Below are positions 1 through 64,000 of a DNA stretch of 64,000 bases, piece after piece. Where the stretch lies: NCBI GenBank assembly GCA_965112155.1, contig OZ218098.1, one strand, 5' to 3'. The stretch is from Podarcis liolepis. Taxonomy: Eukaryota. Every line of letters begins with the position of its first letter. Position 1 is the stretch's first letter. The translations under genes and the position numbers were made by a program. A model generated the notes under the pieces. The model was not told the DNA's origin. It made no database searches and saw only the letters and a program-made list of their open reading frames with translations.

Positions 1-2578
1 GTGGAGAAAACACTGTAAAGGAGCAGAGGGAGACTGCGAAATTGGGTCCTCCCCCCCCCCCCCTTATAGAGAGTTTGTGTCTGGAGCGATTGGCCCATCT
101 TACGCAACCTGCTTCCGAATTATTTCTAACCTGTTTTATCCCCTCTGTCTTGTCCCTCCCGCGTGCTCCAATAAGCCTCTCTCCCTTTCTCTCTCTCTGC
201 CTTCACCCATCCTCCTTGCGCAAGGGGACTCCTGCTGCCTTGACATCTGTGCTGGCGGTGGGTGTGGACGTGGGGCTGCTTAGCTTCCCCGGCAGCCATT
301 GCAAAAAGAGGCATCTCTGGGCGTGGGATAATCGCCACTGTGCATTTCCAGATCCATTAGGAAAACTCTCTGTGTGGCTTCAGGCTTGGAAGATGACAGA
401 GAGGAAAGGATCCCGGTGTCACGGCTTGGGGTTCAACGGTTCCTGTGGCCTTCTGAGCTCCCCCCACCAATGGGCAGCATTTGGGGGCCCAGGGCACATG
501 TGCTACCTAAGCAAGCTGAAATACGAGAGGATCCCAGCTTGCTCTCAGCTCTGCCTTTCTCTCCCATCTGTGTCCTGTCGGTGCTCTTTGCCTCTCTAGT
601 TCCCTATGGAGCTCGCTTAATTCTTTCCTCTGCCTGCATTACACCATTGCGCTCTCTCTCTCTTCTTCACCATCACCTCTCCTCCTCCTCCTCTTCTTCC
701 TTCCTTCCTTTTTCCTCTCTCTTTTTTCTCTCACAGCCGCCAGTGTCATTTTTGTGATTTGCAGCTAGTAATCCTGGCCCAGTTGCATAGTCACAAAAGT
801 GATCATTGGCCGCCGTGCTGGCTGCATGGAACGAGACAGGGCCTCAGCTGCTGTCGTGCTCCACCTTCTGCCCTCCCTCCCTGCTCTGCCCTCGTCCACC
901 AGAGCAAAAGAGGCCCAAAACTAGATCCAGTCTCTTACGTGCAGATTGCCATTGGAGAACAAGGAAGCTGTGTGTGGCGGTTGTGAGTGGATGGAGGGTC
1001 TGTGCCATAAGGCAAGAGAGGGGATTTGATCCACGAGGGCGAGGAGCCCATGACTCTCTGCCACCATGAGCCCATGGAAATGGAAATGGCACTTTGATAC
1101 GGAGCAGGTCCCTTGCTCATAGCCTGCCAGTTAAACCTGCAGTTTGCAGGCAGTGGATGCAACACCTCTGGCTCTCATCATTCCTGGCCATTGGCTTTGC
1201 TGGGTGGGGCTGATGAGAGTTGGAGCCCAACAACATCTGGAGGGTCACAGGTTCCCTTTTCCTGCTATAAGATCGTATTTTTCACAGCTGAATGCTGCAG
1301 GCAGAAGTTTTGCAAATCAGCCTGCAGTCATCTTCAATAATATGCTTTCTTCCCCACCTCTGAGATATTTTGGCATACTGCACCTGCTTTTTGGAACCTT
1401 ATATATATCAAAGTGCTCCAAAATGTCAGGCTGCCTGACTGATGCTCTGCAGAGTAATGTGTCCTTTTTGATCCAACCCGAGCCCCTTCAACATGTGCAG
1501 CAATCAAATAACCAGAATATCATCTTATTTATATGTTAGATTCATTTGAGATAATTCCTTCTCATTGTTCAGACAATTTGACTAGCTGATCTGTGACACC
1601 CCATGGCATGGATACAAGAAATAAAGAAATTTCCCCCTTGCCAGCAAAAACTCTAGTTCTGTAACTAGCAAGAAAACAAGGCTCTTCACCTCCAGAAGAG
1701 CAATCAAGGTGAAGTGATGAGAGCAGCATCACTCGCTTTGTGGAATCAGATGTATAGCTGCGAAAAGGACCCCAAATTACAAAACAGAGGACTCTCATGT
1801 TGCTACAGTGGAACACTGGCCATGTGAAGGATACCCATTTCATATTGGATATGTAAATGTGAAATAAATGTTTTTGTTAGGAAAAATATATGGACTGGTG
1901 CAAGCAATCTCAATCACTTGTTCACTGCATTTTACCATGTGCACCATAGTAATCGGATTGCTTTAATGCACTCATGAAGGTAATACTTGGGTTATTTAAT
2001 GGTGTGTTGCAGGGGGTGGATTAAACAGAATGACATTTTGCTCTCCAGTGGATCAATTAATATGTGATTTTAAAAATAGCATTTTTGGTGGGTGAAGAGG
2101 ATTGAAAATCCAATGTGATGAACCGAATTTGAAAAATCCATTTGGGGGATTACTGGGAGACACTTGGAACGGGCTTTGAAAAGGGGCACTTGTCCTGCAA
2201 AGTAGCATTTTAGGCTCCATGCCTCTTGGAGGCTTCTGCACTTTCACCTTTTTTTTGACGATTTGGAAAATGTCCCATGGGCCACGTAGGAGGATCTCTG
2301 CCAGTTGACTTTGCAAAGTTCCATCTGTGCACAGTGTCCTGCCTGTATACTGCTGATAGTTGTGAGTAAAGTGTTTTGTTCCCACTTGGTGCTGAGCTCC
2401 TGCTGTCAAGAGCTCGTTGAGAACCATCCTTGCACCCATGCCTAGTTCTCCTTGGCTTGGTAAGTGAGGTGGGGAGGGTATTGCCTTAATCTGTGCAGCT
2501 GCCCTGCGACTTCTAAGCGATCAGTTGAAACCCAAAGCAGGGCTGCTCTCTGATCCCAACCTTTCCTTGTTCTGGCAG

Positions 2579-4544
2579 GAAGGTGAACAAGTGCTACCGC
2601 GGCCGCTCATGCCCAATCGTCATCCACTGCAGGTAATGCCCTGGGAAGGCTGAGTCTAATTGGTTGTGGTGTTGCCATGGAAACACCACCCCGCTGAGGT
2701 ACAGAGACCGGTTCTTTTCAGAAGCACATCGGAAAGTGCGATGGATTTTGCTGGGGTGGGTGGGGGATTTGCCCATCAGAAGCAGCCCATGTCATAGAAC
2801 TAAATTGTACTGTCAGGTCAATAGGTCCCCTTCTGAGGGAAACAGCAGAGTTGGATCTCCTCTTTTGTTGTGTTGTTCTCAGCAGCAGTGCCAAACCTCT
2901 TGTCTTTTTGCAGTGATGGCGCAGGAAGGACCGGGACGTATATCCTTATCGACATGGTTCTGAACCGAATGGCCAAAGGTGAGAAGGGATGGGAGGGAAG
3001 GCAGCTCTATTCCATGCACACAACCTGGTCTTGGCCAAGCCTCCAGGTGCACAAACTACTGCACAAAGACAGGCCCCTGCTGTTTGAAGGCCTCCAGCCC
3101 ACCATCTCCTCCTGTCTCTTCTGCATTTACCCCCGATTACCTTCATATTCCACAGCCACCATTTCGTTCATGGGTGTATGGAGTTTCCCTCTTCACTGCT
3201 TCTTACCCCTTCACTCGATTCTGACTTTACCTCTCCTCCTGCCTGCTAGGTGTGAAGGAGATTGACATCGCAGCCACCCTGGAGCACGTGCGAGATCAGC
3301 GACCTGGCATGGTGCAGACAAAGGTATGTTGGGATGCTTGCTTTCAGGTAGCCAATGTAAGGCTCTGCAGCCCCAGCCAGCATCATCAATGGTCAGGGAT
3401 GATGGGAATCATAGGCCAACATCTGGCAGGCATCACCTGTGCTATCCCTGCTCTGTGCCCACTACTTGTGGGCAAAACCTGAAACGCCTGCTGGTGGCAT
3501 AATTGGTTCCTGGAGGGCATGGAATAAGAATGCATTGGGACCTTCTGGCAGTGACAGGGTGGAAGGGAAGTGTAGGCTCCACCTGCACTATGCATTTAAA
3601 GTGGTATCACATTACTTCAAGCAGCCACGAACCCCCAAAGAATCCTGGGAGCTGTAGTTTGTTAAGGGTGCCGAGAATTGTTGGGAGACCACTATTCCCC
3701 TCACAGACCTGTAATTCTCAGAGGCCCCTTTGAAGAGGGATCGAATGTTCAACCACTTTGAGAATTATAGCTCTTTGAGGGGAATAGGGGGTCTTTCTTC
3801 TTTATAGCTCTCAGTACTCTTAACAAGCTACAGATCCCGGGATTCTTTGGGGGAAGTTGTGGTGGTTTAAAGTGGTCTGATGTGGCTTTGTATGTGTAGT
3901 GCAGATGAGGCCTAAGTCAAGCAACCATTGTACAGTGGTGCCCCGCAAGACGAATGCCTCGCAAGACGGAAAACTCGCTAGACGAAAGAGTTTTCCATTT
4001 TGGAGGTGCTTCGCAAAACGAATTTCCTATGGGCTTGCTTCGCAAGACTACAATGTCTTGCGAGTTCCTGCTGGATTTTTTTCTCCCCCCCCCCTCTTTT
4101 TCTAAGCCGCTAAGCCGCTTATCAGCTGATCCGATCAGCAGCTAAGCCGCTAAAAGCCGCTAATAGCGCTAATCCGCTAATCCTTCAATGGGCTTGCTTC
4201 ACAAGACGAAAAAACCGCTAGACGAAGAGAATCACAGAACGGATTCTTTTCGTCTTGCGAGGCACCACTGTACTCTTTGTCCCTGCCTATTGGGGGAGGG
4301 GGGGTCAGACATGGTGCTTGGTAGCATACTAAAGGTCAGGGGTTTTCTACCCAGGAGATAAGAGTGCCTAGGTTTGGAATGAGGAGGATGGAAGTAAAAA
4401 AAAAAAAAAAAAGGAAGAAACTAAGGACTTTTGGGTTGTCAAACCCTATCCAGAGCAGGCCGACGCTGTGCTCCTTCCTGGCCAAGCTTACAAAAGTGGG
4501 CAGAGTGAGGATGCTCAAGTCTACCTTTGTACAGTAGGATAGCT

Positions 4545-4594
<50 letters not shown>

Positions 4595-5106
4595 CTACCT
4601 CTTTATTCTCCATCTGGGCAAGCAAGAAGCATTGTCAAAACAAGAACAGGCAAAAGCCCCTTCTGTGAAGCAGGGCCAGGTACATCCCCACCCCATTCCC
4701 TGTCCCTAAAGCTCTTTACACCTGCAGTGGTAGGAAAGTGAGGTCCCTCTGATGTTGCCAATCTGCAACTTCCCAAATCCCTGCCCATTGACCATGCTGG
4801 CTAGGACGGATGGGAGTGCAGCACCAGCCACAGTGCCACACATTCCCCACCCCCTTCCGTTGAGAAGATGTTGCTGGACTCCAACTCCCAGCATCCAGGA
4901 CTGGCAGCGGCTGATGGGAGTTGGAGTCCACAGGTTCCCCATCTTTGCTGCCTTTTTTCTAATATTGAGGTGAGGGGGATTAAGAACATGATGTGGGGGA
5001 TGCAGACAACCAGACTGATTTTATGTATCCCCAGGACCAGTTTGAGTTTGCACTGACAGCCGTGGCGGAGGAGGTGAATGCCATCCTGAAGGCCCTGCCA
5101 CAGTGA
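2579..5106 (+). CDS. PTPRN: Receptor-type tyrosine-protein phosphatase-like N (IA-2), last four coding exons (5' part outside window)
   Basis: Exons 2579-2632 ([18 protein letters not shown]), 2914-2978 ([21 protein letters not shown]), 3250-3323 ([25 protein letters not shown]) and 5035-5106 ([23 protein letters not shown]). All are AG/GT bounded and in phase. The IA-2-family PTP signature [10 protein letters not shown] is present. The tail-to-tail position with a UIM-bearing DNAJB2 and the short introns favour PTPRN over PTPRN2. Confidence 0.93.
3933..4270. mobile_element. Tc1/mariner (pogo/Tigger-like) MITE
   Basis: TIRs CAGTGGTGCCCCGCAAGACGAA / TTCGTCTTGCGAGGCACCACTG, TA TSD on both sides, internal reiterated CGCAAGACGAA and TAAGCCGC motifs. 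Confidence 0.85.
4547..4590. repeat. (CA)n microsatellite
   Basis: Direct reading. Confidence 0.95.
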
Positions 5107-5950
5107 TGCCCCACTCGGCGTACCCCAGCTTTGTGACTCCCCCCAACTCGATCCCTTTTGCCTCTGCTGTGCCGTGTCCTTGCCTGGGATGTTCTTCCTT
5201 CATAAAGTCTATTTCCATGTTATCAACCATGACTGAATTTCAGCTACGGGTGGTGGCCCCTCACCTGCCTGCCCCACCCCTCAGCCCCTAACCCTCCTCA
5301 TACTGTGGGGTGCTACCCTGCCCATGTTCTCCTGGAACAGGGGTTGCCAGTGTTGTGCCCTCCACATGCTGCTGGGCAACTACAACTCCCAGGAGCCCGA
5401 GCTAGCATTGCAACTAGCCAGTTTGTCGTCTAGCAACTTCTGGAGGTTGACTGCCCTTGCTCTGGACGCAGCCCTTAGTTAGTGGGAAGTGGGTACTTTG
5501 ACACACTTTGGAGGTTTGTCTGTGCCCTAATAATCATAGCTGGATGTGCCACAGAGCAATACAAGGGGCTCTGCGCTCAGACACCGAGTTAGACATATTT
5601 CAAGGCAAGTTTTCCAAGGAGCCTCCTTTGTGTGTCCAGCCTCTGTAGATGTGCCTGCTTCTACAAAGGTGAGAGGTGTAGACTTTGTGGGTGCATGTGG
5701 GCTCCTCGTCTATACAGAATGCTGCTTTGTCCCTGTGCCATAATCGGGGGTAATATCCACGACAAGGCACTGCTAGGGAAGTCTATCTAATTAAACCATG
5801 TGGTCCTCATGCACCTTCCATCTCTTCCTCCTCCAATCATCTCCTCACCCTCGATTTGGAGCAGCCCCCAAAGGGTCCCTAGGTCTATGACAGGTGAGAG
5901 TGGGGAAAGCGTAACAAGGCTTCTACCCCAATCACTCCTTTCCCCTATGT

Positions 5951-6086
5951 CAGGCATGGCTAAACTGGGCCCTCCAGCTGTTTTGGGACTACAACTCCCA
6001 TCATCCCTAGCTAACAGGACCAGTGGTCAGGGATGATGGGAATTGTAGCCCCAAAACAACTGGAGGGCCAAGTTTGGCCATGCCTG
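5951..6086. mobile_element. Hairpin hAT MITE in PTPRN 3'UTR
   Basis: Near-perfect inverted repeat CAGGCATGGC...GCCATGCCTG with 8-bp TSD CCCTATGT (5943-5950, 6087-6094). Related copies at ~1130, 3340, 4860, 5340, 7140, 8730, 8920, 11035, 15900, 43820, 52600, 57740, 58680 and 60295. Confidence 0.85.
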
Positions 6087-6280
6087 CCCTATGTATATTC
6101 CCTGTTACTTACAGCCTAGCAGCCTTTCCCTCCTTTTCCCAAAAAGGGGGCAGGGTGTCACTCTGGGAGAGATGGACCTATGCCTGCTCCTCTCCACTAT
6201 GTTGCCCCATTCACTTTCTCTCTGTGATGTTATGTACACCAAGAGACATTTCTAGAGAATCTAATTTTGTATTTGATGTG

Positions 6281-6286
6281 AATAAA
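6281..6286 (+). terminator. Probable PTPRN poly(A) signal
   Basis: AATAAA about 1.2 kb after the stop, followed by GT/T-rich sequence. Confidence 0.6.
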
Positions 6287-6678
6287 GTTTTTGTGTCGCG
6301 TTTGTGCAGCTGCAGCCCAGCCTACTCATGTTGTGTGTCATCCAGAAGGGGTGGGGGTGGGGCAGCACTACTTGCATTGTGGGCTGCAAAAGCGTCCCAA
6401 CGCATGCCAGGCACACAACCCATTCACTGCCCTGAGCCGCTTCCTTGAAAGGGTAGGAATACAAAGGGGACTGCTTGCCTTCAGCTGCATTTGTATTGTA
6501 TGAACAAGGTTCTAGGTTCAATCCTCAGCATCTGGGGGTTAGCTTGAGTCACGGCAGACAACAACCCCACTCCTAGGGGGCCCATTTATTTCCTTTCCTA
6601 GCTGGCACGTGTCAGCATTTGTAACTTAGTTGAAGTACTTGATACCAGCGATGAAATTCTGACGCAGCATTCATTGCA

Positions 6679-6690
6679 AATAAATTTATT
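6679..6690. terminator. Palindromic bidirectional poly(A) signal (AATAAATTTATT); probable DNAJB2 3' end
   Basis: AATAAA on + (6679-6684) abuts AATAAA on - (6685-6690), between two convergent genes. Confidence 0.55.
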
Positions 6691-7931
6691 GACAATGTTT
6701 TCCACTCAATATACCAGGCCAGTGCTTTGAATTACAAAACAGATCAATCTCACTCCCAAGTCAAGAGATACACTGAGCAAGTTAACTCCAGCCCTGTTAC
6801 CTTCTGGGAGAGGATTTCCTCCAAGGGATTGATTGGAGAGAAAAGAAAAGGGAGAGAGAGAATGGGGGGGGGGGGAGAGAGAGAGAGAGAGAGACAGCCC
6901 CAGCCCTCTCCTTCCTGGCATGAGAGGCCTATACTACACGCCCACTCTCTCTGCAAGGCCTGGTCTGGAAAAGTGACATCCCTGCCGCTCTGAGGGAAAA
7001 TTTGGTTTATAGCCCTTTGGCCCTAGAGCAGCCTCCCCCACCCTTGGGTCTGCAGGTGGCTGCTGGGAGTCCAACCCCCATTGCTCCCCATATGTTGATG
7101 GACTACCAGGCTGAGAAATGCTGCTGTGGAGGTGAGGGGGGATCTTTGGCTCTCTAGGTGCTGCTGAACTACAGTAGTTCCCATCAGGGCCATTGGCCAG
7201 GGCTGAGGAGAACTGTGGTCCAGCAATATCTGGAGGGCCAAAAGTTGCCCACAGCTGCTGTCGAGCACAAAGTCTTCTATGCTAAAACTGGAAGCCCTTC
7301 TCCCACGGTTTCTGTCCCAACACTTCCACACCTACCCACACCCAGTCAGTCAGTCAACACTATAAACAGGAAGAGTGTTGTTCTGCTGCAGCCCAGAGAG
7401 TTCCTGCAGGAGCTAAAGAGGACCAGAAGGCCAAGCTGCATCGGAAAGGCTTATCACTTCCTGTGCCCACCACAGTTCACACAGCACCGCCGTCTCCTTC
7501 ATAACTTATTCATAAAATGGTCCAGCGAAAAAAGTCCATCGTGCTCCTTTAGCCACAGTCCTCTCTTGCAAGGGAACAGGGCACCGGTGAAAAGGGAGCT
7601 ACAGGCAGCGGGGAGCTTGGGGATACCTCCGCCCAACCCCACCAAGAGGTGCTGTTAACTCAGGAGCAGCAGCAGCATAGCTACAAGTACATTGTTGTTG
7701 TTTTAAAAAAAGATGGGCTGCGCCGAGCCCGACCCTTTTCAGCTACTGAGTGCTACAGGACACGCAGCAGAGAGAGAACTAGCGGGGAGGAAGTCACACA
7801 CTCGGCACCTGCCCATCAATCGTTCCCCCAGGCAGGGCTCAGGGAGGGAACAGAAAGCGAAGTCCAGGCTTGAGTAGCCTTCTGGGAGCACAGAGTGCTA
7901 GAGAGGCAATTCTCCCATGGCTCTTCCAGAC

Positions 7932-7942
7932 TCAGAACACAC
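7932..7942 (-). CDS. DNAJB2: DNAJB2 isoform a (HSJ1a) terminal coding exon (GVF*), ~283 aa isoform
   Basis: Internal donor GCAG|GTGCGA at 12479/12478 in exon 9 joins acceptor ctccccag|GT GTG TTC TGA. This mirrors the short '-VF' C-terminus of mammalian HSJ1a. Confidence 0.8.
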
Positions 7943-9265
7943 CTGGGGAGACAAGCAAGGAGACAGGACAGGAGGGAGGGGGGAGGAGGAGGAGGGGGGA
8001 GAAAAACAGACACCGAGTGAATCAGACAGCAGTGAAAAGTGTTGTGACAGCAAGCAGAGCCTGGGCTGTGCACTACATCATCCCCCCCCCCCCGCCCCCG
8101 GAGGTCAGGCTTCACCAAGCAGGAGTAAGACTTGCAGTACTGAGAGGGAGTGGGGTGGAGGGGCTGGTGAGGGGCTCTAGCATCAAGGCACAGCTGCTGT
8201 GGGCTCAGGATTAATGATAAGGTCAAGAAAGAGCCACTGGCCTTTAACAAATCAGGGGAGGAAAGGGTGCATCCAAGCATGCAAAATAAGGAACTGTAGC
8301 CGGTTGCTCTGCAGAACCATCCCCTTCCCACCCATCCATGGTCCCCTGCCAGTTAAAGGGTTAAACATGACATGAAAATATTCACCCTGCAAAGGCTTGG
8401 TTGCAAATTGCTCATAAGGAAGGGAAAAGGGAACCAGAGGTATGAAGACCTGGGGAGGGGGGAAACGAGGGGATACATTTTTTCCAATGTACAAAATTGG
8501 GGGAACTTGGGGGTGTGGCAGGTGCACATGTACCTTCTATGAAATATTTGGAATGAGTGAAATTCTTTTTTAAGACCTGATTTTAGTTGCTGAAAATGTG
8601 TGGTTGGAAGTTTTTTTAAACGTAAAAGGACCTAGAGCTTTAGAGAATGACCATTCCTGTGGATACTGCAGTCATATGCAACACTCAGTTCCAGGAAACT
8701 TTTCTGGAGCAAGAGGCTGAAGATGGGTGACTAAGTTGTGACCCTCCAAAACTTGCTGGACTCCAACTTTCATCAGCCTCACACCCAGGATGGTCAGGGC
8801 TGATGTGGCGTTGTGATTCAGCAGCATCTGGAGGGCCACAGGTGAGCCACTCCTGAGTGAGAGGCTGCTGCTTTCATCTATGAGAGAATCTAAGTAGGCA
8901 CAGGGAGAACATGGGTTAGACACAGTGTTGTTCAACCTTGGGCCCCTGGATGTTGTTGAACTACAACTCCCATCATCCCCAGCCAGCTTAGCCAATGATC
9001 AGGCATGTTGGGAGTTGTAGTCCAACATCACCTTGGGCTCCAAAGCTGAAGAGCACTAGGTTCAAGCTGTGCTTATGGAGAAGTGGAGCCCCAGGTTGTA
9101 CACAAAGGAGAGGCAAACTCACCTGTTTTTGTTATTTATAGGCAATCCTTCCTACAAAAGGAGCTCAGAGCAGATTAAATGTGTTCTCTTGGTGGCCTCA
9201 CATATGGGCAATGTTCAACACCCAATTCTATATTAACCAGTGGAGCTCTTAGAAGCCTTCACACA

Positions 9266-9404
9266 GAATAATAGAAATGTAGAGTTGGAAGAGACCACAA
9301 GGGTCAACCAGTCCAAGCTCCTGCAATGCAGGACTCTTTTACCCAACGTGGGGCTCAAACCACGACCCTGAGATTAAGAGTCTCCTGCTCTACCAACTGA
9401 GCTA
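9266..9404 (-). mobile_element. tRNA-Lys(CTT)-derived SINE with CR1-like 3' tail
   Basis: Minus strand reads TAGCTCAGTTGGTAGAGCAGGAGACTCTTAATCTCAGGGTCGTGG, then a CR1-type tail also seen at 18408-18480. Confidence 0.7.
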
Positions 9405-12272
9405 TGCGGTGCTTCTATAATGATGTGATGAATTAGGGAGAGCACTGCAGCTGAGGCTTATGAATTGAAACGGTTTCTAGGCCCCACTTTGCCACAGCCA
9501 CACGCTGAAGCCATGTCCTCACCTTGCCAATTGAATTATGTGAATCCGCCCAAGAAACTGTTGGGTGCCCCTAGCTGATACAGCTGTGAGGGGATCTATC
9601 ACCCTCCCTCAAAAAGGGTACCCAGTGCAGGGATACACCAGGGCAAGGACTAATGAGGAATCTTGTAGTGTGGCATGTGCACACAAAGGCAAGAGAGATT
9701 TGGGGCAGATCAATTCCCACAATCAAAATCACTAGGGCTGTGCATATTCTGTACTGCCAAACTAGGAGTGGACAACCCTTTGGGCCCCATCAGCCAGGTC
9801 TTTATCTCCTCACACCCCACAAGCCAACTTTGACCACCAGTCAATCATGTGATGATTCCACTCACCTGTCAAAGTTGACCCATGGGGGTGGTCTGCTTTG
9901 CCAACATGTTTGCCTCAGGAAAGACACTGGCAAAGCAGCACCCAGCAGGACTGAAGAATTCTGAACAAGATTTAGCCTCTCTCTCATCAGCTGATTGGGG
10001 GAGGGGGTTGCATCCTGCTGCTTTGGCTGCACAACAACACATTGTGGGGAACTGACATGTGCAGCCAACACAAAACAAAACATCATCCCCGGCTCATCAG
10101 CTGATGTCAGCAGATTGATAGGAGCATGGTTTGGGGGGAAGCGGCCTAATGGGCCTGAGGTTCATGCATTCTGCTCCAAACCCAGACTAATACACTGCAA
10201 CCAGCAAATCTAAGGTCTGTTGATAGACTTAAACTGCACTTTCCTATCAACAAATATTTAAGCATTTTCAAAAATGCATTTGCCCCCCCTGGCTCTACAA
10301 GTCAATTAACACCACCTACCCCCCCCCAAAAAAACCCCCAACCTCTGGATATTTTGGAATCCAGGAACAGGTGATAGAAAAGAAGAGAGGAAGGGAAAAG
10401 CACATGGAGGTGGCTGCATCTCAGCAGCCAGAAACTCACTTTAAAAGATAAGCAGTCTTGTATGGCAAAATGCCAGGCTGTGTAGGAAATATACACAGCT
10501 CTGTTGTTATTTTTTTTTTTAAAAAAAAAAACCACCACCACCAACAGAACCACCCTGCAGATCTTTTGCCATTTCAACCAACTGGACAAAATGAACACTT
10601 GAGGGTTACCTGCAGAGAGGCAGCATGGAGGGGCATCAGACAGAGTATGCCTGTCCATCAGGGTCTGTGGCATGGGAAGCACAGGAGGGAGGGATGGGCA
10701 GGTGAGGAGACAAGCAGTGGTGGCAGCGGCAGCAGCAGCAACAACAGCAGAGAGAGAGAGAAAGGGCACCAACAAGTTACATTCCTACATCGAGCATCCA
10801 CCGAAGCCTTATCCAGGGCCTGCCACCGGGGGTTACATTAGACACAAAAGGGATCAGGGAGAGAAAGAGGAGGGTGCAAAGGCCCTGGGAAGCAGGGGAG
10901 GGGGAAAGGAGAAGGTCACAGCTGCAGGGAGTGGTGCAAGACGCCAGCAAGCAGGGTTGAGAACCGCTGGTTTAGGGGCAGGCAAAAGCTGCAGGGGAAG
11001 ATGGCATGCACTTGCAAACTACAGGGCAGGCAAGGGGAACCTCTGCAGCCATCCAGATGTTGCTCCCATCAGCTTCAGCCAAAAGTCAGGGATACTGGGA
11101 GTTGCATTCCAGCACCATCTGGAGGAGCCACAGGTTCTCCACAGAGGTATAAACCTACATGTGTTATGCCTCACACATTCCTCAGTCCCCAGGAAGTTCC
11201 AAAAGCAGGAAGTGCCTTTCAACTACATTGTCATGACAGACACAACTAACGTAGCCTGGTCCGTGCTCAGACCTCCCTGCCCCCTTGTGGTACCTCCCCT
11301 CTCTTCCTCTGCACAGGAAATTGGGTGCTCAAGCGTTAGGGCCTAAGGCAGTTCCTACGTGAGTCTCCATGCCTAGGCTGCCCCCCCCCCAAAGGCTGAA
11401 GACGGGCAGCGCTGCCAAGTAAGCGGAAGAGAGCAGATTCTTCTCTCAGAGCTGTGCCTTCTCTGACATCTCAGCCCATCAACAGACCGCTCTGCTGCTA
11501 GCCACTGTAGGATGGCCACCACCTTCAGCGCAGGTTGAGTTCTCACTAGCCCTTCGCATATAGGGGTTGTTTTGTTGCCTCCCCCCAGTAGCAGTGGTTG
11601 GGGGATAAAGGCACAGGATTTGGTACAATTCATGGAGATGGGAGGGGATGTTAGTGCAGAAAAGGCACTCAGATCCAGGGCAAATTTAGAGGACGGCCCT
11701 CAACACAGGCCATCACATTCTGTTAATTGGGACGTAACAATAATAAAAATAAATAAAAATAAATAAAATATTAATAATAATAATATATATATATCAGCTC
11801 CCCCAAATTGCTGATACAATCCCTGGGGCGGAAGCAATGCATTCACTTCCTTTAGTGCCCAGGGCAAGCAGTGGCAGCCAAGAGCACAGCCCCCTCCCAC
11901 CCACCCCCACCCTCATGGATCTATGCATACAGGAGAACGACAGGGACATACAGCCAAGCCATGCACTAGAGCAGCAAGGCAGACAGCGCAGCCTGAACTT
12001 GCTGAAGGCACCAGGGCTTTGCTGTGCAGGAGCTGCCTGGGCCAATGCCTCTCCATGCCAAATTACACACACATAGAGCTAATAGAATTTGCTCCTGCCC
12101 TTTACTCAGTAGCAGCAGTAGCAGTAGCACCTCCTCTTCTGACTGGGTGGGCCTTCGGGCAATTCTGCCAGTGATGCATCACGGCAGCCGGTCCTGATGG
12201 AACAGCCCCCCGCTCCTCCATTGGCCAGGGTCCCAAGCGCACCAACCAATGAAAGCCCAGTCTCAGGCCGGC

Positions 12273-15200
12273 TCAGAGGAGGCTGCACTGCGCATCTTTC
12301 TTCTTCTTAGGGGAGGAGTCTTTGCCTCTGCCCTTTCCCCGTCCGCTCCCTCCCACGGCCCCCGAGGGGGATTTAGAGGGGGGCTTGGACAGCCTGTCCG
12401 CCTGGCTGTCCGTGGCGTGGCTCCCCTGTGGCAACTGCGCTTTTCCAGGGGGCTGCTTTTTCGAGGGGCTTCTCGCACCTGCTCTGTGCTGGCCCTTGGC
12501 CTCCATTTCAGACAGGCTGTAGGCCATCGCCAGCTGCAGGTCCTCATCGTCCTCGTCGCTGTCGGTGTACACGATCACAGGGGACGAACTGGGGGAGGGG
12601 CGCTTGGGGGCCGGGTGCTGCGGTGCCGGCGAGGAAGGGGCTGGCTTGCGGCTTTGCACAGCTTGCTGGTCCCGCCGGCTCAGCTCCAGGCCGAGGGCCA
12701 AGTCGTCTGGAACACCTGAAAGGGAAGGGATTGAGCCATCAGTTGTCCAAAGAAGGCACCCCAAGTATACTTTCCCCCTCCCATCATTGCTATGGGCTTG
12801 CCCAGAAAGGCCAAGCACCCTAGATGTGGGGTCCCCAACGTGGTGCCGGCTGACACAACAGCATCCTCAGACACCTCCTTGAGACCCAACAAGAGGCCTG
12901 CCATTTCCAAACAATATTTTTAATTGACTTGTGGGGGGCACGCAGCTATTATGCCCGAGTATTGCCAGTTGTTGTGGTGCCCACAACGGTTTTTGAAATT
13001 TCCAAAACCACCCAAAATGGTTGAGGACTCCTGCCCCAAGATCTTCAGCTGGTGGCTAAGGATTTGCAGCCTGGCCTAAAGACGGTTGCAACAGCAATGC
13101 TACCACCAGAGAAATATATGGTTAGAAAATAATAATAATAATGAAGAAGTTGATCCCTGAATGCATTTTTGAAACTAAAGGCAAGATCTGGGTCTGAAAA
13201 AATGGAAGGTGACTACCCTAGGCTGCTTTCCCTTCTCCAATATATGCACCACACTTTGTGGGTAATGGATGTCTTAAGGCCCAGGTGAAAACTTTCCTAG
13301 CTCTCCCACAGCTCTCTTCCATTCCTCAGCCACCAGCCTGGCATATGCTATTATCACATTCATCTCTTATTTTACCTCTCTAAGCCGTTCCACCACAAGT
13401 CTGAAAAGCCCCCCTCCTTCCTTCTGCCTGTGTTTCTGAAAGAGGCCAGGAGTGCTGGGGAGATCCCTTCCAACCCCCAAATGTCTCAGACGTTGGCACA
13501 CAGGCATCCTACCGCTTGGTGGGAGGGCACATTTTTCACAAAGCTTTTCACAAGTTGTAGATTAAATGTCAGAGGCACTCCATGGGGATGAGGGTCTATT
13601 ACTTTCTCTGTCTCCCAGGAGACAGGTTGAGATCACACAGAAGGCAGCAGGCGTCCAGAGAAGCTCACATTTCTGCTCTCAGCTGGAGAGAGCTGTGCAT
13701 GGCTGACTACAGAGAAAAGAAACTTGGGATACCTCTCCCCTTTTAGTCCCTCACCATTAATTTGGATGGATTTCAGCTCCCCATTTTCTTCCACTTCCAC
13801 CCTCTCCTGCCCATTTTCGATGATCCTGGAGAACAGGGGGGAAGGGGAGGGGATAGAAAAGTGAAATGACTTTGTGAAGAACACATAAAATCATGGAATG
13901 CTGAACTGGAGAAAACATTAAGTTGCATGGCTACAAACATGTCTATTATTTAGCCTTTGCTTACATTTTGGGTGCATGATTAATCCCATAATAGCAACCA
14001 CAGTTCTCTTACTACCATACCTGTAATTATGCACCTGCTCGCCTTCATTAGATTTTTCAAAGACAAACACCAAAAAATTATTTGAAGCTGCTCTTAAAAT
14101 TTATTTTTGAAGAAGAGAAACCAATAAATATATTTTGTTCTACAGATGAGGGTTTCTGCGCAAAAGCATCAACTTAGAATCTCATTTTTTTTAATGTATT
14201 ATGTCTTTCGTGTTTTTTATGAGGCCAGCCTCATTCCACTAGATTTGAGGGACAGGTTTGGGGTGTAGAAAGGTCAGCATCAGTGCACAAATTTGACTTC
14301 TCCTGTACACTTTAACCTTTTCAGCTAGGCTGTAGGACAGTGGGGGGGGGGAGAGAGAGAGAGGTGTTACCCTGTACAATCTACCGCAAACACATGATCA
14401 CCAGAGGGTTTATAAAAGTTACAAGGCAAGTAACCTCTAACTCTCTGGGACACAACATGTGAGCAAGCTGCTAAAAGGTCTAAAATACCAGGAGCCATGG
14501 GATTTCCCCAACTTGCTCCTGATAAGATAACCAATAACAAGAAAGAGCTAGTGTGTGTGCGCTCTCTCTCTCTCTCTCTCTCTCTCACTCACACACACAC
14601 ACACACGTAAATAAGGAATGCATCCCCAATCTGGTACAGATTGTGTGGGTTTCCCCTCCCTTCACCTAGATGGACCAGTGGCCTGAGTCAATATAAAACT
14701 TCTAGATCTCCTCCCCATAGCTTACTCTGTACCTCATACAGATACAAGATAGCAGAAATGAGCAGGAGAGGAGGGCCATGGAGAACGGAAAGAATGGGCT
14801 TGGTCGTTCCCCAAGGGGGCCCAAAATCTGTGTGACAAGGCCAGAAGACAGTAGGCAAATGGATTAAAACGTCCTCCTAAGCTTACCTCTTGGTAGTGAT
14901 CCGCTTGCCATTAATGAATCTGGTGGAGGTGGAGACAGAGCGGAAGCCCATTCCTGCATTCATAGCAGGACCAAGCCCTGGGGAGAAGAAGTCTGAAAGA
15001 GAGAGTGCGCCAGAATCACTGACAAGGAAGGGTGCAGCTGGCACCAAGGCCAGGGGAGATGAACCAGCAAAGGAAAAGAGATACCAGGCAGGAAAACTTT
15101 CCTTTGAGATTCCAAGGAGGGGCAAATAGAAAGAATGTGGCCTTGTAAAAGTGGCCACCAGGTCACAGTGTGCAAAGCACACAGTCCAAGGGAGAGGTCA

Positions 15201-18200
15201 ACCCTACAGCAAGGGTCCACGTGCAGTTGGAACCGGGGGGGGGGGGCTGGAGGCCACAGCGAGGAGCAGGTGGGCAGGCAAATCCTTCCAGCTGTTCCTT
15301 CCTTACCTGGCGATGCTGCAAAGGGAGAGAAAAACGGCCCTGCCCCATGGTGTCGTGGTCCAGGGCGAAGGTCCGCAAATGGATCATCTGGAAAGAGGTC
15401 CAAAGAAGAGATCATCAACCACTACATTCCTCTGCAGGGAGACTGCTACTCAAAAGCATGCAGATCCATACCCTTTGTTTTCTGGCCTATTATCTGCCCG
15501 CAGTTCTGATTCATGTATCTTGCACCACATTGCTGCTGCTTCCTTCCACACAAAAGCTTTATTGCCTTGTCAGAGCCTCCCTGAGCTGCAAGAAACCACC
15601 CAGTGCCAGGAGTGGGTGTGGACAGCCACTGAGCTGATCCAATTGCACCACACAGAGGGGAGCATTTCCCTTCCCTAACACAGAAGTTCTGGATAAGCAC
15701 GAGGTCTGTACTAAAGCCAGTGCCAACATTTGGCCCATGTCTAACTAGGAGGGATCTGGTTTCCCAGAAAGGATCTGGTTTCTTGTAATCTGGAAACGAT
15801 CCAAAAAGGAGGGACTGTTCACTGTCTAAGACCCCCCTCCTCTCCCTTTACTCTCCTCAGCTGCACAGGGAGTTCTGGAGAATGTTCTAGCGTGGCTTTA
15901 AGGCTGTGAGTCCTCCAGATGCCGTTGGACTCCATCTCCCATCAGCACCAGGCACCATGTTCAATGGTGAGGGAAGAATGATGGGAATTGCAGTCCAGAA
16001 ATGCCAGGAGGACAACAGGGTTACATTGGGTCTCAGCCTCATGAATCCTGGATGGGAGACTGCACTGCTTAATCACTCTGAGCTTCCTCACGAAGGAACT
16101 TAAATGCAAGTAGAATAAAGTAACACCAAGTTCACACAAGAAAACACCAACAGACCTGGCATAACCCAAACCACAACAGTAGCATGTAGGTAATAGAATT
16201 TCCTGTAGGATTGGGGCAGGGTGGAGCAGGGAATGAGTGACAAAACCCTACTGCACTCTCCACAGAAGTGCCCTATATGGTAAAAGGAAAACCCAGCTAG
16301 AGGAACCCTGGGCCTGACACAACCAGATAGCAATGATATTCTTCGTTACTAGTTCCTTCCATCTCTCAGGTACTGGTTGTCTTTGGGATACCACTGACTG
16401 TCCTCATAGTTTTGAAGTCCAGAGACAGCAAATAGGGTCTTCCCTCCCTACTCAGACAAAATCCCCTTGCAAAACAAATGAGGATCAAACCCAATGCACA
16501 CCAAAAAAGTCAGCAAATGGATCATGCCCTCCAAAGAAATCCCGGAAGACGTCGTGGGCGCTGCGGAAAGTGAAGGTGAATTCGGGTCCTGGGTGTGGTC
16601 TTGACCCGGAGGGCCCACCTGTGGGGGAAGCAGAGACCAAATGTTATTTTCCTCACACCAAGACACTGGCTTGCTGTTTACCAAGGTTAAGGCTGTGGCA
16701 CCCTGGAGCGCCTTGAATGATGGTCAGGGGTGCCACAAGCAACGTTGGTTTCTGTCCCTCTTTTCTTCTCTCCCTCCTCTGATGCCCTCTTGTGTCTTTG
16801 CCTACCAAAGGCTTGCACAGCTGTTTGTTGCAGCAGCCCTGGCTACAAGCTCCTTAGGCAAATGGTGCCTCTGGCCAGGGGGTGCTTCCCAGGGCCCTGT
16901 GAGACAGTGTGAGAAGGCACCTCTCTTTGGGGCAGCTGTGGCCTGGGAACACCCTAGAAGAAAGGGTGTTTGAAAATGGGTGAGAAGCTGTCAGTTCTGC
17001 AGGCAAGGGGTGACATAACTGGACTCCTGAGCCCCACAGGGGTGCCGCAGAAATAATGTAGCTGGTCAAGGGAGCCATGGACTCAGAAAGCTTGAAAACC
17101 TCTGGCTTAGGGGTACTAGATAACTAAAATCATTTACATCCAAGACCCAGCAAACCTGCAGCCTGCCAGCCAGCCATGCCTTGTTATGTCTGCGCCCCCT
17201 GGAAATAGTTTAATCAAGCACTGATTCATGGGTCAAAAGCCACAAAAGGGCTACAGAGCTAGAAAAACCCATTTTACAGAAAAGAAAAACAAAACTGTTA
17301 AGAATAACAAAAAATGGCTGTTTGGGCCATGAAAGGCCTAACTGCGCCACAGCTGCTTTGGTTTGGAACTGACAAGGCAGCCAAGACCTTAGTAATATTC
17401 TGCTCCCAAAGAAGTTACCCAACTCTGCAAATTTCTCCCAGGAAATTGCTCCCTGTGAAAGTCGCTCTATCACACTGCTATGACAACAGCTAAAGTAGCT
17501 AATGCAGAAGGCCTGTGTGTTTCGGAGCTGCACATAAGCTATCTGTTGCTGTCTTTGCTCTCGCCCTCTTAGCAATGCAGAAACCTGCTTTGAAACCGAT
17601 CCTGGTTTTTAATGATATTTGTCAGGATAACCCAGATCTTGACCAAGCTCCTTACCTTGACCCATGAGCCCATCTTTGCCATATCGGTCATAGACTTCAC
17701 GCTTGCTCTCTGAAATCAGAAAGCACCTGGGTTAGATAGCTGCCCACAAAAAAGAGGTGAGGCTCAAGCAGACGTGTTTGCCATTGACTTAGTTGGGACA
17801 CAGCTGCCCCCCCCACACACATGGACTGCAGGGGCAGGGAGTGTTACTGAGTCCTTGCCTTGTCTACCCAAAGCTAGTCCTGCTTGGGTTAATAATTAGT
17901 ATTAATTTGCATAGCATGCTCAGAAAACATTGAATTATTTCAGAAAAAACTTGCAACAACTGTGAAATGTCAGCCAGCAAAATTGGAATCATATTACAGC
18001 TAGGGGCTGAGAGAAAGAACAGTTAATGAAACACACCTTCCATTTAGTCTAGCTTAGAAGGCTCTCATTTCAAAGGAAGCCCAATCTTCCTCAAGTAGCC
18101 TGTCCTAATGGCCAGTTGTCCCACAAGGCTTAGGTGGGTGCTCTCGACTTTACCTCTCAGCTTCTAGTTCCACTATTACAGGGATGGGAAACCTTTTTGG

Positions 18201-20966
18201 CTCCAGAGGCCAGACACTGGAGGAGGTTTGGCCACAGGGCCCAATTGGACAGGTGGGCAGAACAACTGGCCAGCCAATCACATGACATAATGATGGCATC
18301 ACATGTCTGACAGGAGGGTGGGGCTAACACCTGTCAAAATTCTTCCCAGAGCTTTGGGAAAGTCATTCCACACTTCCCCTTTAAACACAGTGTGGGATGT
18401 TTAAAAGAAGAATCGTAGAATTGAGGTGTTGGAAGGGACGCCGAGGGTCATCTAGTCCAACCCCCTGCAATGCAGGAATCTCAGCTAAAGCATCCATGAC
18501 AGAGGGCCATCCAACCTCTGCTTAAAAACCTGCAAGGAAAACAGGAACACGAAGAGACGTGCAACGCACCCTTCAAAGCAGCCTCCACCCACTCATTTAA
18601 AGGCGTCTCCAAAGGGCACTTTTGCTAAGTGCTTTTATATGCCTTCGCTTGCTAGTGCTCTGCCTCTGCTTGAAAAACATGCCTCTTTTTCTCCCTTCTC
18701 TGCTTCACTTTATTTTGGTAAATAAAAATGGGGGCTGGGGGGAGGGAGGAACCTCCCACCAGCCCCAGCCAGTATGGCCAAAGGCCTGGGCTTACAGGAG
18801 CTGTTGCCCAACCATATCTTGATGGCCACAGGTCCCACATCTGCACCTTAGCCCTGTGAATAAAACTCTTCTCCCTTCTCTTACAAGGAACAGGAAATCT
18901 CCTCAGTCTCCAGAAACACCCCACAACCAGGGCCAAGACCCTACATGACCCAAAACAGCCTGAAGAAAAGAAAAGGGGAGGAGAGAGTCAATGCTTACTG
19001 TCCGATAGCACTTCGTAGGCTTCTGCTATCTCCTTGAACTTCTGCTCAGCATGTTCCTTGTTATCTGGGTTTTTATCCGGATGCCACTGCAAAGCTTTCT
19101 TCCTGTACCTGTTTGACAACAAGACAACCATGATAGCTTGGTTGGTGTATATTCTTACAGTATAGGCCCTGTCAAGAACCAAGCCCACAGACAATTTCTC
19201 TCTCCCCCCCCCCCACCCCAGGTCACATACTGGCCTACACATTCACCCCCTTGTAGTTAGCAGCAACCCTACACCTCCCCCTTTCTGCTTATGTGGACAT
19301 TCTGCTTCTGTGGGAAGGGAGTTTCAACACATGGGACTAAATGATCCTTGTTTGCTTCCAGGTGAAACTAGACTTCTCTCTCTTCCCACAGGAGCTGATA
19401 GCAGCTGATGGCCATAGCAGCTGAAGCTCCAGCTCAACCAAGAGTGGTCATCGGTCATTGTTCTGCCATCTGTCCTCCACGAGGGGGCACTTCACTCCCA
19501 CAGTAGCACAAAACCCACAAAATGAAAACTGAAAGCCAATTTACTGTTCCTTGGCTTTTCAAAGGCAAGTAGATTGCTGCACTTCCAAAACAGGATCCAC
19601 AGAGTCTCTTTCACACAGGAAGAGCAGACAACAAGCCTGGAGATTTGCTCACCTGATAATTTGCTTCATGGGAGGCTGAGGAACAAGGGTTTCTACAATA
19701 CCTCTCTCCTGTTACAGGTGTGCTGCTACCTTAGGGCAGCTCCAGCCTGCACTAACACAAGGAGCAGAGTGGAGGCATTCCCCTAAGGGGAAATTTTGGG
19801 CCAAAAGGCTCTTGGATCCTACAGCTTTCATTATACTGAAGCCACAAAGATCTCCTGGCACAGCATTAAGTGTCGACACATTCTCCCTCTGTTCATTCTT
19901 GTGCAAGGGGACACACCCAAGTTGTCCACCTCTGGAGTGCAGACCTCCCTGTGCCCATTCCAAAAACAAAAGCAGCCCTACAAACAGCCCACCCCTCTCC
20001 CATTCAATTATCTTTCTGTAAGGTGGGTTAAAAACAATAATTTTGCATGAAAAAGGCTATTCTGGTTTTTTGTTTTTTTTAGTTTTACTTCTAGTAGATT
20101 TCTCATTTAAAAATCAAATCAAATCTGAATCTTCACACAAGCTGCACAAGCAAAGGTTTTGGATCAGCCTGCTTGGATCAGTCTCCAAGGCACTATTTCT
20201 GCACGTCAACCTGCTTTAATGGTTATGGCAACCAATCAGCATGTGCTTTGGTTTTTGGAAAATATACAAAATGTAGTTTGGAAACTGAATTTAAATACTT
20301 ATGTTGATCTGTTCTCTTGGCAATCTAAAGCCTCCTTTTTATATGCTATAGTATTCCTGCAGGCAGAAAGTTTGTGAACGTTAATTAGGCAGTGAAGGGA
20401 AATCAGACAAACATAATATAAGGAAGCCCTCAATTGAGGAGTCGCAAGAAAAGTGAATTTTCAGTATTTGGCAACTAAGTACCTGCATAACAGCCCCAAG
20501 AACTAGAACAGATTCTCAGATCAAGTACATTAGACCTGAAACTAGTAGCTACCATGTTCTCCACAGGAAAACTAGGAGCTCGAGTGGAACCAAAAGATGG
20601 AAGCAGAAAGGAAAAAACCCAAAGCACTGGGAAAATGCAGTGTCCAAGGCTAATCAGAGTCCAAGGCAAAATTGGCAATACAACTTACAGCCACAAAACC
20701 AGCCTGTATCCCCTAACACTGGGAAACACAGTGTTCTGAGTGCTCATTATTCTTGTCACAAACTTAAACTGGCTGCCCTCCACAAAACTGTGGCCAGGTA
20801 CACTATGCCACCACTTCCACATCTCACAGCCACACTCATAACCACCACACCAGGACTAGCAGTCAGTAGCCTTAGTCAGAAATGAAGAGAATGCCACTTA
20901 CGCCTTTTTGATGTCATCCGGTGAGGCGCCATGGGGCACCCCCAGGACTTCATAGTAATCCACCAT
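12273..20966 (-). CDS. DNAJB2: DnaJ homolog subfamily B member 2, isoform b (HSJ1b), ~348 aa
   Basis: Exons 20966-20902 ([22 protein letters not shown]), 19108-18999 ([17 protein letters not shown]...), 17709-17656, 16618-16502 ([16 protein letters not shown]), 15387-15307, 14992-14887 ([18 protein letters not shown]), 13825-13755 ([20 protein letters not shown]) and 12715-12273. The last exon encodes UIM1 [15 protein letters not shown]2 [16 protein letters not shown] and CaaX CSLL*. Total 1047 nt, in frame, all GT-AG. Confidence 0.95.
14562..14606. repeat. (CT)n(CA)n compound microsatellite
   Basis: Direct reading. Confidence 0.9.
18408..18540 (-). mobile_element. CR1 LINE 3' end fragment
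   Basis: agaatcgtagaattgag...gggtcatctagtccaaccccctgcaatgcagg, the reverse complement of a CR1 3' terminus. Confidence 0.7.
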
Positions 20967-21231
20967 GGTGCCCAAATGTGCTACGCTGCAAACCTAGAGT
21001 AAGAGGGAAAGGTTAGTATAGCACACCTCTGTTGGGCATTACCCAAGCTAACACCATCCAAATTAAAATAGCCCTCCCACCCACCCTTTATCGCCGGTCA
21101 GAAACTACAGCGGAATGGTTGTGTCAAGAGTCTTGTCGTAACACATGAAAAGGGTTCACGGATACAACCAGACCAAGATCTTTGCCGTTCCTGAGCCCTT
21201 AAAACAACTGGTACAACTGCAGCAGAGAAGG

Positions 21232-21833
<602 letters not shown>

Positions 21834-23863
21834 CCTGCAGCAGGGAAGGGTGCACAACTCTAATGTGAGAAAAACAGAATCCATCAGGCGTAGCCAACCA
21901 AGGATAGGCCATGAGCTGCTCTGGCAAAGTCAGGTATGTCTGGAAAAGGGGCTCCTATGAGTTGCCAGAAAACACCACATCTCAACAGTGTCCTCCTTCT
22001 TTCCAAGCTGCTTCACACACAATGGACATTAGTTGATTCACAGCTATTTTGATCATGTCTAACCGTGATGTTCCCAATGCTATGAGAACCATACTTTCTT
22101 CTCCTACACACACCTTGACTATACACACCATAAGAAATCAGTGCTTATAAAAAACACACACCAAAAAAACCAACCAACCACCCAAGCCTAGACAAATGGA
22201 TAAAAAGCAACAGGTGTGGCATTCGCACATTCTAAGGAAAACAGTAAGGGACGTGAAAGATCCACATATGCGCTTGCTATGTTTGCACTGTAAATAAATG
22301 CCCAGTCATTTAAAGAGAAGGAAGAGGGATCTAAAAAGTGCATAGATAGAGATGTGAATATCCAGGGAGGGTGGGAATGCCTTCTCATATCTCTCTCTCT
22401 CTCTTAACACTGGGGTGTGGGCGGGGAAGCTCCTATGCAATAGTTTCATTATTTGAATGAGTGAAATGCTTAAGCTTCTACCCACTCAAAACGTGTATTG
22501 TAATGATTTCTATGTAGGATTTCTATGTATGTATTCTCTACATCATTAGAGAAGGAAGTGTATGCTTTGGATGTATACAACACTCAGATACAAGCTGCAT
22601 TTCCACACCTAGAGGGTGCTGTCATCTTTTATGAAAGGGCCTTCCCTGCTGGTAAATTGCTGCTAATCTTTTGGTGACATCTGATCTAGTTTGGAGAAAC
22701 TAGAAGCAACTAGCCTATGTGTACTGTCCTTTTGACCTGGTCCCAATCTTCTAACTGTGCCACAGACTTCCAGCTACAGATGTAACAGTGCAAACCTTTG
22801 CATATCTACTCAAACATACGTACCATTGTTTAAAGGGACTTACTTCCACGTAAATGCAAACAGGAATCCAGCCTAACGTTTTTGAAGCTGCAATCCTAAG
22901 TGAATAAACTAGACTAAACTAGAGTAGGCATTATGAAATATGCATAGGATTCCTCAGTACCTTTCATAAATATGTCAAATAGTGAAATTTTGTAAGCAAA
23001 GTTATTACATCACGTATTTTATGTTGCAAAAGCAGTAAAACACATTTCAGCTTGAGAAGGTATTGCATATTTTCCCTGAAAGTGGAAGTAAAAACTAGAT
23101 TGTCTGGAAGACTTATTCTCATACCAAATGCCTCTCTTTATCTTTCACATTTACAACAAAAACTGCAAGAGAAGCTTAATGGTCACAAAGGAAACTGCTC
23201 TTTGTGGCATAGAGTTGCAACCTGGGTAGTTTGAAATGCAGTGTGAACTCAGAAGTCAGTCCCACTGGGTTCAATAAGGGTTACTTCTTAGTAAGTTTAT
23301 TTAGGGTTGTAACTGCAATTTTTTTTTTATCATCTTACTAGATTAGGGGTAGTATTCAGCCAGTGCATCCTGTCAGCACCACAATTTCTGCTTGGGCAAG
23401 AGGACCCCTCCTGCCCTGTGTCCTCTTTTAATCTGCTCCAGAGCACTGAGGGAACCCCTAAAAGAGATTTAGAGGGCATGTGGGGGCAGGGAGAAGATGG
23501 GGGAGATCGGCTAAGCAAAGAGAAATCCTTGCACTTACAGAATGAGCGATGTAGCACTACGATGACTTCCACTCAAAGCTCTGAACAGCTTTAGATGTGC
23601 ATACAGTTAGCTTTTTCCCCAGCCCATGAAGTGCTTCATAAATATTTATTTTTAAAAAATAAAATAGCTCAAATAACCAGAGCACACATTATGGGCTGTA
23701 TTCAGCAGTGCCCAGTTAAGAGATTACAACTGCAATCCTATGCACAACTTCCCTGGGAGTAATCCCTGCCTGACACAGTGGCAGTTCTTAGAAACAGGTT
23801 TAAGATTACTCTTTGAATATGCAATCCTACACATGCCTGTTAAGCATTGAGTTCAGTGGAACT

Positions 23864-24420
23864 TCTTCTTGTTGTTGTTGTTTAGTCGTTTAGTCGTGTC
23901 TGACTCTTCGTGACCCCATGGACCAGAGCACGCCAGGCACTCCTGTCTTTCACTGCCTCCCGCAGTTTGGTCAAACTCATGCTGGTAGCTTTGAGAACAC
24001 TGTCCAACCATCTCGTCCTCTGTTGTCCCCTTCTTCTTGTGCCCTCAATCTTTCCCAACATCAGGGTCTTTTCCAGGGAGTCCTCTCTTCTCATGAGGTG
24101 GCCAAAGTATTGGAGCCTCAGCTTCACGATCTGTCCTTCCAGTGACCACTCAGGGCTGATTTCCTTAAGAATGGATAGGTTTGATCTTCTTTCAGTCCAT
24201 GGGACTCTCAAGAGTCTCCTCCAGCATCATAATTCAAAAGCATCAATTCTTCGGCGATCAGCCTTCTTTATGGTCCAGCTCTCACTTCCATACATCACTA
24301 CTGGGAAAACCATAGCTTTAACTATACGGACCTTTGTTGGCAAGATGATGTCTCTGCTTTTTAAGATGCTGTCTAGGTTTGTCATTGCTTTTCTCCCAAG
24401 AAGCGGGCGTCTTTTAATTT
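23864..24420 (-). mobile_element. BovB/RTE LINE 3' fragment
   Basis: ORF 23882-24211 encodes an RTE RT C-terminus (KLRLQYFGHLMRREDSLEKTLMLGKIEG...WRALVHGVTKSQTRLND); (CAA)n/(GAA)n tail. Confidence 0.92.
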
Positions 24421-27400
24421 ACTCCAAAATAAATGGATTGCAGCTGCAATCTTATATATATGCTCACATGAGAGTACCACGGAAGATCTTACTTCCATGG
24501 AAACATGAACAGGCTTATGCTGCAAGTTTGTATCTTATGAAACTATCTGCGGAAAACTCTTCATAAGTCCAAGAATGGGACAAAGCCACCACAAGGATAA
24601 ATCAGGCAGGTCCCAATCTCATGCATCTTCCTACGACTATCTGCCTGGATCTGAGCTGTATGGGGTGCCTCTTTTACTCTGTGCTTATCACGGTGTCCCA
24701 AGGTGCTGCTAACAGGGACTGATAGCCTTATGAAAGGGCAGAGAATAACGTGGGAGGTACAAGCCTCCTGTTCTCTGACTAAAGAAGCCTGACTTCAGCA
24801 GACATGGTCCACACATTTCCTAGCTTGGATCTATAATTGCCATGACCTGGTGCTGCTGCTTTTGAAACAACTACTCTGCATAAACACTAGTTAGATGACA
24901 CTCCCTCTCACTGAAAAGTCTCTTCTTCCAGGATGGATAGACAGAAAGACATCTGGTTTTACAGGAATCACCTTAGGATGCTTATTGCTAAACCCATTCA
25001 TGCATGCAAGTAGGGTGGTGCTTGAAAGAAAGCTTCTGAATGGCCCCTACTTGGTTGCATCAGGATTTAAGGGAAGTTGTTCCAATTCCAAAACTCCTCC
25101 TACAAAACTTCAAGTGCATAGCAATCCTGGCCCGTGCCTCCTGAAGCCCAGACAGGTTTAGCAGCCCATGCTACTAAACTGTCTGCTGGTTGGAGCCTTA
25201 GGCCAGATTCATATATGAAGAGTACTGCTTAAAACACAAGAAATATAGGAAGCTGCTTGGGTTATGTCAACCACAGACTGCGGATGAAATTGCCTCCAGC
25301 CAGCAAAGAGCTGCTTTGCAACCTAAAAGCCCCTTGGTGTGGAGATGCATCCAGAACACAACACTGTTGCTTGCACCATGGTTTTGGATCATGAAGCAAA
25401 GCAGGGGGGTGGGATCTGTGAGCCTCCAGATACCCCCAACATCTATCATCCCTGACCATCCCTTGCCATGGAGCCTATGAATCTGGGATCCACGGGGAAA
25501 CCCAAAGACAACACTGGACAAGCACCTGAGCTGACCCAGGCCCAGTGCACCCAAAAGGATACTACTGGCCCATTGCCTTCCTCATTAAGTATCTTTATGC
25601 ATTAAGCGGTTTAGTGGCCATTAAGTTTTTAAGAGATTAGGAGGCTGCGGGAGGAGCAAGAATAGCTGCTGTGACAACACTAAGGCAGGAAAACGACCAA
25701 GGAGGGTTTTCTGTCTCAGTGTTGCAGCCCAGTTCTGAAGCTCAGCTTTGCCTGCTGACCTGCAGATCGTTGCTTACCTGTTTGGATCATACAAATGGAT
25801 GCTCGGGCATTTAACTCACAAGGAGAACTCCTGCAGGCTAGTTGCTATATGAATGATAAGAAATGAAATCACAACCCCATGCTCTTTGCAGTTACAATGC
25901 AAAGATGTTGACTCTGTGGGGTTGTTTGTTTTTTAATGCTGATACTCATCAGTGCTGACTCCTTTGAGCTCTTCAGTCTTGGGTTTTCAATTTATCAGAT
26001 TCATGATACACCACTCCCTGTTGCCATTTCCTTTGTGGATCATCCACTCTTCTGTCAACGTGTCCTCCAAAATTTAAACAAATTTGGAAGCTGGTGTGGA
26101 GATGACAGGGTGCCCCTTCACTTGCTATCCTCCTCTGAGCTGGGTTCTGCCTAAACTCTCTGACAGGGGTACCTTCCTTACCTCTACTTTGCTGGAGTAG
26201 AAGAGGCAGAGAAGCCTTTTGCAATAGGGTGGTTTTCTTTTCTCCTCCTCTGGGAAAGAAGCAGAAAGACCCCACCTTAACATTGTTACACTAACCCCAT
26301 TTCCACATTAAAAGTATTTCCCTTCTGCCCCCCCCCCCAAGTTATGCAGAGACATTCCATTTGAGGTCACCCTCTGTCAAGAATGACTTTCCAACACCAC
26401 CCTAAAATATGCAAACCAATACTAAGTAATATTAAGGACTCCGAGATCAGGGAGATGGGTTTCCAAGTCAAAGTATTTGACTTGAGACACTCTTCAGAAC
26501 CTCATCAAGTTCCCTGGGGGGGGGGTGGCACCTTCCTACACCTTTCATTTCATTTGACTTTTTTATGGCACCAGCTCACTTCTTCAAAAGTTGCTCGAAC
26601 ATAATATTCTCTTTCCCGCCTCGCCTAGTGCACATTTGTGTTTGAATCAAATTAAATCTGAATAAAATCGTCACCAACTCCCTGCGTAGTCAGTTCGCCC
26701 TTGCTCATCCCATCAAGCTGATCTTTTAAAACAGCCCTTCCTCTAAGGAGCTCCCACCGCCCCTTCCCATTTATCTCCATCCGTTGGTAGAATCCTGCAA
26801 TTTTGTTTGCAGCAGCCTGCAATCAGGGGCAGGCCTTCTCCCGAGTTCTCCTAGAAAGCGTGAGTGCTTTTGTTGCCGTTTCTCGGCGAAAATGCTTATT
26901 TGTCCCTCTCGGGGCTGGCTCTGGGCCCTCGCCTCTCCCTTTGTTTTGCGGTGCGCCACCGGATCAACAACAAGCACAACATCCGGCCGGTGCGAGGGAC
27001 CGATCGCGTTTCAGCTTCTCGACTGTTCTAACAGCGCCTTTCCCCATAGCACCCATTTTCGTGCCGGCAGGAAAAAACAACCAACACGCATTCCGTGCAG
27101 GGCAGCACCGGCGGGTTGCAAACGCCTCTTTTTCTGATGGCATTTTGGGTGGGGAAGAAACAGGCATGCCTAAAACTACCCACAGCCTCTCGCATCTTAA
27201 ACCCTATTTTTGGACAGCGCGTTAGTTACTGCGGAACGAAACTCAGCTGCTCTCTCCGCGTAACGTACGTATACACACACGCAACGCCCACCCGACACAA
27301 GAGCGTGACTTGAAAGCAGGGAGACTAGGGGTGGATGCCACCCTTTGACCCTTCAGTCCTGCTAGATGCGGGGACGACAAGGCGATAGCAAAGGATCGTA

Positions 27401-27599
27401 ATTGTTGTTTTTATTTATTATTCGTTGACTTTATATACCGCCCTTCGCCCGACGATCAGAAGTGCGGTTTACAGTGCAAAGACACGAAATAGGAAAAACA
27501 ATACCCTCCCACCCCTCTATAGGGGTAAAGCGGTTTTTAAATCGTATTGACAGCAAGCGCAACTTCGAAACACTTCTGCTTGTCAGAGCTGCTAGAGCC

Positions 27600-28330
27600 T
27601 CGTCGGTGGGTCGGCAGATAGCCTCTCTCAGGGGATCTGCCAGCTGCTCCACATTCCTATCCCGGGGATCCTACAAGAGATCTGCATCTCCAGATCTCTT
27701 CATGCGGCCGCTCTCCCCTGGCCGTCATCTGCCTTGCTTTTGTTTTATTGCAATGGCACCCGATGCTCCAAGAAACAAGCAGGCAGCAGGCAAAGCCAGC
27801 AAGCAATCGTACCTCAGCGCTGGAGGAGGCTCCGTGCGGACTGCACCATGCTCCGCAGCTCCGCAGCCCCGCTCGCTTGGGACGCGAGTTTTTCGCCGCT
27901 CTCGCCTCCTGCTGCGGCTGTCAAGGGAAGAGCGGAGGAGGGCCCCGGCCTGCAAGCCCCAGCTCGGCCCCGGGGACTGGCGCCGGCGCCGGCCAATGGA
28001 ACGCGCGCCTCCATTGTGACGTCGAACCCTGCACTCTGAACCGGTGAGGTAAGGCGAGGAGGCCGCGGCCAACAGCTGCTCGGGGCTCCGGTGGAATTCT
28101 CTGGAGCGCGCTTGCCACGGGCGGCGCGTGAAGCCCCCTCCCGGCCCCACGCGGATGTGCGCTACGACTCTGGTACGCCGGCGGAACCCCTTGCGCAGCC
28201 GGGGAAGCCGCCCCCCTTTTGTGCGTGGAAACATCTCGCAGCATCTCAGGCTGCAACGGGTGCAGGACGCGCTCTTACCTGGGAGTAAGGCTCGTCGAAC
28301 TCGCTGGGGCTGACTTCAGAGTAGACACGT
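27600..28330 (-). promoter_or_regulatory. DNAJB2 CpG-island promoter and non-coding exon 1
   Basis: CpG-rich, GC-rich stretch. Minus-strand donor CTGAG|gtacga at 27813/27812, CCAAT at 27993-27997, CRE-like TGACGTCG at 28017-28024. Confidence 0.75.
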
Positions 28331-28461
28331 CTAGGGTTACACTGTCAGGCAACCCTGGGTCTCAGGTTGCAGCTTTTCTCTCTGAACCTGATGCTCAGTG
28401 CTACATGGATTTCATTCCCACTAGTGTTCGGTTAATAAAATAACAATAACAACAACAACTA

Positions 28462-28462
<1 letters not shown>

Positions 28463-28520
<58 letters not shown>
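28463..28520. repeat. (ATT)n microsatellite
   Basis: Direct reading. Confidence 0.95.
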
Positions 28521-28521
<1 letters not shown>

Positions 28522-31461
28522 AACCCTTCTGTACTAGTGCCACATTACCATCCCTCTCTGCATAAAGGGTAGCAGACTTAAGTATTTAATTTTTTCTAAA
28601 CAATAAAAATACCCATGAAAAGAAAAACAGGTTTAACAGCAAAATAATATAAATGCAACACAAGGAGCTTTCAATGATCAAGTCAAAAGATTAAAAACAA
28701 ATCATGAGTAAATGAACTGGGTGCAATTGTGAAATTATAGAATTGTAAAATTATAAATGATGTACCACAAGTTACCTCACACAACAAAGGAAATGGGGGG
28801 GGGGTCTTGCCTGTTTACAGACACCTGCAAACACAAAGTTTTCCTTTTCCAAAGGAGAGGAAAGTAATACCGGTATGTTTGGCACCAGCTTGGCTGCAGG
28901 AGTTGCCAGGAAGAGGTGTACAAGACACCATCCAACAGCCTTAGGGACTCTACTCCGGATTTGTGTAAGGTTTACTCCTTAGCCTTTCCTTCTCCCAAAG
29001 ATGTCCCACAAGGCAGCCTCATAAAGACCCTAGTAGAGGTAATTTCCCTAATATAGATGTTCCATGGGGGGGGGGGGAATGATAATCTCCAGCTGTGTCT
29101 TACACTATAAATTTCTTGTTTTAGAAAGTAAGGACTTGTGTGAAATGGTGTGTGAGGGAGGTGAGGTGGGTAGTTGGCTGCAAGCTCTGTCAACATGAGC
29201 ACAACATGGAGGCAGCAGGTCAGCTGAGAAAATACCAGAACATAATTGTTGTTATAAACTGGTGGGTGGTAGCGGTAGCACAACTGAGATATGATGTAGC
29301 AATTTAGAACAGGCAGGGTGGATGGTAGAAGCCAGCTGCAGTGACTCAGCATTAGGGGAATATTGCTGCTATTATAGAAGCTTGTCAGCCAGGTCTCCAC
29401 CAGGATCCTAAGGCCTGAGACTCAAGAGGTGGGTCTTGGTGATGTCACAGGGTTACCTAGTCTTCAAAAACAACAATAAGAATCTGATAATTGGCTTGGG
29501 CCTGGGTGCATGGCCCCAGAATGAAAGGGTGGAATTTGGCAGCAAAAGAGCTAGAGATGTGACAGATCAGAAAAAGGGGGGCAAGCGAATAAGGAAACAC
29601 TTTGTTTTGCAATGGGGGATGAAAGAGAGAGAATGGAAAACCTCTTATGAATGATGAGTAAGAGACCTTTTATAGCACTATCCCTCAATTCCATATGCTT
29701 CTCAGCTAGTCCTGTGTGCTGTTTGTAACTGGTGGTGCTAGATACACAAATCACATGAGTAATAGTTACCACAGGCAGGCATTTGCCAGCTAGTTAACAC
29801 ACAAAGAAGAAACCATCCTGGCAGAAGGCCTTGATGCCAATTCCCCAGTGTGTGTTACTCACCCCTAGTGGATGGAAGCCACAGAAAGGAGTGCTTTCCT
29901 GGTGAACACCCAAAGTTATAAGGAATTACTGGATGCATGGGGAATTCCATGTTCTTACAGTAATCCAGAAAAATTGGTAAGGCTATGCATCAAATCAATA
30001 GGACAGTGTCAGGGTAGACGCTTAAATCATCCTGACCTGTGTTTTCTTTAATTGCTTATGCTTAATGCTTAGCAATGCTAAATTGGTTTATATTTTAAAA
30101 ATTAGCATACGCAAATAGGTTGTTGTCTTTTTGTGTGTGAGAGAGAATAGTGGTCAATGTAGAGAGACTGTAACAGTGTCTTTACCTGGCAAGTCTGCAT
30201 ATGTTTTTGCAAAGGGTAGAAACTTGCTTATTTTAAAAACAAATGAAATGGGGGCGGGGGAGGATGACAGGGTGTCTTACGGTGCTATGGGAGGGACCAG
30301 AGTCTGCTCTTGGTGCTATGTTCCTAACTTTGTGGTGAGATCCTAACAGTTTATATATTTATAAAAGCAGTGCCCCATCACAGGACCTATGCAGTGGGAT
30401 ATTAATCTGTGTGGGTGTCCTGCTTCTAAGAACTGCCTCCAGGTTCCTCACCCTACTAGCATACACCTTTTCCAGGTGCCATTATCTTCACTCAAGGGTA
30501 TGATGCAGAGCAGGTGTTAACCACAACTCATTCAACAGGTTGATCTTTTGCTGACATGATGCACCATCCATCTTGTATGTATCTGCTGGGACAGCCTTTC
30601 TCAGTGTCTGCAGGCAGTGATGGAAAGGTGATTGGCATCTCTACATGTGCAAAGCACCTGCCTTGCTACTGAATCTTTGTAACCTGCTCCCATGCATCTG
30701 GACTAGAGGGTGCAGCTTTCAGCTAGGCTTGAACATCTCCCTTCCTCACTAAGAACACTGAATAGTAAGTGAGCTGTAGGGTAGAAGGCTGCCCTTTCTT
30801 CAACAAGACAGGATTTGGGTCCCTTCTAGTTCTTCGTAATTTTGCAAGCCAGTAATATGGTGGCAGGGGAAGAGGACAAATCCTAGAGATGATCCATTTA
30901 TCAGGCAACCACAGCTGTTTGAAGCTCCTCCACTCTTTTCTGGTTTGACTGGTTCTCCTCACCAACACACTTTCAATTAGGCTGCTCCCAGAAAAACCAA
31001 GTTCTGACATCAGAATAATTATTTGGCACTGGTAGGATGCCTCAAAGTGGTCACTTGACATCATAATGACTGACTCAATTATTTATTGAATTTGTACCCC
31101 ACCCTTCATTCCCAAGGAGCCCAGGGCTCAAAGCTGGTCTGTGGGGGAAATAAGGATCCATTCTACCAGCTAGATCTAATTCCCCATGTCTGAATTATGC
31201 AAATGAAGTGCACGTAGTAAAATCATTAATGTTTTCATGATACACTGCTTTCGTAAGAGATTTTTTTTAAAAAAATGTGATACGTAAACGGTTTTAAATA
31301 AACTAAGTGCACACCTCTGAGCTTGGCAGTTCAGGCAGAGCCTGGGCTGGGGTACCCTGCATGCCCCCCTCTCAGGGGAATAATGCCACTGTGGAGACCA
31401 ACAGCCAGGCTGTGACCTTTATTGGACACGGGAGCGTTCTTCTCTTGCATGTCGGTGAGGC

Positions 31462-34400
31462 TCAGAGGACAGTGCACATGATGGATTCCCTCTCCCTGTG
31501 GGAAGGGATAATGTCGGGGAAGACATACCGCATGTCACTGAGGACCGAGTCATTCTCTTCAGGGGCTGCCGGCAAGGCAAGCTGCTGCCTCTCTGGCTCT
31601 TCAGTGCAGCCTCTGCCCTTTGGGCCTTCTGCTGGCTTGTCCTCCTTTGTGTTGTCTCCTGCGCCCGGGCTCCTGGCTCTAATGGGAAAGGGAGCACCCG
31701 CCACTTCCTCGCTGGGCCCTGGCGTCCTTTTGTGTGCCCGCCTCGCGCTACCTCGCCTCTTCCTGGAGCTGTCTCGGGAGGCGCCCGCCAGGTGCTGCTG
31801 CCCCACGGTCTCCATCTCAGACAGGCTGTAGGCCAGGGTGGCCCGATGCAGCTCCTTGTCTTCGTCTTCAGGGTGGGTGAAAGAGAACCCTGCGCTCTGC
31901 GGGCGTGGCGGAGTCGGGATGTCCGTAGCAGACGAGCGCAGGATCTCGTGTTGCTCCGGCTGGATGAGCTCCACCGTGGCCTTCAAGTTGTCGTTGGTGA
32001 GGTCTGGAGGAGGTGAACAAAGCAAGGGGTGGGGAAGCAGCCCCTTCAGCATCACTCTGTGGGCCCAGCACCCCTGAGGCTCAAAGGGGCTTTGCGCTCT
32101 GCCCCAGCATGCAGCAGTGTCATTTGGATAGGAATGAGAGACAATGGGAGCAGGGGCAGGGTTCTTTAGCACCTGAGATAGCAACATAGAATGGGAAGCC
32201 TTCCCAGTGCCCCTTCAACAGCCCTCCATCAAGGAGGACCCACTGCCAATGTGAAAAGAATATCCTGACCTCAATGGATTTCTCTGCTTATTTTAATGTG
32301 GGAGAAACATGGACCAGTTCAAGCCTGGACCCAAATAGTCTTAATCCTTGCACAGCCGCTAATGGGAGATGAAGTACAATGGATGCCCTTATTACTCCAG
32401 GGACTGTCCAGCCTAGAGTGAGCCATAGAGCTGCTCCTGCTCCTCCTCAACTTAGGCTCAGTGTCATCCATTGGCTCTGGCAATCATAGTAAACACCAGT
32501 CACCACTGACTGAGATGCAGGCCAAGACCCCCATCTTCCCTTCTAGATGTGTGCCCAACTCTAGTGCCCTCTGAGTTTGATTTCTTACCACGCACGTCTG
32601 CCACTTTGAGCTCCCCGTCCGCGTCAATCTCCATTCTCTCCTGCCCATTCTCAAGGATCCTGCAAAAGAGGCCTTGCCACATTGCATTGCAGCACTTGCC
32701 ACATTGCATTCTGGTCAAGCATGCGCTGTCGCCACATCCCACCCCACACCCACACTCCAACAGAGGCATTCTCGGTGACTTCTTCCCTAAATTCCCTCTT
32801 GCTAGAAGCTCAGCACAATCCAAACCTGAGCATTGCTCAGAAGCACTGTAAGACTTAGGACAAAGTTAATACAGTGGCTATTTTTATCGTCAACACTGAG
32901 AATGTTTCACTTCATTTTTTTCTGCCTTAACAGTTTTTAACTAACACAAGCACAGCATGGGGGCTAGTTATATATCTAAACAAATAAACTGATTGATTGG
33001 GAAACCACAGATAGTAAGCAGGAAACGATTGTCAAGATCTACTCCACAGGGTTAGGAGTTATTAGTTACCAGTATTATTATGCAAGAGTGAGAAGAGTCA
33101 GATGTACAGGGGATGGAGTGGACTTGCAAGGAATCCAAAGGACAAGCTACGCATTCAAAATTGTCTCAATAATAATGAGAACTGGTCAAGAGGAACAAAA
33201 TGAAATTAAGCAAGGGCAAATCTGAAATGTTACAGCAAGGATAATTCTGTATTTGCAGTACTGTGTTGAGGCTTAGACACTAAAGGTTTTTAAACCCATA
33301 CCAGTTCATAAATGAACTGTAAGAAGATAAAAGGTTAAACAATCTGAGCAAAGGATCCGCCTACAGATTAAGGAAGGACAATATACTGGTTGTTTTAAAT
33401 AGTATTTTAAAAATCTCAGACGGTGATCAGGTAGGTGGACATGGCAAAAATAATTGAAGGGAAGCAGTTTTAGGTTAAACATAAGGAAGAATTTCCCATT
33501 TGTAAGAGCATTTCATCCCACATGAAGTGCTTTTAAAGGTCTCTTCTATTGTATTATTTGCACAGCACATTAATTTGGGTTAATGGAGGACAGGTAATAA
33601 AAAAGGAACATATATTCTAAGTTCAAACAAAATGCCAAATGATGGTTTGGCAAAGTCCCGAAGTCACAAACTCCCTCTTCCCCCTTCACTCTCCATTCTC
33701 CTTTTGCACAATTTGCTTTAGTGAGTTGTTTCTGCTTTTGCAGAAAATGATAGTTTGCCATTACATCTGATTAGGGGGCAGGCTAACTCGCGTGCGCCTG
33801 GCCCCTCCTTGTCACCTCACCTCCTGGTGGTTATCCGTTTGCCATTGATGTACTTAGTAGATGTGGAGACAGAGCAGAAGCCTATTCCTAATTCAGCACC
33901 AGGCCCAAACGTAGTGAAGAAATCTAGGAGGGGAAAGTGACAACATCACTGCTGAGGGGGAGGGAGGCAGCTAGCGCAGGCCTCAATACCAGCCAAATGG
34001 CAGAGGCCTTCCCATACTGCAAATGTCAGTGGGAATGAAGGGACTGGACAAAGGAGGCACTAACACTTAACAGGAGAATTGTTCCTCAGACATTTAAAAG
34101 CAGGGGTGAATTGGGTCCTTGTGAGATGACAGAGCCAGAATGAGGTAGAGAAGCAGATATGGAAGAGGCAAAGTGTATTGGAGAAGCACAGAGGCAAGCC
34201 CTGCAATGAGCATGTGCAGCAGATTGCCCACTGAGCTGCTCAAGGCTGCAAGGTGATGCGTCCTTGCCTTACCTGTCTGGAATGGAGAGCTGTAGGAGCA
34301 ATAGGAGTAGGTGGTACAGCCTGGCAAGACCCACTGGGGTATTCCTCCTTGAAGATCTGTATATGGGGACAACTCCTCTGGAAAGGGAGGAGGAGGCTGA

Positions 34401-34779
34401 TAAGTGGAAGACTTTCCAGTTACACATTATAACCCAAATAATACAGGGACATGTTCAGTTCCATTGTTTGGTGCAATGAGCCTAAGCAGATCAGGTGATA
34501 TAATGCAATACAAATCCATGATTATACCATACCCCAAGACACAGAGAGGATGTCTTATGTGACATGCACCCCTTCAGTAAGAGCGAGGACAGAGCAGAAA
34601 GATTGCAGCCAAGCTAGACCTGGAACCTTCCCCCTGTCCTTGTCTCTGTCAAAGCACAAAGTAGAAAAGCCCTGTGGATCATGGTCATGAATATAATCCA
34701 CTGCTGTGGTGGCTGATTCATTAGGGTGCACAGAACACTGCTCTGAGCTCAGGCTCAGGCTGGGAGGACAGAGCTCAAA

Positions 34780-34842
<63 letters not shown>

Positions 34843-37800
34843 AAAAGTCCACTCCTGTTCCTCTCCAAATGGCTCCGTTTCAGCAGCCTGGTGACACAGC
34901 AATCCAACACACACTTATCTGGGCACAAGACCCTCTGAAGACAGTGCGACCGCTATCTGAGCAAACATGCACAGGGATGAACCGTTGGCGAGGGGAGGAA
35001 ACATTTTAGTTGTTTCCACTGTTGAAAAAGAATGCAAATAAGAAAAATGTGAGTGAGGCCGTTGTCTTGTAACCTTGATCCTGCAAGCTATAATAACATC
35101 TAGCTCCTTTGTCTCTGAGAAAGGTACTGCGTCTTGAGAACAGGGTGTTAGTGCCTTTATTTTTTAGCAGAAGAAGCAAGTTATAGACATTTTTAAGCAG
35201 GGTGGTGAAACTTTTGCAGCCCAAGGACCACATTCCCTCCCAGGCAGACTTCTAGCGGTGGGTGGGGCCAGGTGCAAAGTGGGCAGGGACACAAATGCGG
35301 CTCTCACCTTGGTATAGTAAGCGGCAGCCCAGCCATGCAAAACTCAGCCGCTTCTGCATCTCCTCCTTTCCACATCTCTCTGTCACGGCAAGCCAAAGCT
35401 ACTACCAAGGTTCAAAGACACTTTCCCACCAGAAGAAAGTACTTAAGGAGGGTGGTGCAAGGGAGGGTCAGTAAGGGATGCAGCCTGGGGAATTGGGGGT
35501 GTAGCACTGCTGTTTTAAAATAAATCTCTCTTGGCAGAACACATTGCGTTTAGTCTCTGGCATCTCCAGGTTAAATGAAGAGAAGTCTCAGGTGCAAAGG
35601 CTGATGAAGACCCCTCTGCCTGAGGCCTGAGCTGCTGCCCACCAGAGGAGACAGCTGTGAGCCAGAGACACCATTATAAGGCAGCTTTATGTTGCCTACC
35701 CCTTGTTCCCCTCGTGCCAGCACATACCACAGAGTTCACTGAAGGGATCTTGTCCTTCGAAAAATTCTCTGAAGACCTCATCTGCATCACGGAAGGCGAA
35801 CATGAAGTCCGGAGTCTCAGTGGCGCTTGGATAAAACCCAGCACCTTCAAGAAAACAAACCAGATATCTGTCACCATCACTTCTCAGCACACTGTGGATG
35901 TCTTTCAGGGGGTGAAAGAAGAAGGGAAAGGGGATGATATGCTGAGGACAGCTGAATCTAGGCATGATCTCTTGGCCCAAAGCAAGATGCAGAGCCAGAA
36001 AGGAAGAAACACAGAGCAGGAAGCAGCCCAAACCACAAAAGACAACAATTCAGTTCCCAGGGTTCATTATTCCCACTTGATGCAAGAGGGGTCTCCATGC
36101 ATGCACCCCTTTGCAAACAGTGGTCAAGCAAGAGGACAGCTCCCAAAATGAAAACACACAAAGATAGAGAGATAGGGGGCAGGGGTAAAGGACACAGTGA
36201 AGCAACAATGTGTTTTGAGCCACCCAGATTTTCATCGGGATTTTTTCTCCCTGTGAGATTTCTAGTAGGGAAGAAAATTTCCAAGTGCAAGCCTGGGACA
36301 GCCTGCACAGGGTAGGCTCCTGCCCTCCAGTGCTAAACAAACTCTATGCTTTCAGGGTATCAGGGAGGAGCACCAGTTGGTGAGAGCACCAGGAAGTGCT
36401 TGTGGTGAGGACTGAGCCCAGAACAGAGGTGCATATGGATAATATGTCCTGTATGTCTACACACCAACCTCCACTCACCTGTGCTTAGTCCTATCAGCCC
36501 CTCGAGTCCGTAGAGGTCATAAAGGTCCCGCTTATAACCTGCCAGAAATAAGGAATGAGAGGAGGCCAGTCCCATCTTGAAGCCCATTCAACTTTTGCTA
36601 CAATCCTGTGCATATGCTTTAGCTACAAGACTCCTGAGACAGTAGCAGAGCAAGGTGGGAGCGGTGGTGGCAAAATGCCAGGCAGCACTCATCACGGGTT
36701 CTGCAGCGTGCCCGAGCCACACGTCTCTCCCCAAATGGTCTGCCCTCCACCTCAGCTGTAGGGCAGCTGAGTGGGAGGAGGCAGGCAGACTCCTTGGAGG
36801 TCCTGCAGAGCATCTTGCCCCAGATGGCGCCACCCCTGCAAGCAGCTGGCCCCGCTCCCAGACACAGGGCAAGCACACCGCCCCAGGTGCCCGATCGGCT
36901 TGCTCCGCTGCTGCCCTGAGACACCACAACCTCTCCCTCCAACGCTAAGCACTGTGGCCCCAAACAGCAGCAAAGTAGCAGAAAATATACTTGCTAAAAG
37001 TGCCCCTCGTTCTTCCTTTTCAAGAGATGGGTGGAAGGCAGACTGGCAGTGAACCGGCAAGCCTAGCAGTGAACCAAAGGGGATGCCAGGTGCCTGGAGA
37101 AGGGGTTGTACAGGGAACTCATGTTGGGTGGACTGTGATTGGGCTGAGCTCTCACTTCTGCACACTGGAGAGCCAGTGTGGTGTAGTGGTTAAGAGCGGT
37201 AGTCTTGTAATCTGGGGAACCGGGTTCGCTTCCCCGCTCCTCCACATGCAGCTGCTGGGTGACCTTGGGCCAGTCACACTTCTTTGAAGTCTCTCAGCCC
37301 CACTCACCTCACAGAGTGTTTGTTGTGGGGGAGGAAGGGACAGGAGAATGTTAGCTGCTTTGAGACTCCTTAAAGGGAGTGAAAGGCGGGATATCAAATC
37401 CAAACTCCTCCTCTTCTTCTTCTTCTGCAGGGAGTGAGAACTGGGAGCCAGCAGCAGCTCAGGAAGAGGCATGTGTGCATTATAGGGAAGGTCTCTAAAA
37501 GACCACAACAAGGCACATAGGGCACATAGGGAACAGCTCAGAGATGGGAGACCCCTGGGATGGGGAATGGTGAGAATGGTCCAATGTCTTACTGTCTGAT
37601 AGCACTTCATATGCTTCTGCTATCTCCTTGAATTTCTTCTCCGCATATTCCTTGTTCCCTGGGTTTTTGTCTGGGTGCCATTTCAGTGCATTCTTCCTGT
37701 ACCTACAGCAGTCCAAAAGGAGAGACTGAACTGTAAGATTACCATTAAAAGAATGTCAAGAGGAGAGGTGTCATTTCTTCCCCGATACCAGCAGTACATG

Positions 37801-39208
37801 CTGTGGTGCATGCCCAAACTACATAATCTGTTGGTGTCTTCACATTAGAAGAAGCAATATTGGCTAGGGCTGCCATACATTCGGGATTTCAAAGGCGGAA
37901 TTGACATCCTGGGGGGGGGGTGTGGATTTCCAAGAAAGCTCAACAAAATTTGGGGTGTACTGGTTTTTACTTTTTAAAATATGGAAACCCTAATATTGGC
38001 AATTATGTAATTTCTGCATTCCCCAGATATTACAGATATTACAGAAAGGACCAACACGTAGCCGGCGTACAACCAATTTGGAGGAATGCCTTTGTAACCT
38101 CAAGGATAGGCTACTATGATGGACTCTGTTTGGGTTGCATTCAGTTACTATCTGGTGGGTTCAGCTAGGAGACAGTGTGGGATCCTGCTTCCATGCCGGG
38201 GTATGCCTCAAAAGATGAATGACACCTGTGATGTAGCATCTGCATTGGCTCCCTGTCCTGTTGCATTCCATGCACAATGCAAGGTGCTAAATCTGACCTC
38301 TTAAGCCCCTTTGGCCGTTATTATTACTGAGTGCCTTCTTGAATACATTGTCCATGCACCAAATTCAAATAGCAAGGGCATGTACTGTAGATAGGTGAGT
38401 TTGGTGGCTGACCTATAATTGCGGAACTCCTTTGTCCTAGAGTCCTTTGTCCAATCAAATTCTGGGCCTTTAAGCTCTCCAGAATGGTTGCAGAACTTTT
38501 TTTCTTTGGTCTGGCATTCTGTGGCCAGGGTTAATCAAGCATGGGGTGATCTTTTTTTGTTTTGCTTTCTACATGAGTACTATTTCATCTTCTTTTTGTT
38601 TGTGTATGTCATATTACTCTGTGCACTTGTAATTACATCCTTTTTATTTTTCAATAAATGATATTTTTAAAAAGCATGGGATGATTTTAATTTATTTAGC
38701 TAAGCTATTGTATGATTTCTTTGAAGTGCAATACTGTAATCTACCTGGAATCCTTGGGAAAAGGTAGGCTAGAAATTGAATGTGCCAAACAACATAAATA
38801 AAGGGCAGATTGCACAGATATTCCTAAAGGGATAGGGGTGAATCACAGTTTAGATGTGCCCAGCACAAAAGCCCCTGGACTATTTACCTGCAATTTGGCA
38901 GTTTTATCTACTCTAGAAGGGCTGCTATGTATCCACTTCTGTCAAAGGTGAAAAAAGTCATAGACATTTAAAAAAATTCCCAATAGTGAATAAGGGTGAG
39001 GAGAAGGAAGCAGGGTAAGATAGACTTTCCCAAGCTGAACTGGGCAGGCTCCAAACTGATCTGAGCCAAACTGGGCTATTTTATGAAGTGCCAAATTCAG
39101 GTCCATATAACATCTTGTGGTTGGTGCACACTGTGCTACTTACGCCTTCTTAATGTCATCTGAGGAGGCCGTTTGGGGGATGTCCAGTGTTTGGTAGTAG
39201 TCAACCAT
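31462..39208 (-). CDS. DNAJB2-like tandem paralog A, ~390 aa, C-terminal CaaX (CTVL)
   Basis: Exons 39208-39144 ([22 protein letters not shown]), 37702-37593 ([36 protein letters not shown]), 36538-36479, 35844-35728 ([20 protein letters not shown]), 34377-34273, 33923-33821 ([18 protein letters not shown]), 32659-32589 ([18 protein letters not shown]) and 32003-31462 ([20 protein letters not shown]...ESIMCTVL*). Total 1173 nt, open, same exon phases as DNAJB2. AATAAA at 31423-31418. Confidence 0.9.
34785..34842. repeat. (CT)n microsatellite
   Basis: Direct reading. Confidence 0.95.
37167..37425 (+). mobile_element. tRNA-derived squamate SINE (Squam3-like)
   Basis: A-box TGGTGTAGTGG, B-box GGTTCGCTTCC, (CTT)n tail, ~260 bp. 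Confidence 0.8.
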
Positions 39209-39500
39209 GATGCAGCTTGTTTAGCGCAGAGGCCAGCTGTAAATTAGGGGAGAACATGGTAGGACATTGATCATCCTCCAGCCAGGCTTCCACACTCACC
39301 CACTCCAGCTCTCAGAAGCACTCAAATGATGCCAGATGCAAAACATCTTCTGCTGAAAGTACCTAATACAAGATGTCTGTTCAAAACACAGTTTAGCTTT
39401 ATGTGCAGCCACCACTATCCCATCCTCTCATAAGTTGCAGGTGGCATGTGCTTCCACCTCAGGAGGACATTGCTGACCAACTCCCTTGTTTTACACTATA

Positions 39501-39837
39501 AAAGGGTAAAGGGACCCCTGACCATTAGGTCCAGTCGTGGATGACTCTGGGGTTGCGGCGCTCATCTCGCTTTATTGGCCGAGGGAGCCGGTGTACAGCT
39601 TCTGGGTCATGTGGCTAGCATGACTAAGCCGCTTCTGGCAAACCAGAGCAGCGCACGGAGACACCGTTTACCTTCCTGCCGGAGGGGTATCTATTTATCT
39701 ACTTGCACTTTAAGGTGCTTTCGAACTGCTAGGTTGGCAGGAGCAGGGACTGAGCAATGGGAGCGGGGATTCCAACCGCCAACCTTCTGATCGGCAAGTC
39801 CTAGGCTCTGTGGTATAACCCACAGCACCGCCCGCTG
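39501..39837 (-). mobile_element. Sauria SINE
   Basis: Characteristic body and (CCTTT)-like tail; 7-bp TSD CACTATA at 39494-39500 and 39838-39844. Confidence 0.85.
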
Positions 39838-40903
39838 CACTATACAGTATTATAAATGAATAAGTGGCCTTAGGTCCTGGCTAAGCATCACAAAGGCACA
39901 AATTATTCTACTTAAGTAAAATAAAAAGGTCTTTGGCCTGTGTTGATAACCAAGTTGTAAATCATTAAGTATATATACCTGCAGTAAATTGCCCTAGATC
40001 TTTACAAGTGGAAACAGTGGCAACATCTCCTTCATTTAGCGCAGACTGCAGACAATATTACAAGATTTGCACTGCAACACATATTCACTCAGCAACTTCA
40101 ATCCTATAAGAAGCTCAACAACTTTGGTTGGCCCTCACGCTTCAAATCTGGCCCTCTTTGAAAAAAGTTTGGGCACCCCTGCACTAATCCATGTTATGCA
40201 CACAAGATCACTAGGACATGAGATGTCCAAAAGGGGTCATTGTGGTATAATAGCAATAGGTTATACCACTGCAAGGCCAGGTAAAGATTATTAGGAATAT
40301 TAATACATTGATCCATATTCTGAAGGGAATTCCATTAAGTTTTCTCCCACCTACATATTTTTATGTATTTTTAAGCAATGCCAAGGACATGCTTTATGGA
40401 TATGTGGAATTGCTTTGCGGATATCTGGACGGATTACCCACAGCCACCCACCACTGAGTTGCCATCTGGACTTGTAGTTCAAGAATGCAGATATAAAAGA
40501 GCAGGAAGGCCATTGTGAGAACAGGATGCTGGACTAGGTGAGCCATTGGCCTGATCCAGCAGGCTCATCTTACATTTTTGTGCTTAAGGGTCTAACCTCC
40601 CGATTCTGATCTCTGTATTCCAGGGTCTCTCTAGACTTTACTCTTCTCCATCTGCATCCCTGGAGACAAAGACCTCATTTGGCTTCTTCCACCCTCTTGC
40701 TGTGGAGTTCTGGATTCATCTTATTGTTTCAGGAGGGAGGGAGAAGGTGCATGCTATCTGCATCATGAACTCAATACCTCTGGCTCTTCATACCTGCCCA
40801 AAGCCTCTGTTTCTGCTCTGGCTGCCTTGGACATAGGAAAGGACAGCAGGACCTCTCCATCATCCTTTTGCATCTACCCTCTCTTGATGAGCATATACTG
40901 CAA

Positions 40904-40939
40904 CCAATGACAATCTTCTGCAGATTGTGATGTCAGGGG
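40904..40939 (-). promoter_or_regulatory. Putative promoter of paralog A (CCAAT + CRE-like)
   Basis: CCAATG-N14-ATTGTGATGTCA, the same spacing as in the DNAJB2 promoter. Minus-strand donor candidates at ~40777 and ~40793. Confidence 0.55.
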
Positions 40940-41591
40940 GGTGAGGCTGCAAGCTCTTGGTCATGGCCCAGGTGTATGGTACTTGGGAGGGGTTAGTAAT
41001 TGAGGGAGGGGGACTCCAAGCCAGGGCATCACCACGTGACAACTAGAGGCTGGGATTCATCACAGACACGGAGAGGAAATGGTAAGGAATATATGGCACT
41101 GTGTGTGATCTGTTGTACAAAATGAACGTATGAAACTGTGAAATAACATCTCTGTAACACAAAGTCATGCAGCATTTCTGTGGGTCCCTGAATAACACTG
41201 TTTTGTCATTGGCTTCCCATTGTGTGTAGGGTTGGCTAGGATCCACCTGCAGCCAGACATGACAGGGCTCAGTTCTAGAACATGCAAAGGAATAATAAAG
41301 AAGAGTGTGTGTCTGAGCATGTGTCAAGTATTCTTTTGCTCACCCCTGAGGAACTACCATCAATCTCCATGTGTCTGGGATGAATGGGCATTAATGTGTC
41401 AGAACACATGGCTTCCAAGCTAGTCTGAGTTGCATCATGGGGATTTAGAAAGAAACCTCTTCTTTACACGTGGTTACCCCAGGCACTCTGGACGACTTCC
41501 AGCATATATAAAAACATGATAAAACATTAAACATTAAAAAAACTTCCCTATACAGGGCTGACTTCAGGTGTCTTCTAAGACAGTACAGCTA

Positions 41592-41822
41592 CAGTGGTAC
41601 CTTGGGTTACAAACACCTCAGGTTACAAACACTTCGGGTTACAGACTCCACTAACCCGGAAGTAGTACCTCGGGTTAAGAACTTTACCTCAGGATGAGAA
41701 CAGAAATTGCATGGCGGAGGCAGGAGGCCCCATTAGCTAAAGTGGTACCTCAGGTTAAGAACGGTTTCAGGTTAAGAACGGACCTCCAGAAAAAATTAAG
41801 TTCGTAACCAGAGGTACCACTG
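41592..41822. mobile_element. Tc1/mariner (Tigger-like) MITE
   Basis: TIRs CAGTGGTACC...GGTACCACTG, TA TSDs, internal CTCAGGTTA repeats. Confidence 0.85.
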
Positions 41823-44060
41823 TACTTGTCTTCTTGGCTCAGGGTCGCATAACTCCACACCCTCCAACATTTTTCCAATGAAAATAAGGATGTCCTAAGG
41901 AAAAGCAGGACATTCCAGGATCAAATCAGAAACCGGGACGGCTTCTGTAAATCCAGGAATGACCCTGGAAAATAGGGACACTTTGAGGGTCTGCAGTAAA
42001 TGCCTGCTTAGTTAGGTGTATGGGAATCAGAGGTCGGTCCAATTATGATGATCAGTTGGCTGAGGAATGTTATTTCCCTGATCATGAGAAAGCCCATAAT
42101 TTTGAGGTGCCTTTGGGCTTCAAAGCTAGGGAAAAGCTGAGGTGGTGCCAGCAACTGATATTACAGAGGTGCCCCCCACAGTCTGTCACAATCTCAGTTT
42201 TTTTCAATGCCATAGAAAGCTAAATCTGTGAGTGTTGGACAAGTTGCTTTGGATAACAACCTAACCAGTTGTTCCTATTTGTGCTTATAAAGGTTCACAC
42301 TGCAATGAGTGCCTTGGTACCCTCCTGTGGTGTTTTTCGTTCTGGCTCATCCCAGTGGAAGATAATCCATGAATTTTCTCAAGCCAAACTGCCGGCATGG
42401 TTGTTAATAAGTGATGCATGTCATGTAATGAATAGGTGCATATAATTAATAGGTAGTGCATAGAGTGTCCCAGTAATTCCTGAGGTAGGAAGCTTCAGAC
42501 AGGCCATAAAACAGTAATGATCGTGATTGACATACATCTCCTAAGGGATTTGTCCTGCTCTGCTCCTGTTTGCAGAGTGATAAATGGGGGGGGGGGAATC
42601 TGCAACAACAAAAACAAACCTCTTGAAATATGTCCATGCACTCAGTTACAACTCATGGCAGTCACAATCCATATTAGGGAAAATACCTTTAGCAGGTCAA
42701 CCAAAATGGTGTACAAGCCTTCGACTTCTCCAGAACTACATCAGGCTAGACGGCAGACAGAAAGCAGAGTAAGGGTAGGAAAAAGCCATGTGACCATCAT
42801 CTGATTACAGTCTCAAGATGGAGTGGGGGAGGTGGCAGTAGACATTCAAAACAGGCTAGTTATGTACTAGCCAGGTATCAGGTTACACTAAGACCTCCTG
42901 GGGAAAATAAGCATTCCTAATGGCTGATCCCCCATCTCTTCAATAATGAAACCTGAATAAAACCTGGATAATAGCCCCTTAATGTGGTGCCAGAGATAGT
43001 GGAATCGCCCACCTGTATACTTTGTAATTAAGTCTTTAATAATGCTTCCCACTAGTTTTCCCAGAATAGATGTTAAGCTAACCATAATATAATTTCCTGC
43101 CCCCCCCCCACCACTGGATCCCTGTCTCAAAAATTGGTGTTACATTGTTCACTTCCTGTCATGGACATTTTATTTATAAGCAGGGAGGGAACAAAACTTC
43201 TGTTGTTCTAAACACTTACTAGGGAAGTAAGTTCCAGTGAACTCAGTGTGACAAATTCTGGATAAGCAGAGCTTCCATGTTCAAGAGCAGTATTCAACTG
43301 AATACCAGTTGATTGAGGCTGGGAGGTGCATGCCATAAGAGGCCTACTCAGGGCTTTTCCCCCAGCTGGAACTCACCAGAACTCAGTTCTGGCACCTCTC
43401 AGGTTGGCGCCATTGCCATATAAGGTGTTCATGGTGAGTTCCAACATCTCTTTTCCTTTAAAAATAGCACTGGGCCTATTGCCTTCATACCCATTTTTGA
43501 ACTTACTGAAGACATATGGTTAGCCACTGTGGAAAGTCAAGTGCTGAACTAGGTTGTCCAGTAGTTTCATTCCGCTGAGGTCTTTGGATGTTCATATGTA
43601 GGCATGGGCAATCGGGGCAGAAATTATCAGAGTGTTGAGGAGGATATGTAAATGCTATGGGGATAAATTCAGACAAAGCTGCAAGTGGCTTAAGTGTCAT
43701 GGATATTGGGGGCAGAAAACTATTTCAGCAAAAGGATCCCTGAGCCAAAGCACTATTGTTCCTCTCCACATCAGCCCCTGGATACTCAGTGTTCCCACTG
43801 CTGCATCTGTTACAGTAGTTCAGGGATGGAAAACCTGTGACTCTCTCGATGTTACTGGATTACAACCCCCATCATCCCTTGCTGGCTGGGGCTGAGGGAT
43901 TCTGGGAGTCCAGCATCTGAGTAGCCTCATAATAATTCCCATGTATCTTGTTGAGTAAGAGCAAGCACCAAGTATGAACAAATAAAATTTGGGTTCCTGA
44001 CCCTTCCTTTATTGTACTCTCAAACACTCACTCCTGGAGGTGCCCAGCACTCATCCACAC

Positions 44061-47000
44061 TCACAGGTTGTCTTGAAAGAGCTTGCACCAGCATTGGGAG
44101 CATCGTGGGCAGGAAGATGGGGCATTTGGGTCAAACATTTCCCCTTGGCTACTTAAATATGGAGACCAAGTCTTTCCATTATGAGCTGGAGCGTCAATAT
44201 GTGGAAGAAGCATGCTCTTCCTTGGATTTAACTGGTTTATTCTATTCCAGGCTTGGATATTTTCCCACTGGTTTACTTGCATGGCCTGATTCGTTCCACG
44301 TGGTTTTCTTTTAGCCGGAAGTGGGGCTTGGCCAGCACCAGAGAACTCGGGGGCCCCACCAAAGAGAAACCTTGCTGTATTTTCTGCTGGGCCAAGCCAG
44401 ACGGTAGCTGGCACCTTCCATGTATAAGCAGGCATAGTGCTCTCAGTGTGCTGGGGGTCTGCTTTGTTACCTCTCCCATCACTGTTTTGGACCTGCACCT
44501 TGCTCTTCCCAGCATTCAGCTGCTTCTTCTGGACTGCCATGTTGTTCTTCACAGCATGCAACTCATTTTTCTGGACTTTCATCCTACTCCTCTCATCATT
44601 CAGTGCCTTCTTTTGGACATTAGCCTTGCTCTTCCCGGCGTGCGTCTTGTTTTCCCTAGCCTGCAGCTCACCCTTTTGGGAATGTATTGCTTTTCCATCT
44701 TTCATCTTTGGCGATATCAACTTAGTCATCCTCCCTGACATCTCCTTACTTTTGATTGGTGAGGTTTTCCTCCTAGTGTACCTCAGGTGTCCAATACGTG
44801 GCTCCTGCTTGTCAGATCGTTCCTTCTGCCCAGCACACTGCTCTGTCCCATGATCAGGTTCACGTCCTGGATGGGATCTACGTTTCTGTGCTGAAAATTT
44901 CTCAGTTTGCATCTCATGCTTTCCAGGGGCGGCATCAGCTTCCCCATTCCGAAGCTTGTTCTTGGTGCTTGACTCTGACTTCTCATGCCGCTGTTTCATC
45001 TTCCCTGTATGAAGCTTATTCTCACCATGCAGCTCAGTTTTTAGCTTGGGAAGCTTAGCCTTCCCCGTATGGGTCTCCCAATCTTCGTTCTGTTGCATGG
45101 CCTTTTCTGCATAGGCCCCCTTCTTCTCAGTTGGGGCTTTCCTCTTCCCATTGGTGCTCTCGCTATTCTCCACAAGAGGTTCTTTACCAGACTTGCTGCT
45201 CCTAGTGTGCAATGCGCTGTTCTCGACAGGCAGGCTTTTCTCCCTAATCTGCAATCTCTTTCTCCCATCCTGGGTCTGCTTACCCTTCCCGACTGGAAAA
45301 TCCTTTTTCTCAGGAGACAATTGGTTATGCTTTGCCCCCTGTCTTTTGTGAGGCTTTCTACGTGGATGCAAAGGAAGGGGCTTGCTAGGCTTCTGACCTG
45401 GATCGTTGGACTCAGAATCTGACTCTGAATTCGGTTCACTGGATTTGGAGCTCGACCTGCTACACTCAGAACTGGACTCAGAACTGGATTCATTAGACTC
45501 ATCAGAGTTCAAGGTGGAATAATGCTCTGAACTCGACGACTCATCATCAGACTCAAATGTTGAGTCATCATACTCAGAACAAGAGCTCTTGTCATTCTCC
45601 ACACTCAACTCGTCATCCTGAGAACTTGGTTTGTCTGGCTTGGTGTGGTCTTTCTCGTCTACCGTATTACTCTTGTGTTTCTCATGGGCAGGCATCACAC
45701 CTGCAATAAACCAAGTTTTTAGTCTTGTGACTATTTTGCTCTGTTCACAGGACAAATCTAAGCCTGATTTCTATGCAGTGGAAACAGTTGTCTGTAGTCT
45801 GTCAGACTGTAGTCTGACAGGTTTTTCACCTTGGTTCCCTCTGCAACAACCGCCATGTTAACGGGGGGATAAGTCCCCTTTCTTATAAGCACACAGAAAA
45901 TTTAATGTTCAAGGATGAATCTTCAGACGCATAACAAATACATTTCCTTTAGTTAGTAGAACTTAAGCATTTCAGAAAAGAAGATAAGTGAAATTAAAAG
46001 CATAAGTCACAATTTAATGTATCAGAAAGATACTTATATCCAACTTCCTTTGAAGGAGATGCATTTTTCTAATCTTTCTCAATTATCAAAGAAAAACAAG
46101 ACTGCATTCCACAAAATATACAACTTGAAAGGATCTGATAATCATATGCCCGAAGTACATACAATGCAACTTCTGCAACAATTTTGATTAAACATAGCTT
46201 ACTATCATCAAAGCAAAATAATTTTAGCAACATCTAATAGAACTACATCAAATACAGTTTCTTTCTTTTTTTAGTGTATATGGATGTAAGTTACATAGAT
46301 ATATTGTATTATAAAAACCTAACTGGTACAAAAATGTGTTTGGCTCACACCTGAGCATAATAAAAGTATAAGTTATAAAAATAGCATTGCTGTGAACACA
46401 ACTTGTTCAAATAATCTATACAGGTGTTTTGATTAAGTCAGGCTAATTCAATATTTTCTCCTAAAAAGAGACAAAAGCATTTCGTTGCAAGATAGGAAAT
46501 GGGGAATAGTGATGTGCTAGTTTGACACACAGGTCTAGGCTACCTTTGAAGGATATTACAAAATCAGAAAGATGTCTTTGATTTCCATGTTACAACTTTA
46601 ATTGTGAAGCCTTATGGTGAGGTAAATTAGCTTATAGGGTATGTTCTAGTGTTTCCAGAACCAATCAAAATGGATGCAAAAATGAATTCAGAAGTGGGCC
46701 TATTTGCCACAGTTTATTTAAAGGACAGTTCAGTTAGTGGCCTGGAATACTCAGCACTTCCAACTTACTTGAAGGCAAAAACCAGCAAAGCTCACGTGCG
46801 AACCACACCATATTTCCTATAAGACCCCAAGGGTCTTCAGAGCCCCAGGGTTCTCTTAGAGACCACCTGGTGAGCCCATTATTCTGAAGTGGTCAGGGCT
46901 CTTAGCGTCATTAGACCCAAATTGTTCTCTGTTCATTCATAGATAGCTGGATCATTGAATTAACATATATGACAATACAAGCAACAGAAGACAAGAAAGA

Positions 47001-50000
47001 TTAAATAACAATGGATGACTCATCAATTAATATATCATGGTGGTTAAAGTTTATTCTAATAGGTAACTTTTCCTATTGATCCCAATGGTTTCTGTAGTGG
47101 TGGGATCTTGCCAACCTCTACACTTCCTTCTCCTGTTTTCTGACTCACTACTGGGGCATTCTGCTCTATAACTCCACCCACTTCTACCCACTTGTACCCT
47201 GCTCCTCTAAGGGAGCCCTGTCCCCCTTTGACCTTTTCATTCTCCTCTATTTCTATACTGCCTTTGCTTTCTCCATCTTCTCTGAAGATGGAGAAAGTGT
47301 ATCTGAAGAAGTGTGCTTGCACACGAAAGCTCATACCAAGAACTAACTTAGTTGGTCTTAAAGGTGCTACTGGAAGGATTTTTTTTATTCCATCTTCTCT
47401 GTCTTCCTAGTCTTCCTCCTCTCCCTTGCCTCCTACTTTAGCTCCCTCCTTCCGAGTTGCATCCATTATCCTCCTCTGCTAGCTTCCAGTCTCTTCTGCT
47501 TTCTCTTTAACCTACTTCAGAGCACCATCAGTCCTGCCTTTATTCTCTGGCTGTTCAGGCATCCCTACAGCTTTAGTGATGCTACCTTGCTCTGCTTGAC
47601 TCACCTGCCAGCCAGACTGTCAGGCTGCAGGGTAGGCAGACGAGCTGCAGCAATGCTAGTTCTCAACAGCATGTTATACCCTTAATTGGAAAGCAAGTTT
47701 GGGCTCGGCTGGGCAAACACCTGCTTAAGCAACCTTCTGGCCAGCTAAGTAATTGGTTCTCCATGAAGGAGTTGAAATTTCAAGCATAAGGAGCTGACTG
47801 AGAAAGTGTGTTATTAGCCAACGGGTTTTTGCCCCTTTTATTTTAGACTTCAAACATGTTTGGAAACATCCATTGTACATATTTTAAAACTAAAACTAAA
47901 TTCTAAATAATATATGCAGATAAACCTGACACTGCTCATTAACATCTCCTAGCTATTGATGCCTGCCTCACTCAAAACAGTGCTTCCCATCTTTAAATGT
48001 TCAAATCCCAGAGGGAGAGATTCTGGGGAGCAGCAACCGCAAATGGTGCGCCTGGCCTATTGTTGGATGGAGGACATTACTGGGAAGGCAGCCAACAATA
48101 ATTATGCAAAGGAAGGGGTGGAAACTGTTTATTAGATATGCCAGATACCAGCTTTTTAGCTCTTCTATAGGTCGAACCAGCACTTGAATCGTGGCTCCAA
48201 GGTTATAAAAAGTCAGCCAACACATTCTGCACAAGCTACAGCTTTGGAACAGTCGTCAAGGGAAGTTCCACTTGGAGTAGCTAAGCGCAAAAGGCTATGC
48301 AGTGCAGGTTAATGAGAGCTGAAAAGCTATGAAAATTAAAAAGTACATGACATGCTTTGAAATAGGTTATAAACCTGCAACAGAGTGGTGGGCAGGAATA
48401 AGGCACCCACAACTGAGCTAGCCAGCTAACACCCAGCATGTCAATACAGCACTTTCTGTCATGCACCAGATAATGATTTTGATTATGCTCGATCTGATCT
48501 CTGTCTGCCAGGTCAACCAGAGGCAAACAGCATTCTTATATTAATTGTGTGGCCTCTGGCTGGCTGACCCAGGATTCAGTGCAGGTCAGCTGAGCTGACA
48601 ACCTCAGTGGGATTAAGTCAAAGCTGGATCCAATTAGAAAGATGTTTCACTCTTTCCCTTCCGCTGCCTTGGGTCCCAAACACATGTTACAAGGAACAAG
48701 TGGCTGCTGCTGATCTCGGTCTCCCTGGTAACATGTAATTAAAGAAGAAGTGCCATGTGGCATCATCACACTCTGAATTTCCTCACCCCTGCAAGCAGCA
48801 CCCAATGACAAGGCACTGGAGCTCTACTTTAGCTAAATATTACCGGGGCAAGATAGGAAAGGCAGGTCACTGGCTGCCACACATTCCTCATCGCATGTTA
48901 TTTGGCCAATGGTTGCAGCTGTGCGGATCAAGAAGAACTCCACAAAGACACTCCTAATGGCGGCTTTCTCCATTTCCTCTCAGGAACGTGAGACTGAATT
49001 GTGAAATCACTCACCTTTTTCATTCTGTCTGTTCTGGAGGGAGCAATCCAGGTTACGCTTGTTTGCTGAAAGGCAGAAGATATACCTGAAAGTTCTCCAG
49101 CCCTGCTGCAGCCAGCTGCAAGCACTTGGCTCAGGATTTGGAAAACTACCACTCCTCTAGGCACAAGGCATCCATAAAACGGAAACTTATTGTATTCCCC
49201 CTCCCCCCTGGTGACTAACCAGCTTTTTAAGAAGCTTACAGTTAGGGATAAACAAACCTGCCAGTTTCAGTTTCTCTCCCTTTTTTTTAGTTTTTTCCAT
49301 CTTTAAATTCAATTCACCACATTCCTGCACCAGTTTGCTTTTCTTTTTTAAGTCTATGTGAAAATTCATCAACATTTCTTCTAATATCTGTATGCAATTT
49401 TGCCTAGTTTTTGCAAGCTATTTTCTCTTAACATGAATCATTTTTGTTTGTTGTTTTTGCTATATGCATTTTTACTTTCCTCTAATGTATACACAGGTGT
49501 TTAGGGGTTGTTGTTGTTGTTTTCAGAACTGCATTGCAAAATTCAGGTAAGTGTGAATTTCGAAGGACAGCTGCATTTTGGTTTGTGTTTTGGTTTGGGA
49601 AGCGCGAATAAGGTAGAGTTGCATTAAAATGCAAGCTGAAACAAATTTATGCCCCTGTCCCTAGTTATAGTCAATTGCAGCAGCATAGGGAGCCATGAAA
49701 ATGTGCAGAAATGCTGGCAGCCGTCTAAAGAAGAAGGCATATTGCAGGAGAGAAGCTCTAGGCACCTACTAATAGGACCTGGACTGATGGCGAAACTGCA
49801 TGTTTCCCTGCAGCTCTACTACTTCAGAAGAGCACCCCAAAGCAATTCCCCAAAAGGAGGATGGAAACATTGAGGCACGAATGGGACACCAGCCTCCTGT
49901 GCATATAAACAAAGAGGGCGATGCCTCCAGATGTGTGTAGACTGCTGCTCTTTATCTATTGGGTTTGGACCAGTCTGACATAAGGTGGGTTATAGCAATG

Positions 50001-51784
50001 GCGTCACAAAGTTTGCTTTAAAAGAAAAAGAAAAGTGGGCAGAGAAAATAGTGTGGGTATATATCCACTCTAAATACTGGTGCCATTTCTTGTTTGCCTC
50101 TCCCCCTGCAAGCCTGGGAATTGCAGTTTGGCACAGGGGCTAAGAGAGATCTATCACCGCCTGGTTCCCACCCAGAACTGCATTTCCCAGGGAGAAGACG
50201 GTTAAGCCCGTAGACTCTTAAAGAGATCCAGAGAGAAGGAGAAGGGGAATATATATGTTAGAAAATAAATAAATGTGGGTCCCATGCTGCAGGTTGGGGT
50301 TAAGGATGCTTCTCAGGTGGGAAAAGACTGAAGATTACTGGTGTGGATTTCTAACCAGGATTGCTTCAGTGCATAGGGCAGGTTGAAAAGACACTCTCCC
50401 TCACTCTCTTGCTGATCAGCAACTAGGGTCAATTTGTGTCTCATTGGGAAACCAAGGCCCCAGTGAAGTGAGAACAGCAGAAGGGTCTAGGAGTCTGAGC
50501 CCTTACAGTTTGACAGCACTTTGTATGCTTCCATTATCTCCTTTGACTTCTCTTCAGCTTCTTTTTTGTTATCTGGGTTTTTGTCAGGATGCCACATCTT
50601 CAGTTTCGCTCTGTACCTGTTCAGTTAAAGAAAAGGATGTAAAGAATTAGGTTCCTGATGGCCTGTTTGTTTTTTGAGCAATTCATCCTGATTTGTTTGC
50701 ACAAAATTTGTGCAGAGGTTATACCACTCTGCCAATTGGTAATTATCTCCCACTTTCCAGTGCTTTCCCCATCACTTTTTTTTTAACTGCAAAATTCTAC
50801 AAATAGAACCAGGTTTGTTGTACAAGAGTACTGTAGTGCTCCTTGCTACTTATCACCCTGTACCCCTTCCTCACAGGTGGGTTATGTAGGTGTTATTTAT
50901 TGCACAAAGGACATAAGATGGTATCTACCTGAATGGGTGAGAGATCTGTGCAAACCTCCTGACCGTCTGGAAACAACTTAGTCTGTTTGGGACCACCCGT
51001 TAACCACCTGGGCAAATATATACCCGGTATATTTTGGAATCTATTTCTGCAACTCAAAATCAAACACTTTGCCAACCCTAAAGAAGGAAAATGCTTACTT
51101 CATTGACTTCTGAAGGTATTAGAATTCAGTGCTTCTTCATTGCCCCAACATAACAAATCCCCATTCCTAGCCATTAAAAGTATATATAAGTATACTTGTC
51201 CATTTCATAATAGGTGACTCAGGATTCAGTGCTGGCTTCTCTTTTGAAAACAGCACATACTCTTTTGTTATCTCATCCACACAACCCATTCATTCAGTCT
51301 GCCCCTCCTCTCTGTCCTATACACACAATGTTGCCTCCCCCTTCCCTAGCTGCATTTAGGCCTCACGAAACCTTCCTACTGAAGCCAACAGAAGAGTTTC
51401 TCCAGCCTAAATAAGTATGGTGCAAAGGCATTTTTGGCAAGGGGGAAGGTTAACCTTTCCCTCCCTAGCTGTGACTCTGGCTTGAAAAGAAATCAATTAG
51501 GCTTGAAAACAAATCCTATTGGCTTCAGTAGGAAAGTCTTTTGAAGCCTAAATGTGGTGCTGGGGATGAGGAGGGAAGAATGGAGGCTGTGAGCCAGACA
51601 GAGCTGCCTCAAGGCTGGCGATTCCTCGGGCGAACGGAATGCTCTGAAGGCTGACTTACGCCGTTTTAATGTCGTGATGCGTTGCCCCCTGGGGAATGCC
51701 CAGGACTTCATAATAGTCCTTCTCATCTTTTGTCTGTCCTGTTGAGAGACTTGGAGGGACACTGGTGTGTCTTGGCTGACCCAT
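44061..51784 (-). CDS. DNAJB2-derived paralog B: J-domain fused to a large low-complexity tail, ~641 aa
   Basis: Exons 51784-51660 ([42 protein letters not shown]), 50616-50507 ([36 protein letters not shown]), 49065-49015 ([17 protein letters not shown]) and a phase-1 acceptor at 45700 into the 564-codon ORF ending at 44061. Total 1926 nt, in frame. AATAAA at 44013-44008. Confidence 0.8.
47050..47390 (+). mobile_element. Penelope-like retroelement terminal (pLTR) fragment, boundaries approximate
   Basis: Hammerhead followed by ...ttagttggtcttaaaggtgctact, a terminus typical of reptile Penelope elements. Confidence 0.55.
47299..47336 (+). ncRNA. Minimal type I hammerhead ribozyme motif in a Penelope-like element remnant
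   Basis: GTAT-CTGAAGA-A-GTGTGC-TT-GCACAC-GAAA-GC-TC-ATAC: conserved core, 6-bp stem II, palindromic AGCT stem III, stem I GTAT/ATAC. Confidence 0.7.
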
Positions 51785-53575
51785 GCAGGGCAGAGACAAG
51801 GAGATGCCGTAAGTACCTGGCCCTGCAGAATAGAAAGCAGAAGGAGAACTAGGCAGAAAGAGCAGGCTTGCTGTCTTGACATTAGTCTATAAATTATAAA
51901 ACCAGCTTCGATCTTGGATCAATGCCAATTATTTTAATTGGTTTAAGTTTGTTTTTATACTCGTGTTTTTAATTAACAATTATTTGCATTAGATCGGACT
52001 GTTATAGGATGTGAGATCTTTGCTGTATATATTCTCATATCTATGGTTTTAAACTGCTTTGTGTATAGCAAAGTAGAAAAGCGGTATACAAATGAAAATT
52101 TAAAAGCCATTGGTTTAAACCTCAGCTGGGTGCATCTGAGAATTAGTCTTTGCCTTTCAGGGCCACATGCATCACTACAGGAAACAGAGTATATGCAGAG
52201 TATACATTTCAATCAGTATCATACCACTTCATAGCTACAATTCATAGAGTTCCCTGGGAAGAAGAATTGGTTGTAAAACCACTCTAGTAATTGAAGCTCT
52301 GTGAAGGGAATAGAGGTCTCCTAATTACTCTCAGCACCCTTAACAAACTACAGTTCCCAGGATTCTTTGGGGGAAGCCATAATGTTAAAGTGGTATATTA
52401 GTTCTGTAAATGTATGGTATGGATGTGGCCTAAGAAATGACATAGTCCCTCAGAGGGTAAGTGCTGTGCTATAGTTTTCTTCACTGTCAAATTAGCCGCA
52501 CATTTATATGCAGTGAATATTTCTTGCCACCAGAGCAAGCAACAAGATGTTTACACTTCACTGAAATGAAATGTTGCTTTAAAACAGAGTTCTCTAGCTG
52601 ATGCCCTCCAAGTGCTGATGAGTTCCAACTCAGTGGTCAGGGATGGGAAATACTAGAGTCCAGCAACACCTGGAGAGCACTGGTGGAAGGCTGCCTTAAA
52701 TCGACCCTTTGACATGATTAGAGCCCAAGTCTATGACCTATTTGTGGGATAACCAGCCTCATATAACCAACATACGTAAGTCTAATTAATGCATGAAGGA
52801 GTTAAGACCATAGAGTAAGCTGTCCTGCCAAGTTTAGTTCACTGTGGGAGGGACTAGGTAATCAAGACTTTGTTCCCCTTCAGTCTTTCTGAGAAGCTCA
52901 GTGAGTGAAAAGGCTAACCTGGTTGCTACAGCTTAGCTGCATAGCTCTCTCAAGCCACTCTTTGCATTCCTATACCAATAACTTAGGAACTTTCACCTCT
53001 GTAACTGGCAAGTTTTACTGCCAGTGCAACTTTTTTCTGAATGCTGGAGGGAAAAAAGTACATGAACCAGATCTTTGAAGAATTTGTAAGTAAACCAATC
53101 TTAACTTACCAAACATGTGGTCTTTGGAAGTTTTGGAACTCACAAGGGCATATTTTAAAGGTCTAACAGGCTATACATCCACATTTCACTTTGCTGCATA
53201 TTTTGTGATTTTAAATCTCTGCTGTGGTTCTCTCAACAAAGAGTATTTGCCCCAAACGTAGAACTTGGCATCCAGAAATTCTCCTTTTATACCTATTTTT
53301 TCCCCTTGAACCAACAATACTTAGCACAGCAGTGACCCTGGCCTTACGTATCAAAGGCAATTGTTTTCAGGTGGCATAAGATGAGCTAGTCAACCCAGGA
53401 TGAAGGCTTGGTGGGTAGTTCCACTAAGTATCTGAACAGCTGAAACCCAGGCCCTACCTCACAGTCTCAATGGATTTTTCCTGATGATTGACACATCCTT
53501 TGGTATATTCATTTTCCATGTAGGCAGAGCCCTAGTCACTCAAAGCTGCTGCCCGGGGTAAGAAAAGAGGAGCTT

Positions 53576-53592
53576 GATTGTGATGTCAGGGG
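53576..53592 (-). promoter_or_regulatory. Putative promoter element of paralog B (CRE-like)
   Basis: GATTGTGATGTCAGGGG is identical to 40923-40939. Minus-strand donor GTGAG|gtaggg at 53458/53457. Confidence 0.5.
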
Positions 53593-56402
53593 CTCTGCAA
53601 CTTGCACTCATGATTTGCGGTTGGCTGGCAACAGGCAGTAGGAAGTATGGTGTAAGCTCCAGGGCATCCTGGCTCTTGGGCAGAACCTCAGAAATACGCA
53701 CCAGCTGTAACAACCCAAATTGACATGCCACAGCCCATAAATGAAATGGTGTAGTCTCCACATTTAAGCCTGTAATTAATTTATCAATAACTCTGTTTGC
53801 TATCTATCCATGGACCAGTTCCAAGTAGCAAGATGCCATGGCAAAGATGGCAAGAAGCAGCATTCATTGGTTGATTCATATGGTTGATTCACCAAAATAG
53901 TGATTCAGAAATGTGATGGGGCTTAACTTCAAGCATTTTCAAACATAAACTTCATTAAATTCCAAAACTCAAAGCAACTTGGCAGACAATTCACTTGAGA
54001 GGTGCCTGCAGATGTCAAAAACCAACCACAGCAGACATCAATCAATTTGCGAAGAATTCTCTAGCTCAGATGTCTGCGTTGTTAGTGAAAGTACATACAT
54101 GTGTTTGTGTATTAAATCTGTTTAATAAATTCATGTTGTGTATTTAACATTTTGTATTTAATTAAATATATTAAGTTTATATTTAAATAGATATATTTAA
54201 TTAAATTCATTAATAGTGCATATTAAGATAATATTAACTATATTGTGAACACTTTAATTTATGATATGGAAATTTAATTCACTGTGTGGCCCGCAGGTTG
54301 TGTGTCACTCTTGCAGCCCATTTGGTCTAAGAGGTTAGACCACCCTGATCTAGCCTAAAATAGTCTTTATAAAAAAAGAAGACAAAAGCAACCCCCACTA
54401 AAAATGCCTCAGACTACCTGGACACAGAGGTGGGAAGTGTGTCCCTTGTAATCCATGATGTCACTGGTGCTGATAGGTACCTATGACAGTTGCACAACAA
54501 CCTTAAAACACAGTAGCTCTGCTGATTGTAATGGAGTTGCTAGCTAGGAGGTGACTCATATTTCACCATAACCTCCAACAGTGGTTTGAGAGAGCGTCAT
54601 TAACATGTGACCCCAAAATTCCGGATCCCCTCAAACTGATGCCAAAGTTTTGTGCCGTTTTGTGCTGCGAACCCTGCGTTTTGTGCTGCCACCCCCAAAC
54701 AAGTAATTGACAAAGCAAATTGGGGTCACAAGTTGATGCCAAAAATCCCAACCTTGTCCAATCGACTCCAAACCAGTACCAAAACCTGGGGGCCACAAGG
54801 ACACCCCAAAACCCAACCACGTCCTATAGACTCTAAACTGGTACCAAAGTGGTGTGCCGCAAACCCCGCTTTCTGTGCAGCCCCCCAAACTGAACAACTG
54901 ACACTCAAGACAGGAGTGTTCCTAACAAACAAGCTATTTCCGCTCTGATACTAATCCATTTCTTTAAGATACAGGTGATCCTGCTAAACCAGGAATTCCA
55001 GAAGGGAGCCACAAGGACCAAACTCAGCCTCTCCAAATGCTCTTGAACTCCAACCTCAATCATCCTTGATTCTGGGTGGATGGATCTTTCAGTTTCTCCT
55101 TTTTCCAATCTTAAATTTGGTTTTGCACATTTCTGCAGCAATCTTCAATTTTAACTTTTGAAAATCCTCATAAAAATTCAGGATTTTTAAATTTCTCTCA
55201 AGGAACACATTTTTGTATGCAGTTTCTCCCAGTACAATGCATTTCTGCATGTTATTTTCCCTAATATATTCTTTTTCATGCACACTTTTTATCTAATATA
55301 TGCATTTTTGTAAACAGTGTTCGGTGGGAGAAGTGAATCACTCAATTCTGATATGAGCAAATTTCAAAGAGTGGTTGTTTTTTGGTTCTGATATTGTTTC
55401 AGAAAGTGTAAAATTGATAAATTTGGCTTTAAATGAGAACTAAATCCAATTTCTTCCCATTCCTAACCTTGACCCATAGGCCATGCTGGCTGGGGCTGTT
55501 GGAGTCGAACATCATATAGAAGCCCACAGGTTAGCCACTCTTTCTCTACACATTTTTGTGGACCATAGTAAGCACCCTCTACAGAGACCAATGTCTCTTC
55601 ATGTCCTAAATTATTGTTCTCTTTATTGCTATGGATAATGACTCTGGAACACCCATAAAGTATGCCCAGACATCGTCAAAGCTGAAGGAAGTTGGACAGC
55701 TAAAAACTGCCAGAAAGATGTTTGCTTGGAAGGTGACCTGGTGTGGCCTCTTCTTGAATGTCTTCAGCTTTCCCGTTTAAAGAACTAGATCTGTGAATGA
55801 AGATGCATCACATCTCTCAGGCAGCCCCCACCACAAGGCTGTAGGCCCCAGAGCCAGAGAAATCTTTACCATACTGCATTCTTTCGTCTTGAGGAACACA
55901 AGTATCTGATCCATGGCTGATCAGAAAAGAACATGGAAACGAACGTCACTGTTCCCAACCTTTATTAAACAGCCCATTGCCCTTTGCTAACCTCCGTCCT
56001 AATGGATCCCATAATTTTCAGTTCTCACTATACTGGTAAGCAAGTAGACTTAGAGGACATGTTTCTGCCTGAGTCTTCTTCACCATAGTGGAGTCGATTG
56101 GTGACTTGTGAGAGTGAAGCTATTCCTTTCGGCATGGGACTGTTTTTTTCTCTGCCTGAGGGGTGGCATTCACTACTGCATTGCCCCCCTCTTCCTTCTG
56201 CCCATCCCTCCTAGTTGTCATGACATGTTTCTTGGCAGCCAGCCTCTCCCCACTCAGCAGCTGCCTAGCTCCACCCAGGGTCCATTTTGCACCTACTTCT
56301 TCTTATCAGTGTCTTCAGTGTGTTTGTATCAGGCACACGTGGCAACAAGTTCCTCCCGACTTGCCACCAATATATGGGATTTAATTCATGTGCATCATGC
56401 TG

Positions 56403-58247
56403 CTAGAACTCAGGGATATGGGATTCATCATCATCCTCAGTCTGGAACTCATCATGAGACTCGCTGTCTGTGTCTTCTGCAGGGGACATATTTCCTGCTC
56501 TGTAGCCTTTATTCCTTTGGTTGGGGAACGCATGCCTGATGGTGCGCACCTCATAGATGGGTTCAGAATCGGAGTCATCATGGTAACCGAACTGAGGTGC
56601 GGACCTGTATCTGTTGGGCTCACCATGATGCCCTCCAGCTTCTCTAATGGATGCTCTCTCAGTGGGCACACCTGCAAGAAAGGGCGAGACAGGTTAGACC
56701 AGAGGTTTCCAACACTTTTGAGTCCACAGCTCTCTTAACCAACTACACTGAGTGTTCCCCAGCCTCCTCTCCTCTCCTGTCCTCTGGGCAGCTGCTGCTG
56801 CTGTCCCTGGTCTCTGAGCTGCCCCCCCCCCCACCCAAAAGAGAGGTGCCTCCCAGAGGCACCATTTGCCTGCGGAGCCAATACCGAGAGCCACTGGCAG
56901 ACTAAGGGGAGAGGGGACGGTCCGCTCTGGGTGCCATCCAGGGGGTGACATCGCAGCCGGTGCCCCCCGGGGTGCTCACCACTTGCCACGCACCCCTGGG
57001 ACGCACACCACTCACCACGCACACCCCGGGACGTGCACCCCATGCCATCCACCCCCCCGATGAGCGCTATGTCCCCCACGGGCGGCACGCCACACCCCCT
57101 GGGACACGCGTCACACCCCCTGGGATGCACACCAGCCACGCCCCCAGATGTACACCGCTCCCGGTGCCAGAGCAGGTAGCTTCGCCACTGCCCAGGGCTG
57201 CTGCAATAAACAGCTGTGGAAGCCTTTGGCAGGCAGAGATGCGAGAGAGTATCGGAGGAGGAAGGGAAGGAAAGAGGGACAGAGGCCAGTGTTGCCTGCG
57301 GCACCCCTGACCATCATCCAAGACACCCCAGAGTGCCACAGCACACTGTTTGAAAACCACTGGGTTAGATATATCAGTGCCAAACAAGGTCAGTAGGATC
57401 GGACATCACATCCATGAAACTGCAAGACTATCTTGTCTGTGTCTCTCTGCATAGCTTAAATCTGCTTTCCATAACATGGTGGCTATGAGCACTGGGGCAC
57501 CCACAGATACATCTGCCCCACACGGCACCTGAGGCTTTCTTAAAAAGTCCCATTCTCTACTTCAGAACCTTACCATTAACAAGAACAGATTTAAGCTCTC
57601 CATCCTCTTCAACTTCTACTCGCTCCTGTCCATCCTCAACAATCCTGGGAAGGAGAGAAATGCTGAATAAGTTACTCTGCCAGCAGAGGAGAAAGCCAAA
57701 CTCTTTCTGGGTTAATCAAATCCAGTTGGCCTCCCAAACCAGGGATGAGAAATGGGTACCCTCCAGATGATGCTGAACTGCAACTCCCACCACCAGCAAC
57801 AACTATTGGCCATGTTGGCTGGGGCTGATGAGGCTGGAGTCTAACAACATCTGGAGGGCCACTGATTCTGCATCCCTGCCCTATAAGCTGACAACTGGTT
57901 GTAGGAAGAAGTGAACCTTGGTGGGAGAGTCAGCTCCTTTCACATCTAAGAAAGTTTTGTGTGACTAAAAACCTGGCTACATATGTGATGTTACTTTTCC
58001 CAGATGTGGCCTAGAAGTAAAATGTCAATACTGTAAATCAAGTTATCATTTATAAGTGTAATTTATAAGTTTATACTATATTTGATGTACCTTTTTAATT
58101 ATTATTCTTTTATATTAAAATTAATTTCAATGTATGCAACACAGCTCTAAAATAAAAAGATTTTAATGTATGGCTAAATGGGTTGTACAAGAATTATGCA
58201 TTTAAATGAAACAGGTACATTGCTTTTTTGTGCGTTTGTATGTCACA

Positions 58248-58281
<34 letters not shown>

Positions 58282-61200
58282 ATAAACATCCTGTCTTCAA
58301 GAACAGAAATCAAATCTGAACCTGGGTAGTTAACTAATATTCATATCATTACCTCTCAGAAGTTGTTAAATATATCTCTCACTCCAAAAACAAGCAGTTG
58401 CATAGTATTTTTTTAAAAACAACAACAACGCACATAATTAAAATGGTAATGATGGTCAAAAGCAAGAATTACAACAGTGAAATGTCAGGTTTTAATTCTG
58501 CACTCTCCTAATTCACAGGCTGGGTTTATACCGCCCATAAGTCTGTAATGAGTGCTGGCTCCGGGTTCTGGTGACCCCTTGGGCAAGGGGCCCTCAGTGA
58601 GCCCCTCTCCTCACCAAGGCACTGTTGCCCACTTACTTCTCCTCTCTGGGCCCACCCTGATCATTTGTCCACAGCAGAGTTTCCAAAACTTGGCTCTCCA
58701 GTTGTTTTTTTAACTACAACTCCCATCATCTCTAGCTAGCAGGAATAGTGGTGGGAATTGTAGTCTAAAAACAGTTGCAGACCCAAGTATGGGAAACAGT
58801 GGTCAAGAGGAAGCTGCTGTTCCATCTCCTTGCTCCTGTCACAGCATACTTGTAGAGGGGCTAGTGTGAACAGGCTGCAATAGCAAGGAAGAGGAGCAGG
58901 CCTCAGTGGCTCCAGAGACTGGGCAATGGGCCCCCAGAAGGGATGTGGGCCTTGGCGGTAGCCCAATGACACCTGCCCTTGCTATGGCTTGCCCCTTCTC
59001 CTCCTCCTGCCACAACCCACAATAGATCTTCTTGTTCCCTCCCCTGAGTGCCAATGCTTGCCAGATTTTAATTTGTCCTATTCAAGTACCTTCAAGAACA
59101 GACTGACACATGGATACATGTCAAGTTGCTGTTCAAGGCACAGGAACAGTTCTAGCGAGGAAACTGGTCACCCTAAGGAAACCATGTGACTTAGTGAGTG
59201 AAAGCTACAATGGTTCAGTCTTGGCTGTCCACTAGTCCACCCTCACCTTTTGGTTGTGATCTGTTTGCCGTTGACGAAATTAGTTGATGAAGAGTAGAAG
59301 CAGAACCCATTTCCTCCACCAGCACATGCACCAAATGGCAGTGTGTCTCCTGAAAATCAAGATGGCAACATCAGGCCTCAAGCACTTGAAATGAAAGCCA
59401 AGAGATACACAGGTAGGAACACAGTAGATACTTCAGTGGACCTTCAGCTCTCCTGGGCCTGGCTTTTGGAGTAGTTTTCCCATCGGGCAGTTTGAGACAG
59501 CTTAGGAAACATCCAGGAGAGGAAGAGCCACAGAAAGGGTGAACCTTCCATCCTGGTAACTGCTGCATAGGGGCAAGACCCACTGGTGTTGCTGAGGCCA
59601 CTAGGCCAAGTGTATGTTCATTTCCTTGAATAAAGAGTCAACTTCACTGAAAACAGACATCTGATTATTTTAGTGGTGACCTGCCTCTGTCTCCAGCCTT
59701 GACAGCTGGCTACTTGGAGTGAGATTTTTATTTTGCCTGGTTCTACCATGTGTGTCTTGGCTTTCTTTCTTGACTCACCTGAAACTATTTCTCCAGAAAC
59801 ACCTCTTATATAGCACCCTTTCTTTCCTTGTGGCAGGTTGTAGGCCAGAGAGATTATGTGAGTTGACAGGCAGAGAGTTAGACCAATTGACTTTTAGGTA
59901 CCTTCCAGTCCTCTGAGAGGAATCACCACTTACCAAAGAAAGGGTCCCGTCCTCCAAAGAAGTCCCTGAAGACATCATGGGCACTGCGGAAGTGGAACAT
60001 ATAATCAGGGCTCATGTTGGTCCTAGATGATGCCCCAGGTCTACCTGAAAAAGTTAAAAGGAAAGATATGTCAAAGCCAGGTATTCTGGATATTTGATGA
60101 GGTGATGGGGTGTGGGACACAGGGCCTGGAAGTTGTCAAAATAGAAATTCCTTTCCCCGTAGCTAGATGCCCTGGAACCAGAATGCAAAATCCAAGAAGG
60201 ATGAAGATTGTTATAGGGCATTGCTGTATACAACCCCCTTTGAACCTCAGCAGATGAACTCACCATGAGCAAGTATAGTCAGGACAGTTTAATGTTGGGG
60301 TGGTGAACTTGTGTCCCTTCAGATGTTGCTGAACTACAACTCCCATAATCCCTGACCATATTTACTAGGGGTGATGGTAACTGGAGTCTAACCAAGGGCT
60401 ACAGGTTACCCACCCCTGATTTATAGAAACACAAAGTAAGGGTGCAATCCAACCAATGCTAGTTTCAATGGGAGAGAATGAATCACATGCTTTGTTCTCC
60501 TACTGAAACCAATTGGATTTCAGAATTGTGCCCCAGGTATGTAAGCACTGGGCTTCTGAATAGACCCAACGTTCTGGGTGGAACCAGAGACAAACATATT
60601 GAAAGCTGAATCTAGTACTACACTGTACAGATTTGCTCATGGTCATCTAAATTCCAATTCAGAAACTAAAGGAGCAGAACTTCCACTGACATTATTTGAC
60701 ATTTGTCCCCAGTACTAAAACAGCAAATGTTTGGGTAAAAATGCCTTATCCATTCTTTACACATTGTACATTCTGGATATCACTCTGTTAATCCTGGGGC
60801 CAAATATAAGTGGTAGCTTTTAATTGCCCTGTGACTGACCAATGTCCACCCCAAATGAGACTGGGTAGAGATCTTTCACCCTCACCCTGCAGCAAGTTCT
60901 CACCACACTGATAGCTTAATTTTCTCTTTACAAGAATACCAGATGTAATCAACATGTTGAGTGAAGTTGTGTGACCATTTCCTTCATTTTTTTCTTCCTT
61001 AACCCAAAGCAATCTGGGACGAACAGCACTTGGAGTGAGAGAGGCTACTTTGCCCTTTCCTCTTCTGTTATTTACCAGCTCAAAATCACACACACACATA
61101 ATACAGACTTCTTTTTGCCATGAGGAAAAAGGCACAAGAACCTTACAGTAATCTCTCCTCAGACACAATCTATCCCAGGTTGCTTTAAAGTGGGTAAATA

Positions 61201-63353
61201 AATTTATACCATTTTTATCCCACTCTTCCTCCCAAAGGTGCCCTGGGCAGCAAACAACAAAACATTAAAAACAATAGTGTTTTTTTTAAAAAATATAAAA
61301 CCAAAACATTCCCACAGCTAACTTTCACAGTTACCAACACACAATATCTTTTACAAAGGAAAGAACCGTGGAACTAGGTTAAATGTGTTGCTTGAGTCAT
61401 CTTATCTTCTGTGACAGAGAAGATTTTTCCTGGACTGTCTCTCACTTACCTCTTCCCAGTAGCCCATCCTTACCCCAGCGGTCATAGATGTCACGTTTGT
61501 TCTCTGAAAGGGAGAAAGAGTAAGAAGTCAACCAACCCACCATCCGATCTCAGAGACAGTGGTTTCTAACAGCAGTCTGGCATGCCATGCTGGAGCTTGA
61601 ATAACAGGTGCCTCACCTGGAAGTGGAAACCACTGTAGGCGCATCTAGGCTGTCAGCATTTCACAGGAGGGATTCAAGCACATACGAGAACTTTAGATTT
61701 GTGTGATTAAAAAAGATGAAAGGGCTCCATCACTCTACCAGCACAACAAATCCACTTGAGAAAAACCCGGACTTTTTGCAGTTAGGAAAGTGATGTGGAA
61801 TTGCATTGAAAAGCATGAGATGAACTAAGGATGAATGGACAGGTGTATCAAATGATGAATGGGCAGAATTGTCATATAACTGTCCCATAAACAAATTGGA
61901 ACAAATGCTCAATAAAGACCAGACATAGTCTAACCACTGTGTAGGCTTTGTGCAAGCAAATCTGGATGGATGCTCAATAAATAGTCCATTTGGAGGAGCC
62001 CTGCTTCTGCCAGTGTTCTTCCCACGATAGCATATAGTTTGAAACTTGAAAATGCATCTTTGCCACAAAATAGCCAGGAGAGATTAACCATGGCAAAATA
62101 GATTATGCCACTAGGTAATGGTATACTGAACAAGGTCGTCAGGCTATAGAGCATGTGATAACCAACCACCACCTAAGCCCAGAGGATTTTAGCATCAACT
62201 GAGGATATTCAATGCAGCAATCAGGTCCTTGGTGAATTATTGTCACTTTAAGGTACAGGTGGAAAATACCAGCTTCCTTGAAATGAACAAGAGATACTAT
62301 CAGAGTCAGATTAAATGGTGGAATTAGTTAAATTCAACCTTTTACTGCAGAGAAGACATTTTCAGCCAGCAGCGTGTCAAGTCTCTAAGAGAGACCAATA
62401 AAGAAGGGGGGGCACACTGCTCACATACAATTTCTGAAAGCTCTGAAGGCCACTTCACGCACACACCCTTCAAAGGTAAGGGGGAAACAATGGCCACCAC
62501 AGCATGGGGGCAGCCCAATGCATGAAATCACACTAAGTCTTTTAGGGGGGCGTGCCTGTGCATGTATAAGGTAGCATTAAGGACCTACATGAATGTGCCA
62601 AGGATAATGAGTGAGGAAAGGCCTATAGTTAATGGGGTCTGCCTGTCTGTGTTAGCATTTTGCATGTAACAGGTGCCAGAATATACTGCAAACCTTTGAT
62701 ACAGTTTGCACATCTTTTGAGCCTTTTTGTGTCCTTTTCTTCCAGGTCTCTCCTTTAAATGATGCACTGAGGGCTTATCTACACTTACCTTTCTTCCGCT
62801 CTTTCCAGGCACGGCCCATGCATTAAAGCTTCGTGTCTGAGCACCCTCCTTTTTTTTCTTTTTTTTTTTGCTCTGAATCCACTCTTTAAAGCTCAAACGG
62901 AGCAAATTGCAATCTGCTTAAAACCCAAATTGATGTTTGCTCCAACTGAGTGCTAAAGAGCAGGATTTTGTGAGGAAAGCTCTGGGGTGGGGAAGCCCCC
63001 ACAAACTGCTACACTTAGTCCCCAGTAGGTGCAGAAGTGTCAAGTGGTTTTGCTTTCCCATTTTGGCATCCAAGTCATCAAATGAATTTGCTTGGATTTC
63101 TTGTTTTAAGCAAAATCCCAATCTTTGTTCTACCACATACTTGCATAGGAAACATGCAACTGGTAAAGCTCTGATCAGGAGGAGGAGAAGTACTGCACAA
63201 GAGGCAGTGATGAGAGAGGGTTGGTAAGAGGTTGAATACTTACTGTCTGAAAGTACTTGATAGGCTTCTGAAATCTCCTTGAATCTCTGTTCTGCAAATT
63301 GCTTGTTTTCTGTGTTTTTATCTGGGTGCCACTTTAGAGCTTTCTTCCTGTAT
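56403..63353 (-). CDS. DNAJB2-like tandem paralog C (first coding exon beyond window end)
   Basis: Exons 63353-63244 ([36 protein letters not shown]), 61503-61450 ([18 protein letters not shown]), 60044-59934 ([23 protein letters not shown]), 59349-59247 ([16 protein letters not shown]), 57644-57574 ([23 protein letters not shown]) and 56671-56403 (GVPTERAS...[10 protein letters not shown]). In frame if exon 6 is skipped. AATAAA at 55966-55961. Confidence 0.82.
56700..57362. mobile_element. Non-autonomous hAT element with internal GC-rich minisatellite
   Basis: TIR-like ends CAGAGGTTTCCAAC / TTTGAAAACCACTG, 8-bp TSD GGTTAGAC/GGTTAGAT, CACCCCC(T)GGG repeats at ~56940-57150. Related copy at ~16682-17105. 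Confidence 0.75.
58252..58280. repeat. (CA)n microsatellite
   Basis: Direct reading. Confidence 0.9.
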
Positions 63354-64000
63354 CTTTATTGTCCCCCAGAAAACACAATGGATGATAAAAGTCAGTATCC
63401 CTGTGACCATTTCTACAACTACAGATTTGTGTATGGTTAGCCATATTTTTCCTGGCACCAGGGCAAGGAATGGCGCAGGCTCCTGTCCCTAGTCTCCATT
63501 TCTTCCAGAAGCAGAAAAGACTTCGACTTTCCCTCAGCAAGCTTCTCATTACTTCATGGCATGCTCTATGGCCATCCAAACCATACCGGTCTGTCTCAGC
63601 TTATGTGAGGGAGTCTTCTATGAAACTCCCATATAGATGGCACCAGACACCAGGGCAAATTGCCCACATGACATCACAATCTTCTCAGAATTGTTGTGGG
63701 GAAAGAGACATCTTTTCGCATCTATGCTAAGACTTCCTACAGGTATTCAAATTCTGATGTGTCAAGAAATGACCAAAAAAGTCAGCTATCCCATTCCAAC
63801 GTCACCACAGATTCTGTGGGACGATCAGCTGAAAGAGTTCAACTCTCAGGAACTGTTGACACGGATCTTGGTGGCTGCCAGAACTTAATTGCCCCCAAAT
63901 GAAAAACCTTAAGGGTCTTGTGTTAGCTGGGGGGGGGGACCCTCATAAATTACATGTTGGCAAATGCTTGGAGGATCCTGAAAAAATTATATGCTGTTTG

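Follow-up and report, generated by a model that had tools for sequence, protein, structure and literature searches.

A DNAJB2-type J-domain spliced to a squamate-specific 545-residue tail in the tandem gene paralog B

The window, a stretch of 64,000 nucleotides from Podarcis liolepis, contained four J-domain genes on the same strand, arranged in tandem next to a PTPRN-like exon. One of them, paralog B, consisted of four exons on the minus strand with GT..AG at all introns, and these exons formed a single in-frame ORF of 1926 nt (125 + 110 + 51 + 1640 nt). The coding part of exon 1 (51660..51784, ATG at 51784-51782, donor GC|gtaagt) encoded an N-terminal extension, then helix I of the J-domain and the first part of helix II. 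Exon 2 (50507..50616, cag acceptor, gtaagg donor) encoded helix II, the HPD motif and helix III, and exon 3 (49015..49065, cag acceptor, gtgagt donor) was a cassette exon of 51 nt with both ends in phase 1. The terminal coding exon 4 (44061..45700, cag acceptor) encoded the 545-residue tail and ended with a TGA at 44063-44061. The initial annotation had described this exon as a stop-free stretch of 1640 nt, and it was present in frame at 45700-44061, inside a frame of 564 codons without stops (45755-44061, minus strand) that would be expected by chance only about 4e-14 times at such composition. On the same strand, an AATAAA polyadenylation signal (44008..44013) was located about 50 nt downstream of the stop codon, and a TATAAAA box (51953..51959) preceded the 5' end inferred from the X1 contig described below by about 26-32 nt. 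This distance presumes colinearity of X1 with the genome ahead of the ATG; in X1 record 1, exon 2 begins at position 269. The exons of the window were searched singly, and full-length comparisons rested on database orthologs.

The splicing of paralog B was seen in two sets of RNA-like contigs, X1 and X2, of a close relative; their status as RNA was an automatic guess, and the spliced contigs strongly favour it. The joint between the phase-1 donor at 49015 and the phase-1 acceptor at 45700, which had been proposed from the genomic sequence, was present in these contigs, and gene models in more than 12 squamates also joined a J-domain to the tail. The 49065|50507 joint was found in both X1 and X2, the loose end at 50616 in both matched the final 30 nt of exon 1, and one X1 contig of 2113 nt covered exons 1 through 4, its end being, as judged by length, about 40 nt beyond the stop codon. 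The depth of these contigs was 52-125 on the exons versus 0-5 in the introns. Paralog B is a genuine gene that is spliced and expressed. In X2, a 45700|50507 joint revealed an isoform without the 51-nt exon, and the gene models of the orthologs also varied, with exon 3 included in some and skipped in others. The cassette nature of exon 3, with its degenerate helix IV, had escaped the initial annotation. One raw RNA-seq run (X19) and a contig set (X9) labelled as another species had no coverage on the exons, which implied that expression is restricted.

The J-domain of paralog B was well preserved in helices I-III. Exon 2 alone reached a score of 45.3 bits against the Pfam DnaJ profile (PF00226), compared with a cut-off of 27.8 bits, and exon 1 contributed profile positions 1-20. 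The HPD motif was intact (WHPDKNPDN in the window) and invariant in every ortholog possessing that exon. The core of the J-domain had a conservation of 0.85, which made it the second most conserved segment of the protein, and AlphaFold2 gave pLDDT values of 84-94 for helices I-III of an ortholog modelled with exon 3 skipped. An N-terminal extension of about 20 residues had been noted earlier; it comprised 22 residues before DYY, compared with 2 (MV-DYY) in the siblings, and was kept in 11 orthologs. N-myristoylation at the conserved Met-Gly start was rejected by inspection, since His occupies the Ser/Thr position. Exon 3 was the degenerate counterpart of the helix-IV exon, and its YDxYG signature was gone. 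On helix III, the residues F46, A50 and E54 of DNAJB6 make contacts with helices V and IV and with residue R94 of the G/F region (PMC10624832, PMC12126530) and hold the inhibitory G/F helix (PMC10624832). At these three positions paralog B carried S, M and K, unlike DNAJB6 and unlike the three siblings (F/F/F at 46, A/A/S at 50 and E/E/Q at 54), so that F46S, A50M and E54K were specific to paralog B in the alignment with the window siblings. S46 and K54 were fixed across all orthologs carrying the J-domain exon.

The position and structure of the gene pointed to its relationship with DNAJB2. Like DNAJB2, paralog B lies in the same locus with the PTPRN-like neighbour, on the shared strand and with shared exon phases; the phases were common to paralog B and the DNAJB2-type siblings, and the helix-IV exons were equal in size and phase. 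The identity of exon 2 to the three window siblings was 61-69%. Judged by the array, the phases and this identity, paralog B is a descendant of DNAJB2 by tandem duplication. Like DNAJB2 (HSJ1), DNAJB6 and DNAJB8, it had the intact HPD motif and helices I-III. Proteins of class B'(ST) continue with an S/T segment and then a β-domain, to which DNAJB2 adds UIMs (PMC12799103). Unlike these DNAJB2-type proteins, paralog B was without the G/F linker with helix V, the S/T segment, the β-domain, the UIMs and the CaaX box, and unlike its siblings it had the N-terminal extension, an unrelated 545-residue tail and a degenerate, optional helix IV. The initial annotation had found no counterparts of the DNAJB2 exons that follow the J-domain, and the comparison with translated pieces of the three siblings agreed: these pieces matched 44000-52000 at exons 1 and 2 only, and no remnants of the G/F, S/T, β-domain/C-terminal-domain or UIM parts were detected in that interval. 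A profile of the tail gave no match to the sibling genes either.

The tail was strongly segregated by charge. A Ser-rich acidic block (45399..45623, minus strand; tail residues 26-100) had a net charge of -20, tail residues 101-400 were strongly basic in the charge profile, and the protein ended in a Cys-rich segment, which agreed with the order of regions described earlier (an Asp/Glu/Ser block, a basic region and a Cys-rich end). Several short, conserved motifs were found within the tail, which the initial annotation had not noticed. An acidic-aromatic motif of 16 residues (45534..45581, minus strand) had a conservation of 0.80, with Tyr, Phe and Ser invariant among squamates; the EYDDSTFE motif may, as a speculation, be FFAT-like or histone-binding. 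Five in-register tandem repeats of 14 residues, rich in Lys and with a consensus of about ELHAGKSKVNVQKx, occupied 44481..44690 (minus strand; tail residues 337-406), and the Hemicordylus protein had five additional near-identical "ELHAG…" copies in register with the same 14-residue period, plus more degenerate units. An 18-residue Trp motif (44379..44432, minus strand), with invariant Y, W, K, P, T, W, P and E, was the most conserved stretch of the protein (0.90 versus 0.85 for the core of the J-domain). A conserved segment of 11 residues (44229..44261, minus strand; conservation 0.81) was the sole helix predicted in the tail (AlphaFold2 pLDDT 62-73). The C-terminal Cys cluster, also of 11 residues (44082..44114, minus strand; conservation 0.82), had the pattern C-x2-C-x2-C-x-C, with three of its four Cys residues invariant and the remaining one nearly invariant; it is not a CaaX box. 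AlphaFold2 gave pLDDT below 50 over most of the tail of a full-length ortholog (pTM 0.23), and the C-terminal module was not folded with confidence (mean pLDDT 53.8, pTM 0.20). Of the earlier description of a disordered polyampholyte, the disorder was borne out by these models, but with its conserved motifs and 14-residue repeats the tail is not featureless: it is predicted to be mostly disordered and charge-segregated, yet it holds constrained islands.

The tail had sixteen homologs, every one of them from a squamate, with identities of 39-94% and lengths of 561-654 aa, and a second gecko protein also matched the tail, bringing the relatives to 16-17. They ranged from geckos to lacertids and snakes, and nearly all started with a J-domain: 13 of the 16 carried the Pfam J-domain (612-654 aa), and the models without it, in three species, were P0006, P0012 and P0015, including Hemicordylus, Crotalus and one Logan contig. 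The ORF was intact in every squamate sampled. The novelty of the tail, as claimed earlier, held in the homology search: neither phmmer against 1.8 billion representatives nor a profile search detected a relative outside the squamate family. A profile search of the PDB with the tail gave no match, and the ESM Atlas gave no usable match to the whole tail or to the C-terminal 129 residues. The tail had no Pfam domain at E <= 1 except for a chance match to DUF3450 (10 bits), and Rfam returned only a chance match to mir-7640 (24.6 bits versus a threshold of 90 bits); the blanks in the PDB, the ESM Atlas and Rfam do not prove absence. No second copy of the tail was found elsewhere in the 64-kb window. 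A transposon-encoded protein was rejected on the basis of the missing Pfam match, the single copy in the window and the homologs, all of which were orthologs with J-domain and tail. Comparison with the transcript of the close relative gave a dN/dS of about 0.25 (binomial P 0.004 against neutrality), an estimate from only 18 listed differences in 597 nt (9 synonymous in 118.7 sites and 9 nonsynonymous in 478.3 sites). Tail codons 14-104, which span the acidic block, had no nonsynonymous and six synonymous differences from this transcript. Judged by these codon differences, the tail showed purifying selection.

Some class C J-proteins, such as DNAJC9 (histone H3-H4) or DNAJC2, act as targeting adaptors. 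Like them, paralog B combined a J-domain with a family-specific region other than G/F, which would confer specificity for a location or client, and it had neither a G/F linker nor a DnaJ-type zinc finger, which places it in class C, a class defined by exclusion rather than a homologous family. No sequence relationship to any class C protein was detected in the Pfam, phmmer, profile and PDB searches, and unlike the class C adaptors paralog B appears to be of recent, squamate-specific origin. The conversion of a class B gene into a class-C-like protein, suggested earlier, was supported as judged by architecture, with the DNAJB2-type array and shared phases on the one side and the loss of every exon after the J-domain on the other. 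The autoinhibition model of J-domains rests on human DNAJB1 and DNAJB6. With the G/F helix lost and its three docking positions on helix III substituted, the sequence of paralog B is consistent with an absence of J-domain autoinhibition. Activity of the J-domain could nevertheless be weak, because a conserved Phe of the core is lost through F46S and helix IV has degenerated or is left out by splicing. The charge and NLS-like features of the tail suggest a role in the nucleus or nucleolus; the tether to chromatin, condensates or sperm-tail structures proposed before is speculative.

On this evidence, paralog B is a squamate-restricted gene derived by duplication of DNAJB2, and its product probably acts as an uninhibited, tail-targeted recruiter of Hsp70 with class C architecture. 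The J-domain, with helices I-III, the HPD motif and a skippable helix IV, was retained while the G/F, S/T, β-domain and UIM parts were lost, and the J exons are spliced instead to the single 1640-nt terminal exon with its lineage-specific tail. The J-domain would then stimulate ATP hydrolysis by Hsp70 and, with helix V gone and its docking residues replaced, would be constitutively accessible, and the tail would set the site or the target of Hsp70 loading. Candidate targeting determinants are the acidic, potentially phosphorylatable Ser block with its invariant Tyr/Phe motif, the Lys-rich region, which carries NLS-like clusters and the 14-residue repeats, and, at the C-terminus, the ultra-conserved Trp motif, the helix and the Cys cluster. 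J-domain proteins confer specificity on Hsp70, and a new architecture may therefore mean a new job for Hsp70. Paralog B would also be a natural experiment: after deletion of the inhibitory G/F helix, its docking residues changed and remained altered in all squamates, which puts the autoinhibition model to an evolutionary test. It further offers a datable case in which a large, mostly disordered, taxon-restricted region with constrained short motifs was added to an old domain. A more specific version is tentative and rather doubtful: a tail exon born in squamates, relative-less among the 1.8 billion representatives and created partly through tandem duplications of 42 nt, would have made the DNAJB2 copy uninhibited, and the tail would steer Hsp70 to a nuclear or chromatin target by means of the acidic Tyr/Phe motif, the basic NLS-like region and the Trp/Cys module. 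One possibility in this version would be the handling of basic proteins such as histones, in the manner of DNAJC9. The uninhibited state is pathogenic in human DNAJB6 (LGMDD1), and it might be tolerated here because the client-binding part has been replaced by a targeting tail.

It is unlikely that the J-domain has become a relic that acts on Hsp70 hardly or not at all, with the J exons serving mainly as a 5' leader and the tail doing the work, for instance that of a basic protein which is structural or binds nucleic acids. The Ser in place of the helix III core Phe in all orthologs, the degenerate and skippable helix IV, the greater conservation of the Trp motif and the J-less models in Hemicordylus, Crotalus and the Logan contig would fit such a relic, but the HPD motif and helices II-III were near-invariant from gecko to lacertid (0.85), AlphaFold2 folded the J-domain confidently and exon 2 alone passed the Pfam cut-off; a decaying leader would not be expected to stay so conserved across the whole squamate radiation. 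Still less probable is a J-domain that remains autoinhibited, either by an ENxARFLFGG-like element of the tail docked on helices II/III or by binding of the acidic block to the basic helix II. The best profile match between the sibling G/F exon and the tail aligned 15 residues with 15, the Phe preceding GG was invariant, and the acidic block had no amino-acid change relative to the close relative. However, the G/F match was not significant (hhalign E = 0.74, probability 0.06%), and a G/F relic at ARFLFGG was rejected for this reason; moreover, the model of the full-length ortholog placed nothing confidently on the J-domain (tail pLDDT below 50, pTM 0.23), and the helix-V contact residues F46 and E54 were replaced. 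That the join is an artefact, in which a separate gene, a transposon protein or a pseudogene was mis-joined to the J exons, is hardly credible and was largely refuted: an in-frame ATG lies in exon 4, two codons past its acceptor, and some database models are without the J-domain, but the 2113-nt contig ran from exon 1 to exon 4 through canonical junctions, J-domain and tail occurred together in 13 independent species models, the tail had no transposon or Pfam match and was single-copy in the window, and its ORF was intact in all sampled squamates. The initial annotation had itself raised separate transcription, an unconserved ORF and a transposon match as possible objections, and the search returned joined contigs, 16-17 squamate homologs and no transposon domain.

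The databases list the family only as uncharacterised predictions, and no paper on paralog B was found in the literature on squamate DNAJB2 or under the database names of the orthologs. These automatic names were DNAJC21, cylicin-1, SRRM2 and Nipped-B-like. What the orthologs share with the four named proteins is low complexity rich in Lys, Ser and Glu and, with DNAJC21, also a J-domain. Identity with DNAJC21 was rejected since the C2H2 zinc fingers are absent from the tail in Pfam, and identity with cylicin since the tail has no cylicin domain in Pfam. As far as composition and domains indicate, the names reflect composition rather than homology, and a single family name should replace the misleading DNAJC21-like, cylicin-like, SRRM2-like and Nipped-B-like labels.

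Paralog B, the minus-strand DNAJB2-type J gene studied here, is a real, spliced gene, confined to squamates and subject to purifying selection; it descended from DNAJB2 and now has a class-C architecture with two isoforms. The coding part of exon 1 ran from the ATG at 51784 to 51660 (125 nt, followed by gtaagt), exon 2 from 50616 to 50507 (110 nt, cag before and gtaagg after), exon 3 from 49065 to 49015 (51 nt, cag before and gtgagt after) and exon 4 from 45700 to 44061 (1640 nt, cag before and TGA at its end), all on the minus strand. Read from the sequence, these exons formed one 1926-nt frame (125 + 110 + 51 + 1640) with canonical junctions, consistent with the four-exon model of the initial annotation, and comprised 641 codons, reduced to 624 when exon 3 is skipped. 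The window contained no N, and the stop-free frame at 45755-44061 on the minus strand spanned 564 codons, with about 4e-14 such frames expected by chance at the window composition. The exons were searched individually, and full-length comparisons were made with database orthologs; exon 2 by itself reached a Pfam DnaJ score of 45.3 bits against a threshold of 27.8. A poly(A) signal, AATAAA, was found about 50 nt 3' of the stop, and the 5' end deduced from a transcript contig fell about 30 nt downstream of a putative TATA box (TATAAAA, 51959-51953, minus strand).

Four J genes were present on the same strand: g1 (exon 1 near 20960, exon 2 near 19107), paralog A (exon 1 near 39202, exon 2 near 37701), paralog B and paralog C (exon 2 near 63352; pieces at 59932-60045, 61448-61501 and 63245-63352, minus strand; exon 1 past the window end). 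An ORF piece at 2870-3265 on the plus strand carried a receptor-type tyrosine-phosphatase catalytic motif, as in a PTPRN-type exon; its likely identity is PTPRN, in convergent orientation to the first J gene like PTPRN and DNAJB2 in human. Since PTPRN neighbours DNAJB2 in human, g1 is probably the DNAJB2 ortholog. An ORF at 23882-24211 on the minus strand, between DNAJB2 and paralog A, looked like the C-terminal portion of a LINE-encoded reverse-transcriptase protein (…RTRWLDSV…DRSAWRALVHGV…), and the terminal exon of paralog A (31462-32187, minus strand) kept a UIM-like stretch and ended in a CaaX-like box, CTVL. The three siblings of paralog B retained the helix-IV exon (KRxxYDxYG type, 48-54 nt, phase 1) and the G/F exon with the DVFRDFFGG helix, and in paralog C the helix-IV exon was canonical. 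Only exons 1-3 of paralog B had counterparts in the siblings. Remnants of the G/F, S/T, beta-domain or UIM segments were found nowhere in 44000-52000, so the absence of G/F, S/T and CTD exons noted initially was upheld. Exon 3 matched the helix-IV exon of the siblings in both size and phase, with the YDxYG signature lost; the corresponding region of the gecko ortholog still read KRNLYDxY.

In the AlphaFold2 model of the Podarcis lilfordi ortholog, residues 21-81 were folded (pLDDT 84-94). With the HPD Asp numbered as residue 33, helix III of paralog B carried S at F46, M at A50 and K at E54, where the three siblings had F/F/F, A/A/S and E/E/Q, respectively; S46 and K54 were fixed in all paralog B orthologs with the J-domain exon. 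In DNAJB6, F46 packs on F100 in helix V, the inhibitory helix; A50 is in contact with helix IV, and the autoinhibited state opens when A50 or E54 is mutated (PMC10624832; PMC12126530). Loss of the inhibitory helix and later change of the surface that held it fit the initially proposed idea of an uninhibited J-domain, and the J-domain of paralog B may be of this kind. The loss of the core Phe (F46S) could also weaken this J-domain; the HPD and helices II-III were near-invariant across the family (column conservation 0.85), and it is unlikely that the domain is a relic and that function resides in the tail, the 545 residues encoded by exon 4. The reading we favor, with reasonable though not high confidence, is that the J-domain would recruit and activate Hsp70 without G/F autoinhibition and that the tail would determine the site or client of Hsp70.

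The tail had been described as charge-segregated, and the charge profile bore this out: the acidic block at tail residues 26-100, with Ser making up about 40% of it, had a net charge of -20, versus about +40 at residues 101-400. AlphaFold2 gave pLDDT below 50 over nearly the entire tail, and a mean pLDDT of 53.8 with one helix for the last 129 residues. The tail is not featureless and contains conserved elements, all on the minus strand: one of 16 residues (45581-45534, conservation 0.80), one of 18 residues with the highest conservation of the whole protein (44432-44379, 0.90), one of 11 residues that coincided with the predicted helix (44261-44229, 0.81) and another of 11 residues (44114-44082, 0.82). 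That a tail element controls the J-domain is conceivable and quite improbable. Five in-register 14-residue Lys-rich repeats occupied tail residues 337-406 (44690-44481, minus strand). Residues ~399-480 of the Hemicordylus capensis ortholog (P0006) held five more near-identical in-register "ELHAG…" copies and, after them, additional degenerate units; the repeat region therefore grows by 42-nt tandem duplication, and its copy number varies between lineages. Six K/R clusters resembled nuclear localisation signals, three of them with conserved residues; a nuclear, chromatin or sperm localisation of the protein was not supported. A candidate G/F relic in the tail, ARFLFGG, was the best match to a sibling G/F exon and was not significant (E = 0.74).

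Comparison of a close relative's transcript with the window over 45101-45698 (118.7 synonymous and 478.3 nonsynonymous sites) listed 18 differences, nine synonymous and nine nonsynonymous (pS 0.076, pN 0.019, ratio ~0.25; binomial P against neutrality 0.004, from small numbers). Across tail codons 14-104, a stretch that includes the acidic block, six changes were synonymous and none nonsynonymous. All nine replacements fell in a 55-residue linker at tail residues 101-155 (45233-45398, minus strand), which may be relaxed or positively selected, the numbers being too small to tell.

A homology search with the tail (44064-45698, minus strand) returned 16 proteins, all from squamates. Tail identity was 88-94% in lacertids, 65% in Rhineura, ~48-51% in iguanians and Hemicordylus, 42-46% in snakes and 39% in the gecko Paroedura. 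In 13 of the 16, those of 612-654 aa, PF00226 was N-terminal. Another gecko protein, from Sphaerodactylus, was reached via its J-domain, and its tail matched the tail profile with E = 1.7e-23. A phmmer search of 1.8 billion representatives found five clusters, every one from this family; a tail-only profile search added nothing to the same 16 proteins, no tail relatives were found in PDB, Pfam or the ESM Atlas, and the tail HMM had no second match across the window. Its presence in Gekkota, given squamate phylogeny, sets the minimum age of the family at the crown ancestor of squamates, and no relative was detectable elsewhere. The orthologs already in databases were solely uncharacterised predictions or bore composition-driven names. 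A literature search found no paper on this gene, and squamate paralogs were not mentioned in a recent DNAJB2/6/8 phylogeny.

Reads and contigs were aligned to 45101-51100, among them X1 and X2, contig sets of ~70 Mb each from a close relative (intron difference ~3%). The predicted splice from 49015 to 45700 was found as a joint in both sets, at depths of 52 in X1 and 102 in X2, as was 49065|50507 at the same depths; the plus-strand ends CT..AC corresponded to GT..AG on the minus strand. A loose end at 50616 matched the 3'-terminal 30 nt of exon 1, and a single 2113-nt contig ran through the 5'UTR and exons 1, 2, 3 and 4 beyond the stop, leaving an artefactual join of J-domain and tail highly improbable. 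Contig depth was 52-125 over exons versus 0-5 over introns; X1 and X2, listed as RNA only by guess, are therefore RNA. No exon cover was found in the raw RNA-seq run X19 or the contig set X9 (another species label), and thus expression is not ubiquitous. Exon 3 (49015-49065, minus strand), which is what remains of the helix-IV exon, is a cassette exon of 51 nt and symmetrical: the skipping joint 45700|50507 appeared in X2 only, so that included and skipped forms occurred within one run (depth 102 versus 42), in agreement with gene models that include exon 3 in some species and skip it in others. Inside intron 3, a ~90-nt element with a terminal T-run (47296-47389, plus strand), single-copy in the window and without an Rfam match, reached depths of up to ~14000 across all four RNA/contig sets. 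Its flanks varied from read to read, and it resembles a piece of an abundant interspersed (SINE-like) repeat with many transcribed loci.
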